Assembly: GCA_049642065.1 (NCBI GenBank)
Contig: JBAROK010000007.1
Location: 2,134 to 66,133 of the forward strand
Direction: 5' to 3'
Source: Candidatus Omnitrophota bacterium
Lineage (GTDB): Bacteria > Omnitrophota > Gorgyraeia > Tantalellales > Tantalellaceae
Length of the DNA: 64,000 nt
The translations under genes were made by a program, and so were the position numbers. Shown here piece by piece: positions 1 to 64,000 of the stretch (position 1 is the first letter of the stretch; every line of letters starts with the position of its first letter). The notes beneath the pieces are model-generated. The model was not told where the DNA came from, did not search any database, and saw only the letters and a program-made list of their open reading frames with translations.

Positions 1-1
1 G

Positions 2-3000
2 TCTGATTTCGATCAAAAGGTTAGGATAATTGGCGAGTGGCTGTTTCCCGCGATTAACGATGAGTTGAATAAGCTCGGCCTTGAAAATATTGAAGACGTT
101 GATGAGTTCGGTAATCAGGTAGTGAAGGAACGGCTGTTCAAGGAAAGAAAAGAGGCAGAGACCTCGGGGAGATTTAAAAGAGGCGAAGATGGGGAACTAG
201 CATTAGATGATACTTATGAGGAAGTAAAGGTTGTGAAGGAATTTTCCCAGATGCTTATGGATCTGGAAGCTGGACGGGTTACAGGCATTCAGCCGGGATA
301 CTTGATGTATATAGCCGAACTTGTCGAATATCTGGAAGGCAGCAGGCAGTTAAATTTTTATAGAAAAGGTACAATCGGTAATTTTAGGGTAGATGAATGC
401 ACGGTGCCTCTTAAGGGTGAGAACCATACTTTTTATGTGCTGAGGTTCCGAGATACCGGCAAGGTACTTTTTGGTGTAGCAGTTAAGGGTGATAAATGGA
501 TAAAGGTTAATGGTAGGGATGCAAACGTTGAGAATAAGCTCGGGAAGATCTATGAGCTCTTAAAGAGCGAGGGGTACACGCTGGTTGCTGAGTTAGCTGA
601 CTTCAAAATGGCTACAAGAGAAGAGCTCAAGAGCAGATTGGCGGAACTTACCGCACTGGCAAAAGACGAAGAAGTAGAGAAACGTTTTCCGATATACCAG
701 CTTGGCACAAAAGGAATCGAAGGTGGTTTTATACAGACACAGATCGCTTCACCGGGCAAAGTATTCGGAATAATCTCTATAGATACTCCTGGTAAGAAAG
801 ATTTACAGCAGGAATGGTCCTCAAAAATATATGTTCCGGGTAAAGGGTATATTGCTCCGGACGATACATCCAAGGCAAGCAAGGCGGCCGGTGCTATAGC
901 GGATTCAGGTGCTACTAATAATCATGCTAATATCACCTTGAGGCGTGAAGGTTTTGCCAGTGTGATAGGTATGGGGTCCCATCAGATGGTAGTGGAAGGG
1001 AACGTTATAAGGATAAAGTGTAACGTGCCGTCTACGGAAGATGTGATAAGGGGAAATGAAACTCGTACGATAAGACATTATAAGGAAGGGGAGGTCGTAC
1101 TAAGAGATGGCGACCTTGTCATGATAGATGCATCAGAAGATAGTTCTGACGGAGTCGTTGTTGCAGTGGGCAAAACGCAGTCAGAAGAGAAAGATTTTAG
1201 CGCCGAAGCGAAAGAACTTTTTGGTGTTCTCAGGGATATTGAACTGGGTGGTCCTCTCCAGGAGGGATCACAATACAGCCAGTTATATAAGCGAACTGTT
1301 GGGAGGATAACTGGTGCAGAGACGAAAATACGGGATATGCGTCTTCTGAACATGCGCAGGATCCTAAAAGACGCTTCAAGCGATAAAACTGTCAATCTCG
1401 CTAAGATGGTTGCCGAGATATTGATAGATACGAGCATGATAACCGATAGCGATAAAGCCAGAAGGACTCTGGAGACGCTCCTAAGAAGTCTTGACGATAA
1501 TGTGCGCGGTGAAGTGGAAGAGTTTATTAAGCTCCTTTTCGGTAAGAAGGTTTACCAGATAGAAAAAGAAATACATGCTGTGCTGGGGGAAGTAGGGATA
1601 AGTAATGTAAAGAAGAATCCGTCGTCCACGTTGCTGTACAGTAACACAGAACATATCCTGCTTGAGATCCGCGATCTTAACGATAAGATGGCTTTGGTAG
1701 CGGAGATGATACCGGGCGTGGATTACGATCCAGGAAAAGGTCTATTTGCTGAAGAAGCGGATATCATCAGGAAAAGGTTCAACGAGGCGCTTGAATATCT
1801 TCGCAGCAAGAAGCTGGATGAGCTGAGTGCGTATCATAGCGAGTACAGGATAGCGGAGATCGAACGTATCCTGAAAGCAGCTGATATTAATGAAGAAAAG
1901 TGGATAGAACTGAGCGATGAACTCGAGACGCTGAGGAGGACTTCAAGGGGATGGATGTTAGACAAGATCGAACGAGACCTAAGTAAGGTCAGAAGGGATA
2001 TTATAAAAGCGGAATGTCTCGGATGCGATCTTTCAAGCCCAGAGATGCTTACGCTTCAGATGGAAGTCAATCGTATGGTAGCTGTTGCTAACATCAAGAC
2101 GATGAGACAAAAAGGGCCGGGACGTTATGTTATAGACTTAAGTGAGCTGGGCAGCATATACAGGCAGGTTGCCGGGAACAAAGCTGCTGAGGTAGCTGAA
2201 GTGATGAAGATATCCGAATCTGCAGACAGCTATACTTACAGGACCGATTCCGGATTGACAGAGATAAGAAATATATTAAAAGACGGATTTGATCAAGTGC
2301 CTAGCGGGTTTGTCATAAGTTCTCTTGCTGTTTACAGCGTGATACAAGAAAACAGTGCTATTCGTCCAGATATAGAGGCGCTGATTTCCGGCAATGTGGC
2401 TCCTGAAGAAAAAATAGAGAAGTTAACGGAACTGTTGCTTGCCAAAGGAAAAATACCGGAATTTTTGAAAGAGATGATAGCGGAGAAATATAGTTCCATG
2501 GCAGGTGAAAGCAAGGAGCCTATAGTCATAACACGATCTACATCCCAGATGGAGGACCTTCTGGATGAAACAAGGCCCGGCGTTAGGAAAGCCGGTAAGT
2601 ATCTGTCCTTTGAATGCGTTAAGGGCATCGACCAGATAAAGAAGAACATATTTAAACATCTGGCACATTTCTGGGTAACAGAAGGAGATGTAAACGACCT
2701 TCATCCTATCCTAGTGCAGGAGATGCTTTTTGACCTGCATTCGTCTTTCGTGGCTAATTCAGTGGATTCTGCGGAAAAGAACTGGAACGTTGCGAACATA
2801 GATGCGGTGCTCGGATTGGGCAGGGGTGTCGTAGAAGGTGGGGAAGGTATAGCCATACATACCTTTAAGGCGGATAATGAGGGAAGGATAACGGGGCGTA
2901 TCGTGCCTCCCCATAACAGGATGTGGGCTCCCGCACCTTCCGGAATCGGTATCAAGCTGGTAGATGTGCCTGCGGAAATGAAAGCAGCTAGAGCTCTAAC

Positions 3001-6000
3001 CGAAGAACAGGTAGCGAAAATAGCAAAACTTGCACGTGCGTTCCAGAAATATTACAGGTTTCCTGTCAATATAGAGGGTGGTGTAACAAAAGACGGGAAG
3101 ATAGTTATATTCCAGGTGAGGCCTGATTCAACGCTGAAATCAAATTCATACAGCATGTCGGGGACCGGTATACACAGCCCGCCTGTAGAAAAAATTATAG
3201 CGCTCAGAAAACAGTATCTTGCCGCTGAAAATCCATCCGCGGAAGAACTGGGCAAAGTAGACCCCGCCGCTATATCGGAGCTGATAGATACCAACATAAA
3301 CGAATTATACCAAGCAAGAAAGTCCGAATCCGAAGTAAGAGACCTTGAATATAAACTGGTCGAGAGATTAGTTCAGTTTAAGGGTTACCATTATGACAGG
3401 GCCCGTGAAGTGGTAATGGACCTTAGGTTATACCACAGGCGCTCCGATGTGGTGGACAAACTGGACGAACTCTTCTTTGAGGAGCTAAAACAGATATTAA
3501 GAGAACGGCTGTTCGAAGAAGGGGAATTCAACAGGGACAGGGAAAAAATATCTTATTTTGTTGAGAATTTTCATAACTTGCAGGAGATCAGAGAGGGTAA
3601 AGATATACCGAATGGTAATCTTTTCAAGAGTAAACCGGAATACAGAGATGCGGTTATAACCTGGGAAGAGAGGATAGACCGGTACGCTTACAGGTATTTC
3701 ACCAACAAGGTAGCCTGGGATACAGCGAAAACTAACGCCGAAAAAGTCATATTTAACAATGTTCTGGTGAGGCATTTATCTGAAAAAGCGAAGGGTGAGA
3801 TGTATGCTTTTATAAGGTATCTCGTGCCCCGGCTTTACGAGAACATACCTCCTTTGAAACGGCTCAGACGCCCGACAATAGTTCTTATAGGCGGTACTAC
3901 TGCCAGCGGTAAATCCACTTCCGCCAGGTCTGTCGCTAAGAACCTGGGTATGCCGTATTATTTCTCTGCCGATCCTATAAGGGAAGTGCAAAGAAAGCTC
4001 ATACCGAAAGATACTAACCTGTCACCGGCTGACAAGCGGTCGAGTTTTCAGGAAGATCCGGCAGAAAAAGGGTTTATAGAACACGGGTCAAGCGTAATAA
4101 GGTCACTTAATGAATGTGCACGTTGGGCTGTCAATGAGAACAGGAGCATGGTAATAGAAGGTGTTCACCTTATCCCTGGACTTATAGATCCTAAACTTTT
4201 TGAAGAGGCGAACGTGGTGCAGATCATCGTGACAGTCGCCGACGAAAAAGGCCATGCCGCCAGGATAGAAAAAAGAGGTAAGGAAGAATCGGGAAGAGGT
4301 GGCGCTGGAAGATATCTTAAGGATTTCGATAAGATACGCAAAGCGAACGATCTTTTTGATGAACAGGCAAGGTCTCACGGCGTTGTAAGGGTGGATAATA
4401 GCAGCGATTTCACCCGTACTATCAGTGAAGTTCTTTTTTACGCGGCTGGTCCTTACAAAGATAAGGCGAAACAGGGACCGGATGAACGTTTACGGGCGAT
4501 GCTTGACAATAAAGTAACTAGGGAAAAAGTAAGGACTTCTTCCTCTTTAGGTAAGTATGTAAAGTCAGTGTACACGCTGGGAGAAAGCGACAAATTATAT
4601 ATCGATGCCAGTGAAATAGAGCCGGGAGTAATCGATAAGTCTGAAATAGAGGCTTTAAGGAATGCCATAGTCCAGACCACCTCAAGCGGTGCTCTGGTTA
4701 TAAGGGATTTTGACCGCCTTGTTGCCGAAGGCCGCTCTCTATTAGATTTTGCTGCCAGTATAGGTTTTGATGATGTGATCATCGGACAGGAAGCACTGTT
4801 CGCGCGTACCGCTAAAGAAGTAGAACCGATACTACAAGGGTTAACTGCGTATGCCGCTGAGCTTAACGTAAAAGTGCTTATAGAGAACCTGCCTACTACC
4901 GGTAATGCCGAGATATCCATTGGACTTAAGGACGCATACGGAAAAGGCGTACAGGATATTGATATGGAAGCGATAGTGCTTGCGGACGAAAATGGCGAAC
5001 CGGCCGGTATGATAGAAGACGGTGACGCCGTGTTCTTTGCCTGTAAACGCGGTGAGAGGGAGATACAGATCACGCTTCCCTTTGTCGCGGAAAAGATCGG
5101 CCAGAAATTCACGGACCTTGTAGTGAAAACATACGAGAAGATCAAGTTCGGGATAATGACACTTTATCACGACATGTTCGATCCGCTGCCAGTTGCGTTC
5201 AGGCCGATGAGACAAAAAGATCCGTTAGTAGACGTTTTAAGTGGCGCGGGCAAGAGATTCCTTCTTTCTGCCGAATCCGAGAAGATCAACCATATCACAT
5301 ATTTCTTCAAGGGGCAGTCAAGGGAGCCGATGGAAGGCGAAGAAATCTTCAGCGTAGATTCGCCTCCTAAAGATGAGCACCTTGACAGGCCGGAACTTTC
5401 TTTGCCCGCGCTTACTAAAGGTATTACTGAAAGGATGGAGACGGGCAATTTTGATTTCGTCGGTATAAACCTGGCTAACTGTGACGTTATCGGGCATTAT
5501 TACGATCCTACGGATGTAGAGAAGAACAAAGAAATAATCCAGATTAGACGCGAGGCGGCCGAAGCGGTTGATGAACACCTGGGGATACTGTTAGAGGCCG
5601 CAAAGAAACAGGGGTATTCTGTTATTGTTACCGCTGATCACGGCGTGGGAGAGGTAGCGGTAAAGAAAGGCAAGGGTGTCGGTAAACATACTACCAACCT
5701 GGTCCCGTTTATCGTGGTTGACCCGGACACTACAAAGGCGAGTGTTATTTCCATAGCTGAGACCGGAAGGCTTGGCGACGTGGCGCCGACGGTACTGGAT
5801 CTAATGAAGATGCAGAAACCGGAAGAAATGACGGGACAGAGCCTGCTCGTGGATTATCCTGAAAACGCTGATCCCAAAAAAGTTATGCTTATAGTGATGG
5901 ATGGTTGGGGTATAGGCGCAGAATCTGAAGATAACCCGATCCATATAGCTAATACACCTGTTCTGGACAGTCTTTACAAGGAATATTTGAACACTCGGAT

Positions 6001-9000
6001 AAAAGCGTCCCAGGAAGAGGTAGGGCTCCTTGCCGGTGACAGCGGTAATTCCGAAGCCGGTCATCTTAATCTCGGAGCGGGAAGAATAGTTTTAGGGGAC
6101 GATATAAGGATTGTCAATGCTGTTAAGGGTGAACCTATAGAAGGCGATACTACACTTGATGAGAACGCCGCGATACTTGAGACGATAGCTCATGCGAATG
6201 AACACGGTTCCAATCTTCACTTGATAGGACTCTTATCTGACGCAAGTTCGCATGGAAGGGTCGCCCATGTGCTGGAACTGCTCAAGCTTGCCAAGAGAAA
6301 AAGAGAAGAGTTCCGTGAGGAAGGTAAAGGTGACGGATTTAAAGAAGTCTTTATGCATATGATAACTGACGGCAGGAGCACCGAATCCGGTACTGCGCCG
6401 GTACTACTGCTTGATATGCAGAAACAGATGTCAAGGATAGGTCTTGGCAAGATCGTTGACTGTGTAGGCAGGAACCTTGCGCTTGACAGGGCATACAACT
6501 GGGGCAAAACGAAAAAAGCTTACCGGTTATTTGCCATGGGTGAAGGTAAACAGGTAGGTCCCGTGGGGATAGCCGAACAGCTTTTAAGAGATATACCGGA
6601 ACTTGGTGTCGCGTACAACTGGGATAACCATACCCTTAGCGGTGACCGTCCTGGTTTTGTGGGCAGTCTTGACGTAAGAGAACGGGTGGGCGCGATATTC
6701 GTCACTGATACGACCGTCAAAGACGAAGAGAAAAACATATTTGGAGCATTCGATGGCCATGGGGACATACCTTTCTTTGTCTATAGGATGCCGAAAGCAG
6801 CAAAAACACCCGAAAAGAAAAAGGAAGAAGAAACTATCTTAAGCGCTGAGACAGCTCAGGCCATTATTGATAAGTGCCAGGATAAACTTAAAGCTACGCG
6901 TAAGTCCCTTGAGGCTATACATGCGTATCAGTACCAGAGGGTAGTCAAGCTAGCGGAGGATCCAACCCTTCATTTTGATAAAGCACGAAAGAACCTTAAC
7001 GGCCTTTTTGCTGAGATCGAAAAAATATTAAACAGCCCTGACCTTGAGAGAAGGCAGAGGAAAGAAGCGATAAGGGCTCTTATGGAAGGGTTTATCGGGC
7101 TCTTCGGCTGGCAGACGATACAGTCAGTAAGGGAACATCTGGAAAGAGATGACCTGCCCGTAGACATACTTGACGGTGTCAACACTTATGAAGACCTCAA
7201 AAACGCTCTCAACGAGAACGCGAAAGTTAATATACCCGATGAGAAGATAGTCAATTACAGGTCAAAGATTACCCGAAGAAATATAGAGATGCGGGAGCTT
7301 GCTATTGAATATATCGAACTTGTTGAAGAGCAGAAGCGGCTTTATAACGAAGAACGTGAAGCGATACGGGAAGCTTACGTTGAAATTACCGGTGAAGAGC
7401 TAGTCGATGAGGAGAAGCTGCATGTCGCGGCAAGAAAAGCTTATCCGGAATATGTGCTGGACGTTCCGCATCTAAAGGATACGGATAAACCTACTTTTGT
7501 TAATGTTGCCGGAGTGATGGGGGTTAATAGCGCTGATGTGGCACATGCTATAGCCGAAAGGTCAGGTATCCCCTCTAGAATGCATTCTGGGATGCTGCGA
7601 GGAGTAATATCCGGGATATGGCCGGAAGATTTTATCAGCGCGACTGACAACTTTAATATCGGCAAAGATATAAAAGATGCGTATGTCAAAGCTTTTAATA
7701 AAGAAGCAAAGGCTGCATTAGAGGTTATCCTGACCGGTGAAGGGAATATCTCCAGAGCTGAAGCTGAAGCTATCCTGAAAAAGTTTGCCGAAAACTGGAA
7801 ACAGGCGATCCTCGAGCCGATTTACAGTGACTGGGTCAGGCTAACGAACCAGGGTACCAAACAAGCAATAAAGAGACTGCTAAAAGAAAAGTCCAGTCAG
7901 GTTTTTGTGGGAGTCTTCCCGGGTCTTCTTGATCCTGCGCATCATGAGGACGCGAATATCGTAAGCATTATAGTTAAAGTGGAAGATATCAATGAGCATT
8001 GGGACGGGTTCTTAGTTTCAGCAAAAGCCAGAGGAGTGGATAATCCATCAGACTGTATGGCGGAATTTTTCGCTAACAGAATACTCCAGGATCACCTGAC
8101 AGATTTGGGCAGGGACCTGATCCTGCCTGAAGTCCGTGAAACAGCTGTAGTTGACAGTTCTAATATGGAAAGTGCCGTCAGGAATGCTGTTAACAGGGTA
8201 ATCGATCCCATTGCAGATAGGTACGTTGAAGTGCCGAACGAAATAAAAGAAAAAGCAGAACTAGAAGAGAAAGTAGTTTTAGCCAAATATACCGAAGCAT
8301 GGGTAAAGTATTTAAAGATCCCTCAGATATCAATAGCATGGCTCTTAGGTTGGGCCGTTTTGAGATCGGTTTCTCCGGAAGCCGCGATAGCGTTCAGTAT
8401 AGCTTCGATATTTGGCGTTATATTCATGGTAATCGCCTCAAAAGACAGGTTGTTCCTGGAAAAGGCCGTGGCTAGCGCGGTTCTTGCTGTAGGGGTTTCT
8501 ACTTTCGTGCCAGGATGCTCAGAAGCGAAAAAAGACCCCAGGCCGGAACCAAGGCCGAATGCTGCGGCTGCTTCAGATGGAGACAAACCGGGCAATAAAG
8601 AATCGCAGGAGAAACCCTTCGAGATTAAGCCCGGCGAGAACATACCCGCCAGGGACAGAAATAAAGAAAAGAAGCCCAGTGAAGATACAATGAAAGCCGT
8701 AAGCGGTCTTATAGATAATGTGCTGGCACATACCGATAGGGACAGGACCGAAGATTACAGGAAGAACGCGAAGTTCCTGATGATCATGACGATGATGGTA
8801 GAAAGCGATCAGTTTGCCAGTTCCGTCCAGTACGGGGGAGGCCCCGCCAGGGGGCTGGCACAGTTCGAACCTGCGACGGCAAAATATGTGCGTGATCAGG
8901 TCAATAAACTAACGGAGAATAAAAGGTTCAAAAAAGCTCTCCAGGTCACTTTCGGCGAGAAATGGGAAGAGAAGATATTTGGCCTATCATCGGAAGAGAT

Positions 9001-12000
9001 CATCCGTAAGATGGAAGAGAAGCTTGAAGAAGTCAAAAAAGAACTGGCGGAAGCCGAAAAGAAAGAAGATCTTGAAAGAATGTTCAACAGGAAAGACGAG
9101 ATGGTGGATTTAGAAGAAGCGCTTGGGCGCCGCGGGTTAAGGACGTTCTTTATGAATTGGCGGTTCAGGATACTGATAATTAAAGCTCTCGGTGCGGACT
9201 GGGGATCTGTCAGCGCGATGAACGGTTACAGGATAGGGCAGGAACTTGCGCGTAACGATTTCTTTACTGTTATCATGACCCGCATAAATTATTTCAGGAA
9301 CCGCAATCCGATTCCGTCTCGCACGGATATTGGAGCTGTATATAGATATTATCTGGCGACATGGAGACCCGGAAAACCCGTTTCTTTCGAGAGGTTCAAG
9401 AGGCTTGTTAAGGTAGTAGAAGAGAGCGGTGTAATGAAAGAAGCGGTCATAGAAAAAACCGCAGCTAAAACATCTGATATAGCCGCGGACCAAAGAGAAG
9501 ATGCTCCTGCACGGATGGAGGCTAGACGCCGTCCTTGGATAGTTGTTCTATTCGTATTGACTGCTTTATCCGCTTTACTGTTCTGGATAACGTATAAAAA
9601 GATGTTCGAAAGTTTTCTTAAGAGCGCCAAACAGGGTACTGTCTTCAAGATGGACCTTTTCACCGATATATTCGACAGAAAAGATCTCCTGCGTAAGCTG
9701 GTAGCATCTGGTAAAGAAGTTACCGTGGGCAGGATCCCGGGTACGCATAAATATCTTTTCCGCATGGGAGACAAGAAATATACCACAACGGAGCTTGGCG
9801 AAGAGTATGCCGAGTACATCCCCGAAGGGCACGTTCATCCTGCAGAAGGCACAGCGGAGGAAAGAGCGAACGCTTTTATGCCGAGCGACCATGACCTGCT
9901 TAAATCCCATGGAAACTGGCGTTACATAGTTTCTGAGCTGGGAATCACCTGGTATGCGACTGACGGTGCCGTTATTGAGACAGCAATAGAGGATTACGCG
10001 ACGTTCTGGCATTCTGCCTGTCACAGGTCCCTCGATTCCATCAAGAAGATGATGGATGAGCGATTTGACGTAAAGATAGATTTTGATCAGATGGATCTTA
10101 GTAAAACGAAAACCCGTACGGGGAGATCTCTTTTGTTCGGGAAAACAGCACTGTCCGAAAAACCGGAACGCCCCTCAGGAGATGTGCACCCATTCAGCGC
10201 ATCAGAAGCTTATAAGGGCGTAGTTGTAGCTTTTGCTGTAAGCGTAGTCATGGCGGCAATGTTCGCATCCAAACTGGTATTCAATGGATTTGCGGGGTTT
10301 GATACTATTGCTACTATTAGTGCTATCGTCGGTATTTACTCCATTTTTACAACAGCGAGATATTATTTACTTGGTAAAGCCACGTATTATGCGCTTTTGG
10401 CGGAGGAACTTTCTCCTCGCCAGGCGCATGTCCGTGCGATAGCCACATCTGACGGCTGGCGTCATCCCGCTTTCCATAAACTTTTATCTAAGGAGAAAGA
10501 GATCATTGAAATCCATGAATCGTATAAGAACCATCTTATGGGCATGATAATGATAATGCCGGGGTTCCTGCTTGTGAATTTTCTTTTAAAGAGAGGTGTA
10601 ACTGAGATCGCGGATAGGGATGAAAACAGGGATAAGGTGGTTGAGCAGAGAGATTTCAGCAACCTCAGTGTGTATTTGAATAATCTCAGGAGCGAGAACG
10701 AACAACTGATATCTCCTGTACCTGTGATACGGGAAGTGGTAGAGGCCGGTTCAAGTCAGGTAAAGCAGCTCGAGGTGGGCAGGTCCGCGGAACTAGAGCT
10801 TAAAAAATCAAGGCAGGGACAGGCGGCAAGGGAAGAGCCTTCCCCGTCACAGAAGAAGATCGTGAGGAACTGGCGGTTCAGCGTGGAGCCGAAAGGGATT
10901 TTATACGGACAGGTAGAAGTAGAAGTGCTTGATAAGGTATCACAGGATGTTGTGAGCAAGGTGTATTTTCAGGATGCGCTGGAGATGATGAAGAATCTTG
11001 CCGGTGAAAGGCTCTTGTGGACTAATCCTACCTCAGCCGATAAGAGCAAAAACCTTCATTTTCACCTCTATAGGGAAAAAACCCCCTTGCCTGTAGAAAA
11101 TCATGAACTTGAACCATTATGCGAGGATAAAGATGGTGAAGGCGTCATATACACGGTCAAGGATTATCCGGACGAAGATCATCCCATAGCGGCTTTTGTG
11201 GTGAAGGGGACCCTTTCTCAGATCAATTTGATGAGCGCGAGGTGTTACGATATTGAAAAGATATTGCGTGCTAACGGTCAGACCGCCGATAAGCTTTTTG
11301 TGGAAGGGGAAGATGGAGAGATAAAAGTATATTTCTATCCCCGGAGAGCCGGTTACGCCAAGATATTTGATAGCGATAAAGCGCGTCGCCTGATCGGCCC
11401 GGTCTCGCTCAGCGGGTTATGGTCATTTGCTAATCAGAAGGATTATAGCCGTTTCACTAAGGAAGATCTGTATGGCGTACTGTCGAAAGTGGCGGTGCTG
11501 TACAAGAGCAGGAATTTTCAGAGGATAAGTGATGCCATAGTAAGGAATTTCCGCGAGGCGGAAGGTGCAGGCATACTCCCGCCCAGCGTTAGTTTCAGGT
11601 TATTTTCAGATTCACCTTTCGCTGAGGAAAGAAAAGAACCGGAAAACCTGGATGAAAGGATTCTTAGAAGGAAGAAAGTACTAGACGCTCTTTATGAGGA
11701 CGGAGTAAGAAGGGTCAACTTCACGTTTACTATCCCGACTGCCGGGATGGAGAGCGAAGACGAATGGATAATATTACAGCAGGCCCTAGAGCATGCCAAA
11801 TGGAAAGGCATGACTTCCGTGCTTTCAATACGCAATATAGTGCACAGGATCAGTGTTATTGAAAAGCAATGGGCACGCGTTGAGCAGTATATATTGCCAT
11901 GGGTGGATAAGATAAGTCTTAACGCTCAAGTGCAGAACGAGAACCTTGATAAGGCGTTACGTATTTTCGGACAGAATTGCAGCAATAAATCTATAGAGAT

Positions 12001-15000
12001 ATATACTTGTGTGAACGACCGGAACAAAGACAAAATTGAATCGCTTGCCAGGTTTATGCGGGAGTATATTGGTTCTTTTAATACGGTAGAGTGGGAGATA
12101 AGCAGGGAGAATATGGTCAGAGGCAATGATGCTATAAGCGAAGATGATTATGTCCAGTTGACCAGTAAGCTGAGAGAAGCGCATCCTGGATTACCGATTG
12201 ATTATGCCGTTTTAACAAGAGAAGAAACAAATCTCCATGTGTATAACGACGGTAAATTAGCTATAAAAGATGAGGGTGCCTTAAAGAATGTGGGAGACCT
12301 TTTCATCCCGGATACGCTTAAAGACAAGAGTAACCAGTCTGTTTTTCGAAGAATAACAGAGAATATCAGTGTGCAGTCTACTTACATACCGCGAAAAGAC
12401 GAAGTAACGGCCCTTCCTTCCACGTATGTGGCCAGTACCCGTGAAGAGTTTACGAAAGCGATAAATAAAATGCAGGCAAAGACACTTTTGCCTCATATAG
12501 AATGGGAAACAGAAGTTGCAGGCGCTATCGGTTATGTAATAGGAATGACAGACAAAGAGATAGAAATATTGGCTCTCGCCATACAGGCGCATCATCTCGG
12601 ACATATTCCCCGGGCAAAGAACAAAAAAGAATTCGAAAAAATGCTTGCCGTTCTTAAAAAAGCATACCCGCCGGACCATGACCTTAAAGGAGGCGAAGTA
12701 TGGCACATTAGAGACGCCATAAATAGATTGTTTGCTGCTGAGGGTGGCGAAGGTAAGACCGAACCGCAAAGATTCGATATATTTCGCGCAGAAATGGCTA
12801 GCCTTCTGGGTAAGAAGGACCTTACTAGTGACCAGAAAGCGATCGCCAGGTCGATGCTAGATTCAAAAGCGTATATGCAGGAAGTGCTGAAAGAGAACAA
12901 GATGAAGCTTCCAGCAGATTTAAGGATATTAACAGAATATTACGGCAGGCACGATAGGTATACTGAAGCTCGCTCCCGGGAAGAAGATCGGTTCAGGATG
13001 GAGCTATCCATAGACCCTGATAGAATGGCCAAACTGATAGCTATTTCCAGGATCGCTTCGACATTCGTTAACAGGATAGACGAATCGGTGCGTAGTCTGA
13101 GGGGAGAAGCGGGCGATTCTATGCCGGAAATAATAAGTTTTATAGTAGATAATCTCAAGAGAGATGGTGAAACAGGCGATAATATTCTTGAAGCTCTTGA
13201 TGGGCTTATTGCCCTTATCAGGGAACAGGATAGTACCATACTTTCAATAGCGAACCGGGCCAGAGGCGGGGATGAGGGACTGATGATTGCCAAATCAGAT
13301 AGGTCGTTCTTGAGGTTCCTTCAGAAAGGTGTTGGAAAGGTCAGAAACAAAAGACAGAATATGCGGATCATAGAATCGTTCAGACGCTATGAAAAAGGTA
13401 TTGTCGCTGAAGATTATTACCGATGGGCTATTGCAGCAGGGATCGTGAGTGGTTTTCTTGGTCTGATAAGCTTGTTTACGGGTTCGATGTGGGTAATAGG
13501 GGTTACCTGCTACAGCTTATGGGCTCTGGGGCGTTATTATTCCATAGGCAGGGATATTGAAAGAGGGACAGGTGCGGTACAACTGGATAAAGAACTCGCC
13601 AAAAAGACTCCTGTGGTCAAAATACGCCCGGATGGCTTACTTGAAAGGGATGAGAAGATATGCAAAAGTCTTCCTCCGTTTACCAACAGGATGCTTAAAA
13701 TACACGAAATTTTCGGGATGAGAATATCGGCGATGATATTCACACTTCCGATAGTAGGACGTATAATCACGAACACGTATGTCGAGATGAAACGGCTCAA
13801 CATGTGGATGGATTTCACGATACGAAAGAACCGGCCGCTTGTCACGTACGATGCTTTTAACCCAAGCCGCGTGAGGGGAAGAAGAGATCAAATGGACTTT
13901 GAAAATGGTTCGTGGAAGTGGAGAAGAGGTGACGGTCTTGCGCTTATAGCTGATATCGGGGATGACCTGAGGAGAAGGATAGAAGAAGTGCAGGAAGCGC
14001 TGAAAAAAGTAGTACCCGATGCCGAAAAACTTTTCTTAATGGAACCGGAAAGGTTGCACATAACCGTGGCAACGCTGACAAAAAACACTACCAGCGTTGA
14101 TACAAATCCAGAAAGAAGGGCAAAAAGGGAGTCCTTGATCAGGGAAACTAAGAGTCGCGTGTCTGCCTTAGGTAGTGGCGGGATAGAAGTCAGTTTTAGT
14201 CTTAATGATCTGACTATTTGGGATAATGGAGATATAGCTATACTGGGTAGGATGGAGAACCGGGGTTTAGACGAGATAAGAACCAGTTTAGACGAGTTTA
14301 ATTTAAGTGTTCATAAAAAAGATATAGTACACGTTACTGTTGGCAGGATATTTGATGAGGATATATCTGTCGATACGTTCAATGAAATAAGGGATGTATT
14401 AGAAAAGTTCCGTAACGGTAAAACCGAGGGTGATAAGAAGAAATTTTTTACGATGACTCCGGAGCTCTTTATCTGGGATCAGGCAGGGAAGACGGACGAC
14501 AAAAAGTACATACACATCCCGCGCACTAAAAAATCGGGCAGAGACAGTAAAAGACTGAGTAAGCTGGGCGAACCGAAAAGGCGCGATCTGAGTGGGGTCG
14601 CATCGAAAGAAACGAATCCTCTCATTGAGCGGCTTATTAAGGAAGGCAAGATAGTAGAGCTTTTTGAACAGAATGGCCAGCTTGACGCTTACAGGGTTAA
14701 ATGGGTTGAAGGATACCAGCCCGGCAGGGTGCAGGAAGAGGTGTTCGGTGAGGAAGTAGACGTGGATGAGATGTTCACAAGGTCGCAACAGGATAACATG
14801 CTCAGGTGGATGCGTCTGCACGGATTACCTGATAGTCGCGGCGGAGTGCATTTTAGAATAGCCCTCGATAACGCGGCTTTAGGCTGGACCGGAGACGAGG
14901 AACATTCCAACATAAGCCATGCAGGTTACCGCGACGGATGCATTTATATAGGTGAGCGTCTGCTCGCTTCCATATTTACCGACCCAGACGATCCATTAAG

Positions 15001-18000
15001 AAAACTTATACTAGATGAAGATGAGTACAATCATCTAAGAGACAGGGATTTTGATTGTCGTGCTGATAAAAGCAGATACGAAGCAAGACTGAAATCTGTT
15101 TTTAGCAGGGTAGAATCTATATTACGAGAACCTCCTAGAAAATATGATCTTTACCTGTGTACTTCGGACGAGAAAGCCGTATCCGTCTATGACGGTGAGG
15201 ACAGGGACAACCCCCAGAGCATTCATTGGGGCAATTTCATGCCAAGAGATCCTATCTATGTTGTGGGCAACATGAAGCCTGTAAAGGTTTCCGCGGGCCT
15301 TTATATAGCGAACGACTTTAACATAAGTTCTTCCAATATAAAGATGAAAGTTTGGATGGGGCCCGCTGATAACGTAAACAGGTGGAGCGAGATCAGGTTG
15401 GAACGTGTTTATACGAATGAGCTTGAGAAGGGTACAGAGTACCTGTTCGCCGGGATGTTACCCTCTTATTTTAAAGGAGACTTTACGTTCAAGTATTCAC
15501 TGGATGGCGGGAAAACCTGGAAATGGGCAAACCGAGGCGAGAATGATAACCGCAGGATAGAAAGAAAAAGGACTGATACGATAATCCATGAACCTATGGG
15601 ATACAGGGTGGACGAGAAGATAGTGACGCCTGATTACAAAAAACACAGAACGATACGCCTATACCAGGGGAACGAGGATCTCAGTGATATCGTAGACGCC
15701 GCCTCCAGCGCTGATGAATTTTTCTGGGGTAAGGGGATACATGATTCAGATAACGGCCATTCGTATTACAGGACTAACTTCGGGGCTTTAGAGTTCCGGT
15801 CCAGCGCAGAAGCAAAGATAATCCACATGGGCGATATTCTTTCTTCAGAGAACGAATACGAAGGGCAATTGCTTATATATTACGACGATATACAGAACGC
15901 TATAGTTATGAGGGTGAACAGCAATCCTGGTGAGGCGTTAGAACACGATGCTGTATCGGATCCACAGGAAAGGAAATGGAACAGGGCTGTTATAACTATA
16001 CCGTTGGACCATGAAGGCCGGGCGAAGCGGGTGGAGCACGAGCAGACGGTTATGGGCATATCGCGAGCGGGATTATCTATCCTGCTCAGGCACGCGGGAA
16101 TCAACAGGAAATTTCCAAAACTGTTCCGGCTGATCCAGCAGGAACTTGTGCTGTATCACGTGGACGATTACATGTTCTTGAAACACATGTATGGCAATGG
16201 CATGACGCCGGTTGAAGCGCTTAACACTGTGATGGATCATCCACAGAGTGTAAGTCCCGAGCAGATAAGTTATATAGAAAATATGGTCAAGTACACCAAA
16301 TCGCGTGTTCTTGGGCATCTGGCCTTACGTTGCCTCGGAAAGCTTGTTGATGAAGGGATGTACGATAGGGACGAATATCTCAAATACGCACGGTACACTT
16401 CTGAAAAAGACGTACTTGAAGGCATGGCTACAGCAGAAAGGGTCATAAGACAGGATGATTCCTTTTTGAAACAAATGGGCATTAACCCTGAAAAGGTTAA
16501 AAGCATATTTATGAGATGGTTCATTAACGGACCGAATAAAACGATCTATCGTGTTACCTGTAATATGTCAAATGGAGAGGAAAGGGTGTTCGCGATAGAG
16601 GTGAAATCTCCTCTGGGCTCAGCTCAGGGATACAGCATGCTGCAGATCGAGAACGCCATGCGCATATGGAAGAAGAAGAGCGATAAAGGATATGACTATG
16701 TGCCTCATGTTTTCGTCGTTAAGCGTGTAGACGATTACAGGCCGAAGATCCTTACAGCTCCGATAAAAGGTTTAAATATAGACAGGGAAGGCGAATTCCA
16801 TATTGAATCGCTTGATATAGAGTCTTCGAGAGTAGTGTATGATGACATTCTGGTTGTAGCGAGAGAATTCGTGGAAGGGTATCAGCTGCCGGATTACCTT
16901 GCTTACGGAACGGTTTCAGCAGAAGAGACGCGCAGGGCCACTGTAGCGGGGCTTAAGGCGTTTCTTAAATTGTGGAAGGACGGGCAGGACCCGGCTACAG
17001 GACGCGGACCTTTCCCGATGAGGCCTGCGCCGAGGGACGTTATTGTATATAAGATAGGTGAGACTTATCACGGTGTTGTCGCGGAGATGGACAGCCTCCG
17101 GGAAGGTTTTGCCATAAGGGAAGTAATAAGGGCCTTACAGTCCTGTGGATATGACAAGAAGGACGTGATATCCGCTGCCAGGGAAGTGCTTGCTGAGAAT
17201 GAGAGAGCGATTATAACGGAAAATTATGGCAAATACAAGAGTGAAAGAGTAACGGAGATGTTCTTTGCCGCGGATAAAGGTTCTGAGCTTCACGCGGTAC
17301 AAACTAAGGGTATGGATGATGAGGACGCTCATCGTATAGCTGTCAAGATAGCAAATACCGCATATGAGTTAGATGAGGATAAGAAGAGAGCATCTTTCAC
17401 GAAGATACGCGGTGCACTCAGATATTTGTCAGAAAAAGTTAACAGGAATACCAACATACCGGATGACCTCAGGAAAAAACTGAGCTGGAAAATAGATATT
17501 TTCTTGCGTCAGAATTTCTGGCAGAACGTCAAATATTATCCGGTACGCGCAGGACGCGCAGACGTGTTTGAGATGCTGGAAGGGTTCGTAACGGATGGCA
17601 CTGTATATCTAGTTGAAGGGTTTATTGATGACCGTGATCTTTCCCGGGAAGAGAATATAGCCGGTGTGATATTGTACCAGATCCTTTCCGAGTTATGCAG
17701 TGAAGAGCGGATGGAACAACTTCCCTCAAAACCGGATTACTGGGATAGCGTGAAGGGGCCTGAAGGCGTACAGAACCTTATACTCGGGGACAGAGAAGAA
17801 TTCGAGAGGAAAATCGCGAAATACGCCCGTAAAGAACACATCAGGATAGCCATGGAAGATAAGGTGCTTGGCAGGAACCTGGTCACTTATCAGGGGCTCA
17901 AGAACCTGCCTGAAGCCAGGAAAAACGCGGAAGAGTTCCTTGAGACTATCTGCAGGATCATGGAAACGGAAAAGCCTGAGATCAAGGGTGACGAAGATCT

Positions 18001-21000
18001 GGCAGAATATCTACGAAAACGTTTCGGTGTGCGCAAATTCGTCATAGGTGGCGGTAAAGGAACGCGTTTTTCTCCTGAAGGTATCATGGTGAAACAGCTG
18101 TTCAAGCCCGATAATTATAACACTAATATCAAACAGTCCAGGATATCCTCAGCCTTTGGTATGCTTGAAGATGTTATAGTCGTTGACGCTATAACAATAT
18201 TCAACCTTTTGCACCAGGATAAGGAACTTTTGGCTGAACATAAAACCACGATGTTCTTTAACGTCAGGGAGAATCTTGTCAACCTGATGGACTCCGGGTA
18301 CATCAATAGAGAGCAGTGTAAGGAATTAGTAGGGAAAATAAAGAACATAATCGACAATGAATTGGTCTATACGCACCGTTCAGACCATCTGCGAGATCTT
18401 GGTTCAGCGATGGAATCTGCGGCAAGAGCAGTTGAGGATGTTCTCGGGAAAAAGAATGAAAGGGCCCAGTTCGTTACCGATAAGATATCATATGCGGTGT
18501 TCAAGGTTATTATGGCTATTGGGGAGGAACTTATCGATGAGAATAAGAAGGACGAACTTTTCGGTAAGAATTGTATTGTAATACTAGATTCTGGAGACGG
18601 CCACGGAAGTGCCTATGTGGAAGCTCTGAGAGCCCTTAATTACAGTGGCAAGCTTGACCAAGCAAGGTATTCCGTTATAGTTCATGCCGATTCACCCGGA
18701 TGGGGTCTCGATGAATATCCAAATTACGTATTCATATCATATCTGAAGACGGTAAATACCGTTTCACCGCAAGTACAGGATATGCCCAAAGTGACAATAG
18801 CGGCTAAGAACCCTAGAGACAAACGTGCGCAAGGACGTGCCCGCATAGATACCATTACGGTTGAAAATGTTGGTGAGGTTCCCGTGGGTGTAAGGGAGTG
18901 GAACGAACTGAGCTACCAAGAGAAAAAAGAATCCAGAGAAAAAGCCAAGGCCCAGGATCCGACATGGTTCACCAACGCGAACATACTAATATGCGACACG
19001 ATGTGGGCCTACGATAAGAAAGATGTTTTAGAGAGCGAATACAGGCATGAATTGGGTCGTATGGGCAAGATGAAACGCCGTCCCGCGGAATACTGGAGCA
19101 GCGATTACCTTAATATTGCTGCCAGGGAATATCTGCAACTTATCAAGAAAGATCCTGAAACTGCACCTTTAACGCGGCTTGTATTTATCGGTCAAGACGC
19201 TCCTAATGCCAACAAGACACTTGGCCGGGCTCTTGAATACAGGGATGCCTTACAGAAAATGATCCTGAGAAAGATAAGAAGAATGGGCGTAGAAGTTGAT
19301 AAAGATACAACGGTGGCTATATCCAGTACTGATGTAGGCCCGAATTTTGATCTCGATAAGATAATAGAGGATATCTTTGGGGATAACCTTGAAGGCCCCG
19401 CTAAATTCGGTAACACGAAGCTGAGGGGCGCTATACATCTTGACGCTACGGTAGTTGTGCAAAAAGGAGCTATCCTGGACGGCAGGAAAAAAGATGTTTC
19501 TCTTACGGGAAATTGTGTAGTCGAGAGAGGTGTAGAGCTGCATGGTGTGGTCAGGGCAGATTATCTTTTTGACAAGAACGAGCTTCTGCCGACCAATAAG
19601 TTCTATATAACAGGCAGACAGTTCCGGGACAGCACTACCGAAGCGACAGTAGTAGATAACGTTGATTTCAGGGAACTTGGCCTCATAGTGGACGATCGTA
19701 CAAGGATATGGATAGCGAAAAAGGATAAAGGCGAGAGCGATCTTAGCGTACTGAAGAAAATATTCGGAAGCGATCACCCTGATAGCGGCAGGGTCACGGA
19801 CCAGATATTTGTGTACGGGGATGTTGTGCTGGACAGCACGGTCAGGGTGGAGAACGGTACGATGCTTGACGGTAGGGTTGATGAAGTGATCCTTGTCGGT
19901 GACACGCACGTGCATAAGGGAGTTAACCTCAAGAGCGTCAAAGCTAATGATACAACTTTTGCCGGCTGGAGTGATCTTGACATTTATCATTACAGGCAGC
20001 CTACTCATGACGGAAATGTAGGTATACGCAACTCGGAATTTGACAACTCTTACATAGAGATCCGCGCGGAGGTCATCAACTCGATGATACGGAATTCATA
20101 CGTAGCCAACGGAGCTATGGTAGAGGAATCCGATGTGGCTGATGAAGTTGTCGTGAACGGAGAAGAAGTACGGGACAGGCGCTTAAACAGGAAGGATGAT
20201 GCGTTATCGGTATCGGTAACCGCAGAAGAAGACGGCAAGGTCAATTACATGCCCGGAGCTTTCCGGCTAGAGGAACTTCCCAATGAAGATATAGAAGATA
20301 TACTCGGTTATCAGATCAAGTCCGCCAGAAAGCTTTATATGAAATTCATCTCGGATCCGATCCTTCTCGAACGCATGGTCCAGGAAACCGAACAGTTCAT
20401 ACGCAGCAGCGTGACACCTCGCTTTACGATACAGCAGATCCGGCAGTATCTCATAGCTAAAATAAGGGATAATTGCGACAAGGAACCGGATGTCAGCAAG
20501 TTCCGTCCGCTTGTGGAAGACCTTAGGGCACACGCTAAGCTATGGATGGCCAATGCGATTGAAATTGACATTAATGATGAAGCAGCATCAAAAGCCTTTT
20601 TCAAGGAACTGAGCATACTGGCTACACGCGCTAATTTCATAGATTTTTCAATAGATCCTAAAATGTTCGATATCGACCAATTGGTGGAGACGGATGAAGC
20701 GCAGAGGAAGAAGTTTACCGATCTTGTCGATGAGTTTGCCGATAGTGATCTGGCGATAGACGGTTACAGCGAGTTTGAAAAGATGGTGTTCAGCCCGGAA
20801 AAGGGCGTTTTCCTTTTCTTTACGGATAATATCGGTGAAACTGAGATCGATGCGGTTATGTGGGAATTCCTCGCGCGTATGGGGCATACCGTAGTTATAG
20901 CCGCAAAAGACGGTTTCTCGTATGCTGATATAGACGTTAAAGGTGTCGAAGAAACGGTGAATGCACATCCTTCGCTTTGTAAGCACAGGGATGAAGGCAG

Positions 21001-24000
21001 GATAAAGGTTATAGCAAGCGGGTCTATGTCAGAAGGAGTGTTTCCCCACAAGTTCAGCGACGAAGTCCAGGATGTGCTGCTTTATGGCACTAAACTTAAG
21101 GGCATAATCGCTAAAGGACAGGCGAACCTGTTCACGCTTTCGGCCCGGAACAAGATCAGCGTGCCGGTAGTGGTAATGTGCCTGTCTAAATCCAGGACGT
21201 CGAAAAAGATAACGGGTATAGATATAAAAGAGAATGAAGACGGCAGTAAACTGTTTCCTCCGATGATAGCGGTAGTGCCTGCGGGAGAGAATATCGCTAA
21301 CTGCATCGGAAGAGGCGTATTCGGAGGAAAATTAACGCGTTTTGGCAAAAAAGATGAGGGTGACTCTAGCACAGGCGATACACACGCTTTTACCGCACGG
21401 GACGGCATGAGATGGGCAAAACGGTTTTTAACTGGAGCAGCTTTATTTACTGTTGTCTCAGCAATAGCGGCTATAGGCTTTGTTCTGCATCTGGACCACT
21501 TACCGTGGGGTTTTGTAATAATCTTTGCCGGGGTAGACGTGGTGCTTGCAATGATCTCTTTGGAGTATTATCTTCTTGGGAAGGAAGCTTATAAGGCAAC
21601 GGTTAAATATATTTTTGAAGGCAGGGATTCAAGGGATATGCTTGAGGAAGATGCCGTTTCACAAAAACAGGCTATGGATACAAAGATTGCGGAACATCAG
21701 GCGAACAACATCATAAAATATCATCCGGCTTTCAGGTATCTTTCAGAACATGCTCAGGAAGCCGTAAAGATACACGAGTCGTTTGCGAGCCACAAGTTGG
21801 GCATGTTAGCCATGGTACCTGTGCTTGGTAGGATACTGTGGTTGAAACTGAGAGATGTGCATGACAGGGATATGCTCATACACTCCGATTATTCTAATAT
21901 AGAACAGGTGTTAAGGACGCAGCTTGAAAGAAACGTGGATACTGAGTTCCTGAAAGAAGCTTACCGAAAAGGAGCGAAGGAAGAGCCGATAGAAGGGTCT
22001 AGGATCCTTAAGGTTACTGACCGTTCGGGAGATCCTGATATTAAACGTCAGCAGGGATTCCTGCGGTATGAGCGTACAGTCAACAAAAGATGTACGTTCT
22101 GTAATATCCCGGACCTCTCAACAGAAGTCCACAGGTCAAAGACAGCAGAATGGGCTTTTTCAGTCGAACCGTCTCCGGTATTCAGTTCGCAGATGATAGC
22201 GATAAATTCAAGGCACATAGACCAGGGTACCATGGGGCCGGAAGTTTATTATGACATGTTCCAGATGCTTAAGAATCTTAAGGGATGGCAGATGAGCTGG
22301 CCCGGCAGGCTTAGCACCAGCCATCCGGATCATTTTCATGTCCATATGTTCGAAAGAGACAAGAACTCTCCGGTCGAAGAATACGATATGCAGCCGATAT
22401 GCAGGGACAGAAAAGGCGAAGGTGTGGTTCATTTGATAAAAGACTATCCCGACAGGGACCATGCTATAGCTGCTTTTGCCATAGCAGGGAGCATCAGGAA
22501 CGCTGCTGTATTCGCTAAAAGATGCGCTGACCTGGAAGCAATAATAAAGAGCGCCGGATATGAGGTAGACAAATTCATCACTAAGGGCGCGAATGGCGCG
22601 ATAAAGGTGCTTTTCTATCCGAGGACCGCTTCTTACATGAAAATAGGGCCCTCAGGCCGCGGGAGGTTAACCGGGCCTATTGAATTGAGCGGCATATGGG
22701 TGACTCAGGATGAGAAAGAAAGAGATGCGTTCAGCCTCCGGGATGTGCATGATATTCTTTCAAAGACCACGCTCAGGCTTTACAGCGACAGTTTCCAGGC
22801 ACTTGAGGATCAGATAAAGAGACATTTTTATGAAGCTGAGGGGATAGGCCTTTTACCGTCCAGTATGGATCTCATGGTAACGAATAAATGCAATTTGAAC
22901 TGCCCCGTTTGCTGGGGATCTTACATGCCTAAGCACAGGATATTTGCTCCGGATAACGCTGATATTGAGTGGGTGGATTTCAAGGAGAAAAAGATAAAGT
23001 ATCGTGGCACCGGACAGGAACGGGTGGAGAAGTTCGAGGATAACCAGAAAACGGCTCATGAGCTGGAAGTGATCAGGAGCAAGCTCAGCATGTACTATTG
23101 CACAGAACCGGAATCACCCGAGATAGAGCATATAAGGTTCTTTAGCCTTGCCGGTGACGGTAAGAAGGTAGAGAAGGTCACCGTCAGGTTCACTGAGGGC
23201 AAGACCGACAGTATGGCGCTCGGCAGCGACGAATATAATGATGCAGTTCTAATGGTTCAGAAAAAGATGATCGATGTCATGCATAAGAATGGTATGCGCC
23301 GCATGGTGTTCACCGGAGGAGAGCCTTTACTCGAAGATAATCTCGCGGAACTTTTAAAGTACGCTAAAGAAAAAAATATAACGACATGGCTTTTTACCAA
23401 CGGCCTTCTGATGGACGAAGAAAAAGCGGACCAGATCATGCCGTATGTGGATATGATATCGCTGTCTCTTGACGGTCATGATGACGCGACGAACTCAAGG
23501 AACAGAAAACCAGGTCATTTTGTTGCGGTGCTAAAAGTCCTTAGGATATTAAGCCGCAAATATCCCGAGAAAGAAGTGCAGATACTTACCGTTGTTACGG
23601 AGAGGAACAAAGCATATATCCGTAAGATAGGGTTCCTGCTCAGGCAGGTTACCAAGGGCCTTAAAAGTTTCCAGTGGAAACTTAATTATTACAAGCGCAT
23701 AGGCCGGTCACAGCACGAGAGAGACATAAAGAACGACGTATTTCTAATGGAGTATGGTAAATTCGTGAGCCTTGCAAAGTCCGTGCAGAAGGAGTTCACG
23801 GATATCAAGGTACGATACAGCCCGCCCGACCACGATAAGGCGTATTTATTTGTATTTCCTGACGGTACATTGTCAACGACGGTAGGCCCGGAATATCTGG
23901 AACTCGGCAACATACTTGATGCGGATACGCTCAGGGAGGAGGATAACCTTAAGATATTCAAGACCATAACCGACAATATCCGCAAACGCGCTATCTATAT

Positions 24001-26272
24001 TCCCAAGAAGGGTGCGAAAGCCATACCTGACTTCAAGAGGCGCAACGTATTAAGTGAACAGGGCTTGAATGTAACGGAAGATTTGCTCAGGGAAGCCGGA
24101 CCGGACATATACGAACATACTATGCGCATGCAAAAAATAGCTATACTAATTGCTCGTCGCTTGATCTCTAAGGGGACCAAGATAAGCGAAGAGTCTATAA
24201 GGCTTTTAAGCAGGGCAGCTTTGGCACATGATATAGGGGCAAGAGAAAAATACAATCCGGCTGTTAAGGATATACGTAAAAAGATCACCGCTGGCATACA
24301 TGAGCATCCCGATGACAGGGTAGAAATGACCCAGGTATCCCTAGATAAATGGGCAAGCACAAGAGCTCTCAAATATAAGAACGTGCCCAAAGCAGAGCTG
24401 ATAGAGACTTTAAGGATAGCCAAGGAAACGGGTAATTATTATTCTGTTTATCGCATGTATATAAAGTATGTAGCCTTAGGCAAAAAAGAGCGAGAATCTC
24501 TTACTATGGAAGAAGAAACGGTGACCAGGAACCTTTTCAACCATGGTGAAAGGTCCGTTGAAATATTGCGTGAAAACCTGATCGAAGTCCCGGCAGAATT
24601 CGAACTTCTTGTTAAATACCATCACGATTATAACGGTCTTGAAGATAGGCTCCGAGAGATGGCGAAAGAGGATAGGATCACGCCCGAGAAGAGCGAAGAG
24701 ATAAAGCTTCTTTCTACTATTCTGATAGTATCGGATGTATTCGAGCAGGGCAATAATTACATGCGTCTTGTGGAAATAGCCGGAAGGGACGAGGTCGAAA
24801 GTTTCGGGAAGACGTTCGACACTTTTAATGGTTTCATGTGGAAGAGATTCCATCAGACAGAGCATATAAGCGATACAAGGGCGATAGAGGCGCTTAAAGA
24901 TCTCGTGGTAAAGGATGTCCCGTTATCAGTTAGCGGCATGGGTTCAAGGCCAATTGTTGATAATGATCTGGCGGTTATAATAGCTGAAGCCAGAAAGGTT
25001 CAAGGAACGCAGAGGAACTGGCTTACTTCCGAAGACAGGGCTTTTCAGCTGCGGGAACTGGCCAGGCGCAATCAGCGGACTCATGCTCCGTTGACATTCG
25101 AAATAGCCGTAGGGTTACCTTCTAAACTGTATGACCGGCTTGATGAGGCTGCGCTAAATAAACTAAGAGATGTTCCGGGCATAGCCTCTATCGTAAAGGT
25201 AGAGTCATCAATGAGGGTAGAATCGATGATGGATGAACTTGCCCATAAGACCGAAGGTACCAGATGTATCAACGCGCTTATAAGCGAGGATGTGATAAGT
25301 GATACAACTGATATCTCTAAGGGAATTAAAGAGCTTGAGAAAGTGCTTTATGACTTTGTTAGTAAAGCAACCAAAGATATCCTGGCGCTTACTGATCCGG
25401 AAGTAACTGATCTGACTGAAGAAGGCGTAAAGGCAATAGATGATATCAATGAGCTTGAGGCTATTATGGGAGTTCTTATACGCGCATTACCGCATAACGA
25501 GTCCTATTTGCTAAGTGAAAAGAGCCTGAGGCAGATAAGGATAGAAAATGCGTACAGGGCATTTGTCGCTCAGCGCTCGGAAGAGACAAACCGTGTTGAA
25601 TACCTTGAAAAGATGGTTGAGAATACTGGTAAGCACTATCTGGCGCATTTCGCGGATGGACAGGCCATAATGGAGGGCAAAGGTCATATTGTGGTACCTC
25701 CGGGTCTTGAGATCCGCAAGAGACGTGAAATGCAGGGAGTGAACCGTATGATGGACGCTAATACGGACAAGTTCTTTATAGTAGCGCCGGAAAACGTCAA
25801 AACAGACGATGAGAAACAGCAGTTTAAGAGCAAGTTAATGGAAACATGGATGCTGGACGGTGTTGTATCGGAAGGAGATGTCATCATACTCGAGAGAAGA
25901 GGAATAGATAAGAATTACCGTGCCAGTGAGATCTATAAGATGGTACAGTCGGAATACAAGGATTCCACTAGCACAAATACGGGTATCAGGTGCATCAAAG
26001 GGCAGCTTGAATACGATAACGCAGCGGAAAAAGAGAACATTCTGCAGGTAGGTATGTCGCAAGATGCGGTAAGCACTGTGAACCAGTATGAGGTGTTCGT
26101 GAACCTACTGCTCACGCGTGAAGACGGCGATATGGGGTATACGATATCTGGATTACAGCAGCTGACCAAGGGGCTTTATATGTACCTGCCGTTTGCCAGG
26201 CCGATAAATCTGGAGAAAGAGATAAGGCATTATCATGACAGGTTCGTCAAAGAGGTACTCATAAAGGCCTAA
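2..26272 (+). CDS. Giant multidomain protein, 5'-partial. The frame is open from the window edge, so the ORF-track TTG at 65 is not a real start. At least 8,756 codons in the window; stop TAA at 26270-26272.
   Basis: 26.2 kb uninterrupted reading frame (frame 2) with no in-frame stop back to nt 2. Many recognisable enzyme motifs along its length (see the domain features). Followed by a strong intrinsic terminator at 26362-26390. Confidence 0.9.
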   Translation, partial: SDFDQKVRIIGEWLFPAINDELNKLGLENIEDVDEFGNQVVKERLFKERKEAETSGRFKRGEDGELALDDTYEEVKVVKEFSQMLMDLEAGRVTGIQPGYLMYIAELVEYLEGSRQLNFYRKGTIGNFRVDECTVPLKGENHTFYVLRFRDTGKVLFGVAVKGDKWIKVNGRDANVENKLGKIYELLKSEGYTLVAELADFKMATREELKSRLAELTALAKDEEVEKRFPIYQLGTKGIEGGFIQTQIASPGKVFGIISIDTPGKKDLQQEWSSKIYVPGKGYIAPDDTSKASKAAGAIADSGATNNHANITLRREGFASVIGMGSHQMVVEGNVIRIKCNVPSTEDVIRGNETRTIRHYKEGEVVLRDGDLVMIDASEDSSDGVVVAVGKTQSEEKDFSAEAKELFGVLRDIELGGPLQEGSQYSQLYKRTVGRITGAETKIRDMRLLNMRRILKDASSDKTVNLAKMVAEILIDTSMITDSDKARRTLETLLRSLDDNVRGEVEEFIKLLFGKKVYQIEKEIHAVLGEVGISNVKKNPSSTLLYSNTEHILLEIRDLNDKMALVAEMIPGVDYDPGKGLFAEEADIIRKRFNEALEYLRSKKLDELSAYHSEYRIAEIERILKAADINEEKWIELSDELETLRRTSRGWMLDKIERDLSKVRRDIIKAECLGCDLSSPEMLTLQMEVNRMVAVANIKTMRQKGPGRYVIDLSELGSIYRQVAGNKAAEVAEVMKISESADSYTYRTDSGLTEIRNILKDGFDQVPSGFVISSLAVYSVIQENSAIRPDIEALISGNVAPEEKIEKLTELLLAKGKIPEFLKEMIAEKYSSMAGESKEPIVITRSTSQMEDLLDETRPGVRKAGKYLSFECVKGIDQIKKNIFKHLAHFWVTEGDVNDLHPILVQEMLFDLHSSFVANSVDSAEKNWNVANIDAVLGLGRGVVEGGEGIAIHTFKADNEGRITGRIVPPHNRMWAPAPSGIGIKLVDVPAEMKAARALTEEQVAKIAKLARAFQKYYRFPVNIEGGVTKDGKIVIFQVRPDSTLKSNSYSMSGTGIHSPPVEKIIALRKQYLAAENPSAEELGKVDPAAISELIDTNINELYQARKSESEVRDLEYKLVERLVQFKGYHYDRAREVVMDLRLYHRRSDVVDKLDELFFEELKQILRERLFEEGEFNRDREKISYFVENFHNLQEIREGKDIPNGNLFKSKPEYRDAVITWEERIDRYAYRYFTNKVAWDTAKTNAEKVIFNNVLVRHLSEKAKGEMYAFIRYLVPRLYENIPPLKRLRRPTIVLIGGTTASGKSTSARSVAKNLGMPYYFSADPIREVQRKLIPKDTNLSPADKRSSFQEDPAEKGFIEHGSSVIRSLNECARWAVNENRSMVIEGVHLIPGLIDPKLFEEANVVQIIVTVADEKGHAARIEKRGKEESGRGGAGRYLKDFDKIRKANDLFDEQARSHGVVRVDNSSDFTRTISEVLFYAAGPYKDKAKQGPDERLRAMLDNKVTREKVRTSSSLGKYVKSVYTLGESDKLYIDASEIEPGVIDKSEIEALRNAIVQTTSSGALVIRDFDRLVAEGRSLLDFAASIGFDDVIIGQEALFARTAKEVEPILQGLTAYAAELNVKVLIENLPTTGNAEISIGLKDAYGKGVQDIDMEAIVLADENGEPAGMIEDGDAVFFACKRGEREIQITLPFVAEKIGQKFTDLVVKTYEKIKFGIMTLYHDMFDPLPVAFRPMRQKDPLVDVLSGAGKRFLLSAESEKINHITYFFKGQSREPMEGEEIFSVDSPPKDEHLDRPELSLPALTKGITERMETGNFDFVGINLANCDVIGHYYDPTDVEKNKEIIQIRREAAEAVDEHLGILLEAAKKQGYSVIVTADHGVGEVAVKKGKGVGKHTTNLVPFIVVDPDTTKASVISIAETGRLGDVAPTVLDLMKMQKPEEMTGQSLLVDYPENADPKKVMLIVMDGWGIGAESEDNPIHIANTPVLDSLYKEYLNTRIKASQEEVGLLAGDSGNSEAGHLNLGAGRIVLGDDIRIVNAVKGEPIEGDTTLDENAAILETIAHANEHGSNLHLIGLLSDASSHGRVAHVLELLKLAKRKREEFREEGKGDGFKEVFMHMITDGRSTESGTAPVLLLDMQKQMSRIGLGKIVDCVGRNLALDRAYNWGKTKKAYRLFAMGEGKQVGPVGIAEQLLRDIPELGVAYNWDNHTLSGDRPGFVGSLDVRERVGAIFVTDTTVKDEEKNIFGAFDGHGDIPFFVYRMPKAAKTPEKKKEEETILSAETAQAIIDKCQDKLKATRKSLEAIHAYQYQRVVKLAEDPTLHFDKARKNLNGLFAEIEKILNSPDLERRQRKEAIRALMEGFIGLFGWQTIQSVREHLERDDLPVDILDGVNTYEDLKNALNENAKVNIPDEKIVNYRSKITRRNIEMRELAIEYIELVEEQKRLYNEEREAIREAYVEITGEELVDEEKLHVAARKAYPEYVLDVPHLKDTDKPTFVNVAGVMGVNSADVAHAIAERSGIPSRMHSGMLRGVISGIWPEDFISATDNFNIGKDIKDAYVKAFNKEAKAALEVILTGEGNISRAEAEAILKKFAENWKQAILEPIYSDWVRLTNQGTKQAIKRLLKEKSSQVFVGVFPGLLDPAHHEDANIVSIIVKVEDINEHWDGFLVSAKARGVDNPSDCMAEFFANRILQDHLTDLGRDLILPEVRETAVVDSSNMESAVRNAVNRVIDPIADRYVEVPNEIKEKAELEEKVVLAKYTEAWVKYLKIPQISIAWLLGWAVLRSVSPEAAIAFSIASIFGVIFMVIASKDRLFLEKAVASAVLAVGVSTFVPGCSEAKKDPRPEPRPNAAAASDGDKPGNKESQEKPFEIKPGENIPARDRNKEKKPSEDTMKAVSGLIDNVLAHTDRDRTEDYRKNAKFLMIMTMMVESDQFASSVQYGGGPARGLAQFEPATAKYVRDQVNKLTENKRFKKALQVTFGEKWEEKIFGLSSEEIIRKMEEKLEEVKKELAEAEKKEDLERMFNRKDEMVDLEEALGRRGLRTFFMNWRFRILIIKALGADWGSVSAMNGYRIGQELARNDFFTVIMTRINYFRNRNPIPSRTDIGAVYRYYLATWRPGKPVSFERFKRLVKVVEESGVMKEAVIEKTAAKTSDIAADQREDAPARMEARRRPWIVVLFVLTALSALLFWITYKKMFESFLKSAKQGTVFKMDLFTDIFDRKDLLRKLVASGKEVTVGRIPGTHKYLFRMGDKKYTTTELGEEYAEYIPEGHVHPAEGTAEERANAFMPSDHDLLKSHGNWRYIVSELGITWYATDGAVIETAIEDYATFWHSACHRSLDSIKKMMDERFDVKIDFDQMDLSKTKTRTGRSLLFGKTALSEKPERPSGDVHPFSASEAYKGVVVAFAVSVVMAAMFASKLVFNGFAGFDTIATISAIVGIYSIFTTARYYLLGKATYYALLAEELSPRQAHVRAIATSDGWRHPAFHKLLSKEKEIIEIHESYKNHLMGMIMIMPGFLLVNFLLKRGVTEIADRDENRDKVVEQRDFSNLSVYLNNLRSENEQLISPVPVIREVVEAGSSQVKQLEVGRSAELELKKSRQGQAAREEPSPSQKKIVRNWRFSVEPKGILYGQVEVEVLDKVSQDVVSKVYFQDALEMMKNLAGERLLWTNPTSADKSKNLHFHLYREKTPLPVENHELEPLCEDKDGEGVIYTVKDYPDEDHPIAAFVVKGTLSQINLMSARCYDIEKILRANGQTADKLFVEGEDGEIKVYFYPRRAGYAKIFDSDKARRLIGPVSLSGLWSFANQKDYSRFTKEDLYGVLSKVAVLYKSRNFQRISDAIVRNFREAEGAGILPPSVSFRLFSDSPFAEERKEPENLDERILRRKKVLDALYEDGVRRVNFTFTIPTAGMESEDEWIILQQALEHAKWKGMTSVLSIRNIVHRISVIEKQWARVEQYILPWVDKISLNAQVQNENLDKALRIFGQNCSNKSIEIYTCVNDRNKDKIESLARFMREYIGSFNTVEWEISRENMVRGNDAISEDDYVQLTSKLREAHPGLPIDYAVLTREETNLHVYNDGKLAIKDEGALKNVGDLFIPDTLKDKSNQSVFRRITENISVQSTYIPRKDEVTALPSTYVASTREEFTKAINKMQAKTLLPHIEWETEVAGAIGYVIGMTDKEIEILALAIQAHHLGHIPRAKNKKEFEKMLAVLKKAYPPDHDLKGGEVWHIRDAINRLFAAEGGEGKTEPQRFDIFRAEMASLLGKKDLTSDQKAIARSMLDSKAYMQEVLKENKMKLPADLRILTEYYGRHDRYTEARSREEDRFRMELSIDPDRMAKLIAISRIASTFVNRIDESVRSLRGEAGDSMPEIISFIVDNLKRDGETGDNILEALDGLIALIREQDSTILSIANRARGGDEGLMIAKSDRSFLRFLQKGVGKVRNKRQNMRIIESFRRYEKGIVAEDYYRWAIAAGIVSGFLGLISLFTGSMWVIGVTCYSLWALGRYYSIGRDIERGTGAVQLDKELAKKTPVVKIRPDGLLERDEKICKSLPPFTNRMLKIHEIFGMRISAMIFTLPIVGRIITNTYVEMKRLNMWMDFTIRKNRPLVTYDAFNPSRVRGRRDQMDFENGSWKWRRGDGLALIADIGDDLRRRIEEVQEALKKVVPDAEKLFLMEPERLHITVATLTKNTTSVDTNPERRAKRESLIRETKSRVSALGSGGIEVSFSLNDLTIWDNGDIAILGRMENRGLDEIRTSLDEFNLSVHKKDIVHVTVGRIFDEDISVDTFNEIRDVLEKFRNGKTEGDKKKFFTMTPELFIWDQAGKTDDKKYIHIPRTKKSGRDSKRLSKLGEPKRRDLSGVASKETNPLIERLIKEGKIVELFEQNGQLDAYRVKWVEGYQPGRVQEEVFGEEVDVDEMFTRSQQDNMLRWMRLHGLPDSRGGVHFRIALDNAALGWTGDEEHSNISHAGYRDGCIYIGERLLASIFTDPDDPLRKLILDEDEYNHLRDRDFDCRADKSRYEARLKSVFSRVESILREPPRKYDLYLCTSDEKAVSVYDGEDRDNPQSIHWGNFMPRDPIYVVGNMKPVKVSAGLYIANDFNISSSNIKMKVWMGPADNVNRWSEIRLERVYTNELEKGTEYLFAGMLPSYFKGDFTFKYSLDGGKTWKWANRGENDNRRIERKRTDTIIHEPMGYRVDEKIVTPDYKKHRTIRLYQGNEDLSDIVDAASSADEFFWGKGIHDSDNGHSYYRTNFGALEFRSSAEAKIIHMGDILSSENEYEGQLLIYYDDIQNAIVMRVNSNPGEALEHDAVSDPQERKWNRAVITIPLDHEGRAKRVEHEQTVMGISRAGLSILLRHAGINRKFPKLFRLIQQELVLYHVDDYMFLKHMYGNGMTPVEALNTVMDHPQSVSPEQISYIENMVKYTKSRVLGHLALRCLGKLVDEGMYDRDEYLKYARYTSEKDVLEGMATAERVIRQDDSFLKQMGINPEKVKSIFMRWFINGPNKTIYRVTCNMSNGEERVFAIEVKSPLGSAQGYSMLQIENAMRIWKKKSDKGYDYVPHVFVVKRVDDYRPKILTAPIKGLNIDREGEFHIESLDIESSRVVYDDILVVAREFVEGYQLPDYLAYGTVSAEETRRATVAGLKAFLKLWKDGQDPATGRGPFPMRPAPRDVIVYKIGETYHGVVAEMDSLREGFAIREVIRALQSCGYDKKDVISAAREVLAENERAIITENYGKYKSERVTEMFFAADKGSELHAVQTKGMDDEDAHRIAVKIANTAYELDEDKKRASFTKIRGALRYLSEKVNRNTNIPDDLRKKLSWKIDIFLRQNFWQNVKYYPVRAGRADVFEMLEGFVTDGTVYLVEGFIDDRDLSREENIAGVILYQILSELCSEERMEQLPSKPDYWDSVKGPEGVQNLILGDREEFERKIAKYARKEHIRIAMEDKVLGRNLVTYQGLKNLPEARKNAEEFLETICRIMETEKPEIKGDEDLAEYLRKRFGVRKFVIGGGKGTRFSPEGIMVKQLFKPDNYNTNIKQSRISSAFGMLEDVIVVDAITIFNLLHQDKELLAEHKTTMFFNVRENLVNLMDSGYINREQCKELVGKIKNIIDNELVYTHRSDHLRDLGSAMESAARAVEDVLGKKNERAQFVTDKISYAVFKVIMAIGEELIDENKKDELFGKNCIVILDSGDGHGSAYVEALRALNYSGKLDQARYSVIVHADSPGWGLDEYPNYVFISYLKTVNTVSPQVQDMPKVTIAAKNPRDKRAQGRARIDTITVENVGEVPVGVREWNELSYQEKKESREKAKAQDPTWFTNANILICDTMWAYDKKDVLESEYRHELGRMGKMKRRPAEYWSSDYLNIAAREYLQLIKKDPETAPLTRLVFIGQDAPNANKTLGRALEYRDALQKMILRKIRRMGVEVDKDTTVAISSTDVGPNFDLDKIIEDIFGDNLEGPAKFGNTKLRGAIHLDATVVVQKGAILDGRKKDVSLTGNCVVERGVELHGVVRADYLFDKNELLPTNKFYITGRQFRDSTTEATVVDNVDFRELGLIVDDRTRIWIAKKDKGESDLSVLKKIFGSDHPDSGRVTDQIFVYGDVVLDSTVRVENGTMLDGRVDEVILVGDTHVHKGVNLKSVKANDTTFAGWSDLDIYHYRQPTHDGNVGIRNSEFDNSYIEIRAEVINSMIRNSYVANGAMVEESDVADEVVVNGEEVRDRRLNRKDDALSVSVTAEEDGKVNYMPGAFRLEELPNEDIEDILGYQIKSARKLYMKFISDPILLERMVQETEQFIRSSVTPRFTIQQIRQYLIAKIRDNCDKEPDVSKFRPLVEDLRAHAKLWMANAIEIDINDEAASKAFFKELSILATRANFIDFSIDPKMFDIDQLVETDEAQRKKFTDLVDEFADSDLAIDGYSEFEKMVFSPEKGVFLFFTDNIGETEIDAVMWEFLARMGHTVVIAAKDGFSYADIDVKGVEETVNAHPSLCKHRDEGRIKVIASGSMSEGVFPHKFSDEVQDVLLYGTKLKGIIAKGQANLFTLSARNKISVPVVVMCLSKSRTSKKITGIDIKENEDGSKLFPPMIAVVPAGENIANCIGRGVFGGKLTRFGKKDEGDSSTGDTHAFTARDGMRWAKRFLTGAALFTVVSAIAAIGFVLHLDHLPWGFVIIFAGVDVVLAMISLEYYLLGKEAYKATVKYIFEGRDSRDMLEEDAVSQKQAMDTKIAEHQANNIIKYHPAFRYLSEHAQEAVKIHESFASHKLGMLAMVPVLGRILWLKLRDVHDRDMLIHSDYSNIEQVLRTQLERNVDTEFLKEAYRKGAKEEPIEGSRILKVTDRSGDPDIKRQQGFLRYERTVNKRCTFCNIPDLSTEVHRSKTAEWAFSVEPSPVFSSQMIAINSRHIDQGTMGPEVYYDMFQMLKNLKGWQMSWPGRLSTSHPDHFHVHMFERDKNSPVEEYDMQPICRDRKGEGVVHLIKDYPDRDHAIAAFAIAGSIRNAAVFAKRCADLEAIIKSAGYEVDKFITKGANGAIKVLFYPRTASYMKIGPSGRGRLTGPIELSGIWVTQDEKERDAFSLRDVHDILSKTTLRLYSDSFQALEDQIKRHFYEAEGIGLLPSSMDLMVTNKCNLNCPVCWGSYMPKHRIFAPDNADIEWVDFKEKKIKYRGTGQERVEKFEDNQKTAHELEVIRSKLSMYYCTEPESPEIEHIRFFSLAGDGKKVEKVTVRFTEGKTDSMALGSDEYNDAVLMVQKKMIDVMHKNGMRRMVFTGGEPLLEDNLAELLKYAKEKNITTWLFTNGLLMDEEKADQIMPYVDMISLSLDGHDDATNSRNRKPGHFVAVLKVLRILSRKYPEKEVQILTVVTERNKAYIRKIGFLLRQVTKGLKSFQWKLNYYKRIGRSQHERDIKNDVFLMEYGKFVSLAKSVQKEFTDIKVRYSPPDHDKAYLFVFPDGTLSTTVGPEYLELGNILDADTLREEDNLKIFKTITDNIRKRAIYIPKKGAKAIPDFKRRNVLSEQGLNVTEDLLREAGPDIYEHTMRMQKIAILIARRLISKGTKISEESIRLLSRAALAHDIGAREKYNPAVKDIRKKITAGIHEHPDDRVEMTQVSLDKWASTRALKYKNVPKAELIETLRIAKETGNYYSVYRMYIKYVALGKKERESLTMEEETVTRNLFNHGERSVEILRENLIEVPAEFELLVKYHHDYNGLEDRLREMAKEDRITPEKSEEIKLLSTILIVSDVFEQGNNYMRLVEIAGRDEVESFGKTFDTFNGFMWKRFHQTEHISDTRAIEALKDLVVKDVPLSVSGMGSRPIVDNDLAVIIAEARKVQGTQRNWLTSEDRAFQLRELARRNQRTHAPLTFEIAVGLPSKLYDRLDEAALNKLRDVPGIASIVKVESSMRVESMMDELAHKTEGTRCINALISEDVISDTTDISKGIKELEKVLYDFVSKATKDILALTDPEVTDLTEEGVKAIDDINELEAIMGVLIRALPHNESYLLSEKSLRQIRIENAYRAFVAQRSEETNRVEYLEKMVENTGKHYLAHFADGQAIMEGKGHIVVPPGLEIRKRREMQGVNRMMDANTDKFFIVAPENVKTDDEKQQFKSKLMETWMLDGVVSEGDVIILERRGIDKNYRASEIYKMVQSEYKDSTSTNTGIRCIKGQLEYDNAAEKENILQVGMSQDAVSTVNQYEVFVNLLLTREDGDMGYTISGLQQLTKGLYMYLPFARPINLEKEIRHYHDRFVKEVLIKA
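880..1180 (+). other. PEP-utilising enzyme mobile (phospho-His) domain-like region within gene 1.
   Basis: AIADSGATNNHANITLRREGFASVIGMG...GDLVMIDASEDSSDGVVVAVGK resembles the GG.TSHAAI.ARE.G.P.VVG...DG..G.V pattern of PEP synthase / PPDK / rifampin-phosphotransferase His domains. Confidence 0.4.
2100..3130 (+). other. PEP synthase/PPDK N-terminal (ATP-grasp-like nucleotide-binding) domain-like region.
   Basis: VAGNKAAEVAEVMKI...FDQVPSGFVISSLAVY matches GGKgAnLgE...vPpGFviT. The C-terminal PVNIEGGVTKDGKIVIFQVRPDS matches the DIEWa.ddgklyiLQsRPvT end of PPDK_N. Confidence 0.45.
3865..4440 (+). other. 2-phosphoglycerate-kinase-like P-loop kinase domain.
   Basis: Walker A IVLIGGTTASGKSTSARSVA, then FSADPIREVQRK and MVIEGVHLIPGLIDP. 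This parallels the GG.SGvGKST / tD.iRevmR / iiEGvHlvP pattern of 2PGK-type kinases. Confidence 0.5.
4850..6800 (+). other. Cofactor-independent phosphoglycerate mutase (iPGM/GpmI)-like domain, circularly permuted: the C-terminal ~260 residues come first, then residues 1-~300.
   Basis: Segment 1: KRFLLSAESEKINHITYFFKG...GINLANCDVIGHYYD...VTADHGV...NLVPFIVV...GDVAPTVLDLM..PEEMTGQSLL, corresponding to iPGM residues ~325-510. Segment 2: MLIVMDGWGIG...NTPVLDSL...GDSGNSEAGHLNLGAGRIV...LHLIGLLSDASSHGRVAHV...ITDGRST...VGRNLALDRAYNW, corresponding to iPGM residues ~5-235. The residue ~250-300 region (DGDAVFFACKRGERE and GAIFVTDTTVKDEE) occurs in both segments. Confidence 0.7.
7484..8060 (+). other. 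Second, degenerate copy of the 2PGK-like kinase domain (Walker A lysine/serine lost).
   Basis: FVNVAGVMGVNSADVAHAIAERSGIP aligns with IVLIGGTTASGKSTSARSVAKNLGMP (GKST -> VNSA). VFPGLLDPAHHEDANIVSIIVKVEDINEH aligns with VHLIPGLIDPKLFEEANVVQIIVTVADEKGH. Confidence 0.5.
8330..8520 (+). other. Two or three transmembrane helices within gene 1.
   Basis: IAWLLGWAVL..., AIAFSIASIFGVIFMVIAS and AVASAVLAVGVSTFVPG are hydrophobic stretches. They are followed by the Pro/Lys-rich linker KKDPRPEPRPNAAAASDGDKPGNK. Confidence 0.5.
8690..9400 (+). other. Lytic transglycosylase (SLT/lysozyme-like) domain.
   Basis: LMIMTMMVESDQFASSVQYGGGPARGLAQFEPATAKYV fits the SLT signature E-S-x-F...S.aGA.GLMQ..P.TA with a catalytic Glu. 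Downstream GYRIGQELARNDFFTVIMTRINYF and AVYRYY are consistent with SLT family C-terminal motifs. Confidence 0.55.
10200..12990 (+). repeat. Paralogous module A of gene 1 (TM/YYLLGK segment, then HIT/GalT-like, radical-SAM-like and HD-like domains). This is the catalytically degenerate copy.
   Basis: Aligns along its length with module B (21430-24680): TTARYYLLGKATYY / SLEYYLLGKEAYKA; RHPAFHKLL..IEIHESYKNHLMGM / YHPAFRYL..VKIHESFASHKLGM; GEGVIYTVKDYPDEDHPIAAFVVKG / GEGVVHLIKDYPDRDHAIAAFAIAG; VDKISLNAQ / VDMISLSLDG. Module A lacks the Cys pair, has LHFHLY instead of HFHVHMF, lacks CxxxCxxC and GGEPLL, and has AHHLGH instead of AHDIG. Confidence 0.6.
13900..14400 (+). other. 2H phosphoesterase (LigT / cyclic phosphodiesterase)-like domain.
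   Basis: Two H-x-T-x motifs ~95 residues apart: ERLHITVATL (14054-14075) and IVHVTVGRIF (14326-14346). Each is preceded by hydrophobic strands, which is the hallmark of the 2H family. Confidence 0.35.
15300..15560 (+). other. Possible carbohydrate-binding (CBM20/21-like beta-sandwich) module.
   Basis: MKVWMGPADNV...YLFAGMLPSYFKGDFTFKYSLDGGKTWKWANRGEN resembles the W...FKY..DG..W.W..G.N pattern of starch-binding CBMs. This is a weak call. Confidence 0.2.
18020..18700 (+). other. Sugar-1-phosphate nucleotidyltransferase (NTP_transferase) domain.
   Basis: FVIGGGKGTRFSPEGIMVKQLFKP matches the GGxGTRLxPlT..PK.L signature of glucose/mannose-1-phosphate nucleotidyltransferases. Confidence 0.45.
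19380..20230 (+). other. Left-handed beta-helix (hexapeptide-repeat) region following the nucleotidyltransferase domain.
   Basis: Runs of [LIV]-G-x-x-x-x hexads: GNTKLRGAIHLDATVVVQKGAILDG, LTGNCVVERGVELHGVV, GDVVLDSTVRVENGTMLDGRVDEVILVGDTHVHKGVNL. Confidence 0.4.
20700..21200 (+). other. DUF89 (ARMT1/damage-control sugar-phosphate phosphatase)-like domain.
   Basis: VFLFFTDNIGETEIDAVMWEFLARMGHTVVIAAKDG and later IIAKGQANLFTLSAR resemble the DNxGE...D and KGxxNyE.L signatures of DUF89 proteins. Confidence 0.3.
22020..22700 (+). other. HIT-superfamily (GalT / Ap4A-phosphorylase-like) nucleotidyltransferase/phosphorylase-like domain.
   Basis: Cys-x-x-Cys (RCTFCN at ~22088-22110) upstream of the histidine triad HPDHFHVHMF (22322-22351). 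This is the arrangement seen in the GalT branch of HIT proteins. Confidence 0.4.
22870..23650 (+). other. Radical SAM domain (SPASM/MoaA-like core) with an unusually long insert between the Cys triad and the Gly-rich SAM motif.
   Basis: TNKCNLNCPVCW (CxxxCxxC; 22888-22914); ~130 aa later VFTGGEPLL (23315-23332); then YVDMISLSLDGHDD. Confidence 0.55.
24100..24760 (+). other. HD-domain phosphohydrolase-like domain.
   Basis: EHTMRMQKIAILIARRL...RAALAHDIGAR (H...HD) and downstream LLVKYHHDYNG, as expected for the HD superfamily. Confidence 0.45.
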
Positions 26273-26361
26273 TTCGCAGGTCCCGTGGGCTGCATGATTT
26301 GCGGCTCACGAAACCTGCGGGTTATGGTTAAAGTTCTACTTGGAGGTAGGACCAGGGATAG

Positions 26362-26390
26362 CAGGGAAGCAGCAGCTTCCCTGTTATTTT
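26362..26390 (+). terminator. Rho-independent terminator of gene 1.
   Basis: Perfect 9-bp GC-rich stem CAGGGAAGC (26362-70) / GCTTCCCTG (26375-83), loop AGCA, followed by TTATTTT (26384-90). Lies ~90 nt after the TAA. Confidence 0.7.
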
Positions 26391-26432
26391 GCCCCATAAG
26401 TTAGGGTAGAAAATAGTTAGAATATAGGTTAT

Positions 26433-26460
26433 TGACATGGACGTGGGAAAGTGTTATACT
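26433..26460 (+). promoter_or_regulatory. Sigma70-type promoter P1 upstream of gene 2.
   Basis: TTGACA (26433-38), 16-nt spacer, TATACT (26455-60) with an extended -10 TG at 26452-53. Confidence 0.55.
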
Positions 26461-26610
26461 GTATCTACGGTTGAGGAATTAAAAAGCTAGGATTGGTTGG
26501 TTTTAAATGGTTGGGTTAAGAATTTGACGATGTGAGGGAGAGGTAGTAAAGGTTGGGGAAAGCAACAAAGTGAAGAAATACACTACTGGTTAAGGGTTAA
26601 AAAAGGTAGA

Positions 26611-26640
26611 ACATTCTAGTTGATAAACATGCTAGAATGT
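26611..26640 (+). promoter_or_regulatory. Candidate operator: perfect 9-bp inverted repeat overlapping promoter P2.
   Basis: ACATTCTAG (26611-19) and CTAGAATGT (26632-40) are exact reverse complements with a 12-bp spacer. The repeat spans the -35 of P2. Confidence 0.4.
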
Positions 26641-26648
26641 GGTATCAT
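26620..26648 (+). promoter_or_regulatory. Sigma70-type promoter P2 upstream of gene 2.
   Basis: TTGATA (26620-25), 17-nt spacer, TATCAT (26643-48). Overlapped by a 9-bp inverted repeat. Confidence 0.4.
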
Positions 26649-26693
26649 TTAACTATTAGACGATAAAAAAGCCAGAAGGGTATATAAATAGCG

Positions 26694-26697
26694 AGGA
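26694..26697 (+). promoter_or_regulatory. Shine-Dalgarno for gene 2.
   Basis: GAGG ~8 nt upstream of ATG 26706. Confidence 0.5.
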
Positions 26698-26705
26698 AAA
26701 CAAAT

Positions 26706-29700
26706 ATGAAAGCTTGGCATGATAAAGGATCGGACAGTATAGACTTACCAAATATAGCCGCCTCCGGCGGCGAGGTAATGCCTAGTATCTCGACTTTCAA
26801 GTCAAGGCATGTAAAGTTTATCAAAACAGTCGCATTAGTTGTCGTAGGCCTGTTTCTGCATCAGCAGATCGTATGGGCTACCGGTGGCGAAGCCATTTGG
26901 ACTACTGCCTTAAAAGGGAGTAAGTACGATTATAAATATGACAATTACAAAGGTGGCCAGGACTTTGAAGTGCCTTATGACGTTGCTCAGAAACAGGCAA
27001 CCCATCTTAACGGCGGCGACGAGGTCATAATCCAGATACAGGACGCTCACGCGTCTCTTTCTGCGCAATACTCAATCGTAAAACTGCTCGATTCACTTGT
27101 TGCTAATTACGAGCTCAATTTCGTTGCCCTTGAGGGCTCGAAAGGGCTTTTGGACACATCAGTACTCAGCACATTTCCCGATAAGGACATACGCGAAAAT
27201 ACGGCTGATTTTCTCATGAGAGAAGGTCGCATGAGCGCCGGTGAGTTTTTTACCGTTACGCGCGATAATGACATACGCCTCTACGGTGTTGAAGACGATA
27301 AGCTGTACCGTAAGAACGTTGAAAGTTTCTGCGATGTAGCGTCAAACCGTACGGAGCTGGTCAGTATTGTTAAGGCTTTCGAGAAGAATATAGATGCCCT
27401 TGAAGAAAAAGTCTACTCAGATGACCTCAAGACCTTTATCGCCAAAAGCCGCGAGCACAGAGAAGGCTCTTTGAGTTTTACCGATTACTGGAAACAGATC
27501 AACGAGTTCGCAAAACGCTTCAAGCTGGATACCTCGCGTTACGAAGAGCTGAAGAAGCTTCTTGAGACGGTTGAACTGGAAACCCAGATAGATTTCGTAA
27601 GAGCCAACCAGGAAAGGCGCGATCTTATCGACGCTCTCAGCAAGAGCATGGATAAGGGGGAACTTGAAGCGCTTGTTCTTAAGTCCGTTGATTTCAAACA
27701 GAATAAGATCTCGCAGGGTGCCTTCCACAGTTACCTGGCAACCCTTGCGGAGAAACACGGGGTAAAGACCGAAGGATACGAGAATCTTATTGCTTTCACC
27801 AAATACGTTTCGCTTTACGAGACTATCGATATTTTCGGTATGTATCACGAGATAGAAGCATTCGAAGACAATCTGCGCGAAAAATTTTACCGTAACGATT
27901 ACGAACGCAAACTGCACAAGATGGCCAAAATGGCGCGTCTTCTGGATAAGCTTTACAGCATGGAGCTTACCAACGGTGATTGCGCGTATATCGATGCGAA
28001 CCGTGCCGAATATAACGCGGCTGAGTTCGCCGGGTTCATTAAGGAAACTTCCAAAAAGTACAATGTTCCTGTAGGCAGTTACGATATAGCCCAGATGCTT
28101 TCCGGTATTGATGAAGCGCTTGAATTCTACCATGTGGCTGAATCCAGAAATAAGGCCATGCTTTCTAATACTGTACGCCATATGAGAACAGAAGGGTCCA
28201 AAGTGGCAGCTCTTATCACCGGTGGTTATCACACTAAGGGTTTGACGAAACTTATGGAGGATAAGGAACTGTCTTATTTGGTTATCGTACCGAAGTTCGA
28301 GAAAGATAAGGAACGCCCTTATGTCGCCATACTTACTGGAAAGAAAAAACCGTACCAGAAGCTCCTGGATTCCGGCAAGTACCAGCTTGCTGTCGAAGCG
28401 TATTTTTATTCTACTGAAGGTGATATCACCAGGATGCAAACGGCTATATTCCACGCATTAGGTGAGACCGTTCTGGAAGGTAAGGATCTTGCAAGCATGA
28501 AAGAGCTTTGGAAAAGGGCTTACAGCTCAAGATACGAATCGTTTACACCCAGGCAGATAAAAGATATGCCTTTCGAGCCGATCGATCCGGATGAGTTCGA
28601 TAGGTTCGTGGACGACATACACGTAGTTTCCCAGGGGAGCGATAGGGTAATAATAGGGATAGGCCATGAACTTGCTTATGTTACTTTGAGCAAGCAGGAT
28701 GGTTCTACCGTTATGGGAACAGCTACTTCAAACCAGAAGGCTCATTACGCGAAAAGGCGTGAGGGGCAGATAAGGAAGGATCTTGAAAAGAGGGTGCTGA
28801 ATGACTCTGAAAGAAAGGAGATCGAGCAGAAACTAAGTTCTTCCGAGCTAGTCGAAGAGATAGCGGCTCAGCTAGGAGTTGTTAAATACGGGGTAACGAC
28901 CGTTACATTAGATAAGATTGTTACCAGGCTTAGAGCCAAGGGCGTGCAGATACCTGAGAACTGGAATGAATATACGGATCTTAAGCATCTGGTCAGTGGT
29001 TTTGCCGGCCGGGTGTTCAAAGAAATGCGCAAGATCACGCATATAAAGGTAAATAATTATATACGCGAGAATATCCCTGAAGGGCTTCTTGCGGATACCC
29101 TGGAAGAAAGGCAAGCCAATCTGAAAAAATTATACCCGGAAAAGGTAGAGAGCGCTGATTATAAAATAAGTGCAAGAGTCATACCTGTAGTAGGGCTTTA
29201 TGTCGCGACCGGCCTTAAGGCTCACTTAGGCCTCGGCAGGGCTTATGGCGAACCTGTTATGTATATTGATGACGATTATTGCGACGAACAGGTTCTCAAG
29301 CACGAGTTTTATGAAATGAGCAGATGGGAAGCTAAACGCCGGGACCTGAACCTGGACCCGCAGCAGATGAGGGACTGGATATTCAGTCACCTGGACGAAG
29401 CGCGTAAGTTGAATGATGAGTTTCACGGGCAGAATCCTTACGAGGTTGAAGATCACAGAGCACCTAACGTAAAGTTTGTTTACGCTGACGAGCTTGACAT
29501 CATTATAGCTGCTTCTTCGGATGAAATTGCCGAGAAGGTAAAGGACATAATTAAAGATCTAGTTGAGCTCAGGGATAAACCGGGAAAGATGACCCAGAAA
29601 ATCATTGATGCTGCAATAGCCGTGGTCGATGCAAAAATGAAAAAGATGGGTATAACTAAGAGTTCTGTCGAGCAGGCTACTTGGGACAAGATACAGTTCA

Positions 29701-32700
29701 AAAGACAGGCAACGATATATCATCTTCAGAAACGTATAGCAGGTAAAGCTGAACCGTCACCCTCAAAACCGCAGGCTAAAAAGAAAGCCGCGGCGCAGCC
29801 TAAGAAAAAGGTGGCTGCCGCAAAGACCCAGCCTGAGAATATAAGTGACATGATCGCAGAAGCAAGAAGGTGTTTGCCTTCGTGGAAAGTCTGGCAGGCG
29901 AATAATTTTGACAGGGCTATAGAGCTTTTGACGAAAGTTTTAGAGAAGGATAAGAATAACCAAGAGGCTAGGGAGCTTTTGCAGTTTGCCAAACGCAGCA
30001 AACTGGAAGCGGAAGATAAGATTATAAAAAGGATAAGCAATAACCTTAACGCGGCCGGAACCGCTATCTCCAACGGTAATGTGAAGAAAGGACGCAAGTT
30101 TTTAAACGCTGCATTGGATGATATCTATGCTCTTGGAGTGAGACACGAACGCGGTAAAGGGCTCAAAGATTGGTCGGATGATATCAGGAAAGAACTTAAC
30201 AGGGAAATGGATAAGCAGCGAAGCCCTGCTGAAAAACCGGCTGCCCCAAAGAAAAAACTGACTCCAAAACCGGAAGAGAAAAAAGCCGCTCCAGAAGGAG
30301 TGCACTTTGGCAAAAAAGCTTTAAGGTCAACAGGTGAAGGAATTGTAAGAGATGAGGCTCCTGCTGCTCCAGAACCCAGGCCACTTCCGCCACCACCGTC
30401 AGCAGCGCCAGTAGCGGCACCTACACTGGTACCGGCAGTATCGGACGGTCCGGTTTTTTCTCCGGAAGTAGAGAGTTTTCTTAATGTAATTAGTGTTAAG
30501 AAAAATACTTCTGCGTGGCAGAAAGTCGCCCAAGAAGCACAGAATGTCATGACGAACGGCAGGAACCTGGCTGAAGTGATGAACTATGCCGAATGCAAGG
30601 ATATAGTAACAATAGCTAACAAAAATTACGGTACCATGGGAGCTCTTATCGGTCTTTATACTCCAGCCGTACAGGGTGCGGAACAGGCTCCTACGGTAGA
30701 TATAGTCAGGGTGGTTACTGAAAACCTGCAGCTTGTAAAAGCTCAGATAGATCCGACAGTCAGGGATGCGGTGGAGAAAAAAGCTGATGAACGTCCCACG
30801 CCTGTTAGCGCTGACGGTTTTATCGCCGAAGTTGAGAATATCAGGGCAGATACATATGAGATGCTCATGCAGCCGCTTATTGACAGATTGAAAGCGGAAG
30901 CTCAGTTCGCGGAAAAGAAGGAATCGATCATACCGCAGGCGCAGGTATTAACGGATTATTCTTCGGTTATGCAAAGGATCAAGGGATTGATCGAACAGAA
31001 ACCGCACATGATATCTGATGTGCTTGCCGCTGAAATATCTGCGGTAGAAGCGGATATCGAAAGATTTAACCTGAATGAGGTTACGCTGGAAGGAAGCCGT
31101 GACCCTCATACGGGAGAGGCTTTATGGGGCCTTCTGCAGAAAGAACTTGCAATACTTAAAAGTAAAGAAGCTGCTGAAGAAACGCCTGCCCCGGCAGATG
31201 AAGCTGCTGAAGAAACGGGGGAACCTGGCTTGCTTGAAGAAGAGTATGCTGAACAAAGTAATTTGGACATTTTTCTGGTTAATTACGGTATAGAGAAAGA
31301 AAGTAAGGTCTATACTTTCGTTGTTGAAGGCATAGAAAGGGATTGGCAGGAGCGTCGCCAGGAGAATGTTGAGCTAGAAGATGAAGAGCTGAATACCCAG
31401 ATCCCCGAGGATTCGGCACAAGAGGCTACTTATAGAAGCGCGATAAGGGAAGCGGTGACAAGTATAGAAGCGGATGATTTGAATACCGCGGTTCAATCAC
31501 TAGCCACAGTGATGAATTTTGAGCAAGAGGATACACGTCGTATAAGGCTGGTATCGATATTGCTCAGTTATGTAGAAGCTGCCGAAGCGAAGAAAGACGA
31601 AGAGGAAGCACCGAAAGGTGATGAAGCTCCGGCAAAAAGACGTGAAACTACGGTAGTAGAGCCTTTTAAGGAAGAAATAGATGCGGCCAAAGCTGAAGAA
31701 GAAGCAGCAGGGGCGAAAAAATATTCCGCAGCAACGGAACGTTTTATGGAGATACTCGGTATAAGGCATGATCTCAATGTTTACGCGCTTATTGCCACTG
31801 AAGTTGAGAAGGTGGTGCAGGAAGGTAAAAAACCGCAGGAAGTAGTTAGTATGGACTTCGTTCGTGATTGCGCGAAAGAGATAAAGGCCGAATGCAGTAA
31901 ATTCGACACTCTTGTTACTACTGCTCAAGCGGAGCTGTCCATACTGGAAAAAAGCGGAATGGATCTCACCCAGAAGATAAAAGATAAACTCAAGTTCGCG
32001 TTGGGACAGGTAAACCCCAAGGCTAGAGAGGTGGTGACAGGAAAGTTACTGGCGAGAATGGAAAAAGAAGAGGAACGGCCCACTAATACAGGCGACCTCC
32101 TCGGTGCATTGCTTGATATCCGCGATGATGCCACGGAAGCTTTGGCGCAGCCTATAATCAAATATCTGCAGGAAGGCAGAAGTCAGGCTGAAAGGGACGC
32201 TCAGAAGATCATGGGTCTTTTGACCACGGCCGAAGAAGATATGAGTGCGGAGAACTATGTGAGAGCTCGTAAGAAAGCGAACCGGGTTCTTGAACTTGAT
32301 TCTGCAAACGAGGATGCGAAAAACATAATCGCCCGTATTGACAAAATAGAAGCGGCAGAGGTTTCTCCGGAAGATGCTGAAGCCAAAGCAAAAGGGGCCG
32401 CAGTTTCCGCAGCGCTTATCAAGCAGAGCGATGTTATGAGTAAAACAGTAGGACTTATAGCCAAGCTTAAACATATGGCTATGTATCCGCCGGTACTTGA
32501 AAAAGATATTCTGTCGGTTGAGAACGACATAGCGGGATACAACATGAACGAAGAGACTCTTGCGGGCGGTAAAGACAAGATCTCGGGCAGGCCGCTTTGG
32601 GACGTTCTGCAGGAAGAGCTGCAGAGAGTCAAAGAGATCTATGCTTCCCAGGAAGAAAAACCGAAAACCGCGATCGAAACTGCTGTTGAAAGTGGGATAT

Positions 32701-35700
32701 TGGAGATCCGTGCGTGGTTAGCAGATTGGCGCAAGCAGATGGAAGAAGTAGAGAGCGAAGATATTCCGGATGTTAGCAAGCTCGATGATATCATTCGCAT
32801 CAGGATGAAAGAGCTGAATGCCAGGAAGAAAGAACTTGAAAATAAAATAACAACAATGGAAAAAGAGTCAGGTAAGACTCGCAGGACTTCGACCGAGCAG
32901 CTTGAGAACATACTTAACAAGGATTTTGAGTTCACTGTTAAAGGAGACGGCGAGGTAGACGGCATAAGGCAGATAATAGCCAAGAAAGCCGCTTACAAGG
33001 TTCTCGAGCATATGGATAACTGGCATTCCCGTGTTATGAAATCCGAGGAGTTCGAGAATAAGAGCGTTAAGGCCATAGAAGAGTTCATACAAGAACAGCG
33101 TGAAGAGATGGGCCGCATAATGAAAAGGTACGGTATAACCGAGGAGACAGTGCCCGGTGAAGTAGACGAGCTTAACCGTATGTTCAATTTCTGTGCCATG
33201 CAGGCTACGGTAGAGGCGTCCAAGAGACGGAAACCGCAACTTACAGAGACGCAGCAGCTTATCGCTCTGGAAGCCCAGAGAGAACATGAAACTCAGGAGA
33301 AACATAAAAAGACCCATGTCAGCATCAAGCCTGCTAAACCGAGCCAGAGCAGCGAAACAGAAAAACTTATCGAGAGAATAAATAACGGTGAAAGCATGGA
33401 AGATATCGCTGATGACGCTATCTCTGTGATAGAGGCAATCATAGCGGATAATCAGGAAGAAGAACCCGCACGGGCAAAAGACGAATTCAGTGACCTGGTA
33501 AATCACTCTTATGAGGACGGTCATGCCGTACGTATAGTCGGGGCGATAGAGATAGCTTTCAGTAAGATACAGGATTCAGATGAAACCGAAGAAGCAGCCC
33601 GTAAAACCATGGTGGATGGCATACGTCAGATGCAGAACGTTTTTGATTCTGCTCCGGAACTTACAGGGAACGAAGAAGCCAAAAGACAAGCTTATCATAT
33701 ACAGGATCTGGGTGAATGTGTTCTTGACACGGCGTTCAGGTCAAGGTTCAGGAAGTTCAGTACGCTTTATGACAGCCAGAGAAGGGCAGTAAAAGACGTT
33801 ATCATCAAAGAAACCAGATCGAGAGACGGTATGACAAGAAGCAAGATCGGTCAGATGCCGACCTCTTCCGGTAAAACGATAGCACTTTATACAGGTGCTT
33901 ATATCATGGCCATTAAAGCTCTTAGTAATAGCGGCAAAGAGGAATCCGAAGGTGTGCTTATCACTTCTACGGAAGAGTCCAAGGCAAAGGAAGATGCGAC
34001 GGAAGCTGCCAGAGCCCTGGCGAGGCTTGGTATTCAGGTAGGGTTTATAGGCTCCAGCCCGGAAGGTCAGCCAGTAGGATACCTGTTTGACGTTACTACG
34101 AACCGTCTTGAAAAAGTTGAGAACGATACCAGGGTGTATTCTGAAGCTGTTGTGATATACAGTACGCTGGATAAGTTTGTTCATCGTTCGCAGAACGAAG
34201 AAATGGCGCAGGATCCAAGAGAAAGACAGTTCATATCTCGTAAATGGCGCCTGAGAATGGACGAAGCGGACGTGCCGCTTATATATGACCTTTCGAACCC
34301 GTTCATCGTTTCCAGTACACAGGGAGACCCCAGGTTGCTCCGCAAGATAGACCAGGTTGTCCGTGAACACATAATAGTCAAGGAACTGCGTAAAGAACTG
34401 GGTATAGACGTTTTTGACTCGATGGAGCTGCGAGATAAGCTGGCCAGAAGGGATTTCTTGAAACCTGCTGGTGATCTTACTTCTGAAGAAAGGGCGCAGA
34501 TAGAGCAGAGGATATACGGTGATACGGAGCTCTATAAGACTGACCGGAAAAAGAGAACTGTAACTTTTAACCAGGATGGGTTATATGTCCTGGCCCAACA
34601 GCTTGAGACGCTCGGTGTACCGAGAGATGCTATAAATGCGAACAGGGCGATATACGGCAGACTGGCCGAGACCGCTCTTGCCTCACATCTTTTTGACGAA
34701 AAATACAAACATTATACAGAAATGGTAGTTCGCGGCAAACAGGAAATAGTCCTTCTGGATGAAGGTACGGGCCGGGTTAAGTTCGGCCGGTTGCCATATG
34801 ATCTCCAGGCCGCTATTGAAGCTAAAGAAGACCTTCCGGTAATGCCGGAGGAAGATTCCGATCTTATATACCAGATAGACGGTATCGTTCGTGACAAGGT
34901 ACTGAACCATCCGGGGCTTTACGAGAAGAAAGAGAACGAAAGATTCGTGATGCTGAATTCCCGTGGGCTTCAAGTTATGGAAGAGGCTTTGGTGGAAGCG
35001 GGCAGAAGAGCAGATGACGTGAAACGCGATAAGGCCAAATTCGAAGAACTGGCCGAAAGGGCTCTTGCGGCATCGCTTTTCTATGTGAAAGATAAAGATT
35101 ACAGCGTTATGAAAGTTAACGAAAAAGATGAGATCATCCTCCTTGATGAAGGTACCGGTAAGCCGATGTATGGCAGGAGATTGTCGTATGGTCTTCACGC
35201 CGCGATAGAAGCCAAGGAAGGGCTTGAAGTTAAACCTGAGGGAGTCGTTGTTGCATGGGGAACCCTGAGCGGTTTTCTGGAACAGTCTTTCATCCAGTCT
35301 TTCGGTGGTGTCACGGCGACAAGCGACAGGGATGCTATGATGCAGCTTCATAAACTGGAGACTGTTGATATATTAAGAGGTTTGCGCGACGAAATGTCAA
35401 TAAGGGAATTCAATAGAGCTTATGATGACCTTGAGCCGGAAGAGAGAGCGAAAATAAATACGGTGGTTTTTGAGAGCCGCAGGGAAGAAAAAGATCCGCA
35501 GATATACGCGACCAGGACAAAGAAGGTCAAAGCAGTCTTCCGGGTTGTGATGAGAGAACATAAGAATGAGAATAAAAGGCCCATTATGATAAAGGTGGCT
35601 AATGACGTCCAAGCCCAGGAAATGGCTGCCCTTATAAGGAACGGCCTGAGTGAGAATGCTGACATAGAGCTTCTCAACAAAATGGCACAAAGGCTGTTCA

Positions 35701-38700
35701 ATAAACCATACGCTGAGCTTGACGCGGAACAGCAGAATAAGGTCAACAACATAGAGATTATGACAGCCGCAACGTACGCGGATATAGAACGTATCAAGAA
35801 AAGAGCCGGCCGGGAAGGCCAGATAACCATAGTGACGAACCTCGGTGGAAGGGGTATAGATATAAAACTTACAGCTGAATCTGCAAGGATAGGCGGACTT
35901 TTCGGTATATCCACGTATTTCGATGAACTTTCCGCTTCGGATATACAGTTCAGAGGTCGTGTCGGAAGAAACGGCCGTCCGGGTATGTGGATGGGGTTCT
36001 GGTCCCTTGAGGACAGGGCGTTCCAGAAATATGCAGAAGCTCACCCGGAAGGCGTGCAGATACTTAAAGATATGCTTGCGGCAGTCGAAAAAGATGAGAG
36101 ACAGCCAAGTAAGCATATAGGTGCCGAGCCCATAGTTAAACAGATTGTCGAAGAGATAAGGGAAAGTATCAAGAAAAGGCATATATATGGCAACCGTCAG
36201 CATCAGGAACTTTCTGAATATATAGAAAGACGTAAAGACGCGTTTTTTGGTAAAAGGGATAAGCTTGTATTCAAACTGAGGGATCTCATTGACAAAATAC
36301 AAGAAGAGAAGAAGAAATTAGAGGAAGTTGACCGCAGCATACGCGAGCATGGGGAAGAGTTCATGGACCTTATCGGTGAGTCTGCTCCGGCAATGGACGC
36401 GTCTGCTTCACAGATAATTGAAAGAGTTATGATCGCGTGCGAAATGAACGATACTGTCGGTAAGAACATAACGGACCTGGCAGCGAAAGGCGATGAGATC
36501 GCCAGTAACCTGGTAGATATCATAGGTAGCAGGGAATATATCATTGAGACGATAAGGGAGATGGAAGCCGACAGGAAAAAGCTCATGCTTCCTATAGTGA
36601 AAATGGACGTTTCCTGGAAGAGATTTCTCGCTAAAGCGGGTAATATACAGAAAGACCTTGACCGCTTTATCAGGCATTACGGATGGCGCCAGGCGCTTCT
36701 TCAGATAGATCCGGTAGTTAACCGTGAGGCTATGGTGAAGGAAGCTTACGAATCAGAGTTTGGTAAACCGCATATAGGGTTAAGTATTTTCAAGATGGCT
36801 GTCAGGGCAGTTGTTGTTTTTGGAACACTGTTCGGTGTATCCATTCTTGCGCCTTCGGTACTTGTTGGATTATTTAATGTTATCGGCTTGCCATTTACAG
36901 CGGGATATATATTCCTGCTGGTTGCGGCGACGCTGGTAGCGGTAAAACCGAAGATCGGCCTGTCTGTTTTAACGATGACCGGTTTCTGGGCCATTTTCAA
37001 GAGTCTTTTCAAGGTAATGGACCTACATTATCTTACGGTTAAACTGACATCAGACGCGTTTTCCCTGATGACAAATGACGCTTATCTGGTTTTTCTTACG
37101 GGGCTTGTAAGTGTGGTGTTCCTCGGGGTCACTCTGATGATGCAGAGGAAGTTCTTGAAACAGTTCCAGGAAGTAGACAAGAGCCTGAGGAATTTTGCAC
37201 GTGCTTTTCATGATATTGAAGGTGTAGGGTTTACCCGGGCCATGGTCAAGTTTGTGTTCCAGCAGGTGCTTAGCCTGGTAAATTATATAGCGCCAATGCT
37301 GGCAGGGCTTTGCCTGATCGTAACGGCTGCATTTCCTCCTTTTGTTAGCGGCGCCCTGGTTGTGGCACCTGTTACTGTCGGGATAGGGGCAGCTATAGGC
37401 GCGTTGGGACTTTTGACAACAGCAATAACCATATTAATCAACTGGAGACAGATCAAGGAAAGAGGCGTACACCGTCCCAGTATTCCAGAAAGATATGTTT
37501 CGGTAATAATTGACAGCGTTATCGGATTGACCACTGGTTTCTTTGTTTACACAATGGCTACACAGGTCAATCCGCTTTATATCATATTCGGTACCGCTGC
37601 GGCTGTGCTGCTTTTAATGATTACAAAAAGGAGTGTTTCCAAGGCTTTTGGAACGCACGCGATCCATAAAAAGACTGTTATGAGGGGAATGGCTCTTGCA
37701 CTTCCTCTGACAATAGCTTTGGTGCTTGTGTCACGGGCTATCGGTATGACGACTACCCCGCTTACGGCTGCGGTAGCGCTGGCGTCAGTTCCGTTTTTCA
37801 TGAGTTTAACAGGATATTTGGTTGCACAGTGGTATTCAGCTAAGAGGCTTTCCCAGATAGAGTCGAAAATAACTGGCATTTCCAGGACTAGAAGTTTTGT
37901 GGCTACTGTTTTTGAGCAGAACGTTCTTAATGTCAGACAGTGGGCTCCCGGACTTGGAGCAGCGACTACACTGGTTCTTGGAGTATGGGGGCTCTTAGGC
38001 AAGAGCAGCCTTCTCAATGGTGTGCCGATAACACTGGGAGTGCTCACCGGTCTTTATATCATGTTGCGCATAGCCAGGGAAGTATACAAGAGGCGGTATG
38101 CTAAAAGGGATGTTGCCGAAAAGACCATAAAAGATCTTCGCCTTGCCAGGAACGTTATATCAAAGGATGAGTTCTCTCGGCTCAGAGAAGCGGCTACAGC
38201 GTATAAAGCCGAACGTTTCAATACGGATAATCCGTATCTTCTGGCTGTCACAAAATTGGACGCAGCTATTGAAGGCAATTCAGTGCTTAAAAGGATATTG
38301 AAAGAGGTTACCGCGCACGGTCCTCCCAGCACCGGAAAATGGGATAAAGCCGAACTTAAAAGCTCGATTGAAAAAGTCATATTTTTTGAAAATGCCGTAG
38401 ACTTAAACGGTGATGTGGTCCAGATGGACGAGCAGGGAGAACTTGCTGTTACAGCGTATATATCTCTTTTTGAAGAGTTCAACCTGGTCAGGACATTCCT
38501 TGATAGAGCATATACATCCGCACGTGATCCAGAGAACTGGATGAAAGCCCTCAGATATTCGTTCCTATTTTCTATAGGGTTCCCGCTTCTTGTCGGTGGC
38601 GCTAAAGCCGCATATGTTAAACGTGAACAGGCGGTTGCCAAGCACGAAAGAGAAGTCGCGCAGCAGAAATTACTGCAAGAGATGAGGATGGCTAAGCTGG

Positions 38701-41700
38701 TGGAACTTCAGAACATGGAATCCGATATGGAACGCATGCTTAATTTCATGAACCGTAAGGCCAGACAGGGCGATGTTAGTGGTTTCAAGAAGATAGAAGA
38801 AAGGTTCAATAAGACCCTTGAACTTTACAGGAACGTTGATGAGGCGCTGCTGTCTGAGGAAGAAGTGGAGGCTGTTCACGAGAAGGCGGAAGATTACGAG
38901 ATACGTGCCCGTGAAGCGAAGGCATTGCTCGATAAAGTGCTTGCCGAAAGGGCGGCTTTTAAGAAAGCAAGAGAACTGGCGAAGCTGAAAGAGCAGACCG
39001 ATAAGATCGACGAGATCCTTTCGAAGATGAGCGAAGCCGCCGAAAAAGCGGATAAAGACGCTTTCGACAGGTGGAACGCCGAACTGGAATATCATCTTAA
39101 ACGTCTTGCTGAGAATCCAACAATAGGTGAGGATCACGAGCTTATACTTAACTACAGAAGGCTTGCGCAGATAGCCAGAGAGAAACTGGAACTTAAAATA
39201 AAGGCCCGCGAAAGAGAAATCGCTAAACTGGAAGCTTTGCTTAAGGATATTAACGAGGCTATCATTGAAGGCCAGAAAAGCGTTTTTGACCAGAAGATAA
39301 AAGAACTTGAAGATGCGCTGGCTGCTTCTAAATTCCTGGACGCAAGAACAAAGGACAGGTACGCCAGAAGCATAGAGAACGCTAAGGTGGCCATGGCCAG
39401 ACGTGTAGAAGCCATGGAAAAAGCTAAAGCAGAGAAAAAACAGGCGCAGGTAGCGGAGATCGAGTCTATCCTTGAAAAAATGGAAAAAGCCGCCGAAAAA
39501 GCGGATGTTGCGACTTTTAATAAATTGAAAGAAACCTTTAAGAAGGCTGTTGATTCAGCCGACCTGGTGGATGACGTCACGAAGACCGGTTACAGAGTTA
39601 GGGCTCATGAAGCCGGCGTGCAGATGATGGAAGTTGTGAAAACGATGGAAGCCTATCATGAAAGGGTGCTTCTTTTTGCTAAGAATGCGCCGTCTTATGC
39701 TTCTAGTGAGAAGTCCAAGAATTCGGAAGAAGCCTGGAAGAAGTTCCGTGAAGAGGCGGATAAGATCAGGTCTGAAGCTCCGGACGTATATGATAGGGAG
39801 AAAGCGGATGCGTATTTCCGTCTTGCAGAAATACTTCTAAGAAGCGCTCTGAGTGACAGGGTAGACGAATCAGATGTTACTAATGTTAAAGGTTTGCTTT
39901 CCCGTGCCAGAGAAAGTGAAGCAGAAATAGACAGGATAAAAGATATTATTGATAAGGTGGCCGAGGAAGGGGCCATGGATAACAAACTGTTCATACAGCT
40001 TGTGTTCGGGTATTCCTTTGGTGACAGGTTGCCCCGGTTTGCTATGGGTGAATCTTCTTCAAGTGATTTGCCGGTCAGTGTGGATTTCAACAGCATTCCG
40101 CAGACAGCTCTGGGGACCGCTGACAGGATACGCCTTGTTAATTCTTTTCAGTCGCAGCAAGATGCCGCAGGCAGATGGTGGCTGATGATCAGCGATAACG
40201 GTACTCCGGGCGATAATACCGACGATATATGGATAGCCGCCGATACCTATAACGATATTATAGATAACTTGTACCCCCAGATGCAGCAGCTTGCTAACGA
40301 TCTTGGTTATACGATAGATCCTAGCTGGGATGTTACGGTTTTTATAGCGAATGCCGGTAATACTAATGCTCCTGCGTGGCAGCAGGGCATTCGTGAGCTG
40401 GTCAACTGGCTGATAGTCGCCGAACAGGCCGGTATATACGAGGGTTCCGCCTCAGATATGCTTAATAGCATTCACGATGTATGGGACGAGGTAAACGAAT
40501 ATCTGCAGGAAAACGGAGATGGCGAAATTACGCTTAACGATTCTGAAGAGATGGGCCTTTTGCTTTGGGTAGCTTCAGGTCATGCTGATGGGCATAGTGT
40601 AGAGGATATACTTTTTCATCCCAGAGAGCTTGCGCGCTTGATGATAGATTACGCTATTTATGATAGTGACCAGGTAGCCAGGGCAAGAGCAGTCGCGGCC
40701 GCGAAGAGAAAAGCCGAGAGCATGTGGAAGACAGCGAGGAATCAGAACATGTTTACTGTGATCCAGCGTCTGATCGAGCTTAAAACAGCGCTTGCCGACG
40801 TGGACGCGTTGTCTCACGGTATAGCTGAGCTGGATGCCCGTATAAAGACCGCAGGTGAAGAAGAGAAACTTATACTGGAGCAGAGGAAACTCCTCTTGGC
40901 AAGAAGGTTAACGGCCGCTAAGAAGAAAGCAAGGATAGAAGAGGTAAGGATAAAATGGTCGCTCAGGATAGATATGAAGACGGACCTGGTAAAAAAGATG
41001 AACCTGAGAGAAGTAAGCGAAGCGGAACTCATTAAAGCGCTTCAGGAAGTTACAGGAGATTATTACGCCACACGGCTTGAAGCTGCCAGGCAGTGGGTTA
41101 TTGAAGCTGGTAAGTACGCGCCTAACGTAGTCAAGATACGCGCGAGCAGTGGTTTAATGGTGAACCTTGTAAGCTGTTTCCAGGATAATCCGATCGACGA
41201 TCTGGCGTCACTCAGCTTGCTTAATTTTGAACTTAAGCTTGACGGGTTGCGCAGCAAGGAAGCTCAGATAGCTCAGAGAGAAGTTGAAATAGCTATAGCC
41301 GCTTTCCGTGACGAGGTCAAGGATATGGATACTGAGATCAACAAACTGCGTGCCCAGATAGAAGGGCTCATGTCGGTCATCGAAAAGGACAGGGAAGTTC
41401 TCTTAGAAGCCAGAGCAGCTTACGATCGTATGATAAAGCTTTCCAGGGAAGAGCCGGCTCTTATAAACCGTACAGAGATGATGCGTGTTGTTAAGAACCT
41501 GCAGCAGGCGGAGGATGCGCTTAGATGGCATCAGCTACAGCTTAGAATGGCCAGAGCTAAACTGCAGATGTTCGGTAAAACTGCAGAAAAGAAGATTGCC
41601 GAAGATAGAAGGAGAACGGCAACGGTAAGCAATGTAGGCGAGCTTTTCTCGATAGCACTTAGAAACGGCAAGATGAACCGCGTATGGGCGAAGATAGCCA

Positions 41701-44700
41701 GGACGCGTGCTGTAAAAGAAAAAGAAGAAGCTGACAGCTGGTGGATGCCCAAACTCATATTTAATATGAACCTTTTCAAGGGATTCGAAGCTCTTGAATG
41801 GAGAGACGAAAAAATAGGCGTTACTATACATGAAGACGATCTGTTCGCGCATGCTATGGACGAGGCGGAGATAGGAATAAGTGCACGTCTTTGCCTGAGA
41901 TGGTACCTTCTTGATCTCGGTGCGGAGAACCGTGAGCTTGCCACCGAATATGCACTTAAGTCTGTCATGCTTGAATCTAAAATAAGAGGATCTCAGCTTA
42001 TGGTAGAGATAGCGAATGGTGTCTCGCGCATAAAAATGGCACAGGATGCTGTTGATATAAAAGAGCGTGATATCAGGTATAAAGGGCTGCGTATAGAAGC
42101 TATGGAAGAATCGCGGGATAAGGATCAGCAGAAATTTTATCTTATACAGCTTAAAAGAGATTTAGAAGGGGCGAAGATCGAACTTCGCATGGCGCAGGAG
42201 AACCTGAGGAGGATACTCGGTGCGACACGTACAGAAATAACCATTGAAAGGGATATGTTGGACAACATGGACCAGCAGCTGGAAAGATTCATGTCCAGCC
42301 ATCCGGATATGTTCGTAAGAGGTGTTAGCGGTAAGTGGCAGGTAACCCCGCATGGTAAGAGAGGTATGGGAGAGCTCAAAAGGGATCTCCAGAAAACACT
42401 TGATGAATTAGAACAGCTCCACAGCAGAGAAAGGCTCTCAGGGCTCGACCAGATCAAGCTCAGAGCGATGATAGCGAACCTAAGGGAAGCTCTTGCGATA
42501 ATGGACAGGCATTTTGAAACGGGTCAGAGCGTGAAACGGGAAATACCCGCTATGCTCAGGGCGCTTCATACAGCCAGGTTATCCTATATAAAGAGCCAGG
42601 TACCGAGATATACCGGAGATCTCCAGGAACTGGAACAGTTCAAGCTGGAATTACAGAGGATAATATCTGAAGCTCCGAACGATATGATCGAAAAAGAAGC
42701 TGAAGGCCTTCTTTCTATGGTGCAGGGGCATCTTATCAAGGCTTACAAACGTGAGATTGAAAAGATCTTCAGCAAAGCCCACAGGTACAACAGCCGCACA
42801 GAAGAAGAGAAAATGAACCTGGTTATCAGGTATTCTGCCGAAATGCTAAGGATAGATGCGAAGAACGATGACGCCAAAGCGTTTTTAAAGAAAGCGCAGG
42901 AAAGGATAGCTGAGCTTGAGAAGACGTCCAAAAAAGAAAGAATACAAACGGCTCTCAGGACCATGGAGGATAGGCTCAAGGATACCCCGGGTTGGCTTAC
43001 TTCTTACAGGGAATACCTGGGTTACTGCGCAGAAGGATTGAGCGCTTCCGTCGAAGCCAGGTCTTTGGCGAAAGAATACAATAGATCCGCTGAAGCATCA
43101 GACAAAATAAAACTTGATGATACGAATATCGACCTGACCGAATCACATCTATTGGACGCGATATGGAACATGGTGGCCAGAGTAGGTGTTCCTTCAGGTT
43201 ATTATAAAGGTTGGGCTCCCGAAAGTTATTACGGCAAAGGCCATATGCCTACACTTGAACTCGACGAACCTTACTGTGGAGAGGTCAGGAAAAAAGAACA
43301 GATAATTAATGAAATTTTTGACGGTTATGACCTGAATGAGCTTCTGGAGTACAAACGTTTTCTGAGGGATCTTAGGGTTAAATTAAAACGCATGGAAGGC
43401 GCTAACAGCGCTAAAGCCGGCGAACTTATCAAACATATAGATGCGTATCTTATTGCCATTGAAGCTAGGCAGGCGTTACTTGAATCCCAGGGTCAGAGGA
43501 CAAGGACCGAAGAAGAGACGAACGATATGATAAAAGACGCGATCAGTGGCATGGAAAGCGACTTGAGCAGGAGATTCGGTCTGTGGATACCGGGTATCCA
43601 CGAGTACCATACGACCAGGGGATGGATAAAAGAGTATTTAAGGGTATTCCACAGGGCACAGAAAGTAGAGATGCTCGGTCCTGACAGCGAACAGAGAGAA
43701 ACAATCAAAAAACATAAAGAAGCAGCTATAAAGAAACTGGGCGAAAGGATAGACTCCCTTGAGGTAGAAAGCAATGTTGATGATCTTATTAGCGATATAA
43801 CCCTCATGCGCGCTTTGATACGTTACCAGATACAGGAACGTGACGCCAGGTCGTTCGAGATGCAGAGTCAGATTCATCTCCTCAGGATAATGATCAACAG
43901 AATGGACGAAGCAATCGAGTCTAAAAAACCTGGTAATTATGAGGACGCGATAGCCGAAGCTGACAGGGTACTAATGACGTGCATCAGGCTGATAGACGCT
44001 AAACCGAACATGTATACCACTCTCAGGGCGAACCTCGTGAAGAAACAGAGAAATCTTATGGTAGTGGATATGCAATATAAGGCTCGAGAGCTTGATAAGC
44101 TCTTGAAGGAAATTGCCAGGGCTGATAATGGAGATGCTGAAGACTATCTTGATGAACTTGAAGAGGCAGAAAAAGCGTTGCGTAAGATATATCAGATGAC
44201 GGCTTCATTTGAGGAAGCTGAAGGGCTTACGGAAAGGGGTCCGGACGGGAAAGAAGTCCGTACGCCGATGATGATGACCCTGCTTTCCGCCAAAATGAGC
44301 CTGGATTCTTTTAACAGCGACAGGTCTCTTATATATTACAAGAAAGCCGCATACCTGTTAAACAGGACCGTGGATTTCAAGAATGATGTAGATAAGATTA
44401 CCAGGTATGGATCGGGCGCAAGGGTTGAGATAACAGCTGAACACTTGAAGCAGCTTGCCGATGCGCCGAACAGTGACATCAGCAAGAAGAGGCTTGAACA
44501 GATCCTGGAAGCGACCAGAAAAGCTTTGAGATGCGATAAGGATAACGAGCGAGCTGCTGAGCTGCACAGGGCCGTTCAGGATAAATACACGGTTATGCTG
44601 ATAGACGATCTCAACGAGCTTTGGTCGGATGTAAAAGAAAGAATGGATAACGGTAATGCAGCTACAAGAAGGCAGGTAGCTGCAATAGAGAGGACAGCTA

Positions 44701-47700
44701 ATCAGATACTTGATATCAATTCCGATCGCCTGGTTGGCGTTCTGAGACCCGGCGAAGAAAGTATAAACATGCTGCGCGAGATATCGGACAGGACAGGTGC
44801 AACGGTACTTAGCTTCGAGCATTTACCCGAGAACGTGCAGATGACCGATGCCGGCAGGAAGATATTCCAGATGCTTATCGACAGCTGTGAAAAGGCTGGC
44901 GGTACGCACAATCCTCACAGACAGATGATAATAGAACTTATTGAACGCAGGTACCACCAGGAGACAAGGGAAGCTATTTTCTGGGGCGGTCCGATTATTC
45001 ACGTTGATCTGGGCATAAGCTCAAGCGGTATGGGCCAGTTCTTTGCCAAGACAGCCACGACCCCGTGGGCCAACCTGGTTAACGTCGGGTTTACTAAGAA
45101 CGGTCTTTTCTGGGTTACAACCCCGGTTCGTAAGATACCGATCATAGGCAGCATTCTCGAGCACATACTGGGGCTGAAAGGATATATCGAGTGGAGAAAG
45201 AAGAATATGGATCTTCACGACCAAAAGTCGAAAGAACAGCTCCAGAAAGCCGAGCTGGAAGCCGTGAATCACTGGGTAGCGCTGTGGGGTACAGTAAGAC
45301 AGTACCAGACGGTAGCAGCAGCCAGGGATAGGGTATCCGCCGATCTTAAAGCGCTCAGGACAGAAAGGGAAGAGAAGAAAAAGTATCTTTCCTACAGGAG
45401 GAATTATACCGAGATCATGGATCTTGAGGGCCGTATAGCCAACAAGGAGCTTCAGCTTTCTGAGTATGACGCTGATATGCGCATGCTTGAAACACTCTTG
45501 TATTCACTGGGCGTGAACGATCCTAAGGAGTTCGTGCAGGAGGGCAGCAAGTATACTGAAGAAGGTTATGTTGACGCACGGCTTAATGAGGTTTTTGGCA
45601 TCATTGGCAGCGGGTCTAAGGAAGCGGCAAGTGAATGGGGCATGAGGATCAGGGTAAAGATAGCGCAGGATAAGGTAGCTGCCAGGCTTCCGTCGGCAGA
45701 CGGTGAATCTTCACACGTAATGCTCGAAATGTCATACGGAAAAGGGTTTGTAGGCGAGAACGAGGATGAGTGGCATACGAGCATTAAGTTCGTTCGAGAA
45801 GAGACAATAGGCGGTATCGCTGATGCCATAGGTGGGTATACCAGGTCTTCGCGCAGGCATGCCGGAAAGGCCAAAGAATATGAGCAGGAAGAACAGAGAC
45901 AGACGATGCTTCGCGAACTTGCAGATCTTAACGCAAGGTACTGGAAAGCCGTAGCTAATCACGAACAGCTTCAGAAAAAATATGAAGTCGTTTCAAAAGC
46001 CTGTGAAGACGGCAAAAAGAGAAGAGATGCTGAAGAAATCGGTGAGATGTCGCTGCGTGATCTGCAGGATCACAGGGACCAGCTCAAGAAGCAGCTGGAT
46101 AACGCGTATGCCGCGGTGAAGGCTATGGAAATGGAGTTCAGGACGCGTTTCGGCAGGGAAATACCGGACAGGAATTTTCTCAGGAATTTCGGTGCGATAT
46201 TCGGGCCGCTCGCTATAGATAGTCTTCTAGCCAAAGCCGAGACGGCTTCAAGCGATGTTGATTTCTCGCGTGATTTAAAAGTAAAAGCTCTCGGAGAATA
46301 TATTGAGAGCAGCCGTGAACGCCAGAGCACAACTCTTCACTACCTCTCCAGCATAAAGCTGGGTATAGTTTTTCAGGACAGCGAGTACACGGCAAAGCCT
46401 GTCGACGCGTATATGGCCACACTGACGTTTGTTCTTTACGGATCCAACTGGACCGCAAGGCGCGATATGGCCCGTAACGAACATATTTACAACATTTACC
46501 AGTTGCGCAAAAGACAAGCGGAACTTCCCGTGAGGTACCAGGTCAAGCTTATCGAATTGCAGGCGGCAGCTGAAATGCTAAAACTGGAACTTGCTAACCT
46601 GTCTTCAGCCACAGGCTCTATACAGGAACAGTATGAACAGATCCTTAAAGATTACAGGGCACGCCGCATAGATTTCAACACGATGAAAACCCGTCTGGAT
46701 GAGATAGACAGGGATGAGTATATAGAAAGCCTTGCGTCTTTTCTCTCAGCGTATGAAAAGTTCGTTCAAAGGACCAGAGAGCTCGGCATGGAGATGCCGG
46801 ACCTTACGGAACTTGCGAAAGCCGAGGCAGAAGAAAAAGCTGCGGCTGAGGAGAAAAAAGCTGAAGAAAAGAAAGCTGAGGAGAAGAAAGCTCCGGCAGC
46901 AGCTCCTGCGGCAAAGAAGACAGTTTATACCGCGGAGAACATTCCCTCAAGAGAAGACTTTGGCAGGGGGCTTAAAAAACGGACCGGTTGGAGATGGGGT
47001 GACCACTGGGACAGTTATACGGCTACCCATACACCTGAAGAAGTAGATGCTTTAATGGAAAGATACAGTCTGGAGCCAGCTGAAACAAATAAAGCCGGTT
47101 TTTACGCTTTCTGTGAAGGACTGGTAGAGCTTAGTTCCAAAAGAGGCCATATGTTCGGTAAAGGTGGCGCGCTTTACAGGTATCTTGTTGATACTAAGAA
47201 GATGCCTGAAGAAGATGCCATGAAAAAACTAGCCGAACTGCGCGATGTTTACTGGAAAAGGTTCTGGCAGGTTCAGGAAGAGATCGTGAAGCCGTTTCTT
47301 ACAGTGAAACTAGGGTATGAACCGGATATAGACAACGATTTTGCTCTTCTTATGGCATGGACAGATTTTACGATCGGTTCCGGCAAAGATGAAGCCGCTA
47401 TGATAAAGTTCCTCGAAACTTCGGTTGAAGGTGACAATTTAGTAGCCAAAGCCTTAAGATCGATTTTCAAAACACTGATGGTAGAGGCGCTGAACACTAA
47501 TTACGATAAAGTGAAAGATAGGGTCAGGGAAGCTTCGTTCCATATGACGGCTGACCAGCTTCAGGGAGAGGTAGAGACACGCGACGTTGATATCGATGAG
47601 TTCAGTGCTCTTATGGCCGGGTTCGAATCTGATGTCAGCAAGTTTCTCGGCGAAGAGATAGATTACAACAACGAAGCCGACAGCTGGATACTTTACCGGG

Positions 47701-50700
47701 CGGCTATATTGGCTCTTAGGGCCGGAGGAAGGGAGCAGTTCAGCAAAGACATGGAACTGATGACCATGATAAGGAATGTTTCCGGTGAATTCTTCAATTT
47801 CGATGAAATAACAGCTGACTCTGCGTTGAGAATGCCTGGAGGAGATACTCTTAGAAGGATATCGGACATGATACACGAGCTGAAGGCCAAAGGTGAAGAT
47901 ACCACCGGTCTTGAAGTCGTGTTTAATGTCCATATGCAGGCGCTTAGAAGGGGCAAGAAGGTGAACACCTGTTATGATTTCGTAAAGTGGGTAAAACGTG
48001 AGATAGATAATACCAGCGACTGGCTCAGCGAAAGGAACTTAACGCTTGCCGAGGCTATTAAGAAGAAAAAAGAAGCTCTCGCGGCCGGTAGAGATTTTTA
48101 TGTCCCGATGTTCGTTATTTATGTCAGCCAGGCGACTTCTGACCGTGACCCCAGGATAACAGGCGTTGAAGACCTCATGAAGAAAGAGAACAGGCCTATT
48201 CTTGAAAGGGTCATGAGGCAGTATTTTAGGGACCTTAGCTTTATACTTACAAAGTTTAAGACCGATGCCGAAAACGAGAAAAAAGAGATAGTCAAGAAAC
48301 TTAAAGCTGATCTATCAAAAGAAGAAAAGGCAAAACTCGAAAAAAGGCTTAAAGAACTTGAAGGGTATCTGGCTACTTACGATACGAACAACCCGTTCCT
48401 CGTAGAAGCTACGAAGAAATGGGTAAGGTTCTATCGTGAGAATTTCAAGAGCCAGGACGAATTCAACAAGTTCCTGGATGAGCAGTACAGGCCGCTTATG
48501 TCCCAGGGTAGCGTAAAAGAGTTTCTCAGGGACGTTGCCGGCATTAAAGAAGTCGACAGTCTTATGAGCGAGGACATGATGATTTACGGCGGATACCTGG
48601 CGATCATTCTCCAGAAACATGAGATAGACGCTCATGACGAAGCCGTTGTTAAGAACTTCTGTAATCTTGCTCGTCAGTTTTTCCAGAAGAACGAGTCGCT
48701 CAGGGAGCTCAAACTCGGTGAGAGTAAAGAACAGATAAAGTATTTTATAGGTCTGGGAGAACTTATGGGTACGCTGGACTCAGTGGCAAGAAGGTCTAAT
48801 AAGTCTCTTACGGACATACTGAAGGACAAAGACCTTATAACGGATATAGGTGAGCTTCTAAAGAAATACAAGTTTGAATACGTTGAAGTTCCGCGCCAGC
48901 TGGCTCTGACAGAAGATCTTATTAAGGGTAAGCTTCCGGAAGGCAAAGTTGTCATGGTAACAGCGCCTATCGTAGACAGCAAGTTTCGTGAAATAGGTGA
49001 GTCTATTTCTATAAAAGACGAGGACAACAAGAACCTGGTAACGTTCGCTCGCGTGAAAGTGCACGACAGTCTGCCGACCGATTACGCGAAAAGCGTTCAA
49101 AGAAGAGAAGTTCTTGTATACAGGCGCGATTCTGTGTATCCGCAGGAAATATTCCGTATGCCCAAGGATACCAACGTTTTCACTCTTAAAAGCCTCGTAG
49201 GTGCTGTAAAGATCGGTACCATTTCGATGGAAGAAGTGACTGATGCTGACGGTAAAGTTGTAGATACTCTATTGGTTAAGAAATACCTTCCGGGTTATAC
49301 CGACGGTTTGGGTAACTTGGTAGTCAAGATAAACAGAAAAGGTTATGGTAAGACCGTTTACGAAGAAAAGATGAAGGGCGATGAGCTGCAGAAGATATAT
49401 TACGAATACTATGATAACGACAGCCTCAAGAGCGTAAAGTACGAAGGTGTTCTTAACTCCCCGGATCCGTACAGGGATCCAAAGGGATATTTCCTTGCCG
49501 AGCAGCATGGCTTGATAGCTCTCATTGAATACGAACGTTCAGACGATCCGACAGTGACGGGTCTTTTAAAGAGGATCATTTATGGTGACGGTACAATCGC
49601 TTATTACACGCATGGGAACATAAAGAGGATAGTGTTTGGTAATCCGCATAAGCCGGATCAGGAAGCGTATCCGGTAGATTATGATTTCGCCAGGCAGCAT
49701 GAATTTATTACTGAGATGGTGTTCGATGGTACTGCTGAAGAAAGACCTGTCCTGACAAAATACAAGGACGGGACAGAGAGAAGGTATGTAACGGAAAAAA
49801 ATCTTGATAAAGCCCGGGAAGACCGCCGCAGTAACGTGCAGGCAGAAGACCTGGATAATATACAGCCCGGTAACCTGGCTGAGATAGCAGTCGGGACCAA
49901 TCCGCACATGTTTAAGAGCCCCGCGCACGTAAGACAAAAAGCACAGGAACCGAGTGCGGAAGCATTCAAAGAATACCTCGCTAAGACTATCGGCGACGAA
50001 GGGGAGAAATACTGGATAGCTATAAACGCACTTATGGACAAGATCGATAGTACACTGGACGAAAGAGTGTATACCGACGAACAGAGAGCTCTTGTGGAAA
50101 GTGCCATAGAGTCTCTTGAAAATATTAACGAGATCCTGCAAGACCCGCTCCTCGAGGAATACCTGGACGTTCTTAATGATTACCATTTCGCGAAAACCCA
50201 TGGCGGAGTAAAAAGAGTTATTTACGAAGCTACTCATAAAAAAGAATCCCGTCCGCTTCTTATTGAATATGCTGACGGTACACGGGCTATTTTTAACTAC
50301 AATGCCAAGTCGGACGAACTGAAAGGTCCCGAAAAGGATATATACGAGAAGAACAAGAACTGTTACCTCAAGATATTAATAGAAAAAGGCAAGGCCCCGG
50401 TAAGATACATTTACATAAGCAAGCGTGCTACTAACCTTGAGGACGATTGCCTTAAATATGTTGGTTACGAAGAACCGCTGATGGATAGCCGTTTCAGTAA
50501 GCTGCATAAAGGTGTTACCGCGATAATTTATACCGGTGAATCCAAAAAAGGCGGCAGGATACTTGAAAAACGGTATAGTGACGGCAGTTTCGAGAGGTAC
50601 AATTATGAACATAAGCAGTTCGGTGCCTATACTAAGACGCTCCATGAAATGGCATCCGACGGCATCCGCAAGAAAATTTTCACTTACGATGCTAAAAACC

Positions 50701-53700
50701 GGCTTATAGAGTTTACCAATCATAAAGAGATCACCGACAGATTCTATTATGCGCAGGGGTATATATTCGCTAATAGGGGCCAAAATGACAAGGGTGAAGG
50801 GAGCGGAAACGCTATTGTGATAGAAGCGGATCTCGCGGGTATGCCTATAGTTAACGGTGCGGTCTTAGTATATAAGAATACCGAGATAACGAGCCTGGAA
50901 GAGTTCTCAAATGTTGGAACTCCTGATTATGCCATGTTCTTTAACGAAGCGCTTGAAGAGCTTGCTGCAAGTGGCAACTTGAACAAGATACTCGTTGACC
51001 CCGAAATGGCTTATGATAGAGGCATATGGGGCAGGACCACAGATGGTTCTGCGCTTCTTGAGAAGACCGTGTGGGAAGAGGATGTTATAGGTACTTTTGC
51101 TACGATAATGGCTGAACCTCGTTTTAATGCGACAATGGACCGCATGATTGGTATCTGGGAAGCTTCCGTGTTAAGGGATAGCGGAAGAACCCTTACGCAC
51201 AAGTATGGTCACCAGAAGGTTGACACGCATAAACTTTATGCTGACAGGATATACTCCGAGCTTAAGAAGATGCAGGAGTGGATTGATCAGGTTCGTACAG
51301 GTGAAAAGGAGATGGACTATTTCAGGTTCGAGATGTGGCAGAGACTGATAGCTCTTAAAGTAAGGGCTTGGGAGAGGCTCGCTTACAGGGAGCTTGTTCT
51401 TAAAGAGGGGACACCCGAAAAATGGATGAACGAACGTACCGGGGCAAGCTGGTTCAGGAACGTTGTGCTTTCCTTCAGCAGGAATAATGGGCTGGATATA
51501 GTTTTTAAAGAAGTAACCGGGATGAACGCAGAAGATATTAATCCGGTAAAGAAGGCGACTATTACTGATAGGGAGCGCCCCTTTGGTGAAGAGGTTTCTG
51601 TAGAGGAAGAGGTTTCGTTAGTGCTGACCAGGGAAGACCAGTCTATAACGGTGGACATGAACGCTATGGGTACTACCGATCTTACGAATTCCACGTTCTC
51701 GTTTCTGGTAAACACAAAAGAATCGTTATGGCCGGATATCACGATAATTGCTACAGACGGGTTGGACCGCACAAGGTCCATGAGAGTATCTGCTGAGTCC
51801 GTGAAATACGAGGAATACAGGAAATACCAGAGAGTGGAATTTTCACCGAGTTCCGGGGATCTAAGCCAATATCAGGGAGACGAGGATTTTGATGTTTCTG
51901 ACATAAGAAGTATAAAGGTCGTTTTCAAGAACAGGAGCACTACTCCGGGAAGGCTGGGCGTCAAAGATATAGCGATAGAACGCTCAGGCAGTGCGGTTAG
52001 TGCCACGACCGAGAGCGATGAGAGAGTTATAGCTAAGGGAGAATGGATGTCCGCTTACGATATGGACGGGTATATGTATTATGACCTTAGCGTGAACGGC
52101 GAACCGCGTAATATGGACGGCACGCTTTTAAAAATAAAAGCACAGCTGCCTCATAATGTTGCACGCCCAGGGACAATAGTTTATGTTTCGCTGATAGATG
52201 CCCAGACGAGGGCCAAGAGTGTCGAAGCGGTAGTGGATAAGGACGGGTTTATCACGGTCGAGATAGAAGCCCTGACCAAAGGTAATTTTGATCCGAGAGA
52301 AGTGATGATGCTGAGAGTAGAATCTCCCATGGCGGAACAGGGAACAGAACTTTTCGTATGGGGTAAGATAGCGGCACTGGTCTTTTTCGGGATAATGGTT
52401 TACAGGAAAATAAGCAAATGGCTTAGAGACAAGGCTAAGGGGTCCAAGAAGAGCCGGACAGCTTTAGGCAAGAAAATCGTATCTCACGTGGATGTCAATA
52501 AACATATCCGCGAGAATTTGCCGGAAGGACTTCAAAAGCCAAAGAACATGGATGCCAGGCGCAAAGTCCTGCAGGAGACACTAGAAGCCGGACTGGACGC
52601 TTACCCTGTTTGGTCTAGTGAGCTTTATCCAAGAGTGCAGGCCAGGATAATCGAGATAAAAGATCTTTATGGGAACACGGGTGTCAAAGCGCATCTTGGT
52701 CTTGGCCGCGTATACGGCGAGCCGGTAATATATGTGGATTCATTGTATAAGAACGAGGAAGAGCTCAAGTTGCACGAGCTGTACGAGTTACGTGAATGGA
52801 TAATAAAAGCGGCCGAGCTGGGTCTTACTATTACTCAGGTAAGGATCTGGATACGTGAGAATATGGATGAAGCGCGTACATTGGCTGCTAAGATACACAA
52901 TGAGAACCCGCATAAGGTTGTTGGGCACATGCTGCCGGATACGGATATTATCTATGATACTGAGGATGATGTGATCATAGCCGCAGCTGCAGATCAGCAG
53001 GGCGAGGATCAGGAAGATAATCTTTCAGCGGAGGAAAAAGCCGTAAGGGATCGTGTATTGACAGCGGAGAACAAAGAGGACGTTCTCCTGGCGTTAGGTG
53101 TTGACCAAGTCCGGTTCGCAACTAGGGATATGTTTCAGCTACTGGCTGAGAAGAAGAAAGTAGGAAACCGCTGGGTGGGTGTATCTCTCGAGGAACTTAA
53201 GGATATGGTCATTTTTCTCCATGAAGAGATCGGACTGAGCATATATAAAGGAAAAGGAGTTTCTTTATTGAGCCGTCCGAAACAGACTCTCAGGGAAAAA
53301 GCCGATATCATTAGATCTAATAACGATTTGCCGGAAGAATACAGGGTGAGCATAACAGTAAAAAGGCTTAAGACCAGTCCAGAAAAACTTAGGGTCTTGG
53401 TCGCTGAATTGCGCGCTAAACACCAGGAAGAAGCTGGAACTCCGGCTGAAGAGGAACCGGGAATACTTGCTTCTAAGCTTGCGGAGGAATTAAGAAAATC
53501 CGAAGAGGCTCCTGCTGAAGAGGAACCGGGAATACTTGCTTCGATGCTTGCTGAGGAATTAGGACAACCTGAAAAAGCGGAAGAAGAACCAAAAGAAGCG
53601 GAAGAAGAGCCGATTGAAGAGATAACCAAAGGGGAGGCTAGCAATGATCTTATCGCGATAAGACAGTCGGTCAACGAGATGATCGGTGCCATGAAAGTAC

Positions 53701-56700
53701 TCGCCAGGGGTCTTAACTGGAGAGAGACGCAGCTTAACCAGGCTTTTACTGCCACATCCGAAGATGCCGATGAAAGTAAAATAGAGGCGCTCAGGTTTAC
53801 CTGCGACAATACAGAAGAAGAGGTGGGTGGTATTTTCACGCAGCGTAATAATGTGGACATAGCAGGCAATCTTGAGAATGCAGTTAAAAGAATGCGTTCT
53901 ATAGCTGCTGCGCTCGGTGAAGACAATATCCAGGTGACAGAATTAAACGCCAGAATAAAGATTGCAGTTGGCAATAATGACAATGTAAGAGCAAGAATAA
54001 AAGAGGTGCTTGATCTTATTGCTCTTATTAGAAAAGCGCGTGGTGTTGCCGAAGAATCTAAGGTTGCCGAAGAATTGGCGAAGCTCAAAGCTGAAGAGGA
54101 AGCCGCGGCAGCAAAGCTCAAGGCTGAAGAGGAAGAAGCAGCAAGGCTCAAAGCTGAAGAGGAAGCAGCGGCAGCAAAGCTCAAGGCTGAAGAGGATAGT
54201 CTTGATAGTGAACTTATCCAGAAGGCAGCAGAACTCAGGAATCTCTTGGGTAGCATGCAGAGGTTAGAGCAGATAGATTATGACGCTATAATAGACGACT
54301 ATGAAAAGTCCGTAAGAAAAGAAGATGACACGCTTTCTCCGTATTTGCCGGAAAACAGGGATACTGAGATGGTGAAACAGAAGCGCCATCATGTGCTTGC
54401 TGAGCTGCTTGAAGCTCGTGCGCTTATCGCAAGAATAGAGAATGCTCTGGCTGAAATGTCAGCGGCTAATATAGCGGCAGATCCGGAGAAGATTAAGACG
54501 GTTCTGGCAACTGTTGAAGGTGTTATGAACGACGCCGAAGGAGAGAGTTTCTGGGGCCGCGTGAATGATAAGGCATATAATTACTCAGCTCCCGATGACG
54601 CGTCTAAGGGTTATAGCGAACAGTACGAAAAGGATTACGCAGAAGTAATAGGCGAGCGTGAAGCAAGGCTCAAGGCCGAAGAGGAAGAAGCGGCAAGGCG
54701 TAAAGCTGAAGAGGAAGAAGAAGCAAGACTTAGAGTTGAAGAGGAAGAAAAAGCATTCCTTGAGGATATGAACACTAAGATAGCCAATATTGAAGAGATC
54801 ATCAATCTTCTAAATAGGATTATTGCCGATGCAGAAGAAGAAAAGAGTGAAATAGAAGACATGATCTCCGGTATACCTGAAGAAGGTATAGAAGAGCCGC
54901 AACTAGCAGAAATGCGTACTCAGCTTGACGAGATAGAATTAAGGATAATGGGTCTTCAGAACAGGAATAACGATCTGGAAACTGATCTCGATACTATAGA
55001 AGGTCTGCTCAGGGCAATCGAAGGCACCCCACAGGCCGAACATGAGATGTTCGCTCTTACCGGTGCGAGACTTGGGGATGCAAGGGATCTTAATAAGACT
55101 GCTGATGAAAAAATAGATGAAGCTCTTGAAGCCCTCAAAAGGGCAAGATTGCGTCTTATGGACGAACATATTAAAACGGTAGAAAGGAATGCAGCCGCAC
55201 AGGAAGAAGAAAAGCGGAGAGCTGTTGAAGCTGGAGAACTATTCCTGGGTCCGGAAGGCGAAGTGTTACCGACAGAACCTGCGGAAGAGCTTGAACCGGA
55301 GATAATACTGCCGGAGGATCAAGGAGAAGCTGATGAGCCTGAAATGGTTGAACCAGAGATAGTCGCAGCAGGACCTGGTGGTCCGGATGAACCCGGCGAA
55401 CCCGGCGAAGGCGAAGCCGAAGAAGAACCTGAAGACGAAGATGCCAAGTTTGAAAGGGAAGTTAGGGATGCCGATGATATCATGAAGACGCTCAGGAACC
55501 TGGCCAAGAAGATCAATGGCTGGATGGGCGATCTTGAAGTGGATTTCCAGGACAAAGAGGGTGAAGAAGAGATAAAAGAAGACGAAGAGATCTTCCTGCC
55601 CAGGATCAGGTCCATGGAACCGTGGACTTTCTTTGATAAGAAAAAGGTTGGACAGTACAATTTGAGTAATCTTTACAGGTCCATCCTCATGGCGGGTGTA
55701 ATGGCACTTATGTGTCATATACTTGACAACTGGATGGTTGTAGCATTGCTGCCGTATATCGCAATATTAGTTGTAAAAGGGCTGAGTCTCGAGGAAAAAG
55801 CAGCAAAATGGGAAAAGGGACTGTTACTTGCTTCTTTCTTCCTGACATTACAGTTCTTTATACCGTGGTCTTCTGGAATAAGTCTTGGAACAGTGAGTTT
55901 TTGGCTGCTAGCAGGCACTTTGTTCGCGGATAGCGTGACTCCGCTGGTGAAATATCTCGTGAGATTGTCCAACTTGGATTTCTTTGACAACAAGAAAGGT
56001 CACTCTTTCGGTAACCGTCAGCCGTTCAACTACCAGTGGAACCAGCTAAGGGAACTGACGTCAATCAGAAATACACTGCAACAGATAAGAGAAGAGATAG
56101 AAGCCAAACCGAACGTCCGGGACTGGATATGGATGGATATGAGGCCTATACGTTCTAGGGGTTTAAGAGGTGCTGGTATAGACGGCGAAGATTATGAAGG
56201 CGGTATTGAGGGAAGGACCAATACTTTCGGGGAAGTTATAGACGACGCTATTACAGAACTCGGTGCGATAATATTCGTTGGAAAAGGCAAGGTAGGAATA
56301 ACTCCTGATGAAAATATAGAAACATGGAAAAAGGAATGGGATGAACGTAAGGCACACTACAGGGCACAGAGCCCCAGATCCAATGCGGTAGGCCGCGCTC
56401 TTCTATGGAGCTCACTGTTGTCCGCCAGCATAATCGCTGCAGCAGCATATTATGGTGGGCTTACCCTTATGTCGCTTACGGGAGTTATAACGATAGCCGC
56501 AGTTTTCATGGGCACTCTTATACTGGCCGGGAAGTTGGCCAGGCTTCTTATTAAGAAACAGCTGCTTATAGATATCCCGGCTGACATGAAAAACACGACC
56601 AGAAGGGGTAACAGGCAGATATTCAGTCTCGTAGGAGAAAGAGAAGGACAGCCTTTTACCGGACATCCTTTAAAGGTCTGGGACATATGGAGACATTTGA

Positions 56701-59700
56701 CCCAGAGCGCAGCTGCCAAGAGCATAGAAGTACTTACTGAAGATTTTTCAGGTGCGGAAGATGTTAATAAAGAGACCATGAAAGGTCTGCGCGGGCAGAA
56801 GGATACTGCCGTATCGCGTGGTCCACTGGACAGCATGGCGCTTTCTGAAGCGGAAGGCCTTATAGAAAAGGTAAAACTTGTCGTCAAGACGGCACTTTTC
56901 CTGTCAGCGGTACTGGGCCTGTCATATTTGGCAGGGGTAACCATTTTCGGCGGTTCAGCATGGATATACCAGCTGACGGCCTATGGAAATACCGCGGGCT
57001 GGGATGAGATCTTCAGGCACGGGTTCGCGATAATAAAGGTAGTAAAGAATATAGCTCTCTCGGAAAGCGGAAGCTGGATGACTGTTTTACTTAAGGGCGG
57101 CCCGTTTCTGGGTGTAGGACTTCTTGCGATGATATCAAGCATGAGCCGCAAAGTGCGAGGAAGAGCCAAAGAATTTCTTATGAACGTGGGCGGTGTTCTT
57201 CTCGCTGTCGGTGCCGGTGTAGCGTTTTTAGAGATAGCATCTATAACTCAGCCAATACTGTTAGTAACAGCTTTGGGGCAGTTGATTCTCGGTAGCGTCG
57301 TTCTCGGTAGCTTATGGATATTCGGCCTTAAGTTCTTCGGGTACGATATCGGCCAGTTTGCTAAACTTTATCCGGATGAAGAAGTCGTTACATGGAAAGA
57401 TATACTCAAGAGGTTCGGATGGGCGGTTATATCGGCTAGTTTCATAGTGGGTGTACCGCGGCTTACAGGTCAATCTATAGGTGAAGCTATATTTATCGCT
57501 ACGGGTAACGTGGCTCTGGGGATCAGCCTTGGTACCGCTATTAATGTTATCCTGGCTACTTTTATGGTGTATTCCATGCTCAGGGGTTTCAGCATGTTGA
57601 TAGCCAAGAACAGGTTTAAAGCTATAGCTGTGGACGATAAGCTTTATGCAGGCGACGATGAGCCTGCGCTGGATTCTTCTACCGACAGTTTCATTAAAAC
57701 CTTCTTAGGCGGGAACCGCTATACGGAACGGGAACTAAGGGTAATAGTCAAGGCTAATAAGCTAGGTAAGGAACATCTGGATGAAGGGGACGACCCCGAC
57801 GACAGCAGACGCGATGAAAAAATGATATACGAGAGTATTATGGGTCATGGAGGCCAGCCTTCAGGTGTTGATTATTTCAGCGCTGCGATGAACGCCAGAT
57901 TTGACGAACTTACAGCCGCGCAGCTGTTAAAGCTCATGTCAAGGGCCGCTTTCAAGAAACTTGAAAGAGAAGACAGGATCCCCGAAGCGATGACCAAGAA
58001 CGAACTCGTAGGGTTCCTGGAAAGAGACGGGAATTACCGCGAACAACTGGTTGTTAGGGCACATCTCATGTATGGGGAACTGGACATAGAACAGATACTG
58101 CAGAGGCTGAGCGGAGCCGGGTTCAACGGTGTCAAGACAGAATTAAGGAAGATTAGAGAAGAAGAATTAAGAATATGCAATAAGGCTATCGCAGAAGGCG
58201 AAGATCAGCTGAGCCTGAATGAAAGCGAGATCTACGAGAATATCAAGAACAGGTACCCTGCTCTTATGCCCGAAGAGTTGGTCGAGAAACTGGAGAAATG
58301 GATCAAGATCAGCGAGCATATCAAGCTTTGGGATGTTCAGGATGTTGTAAGAGGGAAGAACCCCGAGATCGATGAGTGGCTGGAAGGCACGAACGCTGAT
58401 GAGCTCAGGCAAGTGATAGATAAGGATCACCTGGAGAAACGTCTTGTGCTCATGTATGATTTTATACCGAAGACCCAGTCGTGGCTCGTTATTATCGGTG
58501 CCAGCTGGGAAGATGAAATAAAACCCTTGGTAAACTCACTGCTTACTCTCAGGTATCCGCTGAAAAAGATGAAGTTCATCTTCGCCGGTGAGACTTGGGA
58601 TGACGGTACGGAAAGGTCCATAAGGGAAGCGCGCCTTAACGCAATGAGAAGGATGCGCGGGCTTATGGGCGAAGTGGTCAAGGGAAGCCTGCCTGAACAG
58701 TTCGAGTTCAGGGGCGCTCCTGTAAGGGAAGAAAACGCGGTGAAGTTAAGAGGTTACAAATGGATGCCGAGGTTTTTCCGTGTCATTATTACGCGTATGT
58801 TCGGTCCATATGTTGAACCGTCGCAGCCGTATACTAAGCCGGGCGCTAACACGTTCGCTCTAAAAGATTCCGATGGCGCTTACGGTATCATATACGATAC
58901 CGAGGATAAACCTGAAGACACTCAGATACTCAAGTTCATACTTGGACTTACAGATGGTATCTCAGAAACAAGGCGCCTGCAGGATGATTTCAAGACGAAA
59001 TATATGAGGACTGAACCCGTGCGTAGCCGCAAGCCCGAGGTAGATGCTCCCCTAAAGGTCAAGGTCCAACATTACAAAAGTTCTATTAATGATGCGGTAA
59101 AAGAATACAACAAGAAGCTTTCCAAGGAAAACAGGATCGTGTCTAATCGGTATAACCTGAAGAGAGGCAGGGTTTTAAAGCGTCACATGAACTGGTTCGC
59201 TACAGAAACTCTTCCCACGTTGTTAGATATCATGCATACCGGTCGCTTACATCTTCTTTCCACAGGTCTTCTTTGGAAAGAAGTGCTGAGCCAATCAAAG
59301 CAGGCTGACAGGATCAAACTCAGAAACCTTTATATAAGCCTTGCGAATATACCTGGGTATGGCCGTCTGGCGACTGACTATTTACTGAGCAACAAACAGA
59401 AGGAAGACGAGTACGCTTTTGTAGAAGGTCTTATATTCGGTGAATTCGAGAGGATCAACGCGCCGAAGAACGGCCAGGGTCGTCTTTCTCAGTCTCGTTC
59501 GGCTGGACTGGCGACGAGCTGGGTTAACGGTGCGTATTTTGAAGGTGAGTACGGCGCGTGGTATAACATGGGCTGGGACGGTTTTCATGCATTGCCGGAT
59601 ACTTTCAAGCCGCTCGGTGGTACTACTGGATGGTTCTGTACCGAGCCCGTAGAAGACATATACGTACAGGAGATTGAAGAAACAAAACCTGAAAAACTTC

Positions 59701-62700
59701 AGGAAATCGGGATCGGCGCAGATGAAAAAATTATAATAGCCGAGCACTATGCCGATAAGAAAAAGCTGCATACCATAGGTGCCTGGGACGAGATGCAGGT
59801 TGCTGAGGACTACATGCTTGGTTTTGTCGGTTGGCTTAACGGGTTAAACATAGCCAGTTTTTACACGCTTACGCCGGAAGACGCTACTTCTACCAGCGGG
59901 CTTACCATTAATACGAGGGCGCTGCAGGTTTCCAGGTGGAATAAAGGTTATATCATAGGTCTTGTAACCGTTGCTTGTAAGTGGAGCGTGCTGAAAGAGG
60001 TTTGGAAGAAGAAGGGCCCATTGGGGATGATATCTTTCCTCGTGGCCACGCTTTCAAGTGCTATACATCCGCTTCTATTCAGGTTCGCGAGAGCTTTTAC
60101 TCTGGTATGGTGTTTGTATTTTGTTCCGGTTAAATGGATAGTATCCATACTGTTGCAGATACCGGTAATCTCAGGGCTGTTCGTAACGTTCGAGAACGCT
60201 ACGGGTCTTTTTGCCGGGCTTACAACCATGCAGAACATGGTCGCCGAGATATTCCCGCAGCTGCTCAATTTTATGGGGCTCGGTTGGGGATGGATCCTGG
60301 GTCCGATGATAGTTATCGTGCCGATACTCCTGTTCAAGTACTTTACCGTAAAGGCCATGTTCAAAGGTATAAACAAGAAACTCGGTCTCAGGAGACAGGA
60401 AGAAGAAATATCCGAAGAGTATATCGATAAGAGCAGGAAAACCAGTGTTGGCGACGTCTTGAAAATGGTGAACTCCGATTCACGTGAAACATACTTTGCT
60501 GAAACTATCCGTGAGACCGCAAGAGATGATGGCGAAAGAAAAGCTGTAGCCAAGAAAGCCGGCGATTTTGTCCAGGGAAGCATGCATGAAGCCCAGATGA
60601 CACTGTTTCAGCTGCAGGACGGCAAATCGGTCATGATGGAACTGTGGGAAAGGGTAGAAATTATACTTAAGGATATGCCGTTCTATATGACAGCGGAAGA
60701 TATGCAGGAGCAGATCGGTAAGAGGCTTTCGGGCCGCGACAAAGCTAATTTTGACCTGTTATGGCCGCTTCTTACGAGACATGATGACGGTACGTACACC
60801 CTTCCGATAGGGGCGGATCTCAGTGACCTGTACCTTAAGGAACTGGCTGATGTATGGGTAAAAGCGCGTCTGGGTGAGGAACTTACTAAAGACGAAAAGA
60901 GCAAGCTCAGGCTGGTCGAACTTTTAACCGACAGCGACATGGATGTATTGTACGCACAGAAATCATATTTTGATCTATTGGGTATGGTCTCGGCGGATAT
61001 GAGATCTGAACTGGAAGCAGCAGCCCGCTCCGGACGCAGGGTTACTACAGAGCAGGCGATGACTATAATATCTCAGGATCCGGTGGAAGAGTTGAGAGTC
61101 AGGATAGCTCTGAGGATAGAACAGGGTGACTATTTTACAGTTAATTTGTTCGAGATGTACCTTAATGATCCCTCTAAGGCAGGACATATCGAGAACAAGG
61201 CCAGAGAGGTTTATTATGGCGACAAGAACAGTAAGATCGTAAAGGACGTACGCGAATATCTTGGCCTTTGCTACGACTGGCAGGATGCGCGCGAGATCAA
61301 AGATACTTCAGTTGAAGAGTTCAAGCTCATGAAGAGAGCCATAGAGACGGGTGACCTTACAGTTGAAGGCCTCATGAGAAAACCGGTCCAGACATGGGTG
61401 ACAAGGATAATAGGGGTTTTCTTCCCGGAGATGAAGACGGTCACATTAAGCCTTATAGCTCCTAGGCTCTGGCTGTTCTATGCAGGGGCTCTTGCATCGA
61501 GTATGCTGGGAATAGTGTTCATGCCGACAATGTCCATATGGTTAATGATACCGGCGTTAATAGGTGTGACCCTGGCCGGAGGCATGCTTGTAACCTTGGC
61601 TGTAATGGCAGTTGTAAATATATATATTAAATCGGCGACAGGCGACGAACGGGCCATCAGGGCTCTTTCGGTCAGGCTTGCCATGCCGAACCTTTTTATA
61701 GATTGTTACCAGACGCTTTATCTTTACGGTAACAAGGTCGCCTGGCAGGAAATAATAAGCGGAAGCCGTGTTGGATACTGGTGGCTTACCGGAAGGTCCG
61801 TAGGCGTGCTTGAGACAGTGTTCAGAAAGAACGCTGCGGCCAAGTTCCATGAAAAAGCAGAGAAGATCAGGGAATCCGAATCCCAGATGGTGGACAGTCT
61901 CTTGGAAGCAAGGCTTAAGTTCCAGACCAAATGGAACTGGGGGTTTATGCTACTGATATTCGTACTCGTTCCGCTGGGATTGAGATCGGATCTCAGGGAC
62001 GTTGTTTTTTCAAATATAGACCATGCGATAACGAACAGTTCGCACCTTATATCCAGTAACCCGGTTGTTCAGGCCATGGTAGTTGCCGGACTTTGTATTG
62101 CCGCAGCACTGCTTGTGGTCGGTCTTATTCACAAGGCTTTCAAGAAATTGGGCGACTGGAGGCAGCCGGAATTTGCAGTTACGCTGGGTATCTCTTCGGA
62201 TGTTTATGACGAGCTTATGGATCTTGACGTTAATATGAAGAAACTTGGGCAGAGAACCGGAATAACCAATTTCGTTCGTATACAGGAAGGCGATAGAGAA
62301 GCCATGATAGAAGAGCTTAAGAGTAAGACTCGCGGCGCAAAATCCGTGCTGGCTTTATTGGACAGCAGGGAGCTTCCTGTAAATCCGCACACGGACGACA
62401 TAGATTTCCAGGAACTTGAAAAGATCATAGGTGCTTTTGCTAAAGAAGCGCAGACCGATATAATCGAACTTATGCATCCGGAACTGACGAAAATGAACGC
62501 AGAAACAGTGAGGAAGATAGGTAATGTTGACCGCCTGAGGTATGTAGTGGGCGTTATGGCTCGCATCATACCCGAAGGTGAGTGTTTTGACCTCAATGAG
62601 AAGAGCATTTACGATATAAGGATAGACAACATATACAATATGCACAGGGTTGATTACACTGAGCAGGCTCGCAGGTACCTTGAAGGTATCAGGAGACAGC

Positions 62701-63335
62701 CGTATGCCCAGGATGATCGCCGGTACCTCGTCACTGCGGTGGACAAGGCGATGGACCTGAAACTCTTGGCTAACTCTATCAGAGAAAGAAGAGAGGCTAT
62801 GGAGGTCATCGGGCGTGACTCAGACCCGGTCAAGGACATAGTGATCGTGAAGAACCAGCATATCGCTTATGACCTGGACAGAGTGCTTAAAGAAACGGAA
62901 CTCGGGGAGTACCTGAGTAAAGACGACATTATCATAGTCGGCGAGAACGAGACGCTGAACGCAGAGGACCTGCTGGGTATGGTAAATGAAAAGACCGGAT
63001 TGAGCCTGCAGCGCAGCCAGATAGCGCTCGGGGCAAAAGAAGGCGTAATAAACGTGGACATGAACAAGGCAGAAGTGCGCGAACTCTTCAGTGAAGGCAA
63101 GAAGGATAGTATGCTCCTTGTACAGATGAAGGGTGGTCTTGCCAGCCAGCTCTACAGGATGATGATAGAGATCGCGGCTAACGGTGACAAAAGAGTAGAA
63201 TGGGCAGGCGATACACTAGAGAAGGTGAAAGGCCTCAAAGTGTACACCTATCTGCCCAAGATGGAGAAGATAGATCTCGAAGCTGAGATAGAGAACTACG
63301 AGAGATACATCAGCGAGATACTAGTGAGAGCGTAA
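26706..63335 (+). CDS. Giant secreted/membrane protein of 12,208 aa, containing a signal peptide, a SecA-like ATPase, polytopic TM blocks, a coiled-coil stalk, YD repeats and a GT2 processive glycosyltransferase domain.
   Basis: 36.6 kb ORF. ATG at 26706 is preceded by GAGG (26694-26697) at ~8 nt spacing and by two promoter-like elements. N-terminal hydrophobic segment [14 protein letters not shown]..VWA. Multiple family motifs recognised (see the domain features). Stop TAA at 63333-63335. Confidence 0.9.
   Translation: [12209 protein letters not shown]
26770..26880 (+). other. N-terminal signal peptide / signal anchor of gene 2.
   Basis: Positively charged KSRHVKFIK followed by [18 protein letters not shown], with a possible AxA-like cleavage at VWA-TG. 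Confidence 0.5.
29030..29525 (+). repeat. Copy 1 of a ~160-aa domain of unknown function duplicated within gene 2.
   Basis: [16 protein letters not shown]...[23 protein letters not shown]...[31 protein letters not shown] aligns with copy 2 at 52465-53000. Confidence 0.55.
33760..36060 (+). other. SecA-like translocase ATPase motor (DEAD-like NBD1, PPXD-flank, NBD2) embedded in gene 2.
   Basis: [25 protein letters not shown] matches SecA EMkTGEGKTLvatLpa[26 protein letters not shown] matches vDEvDSiLIDEAr[37 protein letters not shown] matches iIvDEfTGRtm.GRRwsdGLHQAvEAKEgv. [16 protein letters not shown] matches atIATNMAGRGTDIvL. [31 protein letters not shown] matches GGLhvIgTERHESRRIDnQLRGRsGRQGDpG. 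Confidence 0.65.
34620..35290 (+). repeat. Tandem internal duplication of a ~70-aa SecA segment (the DEGTG...[10 protein letters not shown] region).
   Basis: Copy at ~34620-34910: [54 protein letters not shown]. Copy at ~35010-35290: [55 protein letters not shown]. Confidence 0.55.
36780..38100 (+). other. Polytopic membrane domain (~10-12 predicted TM helices) in gene 2.
   Basis: Consecutive hydrophobic segments: [138 protein letters not shown] and others. Confidence 0.55.
38600..46900 (+). other. Long alpha-helical coiled-coil / fibrous stalk region of gene 2 (roughly 2,800 aa) with internal degenerate repeats.
   Basis: Sustained E/K/R/A/L/Q-rich heptad-like sequence. Internal paralogous stretches include [27 protein letters not shown] (~39010) and [27 protein letters not shown] (~39460). 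Confidence 0.45.
46841..46890 (+). repeat. 15-nt in-frame tandem repeat (x3) encoding [15 protein letters not shown].
   Basis: gctgaggagaaaaaa / gctgaagaaaagaaa / gctgaggagaagaaa. Confidence 0.6.
49230..50760 (+). other. YD/Rhs-type repeat region.
   Basis: Repeated Y/F-x-DG-[ST] and YD..GRL-like units: [66 protein letters not shown] (classic YDxxGRLI). Confidence 0.45.
52465..53000 (+). repeat. Copy 2 of the same ~160-aa domain, immediately after a TM helix.
   Basis: [16 protein letters not shown]...[23 protein letters not shown]...[31 protein letters not shown], preceded by the TM segment [12 protein letters not shown]. Confidence 0.55.
53446..53583 (+). repeat. 69-nt in-frame direct tandem repeat (2 units).
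   Basis: ctgaagaggaaccgggaatacttgcttc... occurs at 53446 and again at 53515. Encodes [23 protein letters not shown] / [23 protein letters not shown]. Confidence 0.75.
54081..54200 (+). repeat. ~30-33-nt in-frame tandem repeat (4 units) encoding KLKAEEE(E)AA(A)A.
   Basis: aagctcaaagctgaagaggaagccgcggcagca and three variants. A related [30 protein letters not shown] block lies at 54655-54760. Confidence 0.7.
55680..57620 (+). other. Second large polytopic membrane block of gene 2 (at least 12 hydrophobic helices).
   Basis: [197 protein letters not shown]. Confidence 0.55.
58440..59960 (+). other. GT2-family processive glycosyltransferase (cellulose/chitin/PNAG-synthase-like) catalytic domain.
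   Basis: [12 protein letters not shown] (GT-A start), ETWDDGT (DDG; 58599-58610), [12 protein letters not shown] (DxD; 58895-58906), [21 protein letters not shown] (ED region; 59804-), [11 protein letters not shown] (QxxRW; 59922-59939). TM helices lie on both sides. Confidence 0.6.
60010..60390 (+). other. TM helix cluster immediately after the GT2 domain.
   Basis: [69 protein letters not shown]. Confidence 0.5.
61400..62150 (+). other. C-terminal TM helix cluster of gene 2.
   Basis: [106 protein letters not shown]. Confidence 0.5.
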
Positions 63336-63422
63336 TGAACAGGCTGCATGCCGCAGGCTCCAGGCCGGGAGCCGGAAGCCTGCGGATGGGGCCTGAAACA
63401 TAAAGGACCTTAACCCAACCTG

Positions 63423-63474
63423 AAAACGTCCTTACTCCCAGGCCTTGCCAAGCTGCCTGGGGTAGGGGCGTTTT
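63423..63474 (+). terminator. Candidate intrinsic terminator of gene 2.
   Basis: Nested hairpin: AAAACG (63423-28)/CGTTTT (63469-74) around CCCAGGC (63437-43)/GCCTGGG (63455-61), ending in a TTTT run. A separate GC-rich 9-bp hairpin lies at 63351-63385 (CCGCAGGCT/AGCCTGCGG) directly after the stop, without a U-tract. Confidence 0.4.
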
Positions 63475-63598
63475 CGTATGTATAGGGAAGACATTTCCCT
63501 GCTTTTCATGTAAGTTATTTATTTTAAATAAGATACAGATAAAGGGCAGACAACGCATAAACCCTTTGTTAAATTAGAAAAAGTAAGAAAATATATGA

Positions 63599-63627
63599 TT
63601 GACCAAGAGCTTATTTATATATATAAT
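63599..63627 (+). promoter_or_regulatory. Sigma70-type promoter of the third gene.
   Basis: TTGACC (63599-604), 17-nt AT-rich spacer, TATAAT (63622-27). Located ~65 nt upstream of the ATG, with an alternating (TA)n region around it. Confidence 0.6.
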
Positions 63628-63680
63628 ATATATAGCCTAAAAGTAAGACGATAAAAAAGGCAGATATACAGTTTTTACAG

Positions 63681-63688
63681 GGGGGAGA
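63681..63688 (+). promoter_or_regulatory. Shine-Dalgarno for the third gene.
   Basis: GGGGGGAG, 4-10 nt upstream of ATG 63692. Confidence 0.5.
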
Positions 63689-63691
63689 TAG

Positions 63692-64000
63692 ATGCTGAAA
63701 CGCATCAAGTTATTTAAAATAGTATCAGTATTACTACTGATCGTGTTCGTCCATGAACAGCTTGGATGGACACAGGATGGTGCGCCTGTATGGGCGGATC
63801 TCGAAAACGTCAGCAACATCCCGTCTGGAGAACTTCCTTCTGAAATAAAGATACCTTACGATATTGGTGAAGTGTGTGATGCTACCACCAACGGTACAAG
63901 CGAAGTTATCATAAATATCCAGGATGCTCATGCATCTCTATCTTCCCAGTATTCCATAGTAAATATACTCGATAACCTTGTATCTAATTATGATGTCAAA
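63692..64000 (+). CDS. Start of a third large gene (3'-truncated by the window edge). Its N-terminus is paralogous to that of the 26706 gene.
   Basis: ATG at 63692 preceded by GGGGGGAG (63681-63688) and by a TTGACC-N17-TATAAT promoter. Signal-peptide-like MLKRIKLFKIVSVLLLIVFV. Conserved block IINIQDAHASLSSQYSIVNILDNLVSNY versus gene 2's VIIQIQDAHASLSAQYSIVKLLDSLVANY. Frame open to the window end. Confidence 0.75.
   Translation, partial: MLKRIKLFKIVSVLLLIVFVHEQLGWTQDGAPVWADLENVSNIPSGELPSEIKIPYDIGEVCDATTNGTSEVIINIQDAHASLSSQYSIVNILDNLVSNYDVK

Follow-up and report, generated by a model that had tools for sequence, protein, structure and literature searches.

A viperin-like radical SAM domain with an inserted subdomain in a giant Omnitrophota protein

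Giant proteins of Omnitrophota are among the largest known polypeptides, and a window of 64,000 nucleotides from a Candidatus Omnitrophota bacterium (the whole stretch of DNA analysed here, to which all coordinates refer) encodes one with a radical SAM domain whose catalytic motifs appear intact. The reading favoured here, with moderate confidence, is that this domain is a catalytically intact relative of viperins and the middle unit of a HIT-radical SAM-HD cassette, that it sits on the cytoplasmic side of a membrane-anchored giant and acts on a nucleotide-type substrate, and that a 101-residue insert within it serves a structural purpose. The cassette offers a tractable entry point to the function of these giants: it is a three-enzyme unit of about 900 residues with intact motifs, standalone homologues, natural variants with and without the insert, and dead variants. 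The identity of its substrate would tell whether the giants perform real metabolism and whether viperin-like nucleotide chemistry exists beyond antiviral defence.

Catalytic motifs and a degenerate twin

The first of two neighbouring giant open reading frames, ORF1 (2..26272; at least 8,756 aa), runs without a stop codon from base 2 to the one at 26270-26272; it and the features within it described below lie on the plus strand. The reading frame continues past the 5′ edge of the window, which leaves the N-terminus of ORF1 outside; amino acid numbers count from base 2. Position 65 is the first start codon inside the window, not the established start of ORF1. Pfam recognizes PPDK_N, AAA_18 kinase, Metalloenzyme/iPGM, ARMT1-like, Radical_SAM and HD domains in ORF1, while the neighbouring ORF2 is anchored at its N-terminus and contains SecA-like domains; nothing matched Rfam in the intergenic region. 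In the cassette of interest (cassette B) the radical SAM domain is preceded by a HIT-like domain (DUF4922), a putative nucleotidyl-transferase/hydrolase, and followed by an HD domain of HDIG type, and the same three-domain arrangement is found in the giants P0044, P0045, P0046 and P0047. The closest relatives of the cassette (51-71% identity) come from metagenome-assembled genomes (MAGs) labelled Candidatus Omnitrophota or 'uncultured Planctomycetia'; the window itself contains no marker genes. A word-indexed homologue search overlooked all of the giant-protein relatives, which were recovered by an exhaustive phmmer search alone, and the window's own protein had no self match in a collection of 15 billion proteins.

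The radical SAM domain of cassette B (22841..23986; aa 7614-7995) was delimited with Pfam, NCBIfam and PADLOC models, an AF2 model and Foldseek, which together point to a viperin-like compact core. The original prediction, made from the letters and translations, had placed it at 22870-23650; a domain does lie there, although it runs further, to about 23986. The CX3CX2C motif CNLNCPVCW (22889..22915) has its Cys codons at 22889, 22901 and 22910, corresponding to Cys 7630, 7634 and 7637, the predicted ligands of a [4Fe-4S] cluster, and these columns are conserved across the family alignments. The SAM-binding core motifs span 23306..23692 and comprise VFTGGEPLL (23306-23332), LFTNGLL (23390-23410), ISLSLDG (23456-23476), ILTVVTERN (23582-23608) and FQWKLNYY (23669-23692), all in invariant or nearly invariant columns. 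The three motifs on which the prediction had been built, CNLNCPVCW, VFTGGEPLL and ISLSLDG, are thus real and lie in the ORF1 frame. Pfam Radical_SAM (PF04055) reaches 58.2 bits (E 1.5e-15; gathering score 29.5), its alignment starting after the insert, and homologues of the domain reach E 1e-68; the motif matches are far beyond chance. Structure prediction likewise returned a radical SAM fold of alternating β/α elements (mean pLDDT 91, pTM 0.90), for which Foldseek gave a probability of 1.00 to many radical SAM structures.

By its motifs the domain appears to be catalytically intact. The window copy keeps all invariant and nearly invariant columns of the family (three Cys, GGEP, TNG, SLDG, β5, WK and HDK..FPDG), and five further B-type copies with 67-71% core identity keep the same columns. 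As read from these alignments, such retention indicates purifying selection on the catalytic residues.

ORF1 also holds a second cassette (cassette A; 10871..12991; aa 3624 to about 4330), composed of a HIT-like domain, a pseudo-radical-SAM domain and a degenerate HD domain. BLASTP against cassette B gives 38% identity for the HIT part (E 7e-57) and 23% for the radical SAM and HD part (E 3e-21). Where the Cys triad would stand there is RLFSDSPFAEERK (11579-11623), GGEP has given way to FTIPTAG (11717-11746) and the HD motif to AHHLG (12578-12604), and the 101-aa insert is missing. Cassette A is an older paralogue of the complete three-domain unit, now devoid of Cys triad and GGE motif. A-type copies in seven other giant proteins are conserved although triad and GGE are missing from them too, and two B-type copies, P0046B and P0047B, are dead as well. 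This repeated loss, in the cassette A lineage, P0046B and P0047B, suggests that selection on the chemistry is not universal in these giants. The same copies favour a different account of cassette B, in which its radical SAM domain has no catalytic role, serves as a scaffold or binds a ligand, is turning into a pseudoenzyme like its paralogue and is kept for structure or for SAM or nucleotide binding. Against the columns retained in the window copy and the five B-type copies, this account seems unlikely.

The subdomain behind the cluster loop

The first Cys and the TGGEP motif are separated by 141 residues in the window copy as opposed to 41-43 in homologues. The original prediction had noted this unusually long spacing correctly and had ascribed it to an insertion of about 130 residues. 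A large insertion does exist; alignment to homologues with 45-70% identity sets its size at exactly 101 residues, and the figure of about 130 corresponds to the total spacing. The insert (22931..23233; aa 7644-7744), located by homologue alignments and the AF2 model, lies between the cluster loop and helix α1, beginning with KHRIF and ending at the junction GSDE/YND. Its predicted fold is β-β-β-α-β-β-β (β3-α-β3). Modelled with insert-less homologues only, it had a pLDDT of 26-52, which rose to about 83-95 after two insert-bearing homologues were added. The models thus describe a lineage-specific, folded α/β subdomain that exits after the cluster loop and re-enters at helix α1, and on that description the insert demonstrates that a whole subdomain is tolerated beside a radical SAM cluster loop.

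The insert is present and alignable in P0044/L014, P0047 and L005/L015/L018, so that four giant proteins share a homologous insert; it is missing from the standalone homologues and from several giant-protein orthologues. The inserts are 20-29% identical to one another, compared with 45-70% for the core, and share an invariant P, DF, A, Y, F and E. No other relative came to light: Pfam returned no family of any kind at E<=10, a profile search with the insert against 5.8 billion proteins found no relative elsewhere, and BLAST against both giant ORFs found no paralogue. In a neighbour-joining bootstrap tree the monophyly of the insert-bearing copies within a tight clade has 14% support, and the insert-bearing P0047B falls outside a clade with 100% support that holds both insert states.

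This patchy distribution among orthologues of about 70% core identity, together with the poorly supported branching inside the clade, could suggest that the 101-aa stretch is no real part of the protein and arose through faulty assembly or as an intein or a mobile element inserted in frame. The insert, however, sits at one and the same position in four sequences whose assemblies are independent of one another, and two of these sequences were recovered from several metagenomes each. It is in frame, its GC content (0.48) resembles that of its flanks (0.475 and 0.45), no flanking DNA repeats were found, and AF2 folds it confidently onto the core. It does not fit an intein, having neither an N-terminal Cys/Ser/Thr nor a C-terminal His-Asn followed by Cys/Ser/Thr, and no Hint-domain match in Pfam at E<=10. 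To our knowledge, the known mini-inteins are all longer than 101 aa. Length, termini and the empty Pfam search all speak against an intein, and an origin as artefact, intein or mobile element is exceedingly improbable and already largely refuted.

Catalysis appears not to depend on the insert, since some orthologues that are just as close and have all their motifs do without it: P0045B, L006 and L008 have the triad and no insert. Conversely, P0047B has retained the insert although its Cys triad is lost. Its retention in an orthologue with a dead triad and its absence from intact ones imply that its role is most likely structural, either packing against the adjacent domains or covering the face of the cluster.

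Membrane side and flanking domains

ORF1 carries several hydrophobic segments. About 200 aa upstream of cassette B, Kyte-Doolittle scans predict a transmembrane hairpin (21437..21568; aa 7146-7164 and 7171-7189), and such a scan found no hydrophobic segment between the hairpin and the C-terminus of ORF1. The hairpin loop, DHLPWG, has six residues and no Lys or Arg, while the outer flanks contain four and three Lys and Arg per 15 residues. The recognizable domains of ORF1 (PPDK_N, AAA_18 kinase, iPGM, ARMT1-like, HIT, radical SAM and HD) all use cytoplasmic cofactors. A hairpin with positive outer flanks and neighbours dependent on SAM or NTPs favours the cytoplasmic side, where cassette B most likely faces, judging from the hydropathy window and the positive-inside rule, the cofactor-dependent neighbours and the reading of such proteins in the literature. 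A preprint survey interprets enzyme content of this kind as lying on the cytoplasmic face (Nielsen & Lui 2026, bioRxiv 10.64898/2026.06.07.730766).

The original prediction had assigned the radical SAM domain to a secreted or membrane giant and stressed the oddity of oxygen-sensitive Fe-S chemistry there. An extracytoplasmic domain, with the insert shielding its cluster, would fit the several hydrophobic segments of ORF1, the anchor and SecA-like domains of ORF2, and the departure of the insert directly after the cluster loop. Nevertheless, the hairpin puts both of its K/R-rich flanks on one side of the membrane; SAM, a reductant and the nucleotide substrates are found in the cytoplasm; orthologues that have an intact triad but no insert share the same architecture; and the topology survey reads comparable enzyme content as cytoplasmic. 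Such a location is highly improbable. The hairpin charges and the cytoplasmic-cofactor neighbours leave the extracytoplasmic claim unsupported, and the puzzle of Fe-S radical chemistry outside the cytoplasm is not raised by this domain.

The flanking domains are those that had been predicted, a HIT/GalT-like domain on one side and an HD domain on the other. The HIT-like domain (22082..22840) contains CTFC (22091-22102) and the histidine triad HFHVHMF (22331-22351). It matches DUF4922, a HIT-clan family, with 23.8 bits against a cut-off of 23.6, and four of 10 orthologous segments match the same family (best E 2.9e-9); PDB sequence searches with the HIT-like profile gave no match. Membership of the HIT superfamily is consistent with these data, if marginal. 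The HD domain (24110..24748) matches Pfam HD with 25.3 bits against a cut-off of 22, and the NCBIfam HDIG model with 24.5 bits, just under the cut-off of 27.6. It has the H...HD...D metal-binding motifs of a phosphohydrolase, including the His at YEHTMRMQ, AHDIG within ALAHDIG (24218-24238), KYHHDYNG (24614-24637) and LIVSDVFEQ (24722-24748). A PDB sequence search with this region found no match.

A possible course of the reaction follows from this layout. The hairpin would tether the cassette at the cytoplasmic side, where a [4Fe-4S] cluster and SAM, both bound by the radical SAM domain, would yield a 5′-deoxyadenosyl radical. The radical may then abstract hydrogen from a phosphorylated nucleoside-type substrate, such as an NTP or NDP-sugar, comparable to the action of viperin on CTP, and the HIT and HD neighbours could form or shorten the phosphate or nucleotidyl moiety of the compound that enters or leaves the reaction. 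Viperins convert an NTP to a 3′-deoxy-3′,4′-didehydro-NTP (ddh-NTP). A bolder proposal, which we regard as distinctly unlikely, makes the cassette a factory for modified nucleotides (for example a ddh-nucleotide, or an NDP-sugar in deoxy or rearranged form) at the membrane of a host-dependent or predatory cell, its products being used against, or exchanged with, a partner cell. Viperin-type chemistry would then be offensive, not antiviral, the insert would act in regulation or docking, by controlling how electrons reach the cluster or by linking radical formation to the HIT and HD active sites, and the dead twin would be an allosteric or scaffolding partner.

Relation to characterised enzymes and published giants

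The nearest characterised relatives of the domain appear, from profiles and models, to be viperins. Viperin and prokaryotic viperin (pVip) models are its best NCBIfam and PADLOC matches: NCBIfam viperin NF038283 scores 78.1 bits with the insert and 86.6 with the insert excised, short of the curated cut-off of 180, the excised domain aligning to profile positions 4-260 of 281, and PADLOC pVip scores 97.3 bits. With the pLDDT-91 model, Foldseek ranks the viperin-like structures 9DFN, 9DFU and 6Q2P first (E 7e-12; target-normalised TM 0.71-0.75), with the overall viperin-like fold including its C-terminal extension. In FQWKLN, the WK pair lines up with FRWKV in 9DFN. Viperins and pVips (6Q2P, 9DFN, 7N7H) and the cassette domain have in common a compact partial-barrel core of about 280 aa, a C-terminal extension, the lack of an auxiliary cluster, the GGE, TNG and (F)xWK motifs, and an association with nucleotide-handling enzymes. 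However, the HMM score of the domain is less than half of the 180-bit cut-off, its identity to solved viperins is 14-20%, and the query-normalised TM is at most 0.58. No solved viperin has the 101-aa subdomain after the loop. Whereas viperin is a standalone defence gene beside a kinase, the cassette domain is fused between HIT and HD in a giant.

Another family that resembles the domain is that of the sactipeptide maturases SkfB and StsB, which have a similar radical SAM core in sequence and fold. PDB profile matches comprise SkfB as well as viperins; SkfB (6EFN) is the top PDB sequence match (E 5.7e-24) and ranks first and fourth in two Foldseek runs. In addition, the StsB model (NF045574) is the best NCBIfam match for several standalone family members, for which the StsB/SPASM type outscores viperin. 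These matches would suit a peptide-modifying maturase akin to the SkfB and StsB sactisynthases, whose target would be a peptide or some part of the giant itself. Unlike such maturases, the domain has no SPASM or twitch cysteines, peptide-recognition domain or precursor-peptide context: SPASM (PF13186) is absent from the Pfam results for all scanned segments, no RRE or peptide-binding domain was detected, and the auxiliary-cluster cysteines envisaged by the original prediction do not occur downstream, where aa 7637-8422 hold a single other Cys, the non-conserved C7700 inside the insert. The SkfB structural match is restricted to the core (TM 0.51-0.54), whereas viperins match over the full length (0.71-0.75), and the neighbouring enzymes are of nucleotide type. 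A maturase is consequently very unlikely. For the viperin-related domain favoured here the substrate is probably a nucleotide or NDP-sugar; given a viperin score below half of the cut-off and the higher StsB/SPASM scores of several standalone members, this idea draws on a modest resemblance together with the genomic and domain context.

The standalone radical SAM proteins of about 285 aa (for example P0001, from a Candidatus Woesearchaeota MAG, and P0002-P0008) clearly belong, by sequence, to one family with the cassette domain, a small group of compact enzymes that lack an auxiliary cluster. Core identity is 45-49% (E to 1e-68), and motifs as well as the C-terminal HDxAYLFxFPDG..GN region agree. 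The standalone proteins differ in being single genes without the insert that are not fused to HIT and HD. On three unrelated contigs they form a conserved trio, in translational coupling, with genes for a nucleotidyltransferase-like protein and a His_Phos_1 phosphatase. The nucleotidyltransferase-like protein bears the sugar-1-phosphate nucleotidyltransferase signature GGxGxRL...PKP, a weak assignment (E 0.002-0.01). Neither of these partners, the nucleotidyltransferase or the His-phosphatase, is homologous to the HIT and HD domains of the cassette. The notion that the giant is a fused operon is unsupported, as BLASTP of the standalone-neighbour genes against the giant ORFs recovered radical SAM homology alone.

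In its architecture, ORF1 resembles the giants described as multi-enzyme metabolic clusters, which are ORFs of many thousand codons tiled with a wide range of enzyme Pfams, PF04055, HIT and HD among them (Nielsen & Lui 2026, bioRxiv 10.64898/2026.06.07.730766; West-Roberts et al. 2023, 10.1101/2023.11.21.568195). The published Omnitrophota giants are likewise described there as having sparse transmembrane helices, internal domain duplications and SecA-like domains; the locus in the window has a long ORF, diverse enzyme domains, few transmembrane helices and, in one giant ORF, a domain resembling SecA. That Omnitrophota giants contain radical SAM domains is already on record: PF04055 is listed for 90 such proteins in the survey, whose catalogue comprises 916 proteins (Nielsen & Lui 2026, bioRxiv 10.64898/2026.06.07.730766). 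Both reports list Pfam content only, and in the passages searched no mention was found of the HIT-radical SAM-HD cassette or its conserved dead paralogue, nor of the insert or of an affinity to viperins.

A precedent for extra residues at the cluster-binding loop is found in QueE, whose cluster motif has the altered spacing CX14CX2C (cited in PMC4389238). The canonical fold is kept in QueE and the additional residues are tolerated, as they appear to be in the cassette domain. In QueE, however, they lie inside the Cys motif as an extended loop, whereas in the cassette domain a canonical motif is followed by a folded subdomain of 101 aa.

A radical SAM unit between HIT-like and HD domains

Cassette B, a three-domain unit at about 22082-24748 in ORF1 (the first of two giant + strand open reading frames; residues numbered from base 2), centers on a radical SAM domain (aa 7614-7995). 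The motifs CNLNCPVCW (22889-22915), VFTGGEPLL (23306-23332) and ISLSLDG (23456-23476) are all on the + strand in the ORF1 frame. The Pfam Radical_SAM match, which scores 58.2 bits where the gathering cut-off is 29.5 (E 1.5e-15), is well beyond chance and bears out the enzyme class of the original prediction; its alignment starts only at the GGE region because a long gap follows the Cys motif. Cysteine is scarce (0.5% of ORF1, 0.3% of ORF2), so the CX3CX2C cluster stands out; it is the sole such motif in the 20,965 residues of both ORFs.

With its insert excised, the domain is best matched in NCBIfam by viperin_w_prok at 86.6 bits (positions 4-260 of 281), far below the 180-bit cut-off, which rules out viperin proper by the curated criterion. 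PADLOC pVip scores the same excised sequence at 97.3 bits, and the best NCBIfam model for other family members is StsB or viperin about equally often. A suggested search for downstream auxiliary-cluster cysteines returned none: the sole Cys between aa 7637 and 8422, C7700, lies in the insert and is not conserved. Likewise, Pfam reported no SPASM family for the scanned segments. These results place the domain, which is viperin-like in size and fold, in a so far unnamed family of compact radical SAM enzymes.

The neighbors named in the original prediction, HIT/GalT-like and HD, are both present. Directly upstream is a HIT-clan domain with a CTFC pair and a complete histidine triad (HFHVHMF). DUF4922 barely passes its threshold in the window, and it matches 4 of 10 orthologous segments (best E 2.9e-9). 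Directly downstream is an HDIG-type HD domain with motifs H, AHDIG, HHD and SDVF. A second copy of the three-domain unit, cassette A, is found on the + strand at 10871-12991 of ORF1 (aa 3624-~4330). It shares 38% identity with cassette B in the HIT part (E 7e-57) and 23% in the radical SAM and HD part (E 3e-21), has lost the Cys triad, GGE and the aspartate of the HD motif, and is without the 101-aa insert. A-type copies lacking the triad and GGE are kept in no fewer than seven further giants, which argues that the duplication is old and that the catalytically dead copy is maintained. As judged from these comparisons, the unit is a conserved HIT-radical SAM-HD cassette with a viperin-like radical SAM unit, accompanied by a conserved dead twin.

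A predicted folded insert beside the cluster loop

A word-indexed search gave, as its closest matches, standalone proteins ~285 aa long, with E values down to 6.5e-68; one comes from a Candidatus Woesearchaeota MAG. Their identity to the window is 44-49% over the aligned part and 45-49% over the core, the domain minus its insert. In these homologs CWGSxMP leads directly into helix α1, where the alignment gives the window ~100 extra residues; removal of aa 7644-7744 (nt 22931-23233) leaves a 284-aa core collinear with them. The unusually long spacing between Cys triad and GGE was correctly noticed, as 141 residues separate the first Cys from TGGEP compared with 41-43 in relatives. The insertion is likewise real, but it measures 101 aa; the ~130 residues originally proposed correspond to the Cys-GGE spacing.

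AlphaFold given an alignment of insert-less homologs only returned an insert pLDDT of 26-52. When P0044B and P0047B, the B-type domain copies of two other giant proteins, were added, the radical SAM model reached a mean pLDDT of 91 and a pTM of 0.90, with most of the insert at 83-95, so that the structure prediction suggested earlier yields a folded insert. With aa 7614 counted as model residue 1, its predicted elements are β42-46, β51-54, β61-64, α69-86, β95-102, β110-117 and β122-126; on one side of them is the short helix that follows the Cys motif, on the other helix α1 (130-149). In a Foldseek search of the PDB, viperin-like enzymes come first (9DFN, E 7e-12, then 9DFU and 6Q2P; target-normalized TM 0.71-0.75) and SkfB is fourth. 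No PDB structure among these matches covers the insert, and query-normalized TM is at most 0.58. The insert also has no Pfam match, no homolog in a set of 5.8 billion proteins, and no paralog in ORF1 or ORF2. No DNA repeats flank it, and in GC content it resembles its surroundings. As modeled, it is a previously undescribed subdomain of ~100 aa, present in only some lineages, that is grafted beside the cluster loop.

Relatives in other giants and in standalone genes

Exhaustive phmmer, queried with the 850 aa that span the HIT-like, radical SAM and HD domains, recovered giant relatives overlooked by the word-indexed search. By BLASTP, P0044 (6,059 aa) and P0047 (4,985 aa) are 54% and 38% identical to the window over the whole stretch, and P0045 (6,030 aa) and P0046 (5,209 aa) are 48-56% and 45-46% identical, each in two pieces. 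P0046 and P0052 are annotated Candidatus Omnitrophota and listed from one 50,732-nt contig with consecutive accession numbers. Genome and metagenome contig scans added L005 (= L015, L018), L006 and L008 (= L016, L017), from MAGs labeled Omnitrophota or "uncultured Planctomycetia". None of the contigs is identical to the window, and the self match was absent from both protein collections.

An insert of 95-106 aa, alignable with that of the window, occupies the same site in P0044, P0047 and L005. The four carriers share invariant P, DF, A, Y, F and E, and their identity is 20-29% in the insert versus 45-70% in the core. The insert is absent from P0045B, L006, L008 and P0046B, whose core identity to the window (52-71%) matches that of insert-bearing copies. 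The Cys triad and GGE are intact in the window, P0044B, L005, P0045B, L006 and L008. Both are lost in P0046B (aa 4123-4420; KYDRNCPVSW and FTVGSKY) and in P0047B (aa 3789-4200; GEKLNCNVVW and FMGAEP), which still keeps its ~100-aa insert; by their sequences, these two losses are independent. An intact motif set does not need the insert, and the insert can survive loss of that set. An NJ tree with bootstrapping unites the six intact copies in a 100%-supported clade, from which P0047B is excluded; bootstrap does not settle the branching within. Since the insert occurs in P0047B and is patchy inside the clade, it is probably older than the clade and has probably been lost one or more times.

The L005 locus (6002-7300) carries, besides the same-site insert, two insertions without counterpart in the window: ~28 aa directly after GGEPLL (ADLHFPDGQVPQTAYLDEILAGDPIRKK) and ~25 acidic residues ahead of the final strands of the core. 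From these sequences, the domain seems to tolerate surface insertions unusually well.

The ~285-aa gene was examined on three contigs that are not related; on each it overlaps the 3' end of a conserved 290-346-aa gene and adjoins a His_Phos_1 phosphatase (L001 6452-8819; L002 6463-8858; L003 6964-9528). The upstream partner, joined by overlapping stop and start, bears a GGxGxRL...PKP signature and resembles sugar-1-phosphate nucleotidyltransferases weakly but consistently (NTP_transf_3, E 0.0018; 2CU2, E 0.0097). No homology links these partners to the giant protein. A MazE/AbrB-like gene is also common to L001 and L002, and one host of the trio is a Woesearchaeota (DPANN) archaeon. In the NJ tree the standalone group (98% bootstrap) is nested among giant-protein domains, a weakly supported placement that may reflect gene transfer between Omnitrophota and other groups. 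In giants as in standalone genes, the radical SAM enzyme has a nucleotidyl-transfer enzyme and a phosphohydrolase as neighbors. This context, the affinity to viperins, and matches to BlsE and DesII further down the sequence and structure lists point to a putative nucleotide or NDP-sugar substrate.

The giant proteins and the side of the membrane

Read from base 2 on the + strand, ORF1 meets no stop codon before the one that ends it at 26272, and it encodes at least 8,756 aa. Because it is open at the first base, the full-length protein exceeds 8,756 aa and its N-terminus lies 5' beyond the window; the start assigned to a TTG at 65 is a window-edge artifact, that codon being just the first start codon inside. 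By Pfam, its N-terminal part (approx. 2294-6553, +) contains a PPDK_N ATP-binding domain, an AAA_18 kinase-like domain, and Metalloenzyme and iPGM_N, each with two matched stretches, which may represent two phosphomutase-like units. An ARMT1-like damage-control phosphatase follows at ~20570-21193 (+). Phosphoryl transfer is an activity common to all these domains.

ORF2 (26706-63335, +, 12,209 aa) begins after a 433-nt gap (26273-26705). Two strong predicted sigma-70-like promoters with TG-extended -10 elements lie there (TTGACA-17-TATACT, 26432-26460; TTGATA-17-TATCAT, 26620-26648), and ORF2 therefore probably has its own promoter. GC-rich hairpins are visible by eye past the ORF1 stop; scans of the gap found no canonical terminator and no Rfam family. 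The window is 45-48% GC throughout, with GC skew of +0.12 to +0.29 in all 2-kb bins and mostly positive AT skew, hence a purine-rich coding strand with a uniform, strong bias.

ORF1 (25097-26269, aa 8366-8756) and ORF2 (62172-63332, aa 11823-12209) share homology in their C-terminal ~390 aa, which align at E 8e-26 with 27% identity in 421 columns. Pfam matches neither region, and the two may be a C-terminal module common to these giants. In ORF2 this region comes after hydrophobic segments at aa 11588, 11745 and 11781.

The original prediction found oxygen-sensitive Fe-S chemistry within a secreted/membrane giant protein unusual, a seeming paradox. By Kyte-Doolittle hydropathy, ORF1 has few hydrophobic segments; the last before cassette B are at aa 7146-7164 and 7171-7189, with none from aa 7189 to the C-terminus. 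The six-residue loop between them (DHLPWG) has no K or R, and the outer flanks are K/R-rich (4 and 3 K+R in 15 residues). Such a hairpin returns the chain to its starting side, which by the positive-inside rule is the cytoplasm. All recognizable ORF1 domains depend on ATP, NTPs or SAM. A recent preprint reports PF04055 in 90 of 779 Pfam-positive Omnitrophota long proteins, along with HIT and HD content, regards this as compatible with proteins that are anchored in the inner membrane and face the cytoplasm, and detected no aerobic terminal oxidase among these genomes (Nielsen & Lui 2026, bioRxiv 10.64898/2026.06.07.730766). With the N-terminus outside the window, hydropathy, charge, cofactor needs and literature together suggest that cassette B faces the cytoplasm. 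The enzyme class, the insert and the neighbors of the original reading stand; the point that made for the seeming paradox is wrong or at least unsupported.

Giants of this kind with SecA-like domains and TM regions have been described (West-Roberts et al. 2023, bioRxiv 10.1101/2023.11.21.568195). ORF2 bears the same published hallmark of Omnitrophota giant proteins, with embedded SecA_PP_bind (preprotein cross-linking) and SecA P-loop domains at 34857-35879 (+, aa 2718-3058; E 2.4e-20 and 1.4e-13). Hydrophobic segments cluster C-terminal to them at aa 3357-3790, and the remaining ~11,800 aa have no Pfam match at E<=0.001. Radical SAM Pfam domains in Omnitrophota giants are likewise already known; of more specific interest here are the viperin-like unit in its cassette, the dead twin and the lineage-restricted subdomain.

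What the first reader, a model, noticed from the sequence alone, without database searches (positions are those of the whole stretch)
26770..27150. Conserved N-terminal signal peptide + 'IQDAHASLSxQYSIV' domain shared by gene 2 and gene 3
Both downstream genes start with a signal peptide and a conserved block about 60-100 residues in (VIIQIQDAHASLSAQYSIVKLLDSLVANY versus IINIQDAHASLSSQYSIVNILDNLVSNY; also at 63850-64000). This suggests a family of paralogous giant genes sharing an N-terminal targeting or anchoring domain, possibly a dedicated secretion/recognition handle.
Basis: seen in the sequence. Interest (0 to 1): 0.55.

Follow-up and report, generated by a model that had tools for sequence, protein, structure and literature searches.

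The report
Shared enzyme-like head of giant proteins
The short motif shared by two neighbouring giant genes is the active-site strand of a roughly 450-residue, apparently exported, hydrolase-like "head" domain that opens thousands of very long Omnitrophota proteins, and the papers on these giant genes that I checked do not describe it.

Summary
Gene 3 (aa 3-102) matches gene 2 (aa 34-137) at 38% identity, E 1e-22. Through gene 3's orthologue the similarity to gene 2 runs about 790 residues.

The block is not a free-standing targeting tag. It is the first catalytic motif (Q-D-x-H) of a ~450-aa domain that directly follows a Sec-type signal peptide. This head domain has no Pfam, NCBIfam or PDB sequence match. 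It is nevertheless found in 9,789 protein clusters (50% identity) and in at least 579 places in Omnitrophota genomes. It is always N-terminal, usually on proteins of thousands of residues, and the genes often lie in same-strand tandem arrays.

Two AlphaFold models both have erythromycin esterase EreC as their top PDB match. ChaN, Bcr135 and HopBA1, all TIKI-superfamily folds, appear lower in the list. D113, H115, E143, R481 and H509 are conserved in 100% of 185 relatives. Their spacings equal those of EreC's catalytic residues (His to Glu 28, Arg to His 28).

Best reading: an exported TIKI/Ere-like hydrolase head, with peptidase or esterase activity. The fold assignment has moderate confidence and the substrate is unknown. 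Profile-profile sequence tests were negative. Gene 1's N-terminus could not be examined.

The parts
26620..26648 (+). sigma-70-like promoter upstream of g2 (TTGATA-17-TATCAT with TG)
   Evidence: consensus match only
26658..26676 (+). 19-nt box AGACGATAAAAAAGCCAGA between the promoter-like site and the g2 start; repeated upstream of g3
   Evidence: 2 matches in the window, 0.01 expected by chance; absent from 81 related loci
26706..63335 (+). g2, a 12,209-aa Archaeovorin-type giant ORF with SecA PP-binding and P-loop domains at aa ~2718-3058 and TM clusters from aa 3364
26778..26876 (+). Sec-type signal peptide or signal anchor of g2, counted from the alternative start M25: n-region KSRHVKFIK, h-region TVALVVVGLFL, c-region HQQIVWA, then TGG. 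The longest ORF starts at 26706
   Evidence: manual (-3,-1) rule, as no SignalP was available
26967..28310 (+). head domain of g2 (aa 88-535), a predicted TIKI/erythromycin-esterase-like alpha/beta core split by a helical lobe
   Evidence: AF2 model pLDDT 79; Foldseek top hit EreC; replicated with P0049
27132..27134 (+). E143 of the invariant L-E-G, 28 residues after H115, as E78 is after H50 in EreC
27297..28106 (+). ~270-aa all-helical insertion (aa 198-467) with invariant E292, R304, Y367, Y371 and E387
28146..28232 (+). second catalytic motif: R481-N-x-x-M ... G506-G-Y-H509, with Arg to His = 28 residues as R261 to H289 in EreC
26805..29171 (+). full extent of paralogue similarity (g2 aa 34-822 against the g3 orthologue L078, 42% identity)
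63599..63627 (+). sigma-70-like promoter upstream of g3 (TTGACC-17-TATAAT)
63646..63664 (+). second copy of the 19-nt box (AGACGATAAAAAAGGCAGA)
63692..64000 (+). 5' end of g3: signal peptide aa 1-27 (63692-63772) and conserved block aa 72-100 (63905-63991, QDAH at 63920-63931). The ORF runs off the window
25097..26269 (+). C-terminal ~390-aa module of g1, shared with g2 and with many related loci
62172..63332 (+). C-terminal module of g2 (aa 11823-12209), 27% identical to the g1 module, E 4e-26
26364..26391 (+). terminator-like hairpin plus T-run after g1 (GGGAAGC-AGC-AGCTTCCC TGTTATTTTG)
   Evidence: read from the sequence; not listed by the scan
63483..63511 (+). terminator-like hairpin plus T-run after g2

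Best explanation
g2 and g3, and probably g1, belong to the Archaeovorin-type giant proteins of Omnitrophota. They open with a standard head module. This module has a Sec-type signal peptide (positive n-region, ~13-residue hydrophobic core, conserved x-Q-Q-phi-x-W-A/T then Q-G-G-x-P-phi-W junction), a ~30-residue linker, and then a ~450-residue domain. The domain's alpha/beta core resembles the TIKI / erythromycin-esterase / ChaN / TraB superfamily. The core is interrupted by a ~270-residue helical lobe. Inferred mechanism: the head is the first part of the chain to cross the cytoplasmic membrane and folds on its outer face. There, H115 (held by D113), E143 and H509 position a water molecule for attack on a peptide or ester bond, and R481 stabilises the oxyanion, as proposed for EreC. 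The most likely job is hydrolytic processing of exported polypeptide, either the giant protein itself, its array neighbours, or prey envelope components. What is shown: the module, its fixed N-terminal position, its size and spread, and the invariant residues. What is inferred: the fold class (moderate confidence), catalysis, the export topology and the substrate.
For: Paralogy: E 1e-22; g2 against the g3 orthologue, 42% over aa 34-822. Family size and position: (51 homologues, almost all named Omnitrophota). (at least 579 confirmed sites in GTDB genomes). (9,789 clusters with E <= 1e-3 and 6,504 with E <= 1e-30; in all 150 listed the match sits at the protein's N-terminus; lengths reach 7,834 aa). 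(in 63 of 80 loci the ORF runs off the locus). (31 of 42 loci have a same-strand ORF longer than 1,000 aa ending less than 1.5 kb upstream). Signal peptide: (81 of 81 have a hydrophobic 13-mer about 73 aa before the His; 78 of 81 are net positive before it; 62 of 81 have a W-[ASTG]-[QENHT] junction). The divergent stand-alone members P0043, P0044 and P0049 carry classical AxA-type signal peptides. Fold: two models from sequences 29% identical (pLDDT 79 and 87) both give EreC 6xcs_A as top PDB hit (prob 0.85; E 0.07 and 0.009). Bcr135 (3b55/2rad), ChaN (2g5g) and HopBA1 (5t09) are also listed. These are the structures that PMC6254334 names as TIKI-superfamily folds. Catalytic pattern: D113, H115, Q121, E143, G144, R481, G506 and H509 are 100% conserved in 185 relatives. 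The spacings H115 to E143 = 28 and R481 to H509 = 28 equal EreC H50 to E78 and R261 to H289 (EreC sequence). They also match Bcr135 H85 to E113 and RRSP H3902 to E3930. D113-x-H115 mirrors RRSP E3900-x-H3902. Weak sequence echoes: the commonest sub-threshold Pfam hit among members is PF04187 ChaN/Tiki (6 of 32), and it falls on the R..N..GxxH segment. The best HMM alignment to EreC pairs L-E-G with L-E-C (4 of 300 shuffles reach that score).
Confidence: 0.55

Rival explanations
1. The head is a non-catalytic secretion, docking or anchoring handle, essentially the reader's idea. It would be recognised by export machinery such as a T2SS/T4P-like system, or it would tether the giant protein at the membrane.
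For: It is always at the extreme N-terminus, next to the signal peptide. The stand-alone copy P0049 lies immediately upstream of T2SS-E, T2SS-F and pseudopilin genes. The L016 member is followed by a T2SS-E homologue. Published work reports secretion or pilus genes flanking 13 of 14 giants and T2SS proximity. The TIKI superfamily contains non-enzymatic members.
Against: A handle does not need 100% conservation of a His/Asp/Glu/Arg/His set with esterase-like spacing. T2SS adjacency was seen in only 2 of the loci whose downstream region was visible. The junction and linker, not the block, are the parts nearest the membrane.
Confidence: 0.2
2. The domain is a new fold or family unrelated to TIKI/Ere. 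On this view the Foldseek hits and the motif spacings are coincidence.
For: All sequence-based comparisons were negative. TM-scores were low and rmsd high.
Against: The same top hit came from two divergent models. Three other TIKI-superfamily structures appear in the hit list (3b55/2rad, 2g5g, 5t09). Two independent 28-residue spacings involve the only two invariant histidines, and each follows a predicted beta-strand.
Confidence: 0.2
3. The head is a ChaN-like ligand-binding (for example haem or cofactor) periplasmic module rather than a hydrolase.
For: The best, still sub-threshold, Pfam echoes are to PF04187 ChaN. ChaN 2g5g is among the fold hits.
Against: EreC ranks far above ChaN in both fold searches. 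The full Ere-type catalytic set, including the Arg, is invariant.
Confidence: 0.07
4. The head is a cytoplasmic enzyme held at the membrane by an uncleaved N-terminal helix, so nothing downstream is exported until the first TM cluster.
For: It would reconcile the SecA-like ATPase region, which has no TM segment before aa 3364 in g2. It would also fit the cytoplasm-type enzymes in g1. Ere enzymes are given no signal peptide or export role in PMC7979712; that they act in the cytoplasm is my own background knowledge.
Against: Positive charges precede the hydrophobic run in 78 of 81 cases, which implies N-in/C-out. The run is only about 13 residues long. It is followed by a (-3,-1)-compatible site. 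The stand-alone relatives have textbook cleavable signal peptides.
Confidence: 0.15

Closest known systems
Erythromycin esterases EreA/B/C and Bcr135/Bcr136 (Pfam PF05139; PDB 6XCQ/6XCS, 3B55, 2RAD, 2QGM)
   Same: EreC is the top structural match for both models, over ~440 aligned columns. Both have an alpha/beta core plus a second, largely helical lobe. The residues H, E (+28), R and H (+28 after R) keep identical spacing.
   Different: There is no significant sequence or profile similarity. The head has D-x-H/Q-x-x-H instead of E-x-x-H. Its helical lobe is far larger (~270 aa). It is preceded by a signal peptide and fused to thousands of further residues. Ere enzymes are ~400-aa proteins.
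TIKI / TraB / PrgY proteases (Pfam PF01963; Bazan et al. 2013 and Sanchez-Pulido & Ponting 2013, as cited in PMC6254334)
   Same: The overall layout is a signal peptide, then the domain on the outer face, then TM anchors further on. Both have two His-bearing motifs after beta-strands. A role in acting on exported peptides or proteins is plausible by analogy; the family biology here is my own background knowledge.
   Different: hhalign against an E. coli YbaP/TraB alignment gave only 12% probability. GxxH motif 1 is replaced by QDxH. No Pfam hit to PF01963.
RRSP, the Ras/Rap1-specific endopeptidase module of MARTX toxins (PMC6254334)
   Same: A TIKI-fold hydrolase embedded in a very large multi-domain secreted protein. 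It has the acid-x-His arrangement (E3900-x-H3902) and a His to Glu spacing of 28.
   Different: RRSP is an internal effector module delivered into host cells, not an N-terminal head. RRSP was not among the listed fold hits.
ChaN haem-binding lipoprotein (PF04187, PDB 2G5G)
   Same: ChaN gives the weak Pfam echoes on the R..N..GxxH segment and a fold hit. It is a lipoprotein, so also outside the cytoplasm (background knowledge).
   Different: All scores are below the Pfam cut-off (16 bits against 27.7). ChaN is a binding protein.
Archaeovorin-type giant proteins of Omnitrophota (West-Roberts et al. 2023, bioRxiv 10.1101/2023.11.21.568195)
   Same: g2 is 12,209 aa with divergent SecA domains and TM clusters. 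g1 carries PPDK, iPGM, radical-SAM and HD domains. All relatives are from Omnitrophota.
   Different: That paper states that N-terminal regions 'generally lack identifiable domains', apart from C39 or S8 peptidases in some. The head described here is not reported there or in the 2026 preprint, which calls the long proteins overwhelmingly sequence-unique.

Membership tests
TIKI / Ere / ChaN / TraB superfamily | Common core of a parallel beta-sheet flanked by helices (PMC6254334) | tested here: inconclusive
TIKI / Ere / ChaN / TraB superfamily | 2His/2Glu catalytic set: acid-x(1-2)-His after strand 1, Glu about 28 residues later, and a second His in a C-terminal GxxH; Ere enzymes also have an Arg 28 residues before that His | tested here: met
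   D113/Q112-x-H115, E143 (+28), R481, G506-x-x-H509 (+28). All are 100% conserved in 185 relatives except Q112 at 95%. Variation: the first acid is Asp, not Glu.
TIKI / Ere / ChaN / TraB superfamily | Detectable sequence or profile similarity to a member family | tested here: not met
   Pfam's best is PF04187 at E 0.012 and 16 bits against a 27.7 cut-off. HMM against PDB found none. hhalign gave 12% for TraB and 0.5% for Ere.
Erythromycin esterase family (PF05139) | Match to the family model; macrolide esterase activity | tested here: not met
   No PF05139 hit at E <= 10. Activity is not testable here. The head is therefore not filed as an Ere family member.
Sec-type cleavable signal peptide | Positive n-region, 7-15-residue h-region, and small residues at -3/-1 | tested here: met
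   Manual analysis of 81 heads and of g2 and g3. phi-W-A then Q-G fits the (-3,-1) rule. No SignalP or DeepTMHMM was available, so cleavage itself is untested.
Archaeovorin-type giant protein | Protein of more than 10,000 aa from Omnitrophota with many TM segments and divergent SecA DEAD and preprotein-binding domains | tested here: met
   g2: 12,209 aa; SecA_PP_bind E 2e-20 and P-loop_SecA E 2e-13; 18 hydrophobic segments. Relatives are named Omnitrophota. Origin of the window is inferred, as no exact contig was found.
Head-bearing gene family (this report) | g1 also starts with the head | not testable with these tools
   g1's 5' end is outside the window, and its orthologue on CAZMEZ010000002.1 is also cut. 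Indirect evidence: proteins with the shared C-terminal module (L008, L059, L025, L016, L019) or with g1-like body segments (L048, 45% identity to g1 aa 4857-7115) do start with the head.

The most novel reading that the evidence does not exclude
The head is the signature of a dedicated biogenesis route for giant proteins. On this reading it is an exported, membrane-proximal TIKI-like peptidase that every array member carries at its N-terminus. It would cleave the emerging giant polypeptides, its own or its neighbours', into functional pieces, and/or hand them to the adjacent T2SS/T4P-like machinery. That would make it an autoprocessing and secretion-coupling module specific to Omnitrophota, with the conserved C-terminal module as its counterpart.
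Probability: 0.15. Interest if true: 0.8.

Novelty: new variant of a known kind. Interest (0 to 1): 0.58.

Why it matters
Omnitrophota giant proteins are described as almost entirely sequence-unique, with N-termini that lack recognisable domains. A head domain found in about 9,800 clusters, always N-terminal and with an invariant hydrolase-like residue set, matters in three ways.

- It is a practical marker for true gene starts in fragmented assemblies.
- It gives a family definition that links otherwise unalignable giants, together with the shared C-terminal module.
- It offers a small, expressible ~450-aa piece on which localisation, processing and enzymatic hypotheses about these proteins can be tested.

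It would also add a large, lineage-specific branch to the TIKI/Ere superfamily. That branch has no Pfam model.

Tried and rejected
**Sequence searches of the head**
- Pfam, NCBIfam and PDB sequence searches of g2 aa 1-700 found nothing.
- A profile of 32 heads against PDB gave only noise such as troponin C and polyQ.
- With the helical insert removed (alignment A2), Pfam gave only sub-threshold ChaN, DUF5694 and DUF5682 hits on the C-terminal motif. PDB gave nothing.
- A final database search with A2 at E <= 10 returned only Omnitrophota fragments with no Pfam labels, so no bridging sequences were found.

**Profile-profile comparisons**
- hhalign of A2 against an E. coli YbaP/TraB alignment gave probability 12%. 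The YbaP search returned only close homologues, so the template was shallow.
- hhalign of A2 against an EreC/EreB/Bcr135/Bcr136 alignment gave probability 0.5%. The EreC and Bcr sequences were recovered.

**Locating the source contig and other checks**
- An exact-match scan of metagenome contigs for the window's first 50 bases found nothing. The GTDB scan found only a 67%-identical syntenic relative. g1's N-terminus therefore stayed out of reach.
- Rfam on the g1-g2 intergenic region found nothing.
- A second TM segment that could return the chain to the cytoplasm after the head was rejected. The only candidate (aa 821-839, KD 1.33) is weak and conserved only in close orthologues.
- 'Short complete' members were rejected as evidence for small proteins in at least one case. 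P0002 is a giant gene split by a frame break.
Full report
**What is in the window.** The 64-kb window is almost entirely three same-strand ORFs. g1 spans 2..26272, has its 5' end cut off, and is at least 8,756 aa. g2 spans 26706..63335 and is 12,209 aa. g3 starts at 63692 and runs off the end. g2 carries SecA preprotein-binding and SecA P-loop domains at aa ~2718-3058. It has clusters of hydrophobic segments from aa 3364 onward. g1 carries PPDK_N, AAA_18, metalloenzyme/iPGM, ARMT1-like, radical-SAM and HD domains. This is the 'Archaeovorin-type' giant protein architecture described for Omnitrophota. Nearly every homologue I found is named Omnitrophota.

**Checking the observation.** g3 aa 3-102 aligns with g2 aa 34-137 at 38% identity, E 1e-22. 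Nothing comparable occurs elsewhere in g1 or g2. The quoted blocks are at 27024-27110 and 63905-63991. Both are preceded by a K/R-rich stretch and a 13-residue hydrophobic run. g3 is cut after 103 residues, so I used its orthologue L078, which is 65% identical over all 103 aa and lies on a contig syntenic with the window. g2 aligns with L078 at 42% identity over g2 aa 34-822.

**How widespread the module is.**
- The first 620 aa of g2 found 51 proteins in the 90%-clustered database. Nearly all are Omnitrophota, many are cut by contig ends, and none of the matches falls in a Pfam-annotated region.
- An exhaustive HMMER search of 1.84 billion cluster representatives found 9,789 proteins at E <= 1e-3 and 6,504 at E <= 1e-30.
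- In all 150 proteins listed, the match lies at the extreme N-terminus, with an offset of at most 63 residues. Among the 134 new ones the median length is 2,567 aa and the maximum 7,834 aa.
- In 63 of 80 fetched loci, the ORF headed by the module runs off the fetched DNA, up to ~4,000 aa. The 17 ORFs that end within the locus are 598-3,585 aa.

**Tandem arrays and a shared tail.** In 31 of 42 loci with enough upstream DNA, a same-strand ORF longer than 1,000 aa ends less than 1.5 kb upstream of the head. In 21 of these it is open across the whole upstream flank. Several contigs carry two to four heads spaced about 23-40 kb apart: CAZMEZ010000002.1, PLNN01000019.1, JADHWG010000002.1 and CAZGOG010000007.1. 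g1 and g2 also share a ~390-aa C-terminal module. The same module lies just upstream of heads in nine other loci. It also closes complete head-bearing proteins of 2,236-3,585 aa (L008, L059, L025, L016, L019). The family is thus bracketed by a common head and a common tail around a variable middle.

**Gene 1's start.** It could not be read. The exact contig is in neither collection, and the syntenic relative is cut at the same place. Indirectly, L048 joins a head to a segment 45% identical to g1 aa 4857-7115.

**The N-terminal segment.** Across 81 heads, all have a hydrophobic 13-mer with KD >= 1.6, and 76 have KD >= 2.0. It lies a median of 73 residues before the motif histidine. In 78 heads the ten residues before it are net positive (mean 2.9 K/R). 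In 62 it is followed by W-[ASTG]-[QENHT]. The consensus is x-Q-Q-phi-x-W-A then Q-G-G-x-P-phi-W. The short hydrophobic core and the phi-W-A site fit a cleavable Sec signal peptide. The divergent stand-alone members P0043, P0044 and P0049 have textbook AxA-type signal peptides. No SignalP was available, so cleavage is inferred. g2 has two possible starts, each with a Shine-Dalgarno-like sequence (26706 and 26778). The second gives a conventional 33-residue signal peptide.

**What the block belongs to.** The alignment of 32 heads shows a ~450-residue conserved domain (g2 aa ~88-535) with a sparse set of invariant polar residues. In 185 relatives, D113, H115, Q121, E143, G144, R481, G506 and H509 are 100% conserved wherever the position is present. 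Q112 is conserved in 95%. E292, R304, Y367, Y371 and E387 in the middle of the domain are nearly invariant as well.

**Predicted fold.** AlphaFold2 on this alignment gives pLDDT 79 and pTM 0.72. The model has a beta-alpha core (strands 94-100, 107-113, 139-142, 146-148, 191-195, 500-506, 523-529) interrupted by an all-helical lobe at aa 198-496. Foldseek against the PDB puts erythromycin esterase EreC first (6xcs_A, prob 0.85, E 0.07). Bcr135 (3b55/2rad), HopBA1 (5t09) and ChaN (2g5g) appear further down. A second model was built on P0049, a stand-alone 437-aa relative only 29% identical to g2 (pLDDT 87). It again gives EreC first (E 0.009, prob 0.85; 6xcq prob 0.63) and HopBA1 again. Bcr135, ChaN and HopBA1 are the structures that the RRSP paper lists as TIKI-superfamily folds.

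**The catalytic pattern.** For EreC the catalytic residues are E47, H50, E78, R261 and H289. For Bcr135 they are H85/E113, and for RRSP E3900, H3902, E3930 and H4030. The head has Q112-D113-x-H115, E143, R481 and H509. Its His to Glu spacing of 28 equals that of EreC, Bcr135 and RRSP. Its Arg to His spacing of 28 equals that of EreC, which I checked on the EreC sequence recovered. H115 and H509 are the only two invariant histidines, and each follows a predicted beta-strand, as TIKI-fold active sites require.

**Limits of the fold assignment.** Every sequence-level test was negative or sub-threshold.
- Pfam, NCBIfam and PDB searches gave no hits.
- Pfam echoes to ChaN (PF04187) reach only E 0.012, although it is the commonest weak hit (6 of 32 members) and falls on the R..N..GxxH segment.
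- hhalign gave 12% against a TraB alignment and 0.5% against an Ere alignment. Both templates were shallow.
- The best HMM alignment to EreC pairs L-E-G with L-E-C, and only 4 of 300 shuffles reach its score. This is suggestive only.

I therefore treat 'TIKI/Ere-like hydrolase fold' as the best-supported reading at moderate confidence. I do not file the head as a member of any named family.

**How it most likely works.** By analogy with EreC and RRSP, H115 (oriented by D113), E143 and H509 would hold and activate a water molecule, and R481 would stabilise the transition state. The layout is a signal peptide, then a TIKI-like domain, then distant TM anchors. From my own background knowledge, this matches Tiki and TraB/PrgY, which act on exported proteins or peptides at the outer face of the membrane. 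I therefore favour an exported, membrane-proximal hydrolase. Its substrate may be the giant polypeptides themselves or prey envelope components. The published suggestion that N-terminal C39 or S8 peptidases in other giants may cut them into pieces is a functional parallel.

**A secretion-linked role remains open.** The stand-alone head P0049 is the gene directly upstream of T2SS-E, T2SS-F and pseudopilin genes. The L016 member is followed by a T2SS-E homologue. Published work finds secretion or pilus genes beside most giants.

**An unresolved problem.** g2 has no convincing TM segment between aa 58 and 3364. If the head is exported, the SecA-like ATPase region would be outside the cell as well. 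g1's radical-SAM and PPDK domains likewise look cytoplasmic. The same kind of implausible localisation was noted by West-Roberts et al.. Either hydrophobic segments are being missed, or translocation stops after the head, or the head is not exported after all. This needs experiment.

**Novelty.** The two papers on Omnitrophota giant genes that I searched do not describe this head. One says N-terminal regions generally lack identifiable domains. The other calls the long proteins overwhelmingly sequence-unique. Neither mentions TIKI, TraB or esterase in this context. A Pfam-less domain with ~9,800 clusters at 50% identity, fixed at the N-terminus of giant proteins, is a worthwhile if not revolutionary finding.

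Noticed in passing
window 26658-26676 and 63646-63664: A 19-nt box AGACGATAAAAAAGSCAGA lies 10-19 nt downstream of a sigma-70-like promoter and 30-28 nt upstream of the g2 and g3 start codons. The window holds two copies against 0.01 expected by chance. The box is absent from 81 related loci. It could be a transcript 5'-end or regulatory element specific to this genome.
   Followed up: partly
window 25097-26269 and 62172-63332; also L001, L002, L006, L008, L014, L016, L019, L025, L050, L059, L078: g1 and g2 end with a shared ~390-aa C-terminal module (27% identity, E 4e-26). The same module closes many head-bearing proteins elsewhere. The family therefore has a common tail as well as a common head. 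Its fold and function were not examined.
   Followed up: partly
window 26706-36800 (g2 aa 58-3364) and g1: Topology paradox. No convincing TM segment lies between the signal peptide and aa 3364 of g2, yet this stretch holds a SecA-like ATPase region. g1 holds radical-SAM, PPDK, iPGM and HD domains, which are normally cytoplasmic.
   Followed up: partly
L082 10001-14774 (GCA_028715645.1, JAQURK010000005.1); L016 55-11392: A stand-alone 437-aa head protein (P0049) lies directly upstream of T2SS-E (with MshEN), T2SS-F and N-methyl pseudopilin genes. In L016 a 3,091-aa head-bearing gene is followed by a T2SS-E homologue (41% identity).
   Followed up: partly
L084 6541-9873; upstream ORFs of L010, L013, L020, L026, L030, L042, L044, L062, L067: A same-strand ORF of about 1,020-1,145 aa recurs immediately upstream of head-bearing genes. 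In L084 it carries HEAT repeats and a faint acetyltransferase hit. It may be a conserved partner gene.
   Followed up: no
L025 (Candidatus Omnitrophus magneticus JYNY01000197.1) 2555-4360 (-) and 4855-6696 (+): Two head domains are arranged head-to-head on opposite strands. This is an exception to the same-strand tandem pattern.
   Followed up: no
L085 10001-12260 (P0002): The 'complete' 618-aa head protein is followed by an overlapping ORF that runs to the contig end, and it is preceded by a 7,255-aa gene. It is probably a giant gene split by a frameshift or assembly error, so short database members should be treated with caution.
   Followed up: partly
P0208; P0039: One 157-aa head fragment is deposited as 'Methanosarcinales archaeon' on a 1.8-kb contig, and another as Planctomycetota. 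These are probably mis-binned Omnitrophota DNA. The archaeal label is curious, because Velamenicoccus archaeovorus is reported to prey on archaea.
   Followed up: no
window 26706 versus 26778: g2 has two in-frame ATG starts, each with a Shine-Dalgarno-like sequence. The residues upstream of the conserved W-R-K-R-H stretch are poorly conserved among homologues. The shorter form, starting at M25, gives a conventional signal peptide.
   Followed up: partly
window 27297-28106 (g2 aa 198-467): The helical lobe inserted in the core has its own near-invariant residues (E292, R304, Y367, Y371, E387; 99-100% in 185 relatives). This suggests a functional surface, such as a substrate or partner binding site, and not a passive spacer.
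   Followed up: no

Follow-up and report, generated by a model that had tools for sequence, protein, structure and literature searches.

What is a SecA-like ATPase doing in the middle of a giant membrane protein? The question is raised by gene 2 (Table 1), one of three giant genes that, with nothing else, make up the 64-kb window, the whole stretch of DNA analysed here. Its reading frame stays open without a stop for 36.6 kb (ORF list, translation), and a 5,115-aa stretch of the product matches GenBank MGB2601781.1 at 100% identity; that entry is a partial protein from Candidatus Omnitrophota, encoded on a separate contig of 15.3 kb. Nearly all of the nearest relatives are labelled Omnitrophota or Omnitrophica, and it is on this match and these labels that the Candidatus Omnitrophota origin of gene 2 rests. 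Gene 1, the giant next to it, consists of cytoplasmic-type enzyme domains in a row (e.g. PPDK, radical SAM, HD). A first-pass annotation had placed a SecA-like translocase ATPase within gene 2 and proposed that this motor, fused to its own giant substrate, is a self-contained export device. Our own answer, to which we would assign a probability of roughly 60%, is a divergent SecA-type motor tethered in a giant inner-membrane protein, with translocation in cis as its most likely role.

Table 1. Features of gene 2, in amino acids of its product and nucleotides of the window
Feature	Residues (aa)	Window (nt)	Strand	Basis
Gene 2, 12,209-aa ORF hosting the SecA-like module		26706..63335	+	ORF list, translation
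N-terminal signal-peptide-like segment, KSRHVKFIK-TVALVVVGLFL-HQQIVWA/TG	~33-60	26802..26885	+	Hydropathy scan
NBD1, first part (Walker A, motif Ia remnant, Walker B)	2352-2538	33759..34319	+	Pfam SecA_DEAD; HMMER alignment to T. maritima SecA; clade motif alignment
Extra, more divergent cross-linking-domain-like copy 1, ending ...DLQAAIEAKE	2539-2715 (repeat core 2609-2715)	34320..34850	+	First SecA_PP_bind stretch
Cross-linking domain copy 2, nearer the SecA consensus (GRRLSYGLHAAIEAKE)	2716-2850	34851..35255	+	Pfam SecA_PP_bind, profile positions 3-110 of 110
NBD1, last part (motif III GGVTATS, equivalent to GMTGTA)	2851-2905	35256..35420	+	Alignments
NBD2 (motifs V and VI)	2906-3125	35421..36080	+	Pfam P-loop_SecA; HMMER alignment to SecA 505-600; clade alignment
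Long scaffold helix	~3126-3222	36081..36371	+	HMMER, hhalign, model
Variable helical insert at wing-domain position	~3223-3287	36372..36566	+	No SecA_SW match; family alignment
Two-helix-finger-like hairpin (KMDVSWKRFL... helix, GWRQALLQIDP loop, second helix)	3288-3356	36567..36773	+	hhalign slice; model
Conserved polytopic membrane domain, ~12 hydrophobic helices	~3357-3795	36774..38090	+	Family alignment, TM clusters

Gene 2 is a giant membrane protein with a divergent SecA-family ATPase module inside it, and on this the profile, sequence and fold comparisons bear out the first-pass annotation, all of whose quoted SecA motifs occur in the ORF's + strand frame. The Pfam families SecA_PP_bind (76.6 bits against a cut-off of 23.5, in two stretches), P-loop_SecA (55.3 against 27) and SecA_DEAD (41.2 against 24.6) exceed their cut-offs, well outside what chance would give; among the models that had been put forward for checking, only SecA_SW found no match. 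All 25 PDB sequence matches to the module are SecA or SecA2 (best E 1.3e-29, HMMER), as are the top 36 Foldseek matches to its AF2 model (pLDDT 66; E down to 2.4e-23), the first non-SecA matches being to RIG-I (E 5e-4) and SF2 helicases appearing only from rank 37. Instead of the generic SF2 best matches, devoid of a PPXD/GLHxAIEAKE region, that the annotation had named as its undoing, the best matches are thus SecA-specific and include the cross-linking domain. The whole module occupies ~aa 2352-3356 (window 33759-36773) and is colinear with the SecA family, and of the SecA sub-domains only the wing and the C-terminal tail have no homologous counterpart in it; the interval first proposed, 33760-36060 (aa 2352-3118), is too short at its 3' end, where homology continues to aa ~3356 and the membrane domain to aa ~3795. 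Identity to canonical SecA is ~25%, and in both HMMER and Foldseek SecA1-type structures score better than SecA2. Gene 2 does not reach the equivalog score of the NCBIfam SecA model (best 193 bits against a cut-off of 862), and with the NCBIfam SecA2 models it scores 91-153 bits against cut-offs of 725-1100. The module is a relative within the SecA family, neither a housekeeping SecA orthologue nor a SecA2 orthologue.

The motifs of the catalytic core can be followed along both nucleotide-binding domains. Walker A, MPTSSGKT, lies at aa 2384-2391 (nt 33855-33878; SSGKT at aa 2387-2391) and is followed by ...YIMAIKAL; Walker B, RMDEADVPLIYDLSNPFIVSS, lies at aa 2517-2537 (nt 34254-34316), with MDEAD at aa 2518-2522. 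The motif V segment, TIVTNLGGRGIDIKL at aa 3041-3055 (nt 35826-35870), contains TNLGGRGIDI with the Arg509 equivalent, and the motif VI segment, ...QFRGRVGRNGRPG, which contains QFRGRVGRNG, ends at aa 3093 (nt 35892-35984). These motifs and motif III are all intact in gene 2, which keeps the equivalents of the Walker A lysine (Lys108), the Walker B pair (Asp209-Glu210), Arg509 and the motif VI arginines (Arg574, Arg577), and with them the Walker B and arginine-finger residues singled out beforehand for checking. In the clade alignment, most of the 14 relatives likewise keep the catalytic residues despite being only 25-40% identical, a pattern that speaks for selection on ATPase function; damaged motifs occur in some members: the motif V arginine is missing from P0127 and P0130, and Walker A reads GKG in P0131 and P0138. 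The Q-motif region of the gene 2 module did not align to SecA, and NBD1 and NBD2 hold extra inserts relative to the housekeeping enzyme. Asp217 and Arg566, which we take to be the partners of the SecA 'Gate1' salt bridge, are both replaced across the clade (in gene 2, Asp217 by Tyr and Arg565/Arg566 by Ser/Ala), and substrate coupling may therefore differ from that of SecA. Overall, the ATPase module looks catalytically intact.

The preprotein cross-linking domain sits, as in SecA, within NBD1 and has an end segment of the xDEFTGRxxxGRRxSxGLHQAIEAKE type. The duplication that the first-pass annotation had noticed in this region is a true tandem repeat, aa 2609-2715 and 2738-2845 being 47% identical over 108 aa (E 7e-25). 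Copy 1 carries LLDEGTGRVKFGRLPYDLQAAIEAKE at aa 2683-2708 and is modelled with low confidence; copy 2 carries LLDEGTGKPMYGRRLSYGLHAAIEAKE at aa 2812-2838 and aligns to SecA residues ~338-400 (HMMER). Only the closest relative, P0001, shares the duplication with gene 2, other relatives having a single copy that corresponds to copy 2.

Downstream of NBD2, aa ~3141-3190 align to the scaffold helix of T. maritima SecA (residues ~610-665, HMMER), the predicted model has an 82-residue helix at this position (pLDDT ~75-87), and an hhalign comparison of the clade's NBD2-to-membrane region spans E. coli SecA 387-822 (E 2.3e-28). The hairpin, a helix-loop-helix in the predicted model, is also recognizable in isolation: an 81-column slice aligns with hhalign to E. 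coli SecA 762-819, the colinear place (E 2e-4, score 33.9), ~11 sd above the scores of 40 column shuffles (mean 11.4, sd 2.0, maximum 17.1). The module keeps the equivalents of the SecA landmarks Asp772...Trp775 and Asp798-Pro799, and the hydrophobic Leu3331 stands at the position of Tyr794. The helical scaffold of SecA, a long helix with a two-helix finger, is thus recognizable, at the profile level only and with Leu in place of Tyr794. The helical wing domain was not found in the gene 2 module: Pfam SecA_SW had no match at E<=10 in any of 10 clade members, and P0122, P0138 and P0150 lack the insert at the wing position or have only a very short one. Mycobacterial SecA2 is not known to have a wing domain either. 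The C-terminal linker and the zinc-binding SecB tail (CPCGSGKK type) are absent as well, the hairpin leading directly to the membrane domain. The SecB/zinc tail is also missing in some genuine SecAs.

The membrane domain, present in gene 2 as a single copy, begins its first helix within ~10 residues of the hairpin. Homologous membrane regions come after the SecA-like module in P0122, P0123, P0124, P0270, P0129, P0131 and P0138; in those relatives that extend far enough, the homologous polytopic domain lies 190-330 aa beyond the module, and in the long clade members examined the TM clusters likewise come after it. Pfam has no family for this domain and gave no SecY match in 12 members at E<=1, and a PDB fold search with a weak model (pLDDT 61) yielded nothing under E 0.17, TM-scores <0.2 and no SecY. 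The loops between its helices are alternately K/R-rich and short and uncharged, all of the predicted periplasmic ones being very short hairpin turns, and in P0126 two clear helices stand ahead of the first K/R-rich loop. The loop alternation and the P0126 helices point to a cytoplasmic position of the SecA-like side, and by the positive-inside rule the polypeptide on both flanks of the membrane domain looks cytoplasmic. Since this apparently holds for the ~5,900 aa that follow it, there is no obvious large exported segment immediately downstream. The signal-peptide-like N-terminus, whose architecture recurs in gene 3 and in the relatives P0270, P0135 and P0150, is predicted to be N-in; no convincing second TM precedes the module in gene 2, where the sole candidate (aa 825-843) is weak, and P0135 has none. 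An N-in signal-like segment without a second TM would, if taken literally, place the ATPase outside the cytoplasm, contrary to the charge pattern.

On the reading that we favour, the order of parts (NBD1, two cross-linking domains, the rest of NBD1, NBD2, scaffold helix, variable insert, finger-like hairpin, membrane domain) would describe a motor permanently tethered to the membrane, on its cytoplasmic face, where the ATP hydrolysis that we infer would push hydrophilic stretches across. The stretches moved could be parts of the gene 2 product itself or of the paralogous giants beside it, and they could pass through the cell's ordinary SecYEG or through the attached membrane domain. Perhaps, instead, the ATPase has been repurposed and burns ATP without any export, serving as a tethered clamp, unfoldase, chaperone or conformational switch that acts on the bulk of the giant in the cytoplasm or on its partners. 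The cytoplasmic look of both flanks and the enzyme domains of gene 1 would suit such a role, as would the loss of the Gate1 residues, wing and tail and the duplication of the cross-linking domain with its divergent copy 1. However, translocation-specific parts beyond the helicase core have been kept (cross-linking domain, scaffold helix, hairpin with Leu3331) and the strict membrane adjacency fits export better, so that we regard this possibility as unlikely, if deserving of some weight. It is more doubtful still that motor, hairpin and ~12-helix domain together form a SecY-independent export machine, in which the membrane domain serves as channel and the signal-like N-terminal peptide of the protein itself as a possible cis substrate. 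The link between motor and membrane domain is indeed seen in all clade members that reach far enough, a hairpin of the type that canonical SecA inserts into SecY lies close to the first helix, and a signal-like N-terminus and an 'IQDAH' domain accompany the motor/membrane-domain cassette in several relatives. Yet neither the Pfam nor the fold search, the latter with its weak model, found SecY in the domain, its very short periplasmic loops are as compatible with an anchor bundle as with a channel, and SecYEG is retained in Omnitrophota genomes that encode such giants (West-Roberts et al. 2023). The motor of the first-pass annotation stands, whereas its fusion to its own substrate and its self-contained export device go beyond the evidence, the attached membrane domain having no detectable SecY similarity and flanks that look cytoplasmic.

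Decay offers a further explanation, in which the module is an inactive SecA remnant that survives only as filler in the structure or as a scaffold near the membrane. The low identity to canonical SecA, the NCBIfam scores below cut-off and the broken motifs of P0127, P0130, P0131 and P0138 could all be read in this way, but the joint retention of GKT, DEAD, GRGxDI and QxRGRxGR is not expected of a relic, and gene 2 and most of its relatives keep their catalytic motifs despite 60-75% overall divergence; we consider decay quite improbable. Finally, we give next to no credence to the idea that there is no SecA kinship at all, the module being a generic DEAD-box/SF2 helicase or a product of assembly or ORF-calling. 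Pfam DEAD and Helicase_C do match gene 2 weakly, both under their cut-offs, but a generic helicase is ruled out by the SecA-only cross-linking domain within NBD1, the SecA-specific models above cut-off and the fold ranking, and against an artefact stand the identical sequence on an independent GenBank contig and the open frame.

How, then, does gene 2 compare with known systems? Housekeeping SecA (E. coli, B. subtilis, T. maritima; PDB 3DIN, 5EUL and 6ITC, among others) likewise has an NBD1 with an inserted cross-linking domain, an NBD2, a long scaffold helix and a helical hairpin. It is, however, a soluble protein with a wing, a C-terminal linker and a zinc finger, whereas the gene 2 module has none of these three and is part of the same covalent chain as a polytopic membrane domain, inside a giant. 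The SecA2 proteins of M. tuberculosis (PDB 4UAQ) and C. difficile (6SXH) are, as the gene 2 module would also be, specialised second SecA paralogues beside a housekeeping one, and SecA2 structures are among the Foldseek matches to the module, but SecA2 is a free-standing protein of ~780 aa. The 64-kb window contains no SecY2, Asp proteins or serine-rich substrate, and Pfam finds no SecY-like domain in genes 1 or 2. Gene 2 does not qualify as a SecA2/SecY2 accessory system, and with its low SecA2 scores and no SecY2 or accessory genes in the window, the analogy to SecA2 drawn in the first-pass annotation is a loose one.

The closest counterparts have already been described. West-Roberts et al. 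(bioRxiv 10.1101/2023.11.21.568195) reported SecA-like domains in giant proteins of Omnitrophota and some Actinobacteriota and proposed export of the giant itself, so that the idea of self-export is not new. They found divergent SecA_DEAD and SecA_PP_bind domains to be common in Omnitrophota giants, beside TM regions, in genomes that also encode a normal SecA, SecYEG, SecB and SecD; a PF07517 architecture cluster was noted again in the 2026 literature. Gene 2 matches their description of this Omnitrophota clade: it combines SecA_DEAD and SecA_PP_bind in a multi-thousand-residue, TM-rich Omnitrophota protein, with no Pfam SecA_SW, adjacent TM helices and a sequence far removed from that of housekeeping SecA. 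At 12,209 aa it is shorter than the proteins of >30,000 aa on which they focused, and the tandem duplication of the cross-linking domain sets it apart from their giants. Their proteins are described as lacking both scaffold and wing, whereas only the wing is missing here, and their Dockerin type has TM anchors before the SecA domains, whereas the conserved TM domain of gene 2 comes after the module. Since such fusions were already described in the 2023 preprint, gene 2 is a new and well-dissected example rather than a new kind of system. What it adds to that account is the retention of the long scaffold helix and a finger-like hairpin without wing or tail, the replacement across the clade of both residues that we take to be the Gate1 partners, and, always behind the module, a polytopic membrane domain that is conserved and shows no detectable SecY similarity.

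The window holds three tandem plus-strand genes and almost nothing else (see the table), the second of which encodes the giant membrane protein considered here; the first nucleotide of its residue n lies at 26706+3(n-1). In 2-kb bins across the whole window the GC skew is positive throughout (0.12-0.29), the AT skew is nearly always positive and the GC content is 45-48%, a pattern that fits purine-rich (Glu/Lys/Asp-rich) coding on a single strand. Gene 1 strings together enzyme domains of a cytoplasmic type (PEP-utilizers, PPDK_N, AAA_18, Metalloenzyme/iPGM_N, ARMT1-like phosphatase, DUF4922, Radical_SAM/Fer4_12 and HD); its hydrophobic segments are few, and a SecA-like module was not found in its visible part. 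It resembles gene 2 only in a C-terminal domain of ~390 residues (27% identity, E 4e-26), and the tails of these domains are alike (...EIRHYHDRFVKEVLIKA and ...EIENYERYISEILVRA). The upstream regions of genes 2 and 3 have a motif in common, AGACGATAAAAAAG(C/G)CAGA, some 27-29 nt before the start codons, possibly a leader or regulatory element used by both genes.

Coordinates of the genes, the SecA motifs of gene 2 and the elements common to neighbouring genes
Feature	Gene 2 residues	Window position	Strand	Remark
Gene 1		2-26272	+	enters at the left edge; at least 8,756 aa
Gene 2		26706-63335	+	12,209 aa
Gene 3		63692 to beyond the window end (64000)	+	
Upstream motif AGACGATAAAAAAG(C/G)CAGA		~26658-26676 and ~63646-63664	+	amid AT-rich, otherwise poorly alignable intergenic DNA
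MPTSSGKT...YIMAIKAL	2384 onward		+	
RMDEADVPLIYDLSNPFIVSS	2517-2537		+	
LLDEGTGRVKFGRLPYDLQAAIEAKE	2683-2708		+	
LLDEGTGKPMYGRRLSYGLHAAIEAKE	2812-2838		+	
TIVTNLGGRGIDIKL	3041-3055		+	
QFRGRVGRNGRPG	ends at 3093		+	
Common C-terminal domain	11823-12209	62172-63332 (gene 2); 25097-26269 (C-terminus of gene 1)	+	

The first-pass annotation had recognized a SecA-like ATPase within gene 2, and the motifs that it quoted are all present, in SecA order, in the translation of window 32706-37505. The Pfam families scoring above their curated cut-offs are SecA_PP_bind, the preprotein cross-linking domain (76.6 bits, in two stretches), P-loop_SecA (55.3) and SecA_DEAD (41.2); generic DEAD and Helicase_C remain sub-threshold in the same scan of the module. 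The 25 sequence matches in the PDB are all to SecA or SecA2, with T. maritima SecA at the top (E 1.3e-29). An AlphaFold2 model of aa 2340-3360 (mean pLDDT 66) is good in both nucleotide-binding domains (NBD1 and NBD2) and the long helices and poor at the first cross-linking-domain copy; searched with Foldseek, its best 36 matches are all SecA or SecA2 (E down to 2.4e-23), and the first match outside the family is RIG-I, at E 5e-4. Because the Pfam, PDB-sequence and Foldseek results are all SecA-specific, the situation that would have spoken against the annotation, generic SF2 matches with the SecA-specific region missing, does not apply here. A generic SF2 helicase was rejected on the SecA-only domains above cut-off and the SecA-first fold matches, and the module almost certainly belongs to the SecA family. 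Neither gene 2 nor the visible part of gene 1 yielded a second copy of it.

Divergent SecA DEAD and preprotein-binding domains are encoded by most giant Omnitrophota proteins, where they form a long-branched clade of their own, and the genomes concerned also have normal SecA, SecYEG, SecB and SecD (West-Roberts et al., bioRxiv 10.1101/2023.11.21.568195). According to the same study, transmembrane (TM) regions alongside could anchor the SecA-like module, and the giant protein may itself be what the SecA-like domains export. A PF07517 architecture cluster of 20 proteins was recovered among Omnitrophota long proteins (Nielsen and Lui, bioRxiv 10.64898/2026.06.07.730766). Consequently, of the first-pass interpretation, a covalently linked, SecA2-like self-export device, the motor in a giant protein stands, the idea was already in the literature and the interpretation as a whole is partly supported. 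Since the general phenomenon has been published, the value of gene 2 is incremental: it adds the duplication of the cross-linking domain, a scaffold and finger that have been kept, the loss of the wing, the tail and the Gate1 pair, and a conserved, unclassified membrane domain.

For residue-level comparison the module was aligned with E. coli SecA (from NC_000913) and canonical SecAs. In a global MAFFT alignment to canonical SecA the duplication and the inserts put the Walker B region out of register, and HMMER, hhalign and clade alignments were used instead. The Walker B Asp-Glu pair (Asp209/Glu210) and the motif V arginine (Arg509 equivalent), residues of the kind that the annotation had singled out for a conservation check, are kept in gene 2, as are the Walker A lysine (K2390, Lys108 equivalent), motif III (as TAT) and the motif VI arginines (Arg572, Arg574 and Arg577 equivalents). 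The same catalytic residues are kept in most of 14 relatives carrying the module, at only 25-40% identity, and such retention despite divergence indicates, at the level of sequence, that nucleotide hydrolysis is under selection both across the clade and in the gene 2 protein. A few relatives are apparently damaged: the motif V arginine is missing from P0127 and P0130, and Walker A reads GKG in P0131 and P0138. There are also clade-wide differences from E. coli SecA: its IDEARTPL corresponds to (I/L)(Y/F)xLxxPF, with Asp217 replaced by an aromatic residue, and its HESRRID to DE(L/F)xAxD, with the loss of Arg565 and Arg566. In E. coli SecA, Asp217 and Arg566 are said, in work of Karamanou and colleagues from 2007, to form a salt bridge, 'Gate1', through which preprotein binding is coupled to the ATPase; on this basis both Gate1 partners would have been lost together in the clade.

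The likeness to SecA does not end at NBD2. With T. maritima SecA, the HMMER match runs on into the long scaffold helix (aa ~3141-3190 against residues ~610-665), at which position the AlphaFold2 model has an 82-residue helix. Pfam SecA_SW gave no match in the scaffold/wing region of gene 2 and nine relatives, even at E<=10; as regards the scaffold, however, this is contradicted by profile-profile comparison, in which the clade alignment, taken from NBD2 up to the first membrane helix, matches E. coli SecA 387-822 at E 2.3e-28. An isolated 81-column slice of it (aa 3285-3365) independently matches the two-helix finger of E. coli SecA in the colinear position (762-819; score 33.9, E 2e-4), where 40 column shuffles gave a mean of 11.4 (sd 2.0, maximum 17.1) and the reversed alignment 16.8. 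Among the finger landmarks, D3301..W3304 correspond to Asp772..Trp775 and D3335-P3336 to Asp798-Pro799, and the fingertip position of Tyr794 is occupied by Leu3331. The stretch from the scaffold helix to the hairpin is variable, and almost absent in the relatives P0122, P0138 and P0150, so that by these alignments the wing domain is the part that is missing. The C-terminal linker and zinc tail of canonical SecAs are absent from the gene 2 module in the alignment with them.

The tandem duplication reported by the annotation is real and concerns the cross-linking domain: aa 2609-2715 and 2738-2845 are 47% identical (E 7e-25). It is common only to gene 2 and its closest relative, P0001 (40% identity), the others having a single copy, a distribution that marks it as a lineage-specific elaboration. 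Of the two copies the first is more degenerate, with FG-RLPYDLQAAIEAKE as against GRRLSYGLHAAIEAKE in the second.

Only about 10 residues separate the second helix of the hairpin from the membrane domain, a cluster of ~12 hydrophobic helices (aa ~3357-3795). By BLAST, the regions following the module in seven relatives (P0122, P0123, P0124, P0270, P0129, P0131 and P0138) are homologous to this domain, and in long relatives that continue beyond the module a TM cluster lies 190-330 aa past motif V/VI. Gene 2 has one copy of the domain, and none was found in the visible part of gene 1. None of the 12 family members scanned matches a Pfam family or showed a SecY-like channel, and an AlphaFold2 model of the domain (pLDDT 61, pTM 0.62) gave no fold below E 0.17 and no match to SecY in Foldseek against the PDB. 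A SecY-like channel after the motor was rejected on these two empty searches, and the dissimilarity to SecY is weakly established because the model reaches only pLDDT 61. The loops before TM5, TM7, TM9 and TM11 and the segment after TM12 hold 8, 5, 4, 6 and 11 Lys/Arg respectively, the alternating loops being of 2-9 residues with 0-1 Lys/Arg, and in the relative P0126 two clear helices precede the first positive loop. The positive-inside rule predicts a cytoplasmic position for the two flanks of the domain, the SecA-like module included, which is the position that an ATPase requires.

The N-terminus tells a different story. A Sec-type signal-like start (positive residues, a hydrophobic core and 'xVWA') followed by a conserved 'IQDAHASLxAQxSIV' domain is found in gene 2, gene 3 and the relatives P0270, P0135 and P0150. 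In genes 2 and 3 the domain after the signal-like hydrophobic segment reads 'IQDAHASLSxQYSIV', and the first 103 residues of gene 3 are 38% identical to gene 2 aa 34-137 (window 26805-27116; E 1e-24). Normal N-in insertion of aa 33-60 (window 26802-26885) would leave the downstream part outside the cytoplasm. Ahead of the module no second TM helix is convincing (the only candidate in gene 2, at aa 825-843, is weak, and P0135 has none), and this start conflicts with a cytoplasmic ATPase at aa 2352-3356.

The mechanism that we favor is built on an intact-motif SecA-family motor, the cross-linking domain, the scaffold helix, the finger-like hairpin and the conserved covalent attachment to the membrane domain. 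After translation and insertion, the module would be a translocation motor, tethered for good on the cytoplasmic side of the membrane, and would serve hydrophilic stretches of its own polypeptide, such as loops in the later TM clusters (aa 9664-11808), or else the neighbouring paralogous giants. From these sequence features we give a translocation role a probability of roughly 0.45-0.5.

An ATPase repurposed for something other than export seems unlikely. Less probable still is an autonomous translocon with the attached helices as its channel, a rival that is kept because the membrane-domain model is weak. Slightly more doubtful again is a SecY-independent, single-polypeptide translocon in which the motor and the finger-like hairpin act together with the ~12-helix domain, whose fold is unclassified, the helices forming the conduit and the N-terminal signal-like peptide being engaged in cis; it would explain a Sec-type signal and a cytoplasmic-type ATPase without an intervening TM helix, and the signal-like peptide is conserved together with the 'IQDAH' domain in clade members. 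The most improbable reading is an inactive relic, damaged relatives and the intact catalytic motifs of gene 2 being set against each other. The tethered translocation motor remains our preferred reading.

With respect to the distribution of the module, here based on protein searches and the literature, HMMER, run exhaustively over 1.84 billion cluster representatives, gave 5,083 proteins at E<=1e-3 and only 9 at E<=1e-30. One match, GenBank MGB2601781.1, is a 100% identical 5,115-aa fragment from Candidatus Omnitrophota; the remaining close relatives are nearly all partial 'hypothetical proteins' from Omnitrophota/Omnitrophica MAGs, and all other matches are ordinary SecA (~25% identity). A single-protein scan of GTDB species genomes gave no tblastn-confirmed locus. 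P0126 (2,701 aa, labelled complete) begins inside NBD1, without Walker A, and overlaps the preceding 1,923-aa ORF by 85 nt (L002 4314-18106); the two are therefore probably a single gene of ~4,600 aa that a frameshift or an assembly error has divided. Around this split giant gene there are RND-type (ACR_tran) transporter genes upstream, and Sec components were not found.

Gene 2 is of tractable size with all catalytic motifs intact, and its aa ~2340-3800 offer an excisable construct of ~1,450 residues for ATPase, SecYEG-dependence and channel tests. It refines what has been published: the parts of the scaffold and finger that contact SecY and push the chain are retained; the regulatory Gate1 pair has been lost, as have the wing and the SecB tail; and the motor is consistently joined to one specific, unclassified membrane domain. 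A SecA-type motor hard-wired into its putative substrate is the sole mechanistic clue that such giants give to how bacteria insert or export polypeptides of 10,000 to >100,000 residues.

Follow-up and report, generated by a model that had tools for sequence, protein, structure and literature searches.

The window, a 64,000-nucleotide stretch of DNA from an Omnitrophota-like bacterium, contains two giant open reading frames (ORFs) of 8,735 (gene 1) and 12,209 (gene 2) amino acids, together 20,944 residues. The encoded giant proteins carry a divergent SecA-like domain, many transmembrane (TM) helices, and PPDK, phosphoglycerate-mutase and radical-SAM domains, and close homologues of gene 2 were found only in Omnitrophota and allied MAGs. 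The SecA-like motor of the original prediction corresponds to a SecA-like domain at residues 2378-3058 of gene 2 (SecA_PP_bind, E 2e-20; P-loop_SecA, E 1.9e-13), about 7,500 residues upstream, on the same polypeptide, of the family-2 glycosyltransferase (GT2) region analyzed here. This region lies in the final fifth of the 12,209-residue membrane protein, and position 55680, at which it begins, is in frame with the gene 2 ORF according to the ORF list.

Residues 9659-11809 (about 2,150 residues) are one conserved membrane module whose core is a divergent family-2 glycosyltransferase. The soluble tail that follows had no Pfam match and no fold match; it aligned with residues 8345-8735 of gene 1 (BLASTP, E 1e-25) and with the C-terminal ends of P0023, P0024, P0025, P0026 and P0029. 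Because the tail is common to gene 1 and other giant proteins, it was regarded as context rather than as part of the synthase. The entire module of about 2,550 residues was seen again solely within very long ORFs of Omnitrophota and allied MAGs. Homologues of the module comprised 26 representatives at E<1e-30, the majority in proteins of 3-7 kaa, and at each of 22 genomic loci the module lay in a long ORF, which reached the upstream edge of the locus in 19. The JGI annotation of P0038, a large Omnitrophota protein related to these, reads cellulose/PNAG-synthase-like glycosyltransferase.

Features of gene 2 and its C-terminal membrane module (nucleotide positions in the window; residues of the gene 2 product).
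Feature	Residues	Position	Strand	Basis or remark
Gene 2, uninterrupted ORF, 'Archaeovorin type'	12,209 aa	26706..63335	+	Putative synthase module at C-terminal end
Upstream TM block, ~11-13 hydrophobic helices and two soluble loops (100-145 aa)	9659-10300	55680..57605	+	Hydropathy, charge-free runs
All-alpha linker domain	10301-10589	57606..58472	+	Between last upstream TM helix and first GT strand
GT-A type GT2 catalytic domain and interface helix, three insertions	10590-11092	58473..59981	+	hhalign, AlphaFold2, Foldseek local matches
E10629-T-W-D10632, 'DDG' nucleotide-binding equivalent	10629-10632	58590..58601	+	Aligned to BcsA 'DDGG'
Insertion 1, variable, partly low confidence	~10650-10705	58653..58820	+	Gapped against canonical GT2 in hhalign
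T-K-P-G-A, BcsA H-A-K-A-G-N equivalent	10710-10714	58833..58847	+	Aligned to BcsA 'HAKAGN'
D10731-T-E10733-D10734, end of strand beta-4, metal-binding DxD equivalent	10731-10734	58896..58907	+	Aligned to BcsA 'DCD'
Insertion 2, ~150-aa all-helical subdomain	~10770-10918	59013..59459	+	Between DxD strand and next core strand
L-G-G-T-T-G-W, BcsA F-F-C-G-S equivalent	10970-10976	59613..59633	+	Aligned to BcsA
Insertion 3, variable, helical	~10985-11024	59658..59777	+	Precedes W-D / V-A-E-D block
V-A-E11034-D11035, 'TED' equivalent with putative catalytic base		59799..59810	+	Aligned to BcsA 'VTED'
Q11074-V-S-R11077-W11078, QxxRW motif, helix leading into membrane	11074-11078	59925..59939	+	Family conservation, AlphaFold2
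Downstream TM block 2, five to six predicted helices, three to four clearly hydrophobic	11093-11220	59982..60365	+	AlphaFold2, hydropathy
Helical soluble insert, lineage-specific, outside conserved core	11225-11585	60378..61460	+	Homologous only in P0025, P0029, P0003
Downstream TM block 3: two helices, conserved loop, two helices	11588-11809	61467..62132	+	Hydropathy; 16 homologues
Most conserved downstream element	11647-11698	61644..61799	+	Alignment of 17 sequences
C-terminal soluble tail	11810-12209	62133..63332	+	Also at C-terminus of gene 1 and other giant proteins

Homology and motifs of the catalytic domain

No Pfam or NCBIfam model detected the GT domain in the window's own sequence; the Glycos_transf_2 and Cellulose_synt HMMs, put forward in the original prediction as a check, returned nothing there even at E<=10, and the family profile alone matched no PDB sequences. 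Matches by phmmer to Pfam-annotated GT2 proteins were weak and significant database-wide (E 1e-6 to 1e-3, 5.8 billion sequences), and BLASTP aligned P0008 in two collinear pieces covering both halves of the GT domain. By hhalign, the window sequence with its Omnitrophota homologues matched canonical GT2 proteins at a probability of 99.2% (E 1e-19), and a 20-member family profile did so at 99.5% over 286 columns (E 3.5e-23, against 0.27 for the reversed control). Those canonical proteins matched the BcsA structures 4hg6, 5ej1 and 7lby at E of about 1e-15 and HAS 8smm at 1.5e-5. The joint profile matched E. coli BcsA at E 4.5e-17, in an alignment that pairs the motifs one-to-one and extends from the TM helices preceding the GT domain to those that follow QxxRW. 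The best NCBIfam matches of the nearest canonical relatives were CelA(/BcsA) and PgaC_IcaA, below the cut-offs of those models, and sub-threshold matches to PF13632 occurred in six of nine homologous C-half segments. Chitin synthase and hyaluronan synthase were found among the fold and PDB matches.

The GT2 motifs of gene 2 form a single ordered set at 58590-59939 (ETWDDGT, 58590-58610; IIYDTEDKP, 58887-58913; LGGTTGWF, 59613-59636; VAEDYMLG, 59799-59822; QVSRWNKG, 59925-59948), which bears out the canonical order and the span (58599-59939) originally proposed. The identities of two motifs required correction: only D10632 of 'DDG' is conserved in the family, together with E10629 in the motif AGE-x-W-D, and D-T-E-D is not a literal DxD, its second aspartate being a glutamate. 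The position of E10629 is E in all 18 family rows with a residue there and in 31 of the 31 nearest GT2 proteins, and that of D10632 is D in 17/18 and 30/31, respectively. T, K, P and A of T-K-P-G-A are invariant in 19/19 family rows (29-31/31 GT2 proteins), and the D10731 and E10733 positions are D and E in 19/19, with D-A-E-D in 30-31 of the 31 nearest GT2 proteins. All 18 family rows carry G-G-T (29-31/31 GT2 proteins), the E-D of V-A-E-D (31/31) and the Q, R and W of QxxRW (30-31/31).

Three insertions interrupt the domain. Insertion 1, modeled at pLDDT 44-67 (model residues ~505-560), is short or missing in several homologues. The helices of insertion 2 were predicted at pLDDT 94-98 and its conserved blocks recur in all family members; sequence and profile alignments revealed no counterpart in canonical GT2. 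Insertion 3 was gapped against P0008 in both BLASTP and hhalign, and homologues differ in its length.

Membrane blocks and predicted structure

TM helices were counted from hydropathy, charge-free runs and AlphaFold2 helices. The earlier figures of at least 12 upstream and at least 8 downstream lie within the uncertainty of these counts (~11-13 and ~7-9, the latter at residues 11093-11220, 11588-11641, 11743-11763 and 11781-11809) but do not hold as firm lower bounds. The upstream block is kept from its first residues on in P0025, P0016, P0020 and P0024, and its last five helices were modeled at pLDDT 80-97. The all-alpha linker, with helices at model residues 170-437, mostly at pLDDT >90, is conserved in the family and yielded no Pfam or PDB sequence match and no known family. 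TM block 2 (helices at model residues 944-1071) is conserved in all family members, and its first part aligns with the TM region of canonical GT2 after QxxRW. The helical insert that follows (pLDDT ~80-88) had no fold match; the spacing between blocks 2 and 3 is ~50-60 aa in several homologues (e.g. P0004, P0002, P0020) and elsewhere up to a few hundred. Block 3 is conserved in 16 homologues, with moderate AlphaFold2 confidence. Within it, the element with the consensus ER.iRA..vR.AMPN.FI..Y..LYL.GN..AW.E...G.R.GYWW(L/R)T(G/P)R might, speculatively, be a candidate gating-loop-like element; comparison with the C-terminus of canonical GT2 by hhalign gave E 0.21, which is not significant, so that no gating-loop homology was found, and the element scored pLDDT <50 when modeled without the GT domain.

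AlphaFold2 predicted residues 10150-11235 as a confident single assembly (mean pLDDT 85, pTM 0.86), the pTM indicating that in the model the helices and GT domain pack as a single unit. The GT strands (model residues 441-446, 473-480, 517-522, 577-582, 773-780, 826-829 and 900-909) follow a GT-A-like order, and QxxRW falls in a helix (919-941) with hydrophobic TM helices directly after it. In the proposed structural comparison with BcsA, Foldseek searches of PDB and BFVD returned nothing at E<=0.001, BcsA included; the local matches at probability 0.94-0.98 were GT-A enzymes, all at E>0.1, and those at 0.89-0.98 included BcsA, HAS, K4CP and other GT-A enzymes. Global superposition on BcsA and HAS was poor (TM-score 0.27-0.40 by target length, rmsd ~18-20 Å).

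Function of the module and alternative readings

Taken together, these data make it reasonably likely that the module, with which an 'Archaeovorin-type' giant protein ends at its C-terminus, is a membrane synthase of the BcsA/PgaC type and competent for catalysis. The GT-A domain, on the cytoplasmic face, would bind nucleotide sugar and divalent cation through E10629/D10632, K10711 and D10731/E10733/D10734, and D11035 in the V-A-E-D motif would act as base. The end of the growing chain would be held by W11078, which belongs to Q-V-S-R-W and sits on a membrane-surface helix, and the product would leave the cytoplasm by a path formed of the flanking TM helices. The layout of a processive membrane synthase seen in the original prediction stands as regards GT2 homology, conserved motif positions and TM helices on both sides, while processivity and export are only probable. 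Its further proposal of a polysaccharide made at the tip or base of a fibre found no support: apart from the shared polypeptide, no link was seen between the synthase and a 'coiled-coil stalk', a fibre tip or the SecA-like domain, and the positive-inside pattern would place all large soluble parts of the module in the cytoplasm, not at an external fibre end. The giant protein is best explained as an inner-membrane-anchored multi-enzyme protein with the module as its terminal part. For these poorly understood giant proteins, a GT2 module provides a function that can be tested: synthesis, and probably export, of a sugar polymer.

QxxRW-type motifs are likewise known from NodC and from the glucosyltransferases that act on ceramide and diacylglycerol, and since GT2 enzymes of this type include non-exporting ones, the motifs alone do not establish processivity or export. 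The module could be an active membrane-bound GT2 that transfers a single sugar or a small number of them. Its acceptor would be a membrane lipid, a lipid-linked carrier, a short oligosaccharide (as for NodC) or the very giant protein that carries it, and the flanking helices would serve only as anchors. P0007, from the set of nearest GT2 proteins, has PF13506 (Glyco_transf_21) among its Pfam matches, which would fit such an enzyme, as would the missing gating-loop homology, the absence of any significant overall structural resemblance to BcsA or HAS, and the window, in which no partner genes for outer-membrane export were found. However, the top-scoring models for the closest canonical relatives are CelA and PgaC_IcaA rather than those of lipid glycosyltransferases, and the joint profile aligns to BcsA including TM helices on either side. 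An anchor would require far fewer than the roughly 20 conserved TM helices, sequence conservation covers the TM blocks as well as the GT domain, and the helices and that domain appear as one packed unit in the model (pTM 0.86). An anchored, non-exporting enzyme is judged rather unlikely.

That the module is a degenerate GT2 without activity, retained for structure or as a membrane anchor at the end of the giant protein, is improbable. The divergence is extreme enough to escape curated HMMs, the domain has three insertions and a DxD changed to D-x-E, and high divergence is also reported for the SecA-like domain that giant proteins of this kind carry (bioRxiv 10.1101/2023.11.21.568195). Against decay, the nucleotide-, metal- and acceptor-binding motif residues are near-invariant in 18-19 family rows otherwise 26-58% identical, as would be expected if catalysis were being selected for, and D-A-E-D in the nearest ordinary GT2 proteins marks D-x-E as a subfamily trait. 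That the motifs are a chance set in a region that is no glycosyltransferase is highly improbable. Short motifs are frequent in 12,209 residues (49 D.D and 72 ED in gene 2 alone), and direct Pfam matches are absent; yet the ordered series DDG..DxD..ED..QxxRW with plausible spacings arose in 7 of 2000 residue shuffles, and Q..RW occurs a single time in the two giant proteins taken together. The profile comparisons, with their reversed control and motif-for-motif BcsA alignment, refute the chance pattern.

Comparison with known systems

The module shares with BcsA (PDB 4hg6, 4p00, 7lby, 9fnn) and PgaC the motif order D/E..D, K-x-G/A, D-x-D/E, G-G/C-T/S, (T/A)ED, QxxRW, with QxxRW on a membrane-surface helix and TM helices on both sides of the GT domain; the two are linked by profile, and BcsA is among the top Foldseek matches (none significant by E-value). 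Unlike these enzymes, it has no PilZ domain, BcsB-like partner, or bcs or pga operon and is undetected by TIGR03030, TIGR03937 and Pfam models. It has ~11-13 upstream TM helices (four in BcsA, two in PgaC), a ~290-aa helical domain between the last of these and the GT domain, catalytic-domain insertions of ~55, ~150 and ~40 aa, and downstream helices split by a 360-aa insert, all at the end of a 12,209-aa polypeptide.

By sequence, the canonical proteins closest to the module are uncharacterized MshEN (T2SSE_N) GT2 proteins (P0008-P0015; e.g. a Paenibacillus dendritiformis 'glycosyltransferase family 2 protein'), which share the subfamily motifs E..D for DDG, T-K-P-x-A, Y-D-A-E-D-x-P, P-L-G-G-T, W-D..N/Q-V-x-E-D and Q-x-S-R-W-I-K-G-Y. 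Whereas these are stand-alone proteins of 450-800 aa with an N-terminal c-di-GMP-binding domain and no insertions, the module has insertions and no MshEN. The regulatory-domain check of the original prediction came back empty, with no PilZ, MshEN or other known regulatory domain in Pfam/NCBIfam scans or structure models; the best explanation is that the module lacks the c-di-GMP-binding domains that regulate its nearest relatives.

ORF size, SecA-like domain, TM helices and PPDK, phosphoglycerate-mutase and radical-SAM domains are shared with the 'Archaeovorin-type' giant proteins of Omnitrophota. The main text of the papers on these proteins lists HMM-found GT5 (starch-synthase-like) and GT1 domains, describes structure prediction that omitted TM regions, and contains no reference to a GT2 synthase module embedded in the membrane or to 'cellulose synthase' (West-Roberts et al. 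2023, bioRxiv 10.1101/2023.11.21.568195; Nielsen 2026, bioRxiv 10.64898/2026.06.07.730766).

Plant CesA offers an analogy only, as a synthase-type GT2 with two family-specific insertions at comparable places. Its catalytic domain holds a plant-conserved region between the first Asp motif and DxD and a class-specific region between DxD and TED; CesA differs in its N-terminal zinc-binding domain and in assembling into rosettes.

Homology of the gene 2 module to GT2 proteins

The C-terminal membrane module of gene 2 (aa 9659-11809) carries a glycosyltransferase (GT) domain at aa 10590-11092, flanked by transmembrane (TM) blocks. Searches of Pfam and NCBIfam at E≤10 with aa 9659-12209, and with the GT part alone, returned nothing relevant. 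The Glycos_transf_2 and Cellulose_synt models, suggested with the original prediction as a check, therefore gave no confirmation, since PF00535, PF13632 and PF13641 did not reach their gathering scores and the window's own sequence had no Pfam match to them at E≤10. Six of nine homologous C-half segments matched PF13632 below threshold (best E 1.8e-4). With phmmer, 5.8 billion proteins yielded six Omnitrophota/Aureabacteria fragments and, after them, bona fide GT2 proteins with database-wide E-values of 1e-6 to 1e-3; the latter bear PF13632, PF13641 and PF00535, several with a c-di-GMP-binding MshEN domain. One such canonical relative, P0008, aligned collinearly by BLASTP over both halves of the GT domain. 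Using hhalign, the window's sequence with its close homologues matched canonical GT2 proteins with a probability of 99.2% (E 1e-19), and a profile of the 20-member homologue family did so with 99.5% (E 3.5e-23) over 286 columns (gene 2 aa 10562-11124), with a reversed-sequence control at E 0.27. Compared with structures, the same canonical proteins matched BcsA (E ~1e-15) and hyaluronan synthase (HAS; 1.5e-5), and the best-scoring models for the nearest GT2 proteins were CelA and PgaC_IcaA. A joint profile matched E. coli BcsA at E 4.5e-17, with the BcsA motifs DDG, HAKAGN, DCD, FFCGS, TED and QRxRW aligned to the corresponding columns. The family profile itself gave noise only against PDB sequences (e.g. 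CHIP, E ~0.5). By way of intermediate sequences, the module is clearly homologous to GT2 proteins.

The module differs from BcsA proper, which would be recognized by a C-terminal PilZ domain together with CelA (TIGR03030) or PRK11498; neither PilZ nor CelA had a match in aa 9659-12209. There is likewise no adjacent bcsB or other bcs gene in the window, whose only genes are the two giant ones and the beginning of another, and the next gene in related loci again begins with a giant-protein start module.

The motifs were found where the original prediction had placed them: ETWDDGT at 58590-58610, IIYDTEDKP at 58887-58913, LGGTTGWF at 59613-59636, VAEDYMLG at 59799-59822 and QVSRWNKG at 59925-59948. 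The start that it assigned, 55680, is in frame and corresponds to the first residues of the conserved C-terminal module. Near-invariant across 18-19 family rows (26-58% identical overall) are E10629, D10632, T-K-P-x-A (10710-10714), D10731, E10733, G-G-T (10971-10973), W-D (11027-11028), V-x-E-D (11032-11035) and Q..RW.KG (11074-11081), with the Q, R and W of Q-V-S-R-W (aa 11074-11078) present in 18 of 18 rows. The nearest GT2 proteins share the near-invariance of E10629/D10632, D10731-x-E10733-D10734 and E11034-D11035, which align to the DDG, DCD and TED of BcsA. Within the proposed DDG motif, the 'DG' residues are unconserved in the family.

Predicted fold, membrane embedding and alternative readings

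AlphaFold2 modelling of aa 10150-11235 from a 51-row alignment gave a mean pLDDT of 85 and a pTM of 0.86. The model proceeds from five TM helices through an all-helical linker domain of ~270 aa and a beta/alpha core to the long QVSRW helix and five to six more helices. Core strands lie at the expected motif positions (strand 1, WLVIIG; strand 2, MKFIFAGE; and YGIIYD, ending in the DxD equivalent), and Q-V-S-R-W sits in helix 919-941 (model residues), followed by helices 944-1071. Three insertions break up the catalytic domain (aa ~10650-10705, ~10770-10918 and ~10985-11024), the second being a conserved helical subdomain with a confident prediction. Structural comparison with BcsA, which had been proposed as a further check, produced no match at E≤0.001 when Foldseek was run against PDB and BFVD. 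The top-ranked match was BcsA 9b8v_E (E 0.11, probability 0.18); BcsA 9fnn_A (probability 0.94), hyaluronan synthase 8smn_A (0.89, TM-score 0.40 by target), chitin synthase Chs1 and TarP also ranked high. GT-A domains such as K4CP, 6p61 and 3bcv were matched with probabilities of 0.95-0.98 and rmsd of 3.7-6 Å over ~160-170 columns, and global superpositions of the model on BcsA and HAS were poor.

TM helices flank the GT domain on either side, as expected, and the earlier counts of at least 12 upstream and at least 8 downstream hold approximately (see table). These blocks are conserved jointly with the GT domain, and five upstream helices, the GT domain and downstream helices are all included in the single packed model of pTM 0.86. 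Lys/Arg-rich flanks adjoin the linker, GT domain, soluble insert, conserved loop and tail, so by the positive-inside rule all large soluble parts of the module would lie in the cytoplasm. Nucleotide-sugar-dependent enzymes must face this compartment. Such a placement would fit the 'inner-membrane-anchored cytoplasmic-domain' class outlined in a recent report (bioRxiv 10.64898/2026.06.07.730766). The module also fits a giant protein that, in this portion, is anchored in the inner membrane and faces the cytoplasm.

The best-supported reading of these data is that the module would be a catalytically competent, synthase-type GT2. A chance pattern of motifs is unlikely; Q..RW occurs a single time across the two giant proteins (20,944 residues), and the ordered motif set was recovered in 7 of 2000 shuffles. 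Descent into a dead GT2 remnant is also improbable. The DxD equivalent of the family does read D-x-E-(D/N), with the second D replaced by E, and this is a subfamily trait rather than decay because the nearest ordinary GT2 proteins show D-A-E-D. The module is also an extreme case, a synthase-type GT2 that has widely diverged and been interrupted with every catalytic motif kept.

The strongest alternative would be a membrane GT2 that acts on a lipid or produces short oligosaccharides, with no export. The layout of a processive synthase, as originally proposed and as known from membrane-embedded GT2 enzymes (BcsA/CesA, chitin synthase, hyaluronan synthase, PgaC and Alg8), was borne out in that QxxRW lies on a predicted interface helix that leads directly into TM helices, and in that TM helices flank the GT domain and pack with it. 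Homology, conserved motifs and embedding in the membrane are established for the module, whereas for the synthase-type GT2 we infer activity, processivity and export, as well as the sugar; its glycan would be made at the cytoplasmic face and then probably passed through the module's own helices. The further proposal that the enzyme works with the SecA-like motor and coiled-coil stalk at the tip of a fibre found nothing in its support.

Giant genes and spread of the module

Omnitrophota giant proteins are among the longest known. Two plus-strand ORFs fill nearly the whole 64-kb window, throughout which GC skew is positive. Gene 1 encodes PPDK_N, PEP-utilizers, AAA_18, Metalloenzyme/iPGM_N, ARMT1-like phosphatase, DUF4922, radical SAM and HD domains, along with weak LigT-like matches; no obvious nucleotide-sugar-forming enzyme is seen among its enzyme domains. 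The SecA-like domain of gene 2 and the TM block that follows it together span window positions 33837-38075 (aa 2378-3790). The synthase module lies ~5,900 residues further on, and the intervening aa ~3800-9650 have no Pfam match and contain many Glu/Lys/Ala-rich, helical-looking segments.

Features of the giant genes and of the gene 2 membrane module
Feature	Location	Strand	Description
Gene 1	65..26272	+	ORF, 8,735 aa
C-terminal end domain, gene 1	window ~25097-26269, aa 8345-8735	+	homologous to gene 2 end
Gene 2	26706..63335	+	ORF, 12,209 aa
SecA-like domain, gene 2	aa ~2378-3058	+	SecA_PP_bind E 2e-20, P-loop_SecA E 1.9e-13, DEAD weak
Separate TM block, gene 2	aa 3369-3790	+	~ten TM helices, after SecA-like domain
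Upstream TM helices, module	aa 9659-10300	+	~11-13, by hydropathy, charge-free runs and AlphaFold2
Downstream TM helices, module	aa 11093-11220 and 11588-11809	+	7-9, on the same basis
C-terminal end domain, gene 2	window 62172-63332, aa 11823-12209	+	separate soluble domain, ~390 aa
Third ORF	start near 63693, runs off window end	+	ORF

The 12,209-aa ORF, its SecA-like domain and many TM helices, the enzyme domains next door in gene 1 and the Omnitrophota relatives agree in domain content with the 'Archaeovorin-type' giant proteins that an earlier study describes from Omnitrophota (bioRxiv 10.1101/2023.11.21.568195). Close homologues all come from metagenome-assembled genomes assigned to Omnitrophota, Auribacterota, Makaraimicrobium or UBP3, or labelled 'uncultured Planctomycetia'. 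The closest protein fragment is a marine GOS sequence (P0003, 91% identical), and the best related locus among GTDB representatives is 74% identical.

Within the 2,551-aa C-terminal part, BLASTP shows that proteins of 3-7 kaa keep the upstream TM block, the linker, the GT domain and the TM blocks that follow it; the soluble insert occurs in the closest relatives only, and five homologues share the tail. At E<1e-30, an exhaustive profile search covering 1.84 billion representatives found 26 proteins, mostly of the 3-7 kaa type; ~1,100 ordinary GT2 proteins matched in two stretches because of the insertions in the module. When the trimmed family alignment was used as query, the module was located within a long ORF in all 22 related genomic loci, the ORF being open to the upstream locus edge in 19. 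Unlike the other loci, L020 (8150-13728) and L022 (7895-10196) show a stop just ~410-620 codons before the match; a frameshift, a misassembly or a gene that is truly shorter may explain this. The helical soluble insert of ~360 aa between TM blocks 2 and 3 (window 60378-61460, aa 11225-11585) was found only in P0025, P0029 and P0003. Blocks 2 and 3 are separated by up to a few hundred aa in some homologues and by only ~50-60 aa in several (e.g. P0004, P0002 and P0020), and since they are nearly adjacent in the latter, the GT domain and both blocks form one conserved core. A word-indexed search with the downstream 985 aa as query returned P0029 alone.

At the end of the window (63336-64000), a ~355-bp intergenic region separates the stop of gene 2 from the third ORF. 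The N-terminus of this ORF (a signal-anchor-like helix, then ...IINIQDAHASLSSQYSIVNILDNLVSNYDV) is paralogous to that of gene 2 (...VIIQIQDAHASLSAQYSIVKLLDSLVANYELNF). A homologue of this start module begins 290-640 bp past the stop codon of the GT2-bearing giant ORF in six related loci (L001, L006, L011, L014, L019 and L021), and the tandem arrangement of giant genes therefore appears to be conserved.

Published catalogues of giant proteins are HMM-based and exclude TM regions from structure prediction (bioRxiv 10.1101/2023.11.21.568195; bioRxiv 10.64898/2026.06.07.730766), so the synthase module escapes them. Both list GT5 and GT1 domains, and their main texts are without a membrane GT2 synthase (bioRxiv 10.1101/2023.11.21.568195; bioRxiv 10.64898/2026.06.07.730766). 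A full-text literature search for Omnitrophota with 'cellulose synthase' gave nothing relevant. Database annotation has already seen the module in part, naming fragment P0001 'glycosyltransferase' and the related 4,677-aa Omnitrophota protein P0038 'cellulose synthase/PNAG synthase-like glycosyltransferase'. Many of the giant proteins carry near their C-terminal end a conserved, apparently active BcsA/PgaC-type synthase set among ~20 TM helices. This offers a concrete biochemical hypothesis for giant proteins, namely glycan synthesis and probably export, and proteins of the P0002 or P0004 type (~1,000 aa) provide a compact target for expression and assay.

Downstream elements and possible regulation

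The best conserved element downstream of the GT domain is a loop that follows the opening helix pair of block 3 and terminates with G-Y-W-W-(L/R)-T-(G/P)-R. Gating loops cover the active site in BcsA (FxVTxK) and in hyaluronan synthase (WGTR), and the loop of the module, modelled with low confidence, recalls these. Homology of G-Y-W-W-L-T-G-R to the 'Y-W-E-K-T-x-H' end of canonical GT2 proteins, as a gating-loop equivalent, was considered and found unsupported (hhalign E 0.21). The suggested search for a nearby regulatory domain came back empty, with no PilZ, MshEN, GGDEF or other known domain within 55680-63332. An AlphaFold2 model of aa 11085-12209 was mediocre (pLDDT 66.7, pTM 0.53), and its Foldseek matches were meaningless transporters and coiled coils, with no PilZ-like or other regulatory fold.

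A speculative and rather unlikely extension is that the synthase module is the last station of an assembly line whose parts are covalently joined and anchored in the membrane. Its sugar precursors would come from the enzyme domains carried by the giant proteins in tandem, and the BcsA-like synthase would release a dedicated polysaccharide outside the cell, for example a coat or a matrix for attachment that serves Omnitrophota in a host-dependent or predatory lifestyle. Giant proteins would on this account build surface polymers rather than, or besides, degrading prey walls, and the insertions and the G-Y-W-W-x-T-x-R loop would replace c-di-GMP control by regulation within the giant protein.

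The end domains of gene 1 and gene 2 are 27% identical over 421 columns (E 1e-25), and the same domain forms the C-terminus of P0023, P0024, P0025, P0026 and P0029, ending in ...NYERY(I/V)xE(I/V)L(V/T)(R/K)A. Because gene 1 is without QxxRW, this end domain is independent of the GT2 module. Gene 2 also contains an internal duplication (window 29034-29250 and 52479-52718; aa ~777-848 and ~8592-8671), whose second copy comes after an isolated TM helix at aa 8547-8565. The two segments are 43% identical over 84 aa (E 2e-15) and share VN.(Y/H)IREN(I/L)PEGL ... TG(L/V)KAHLGLGR.YGEPV.
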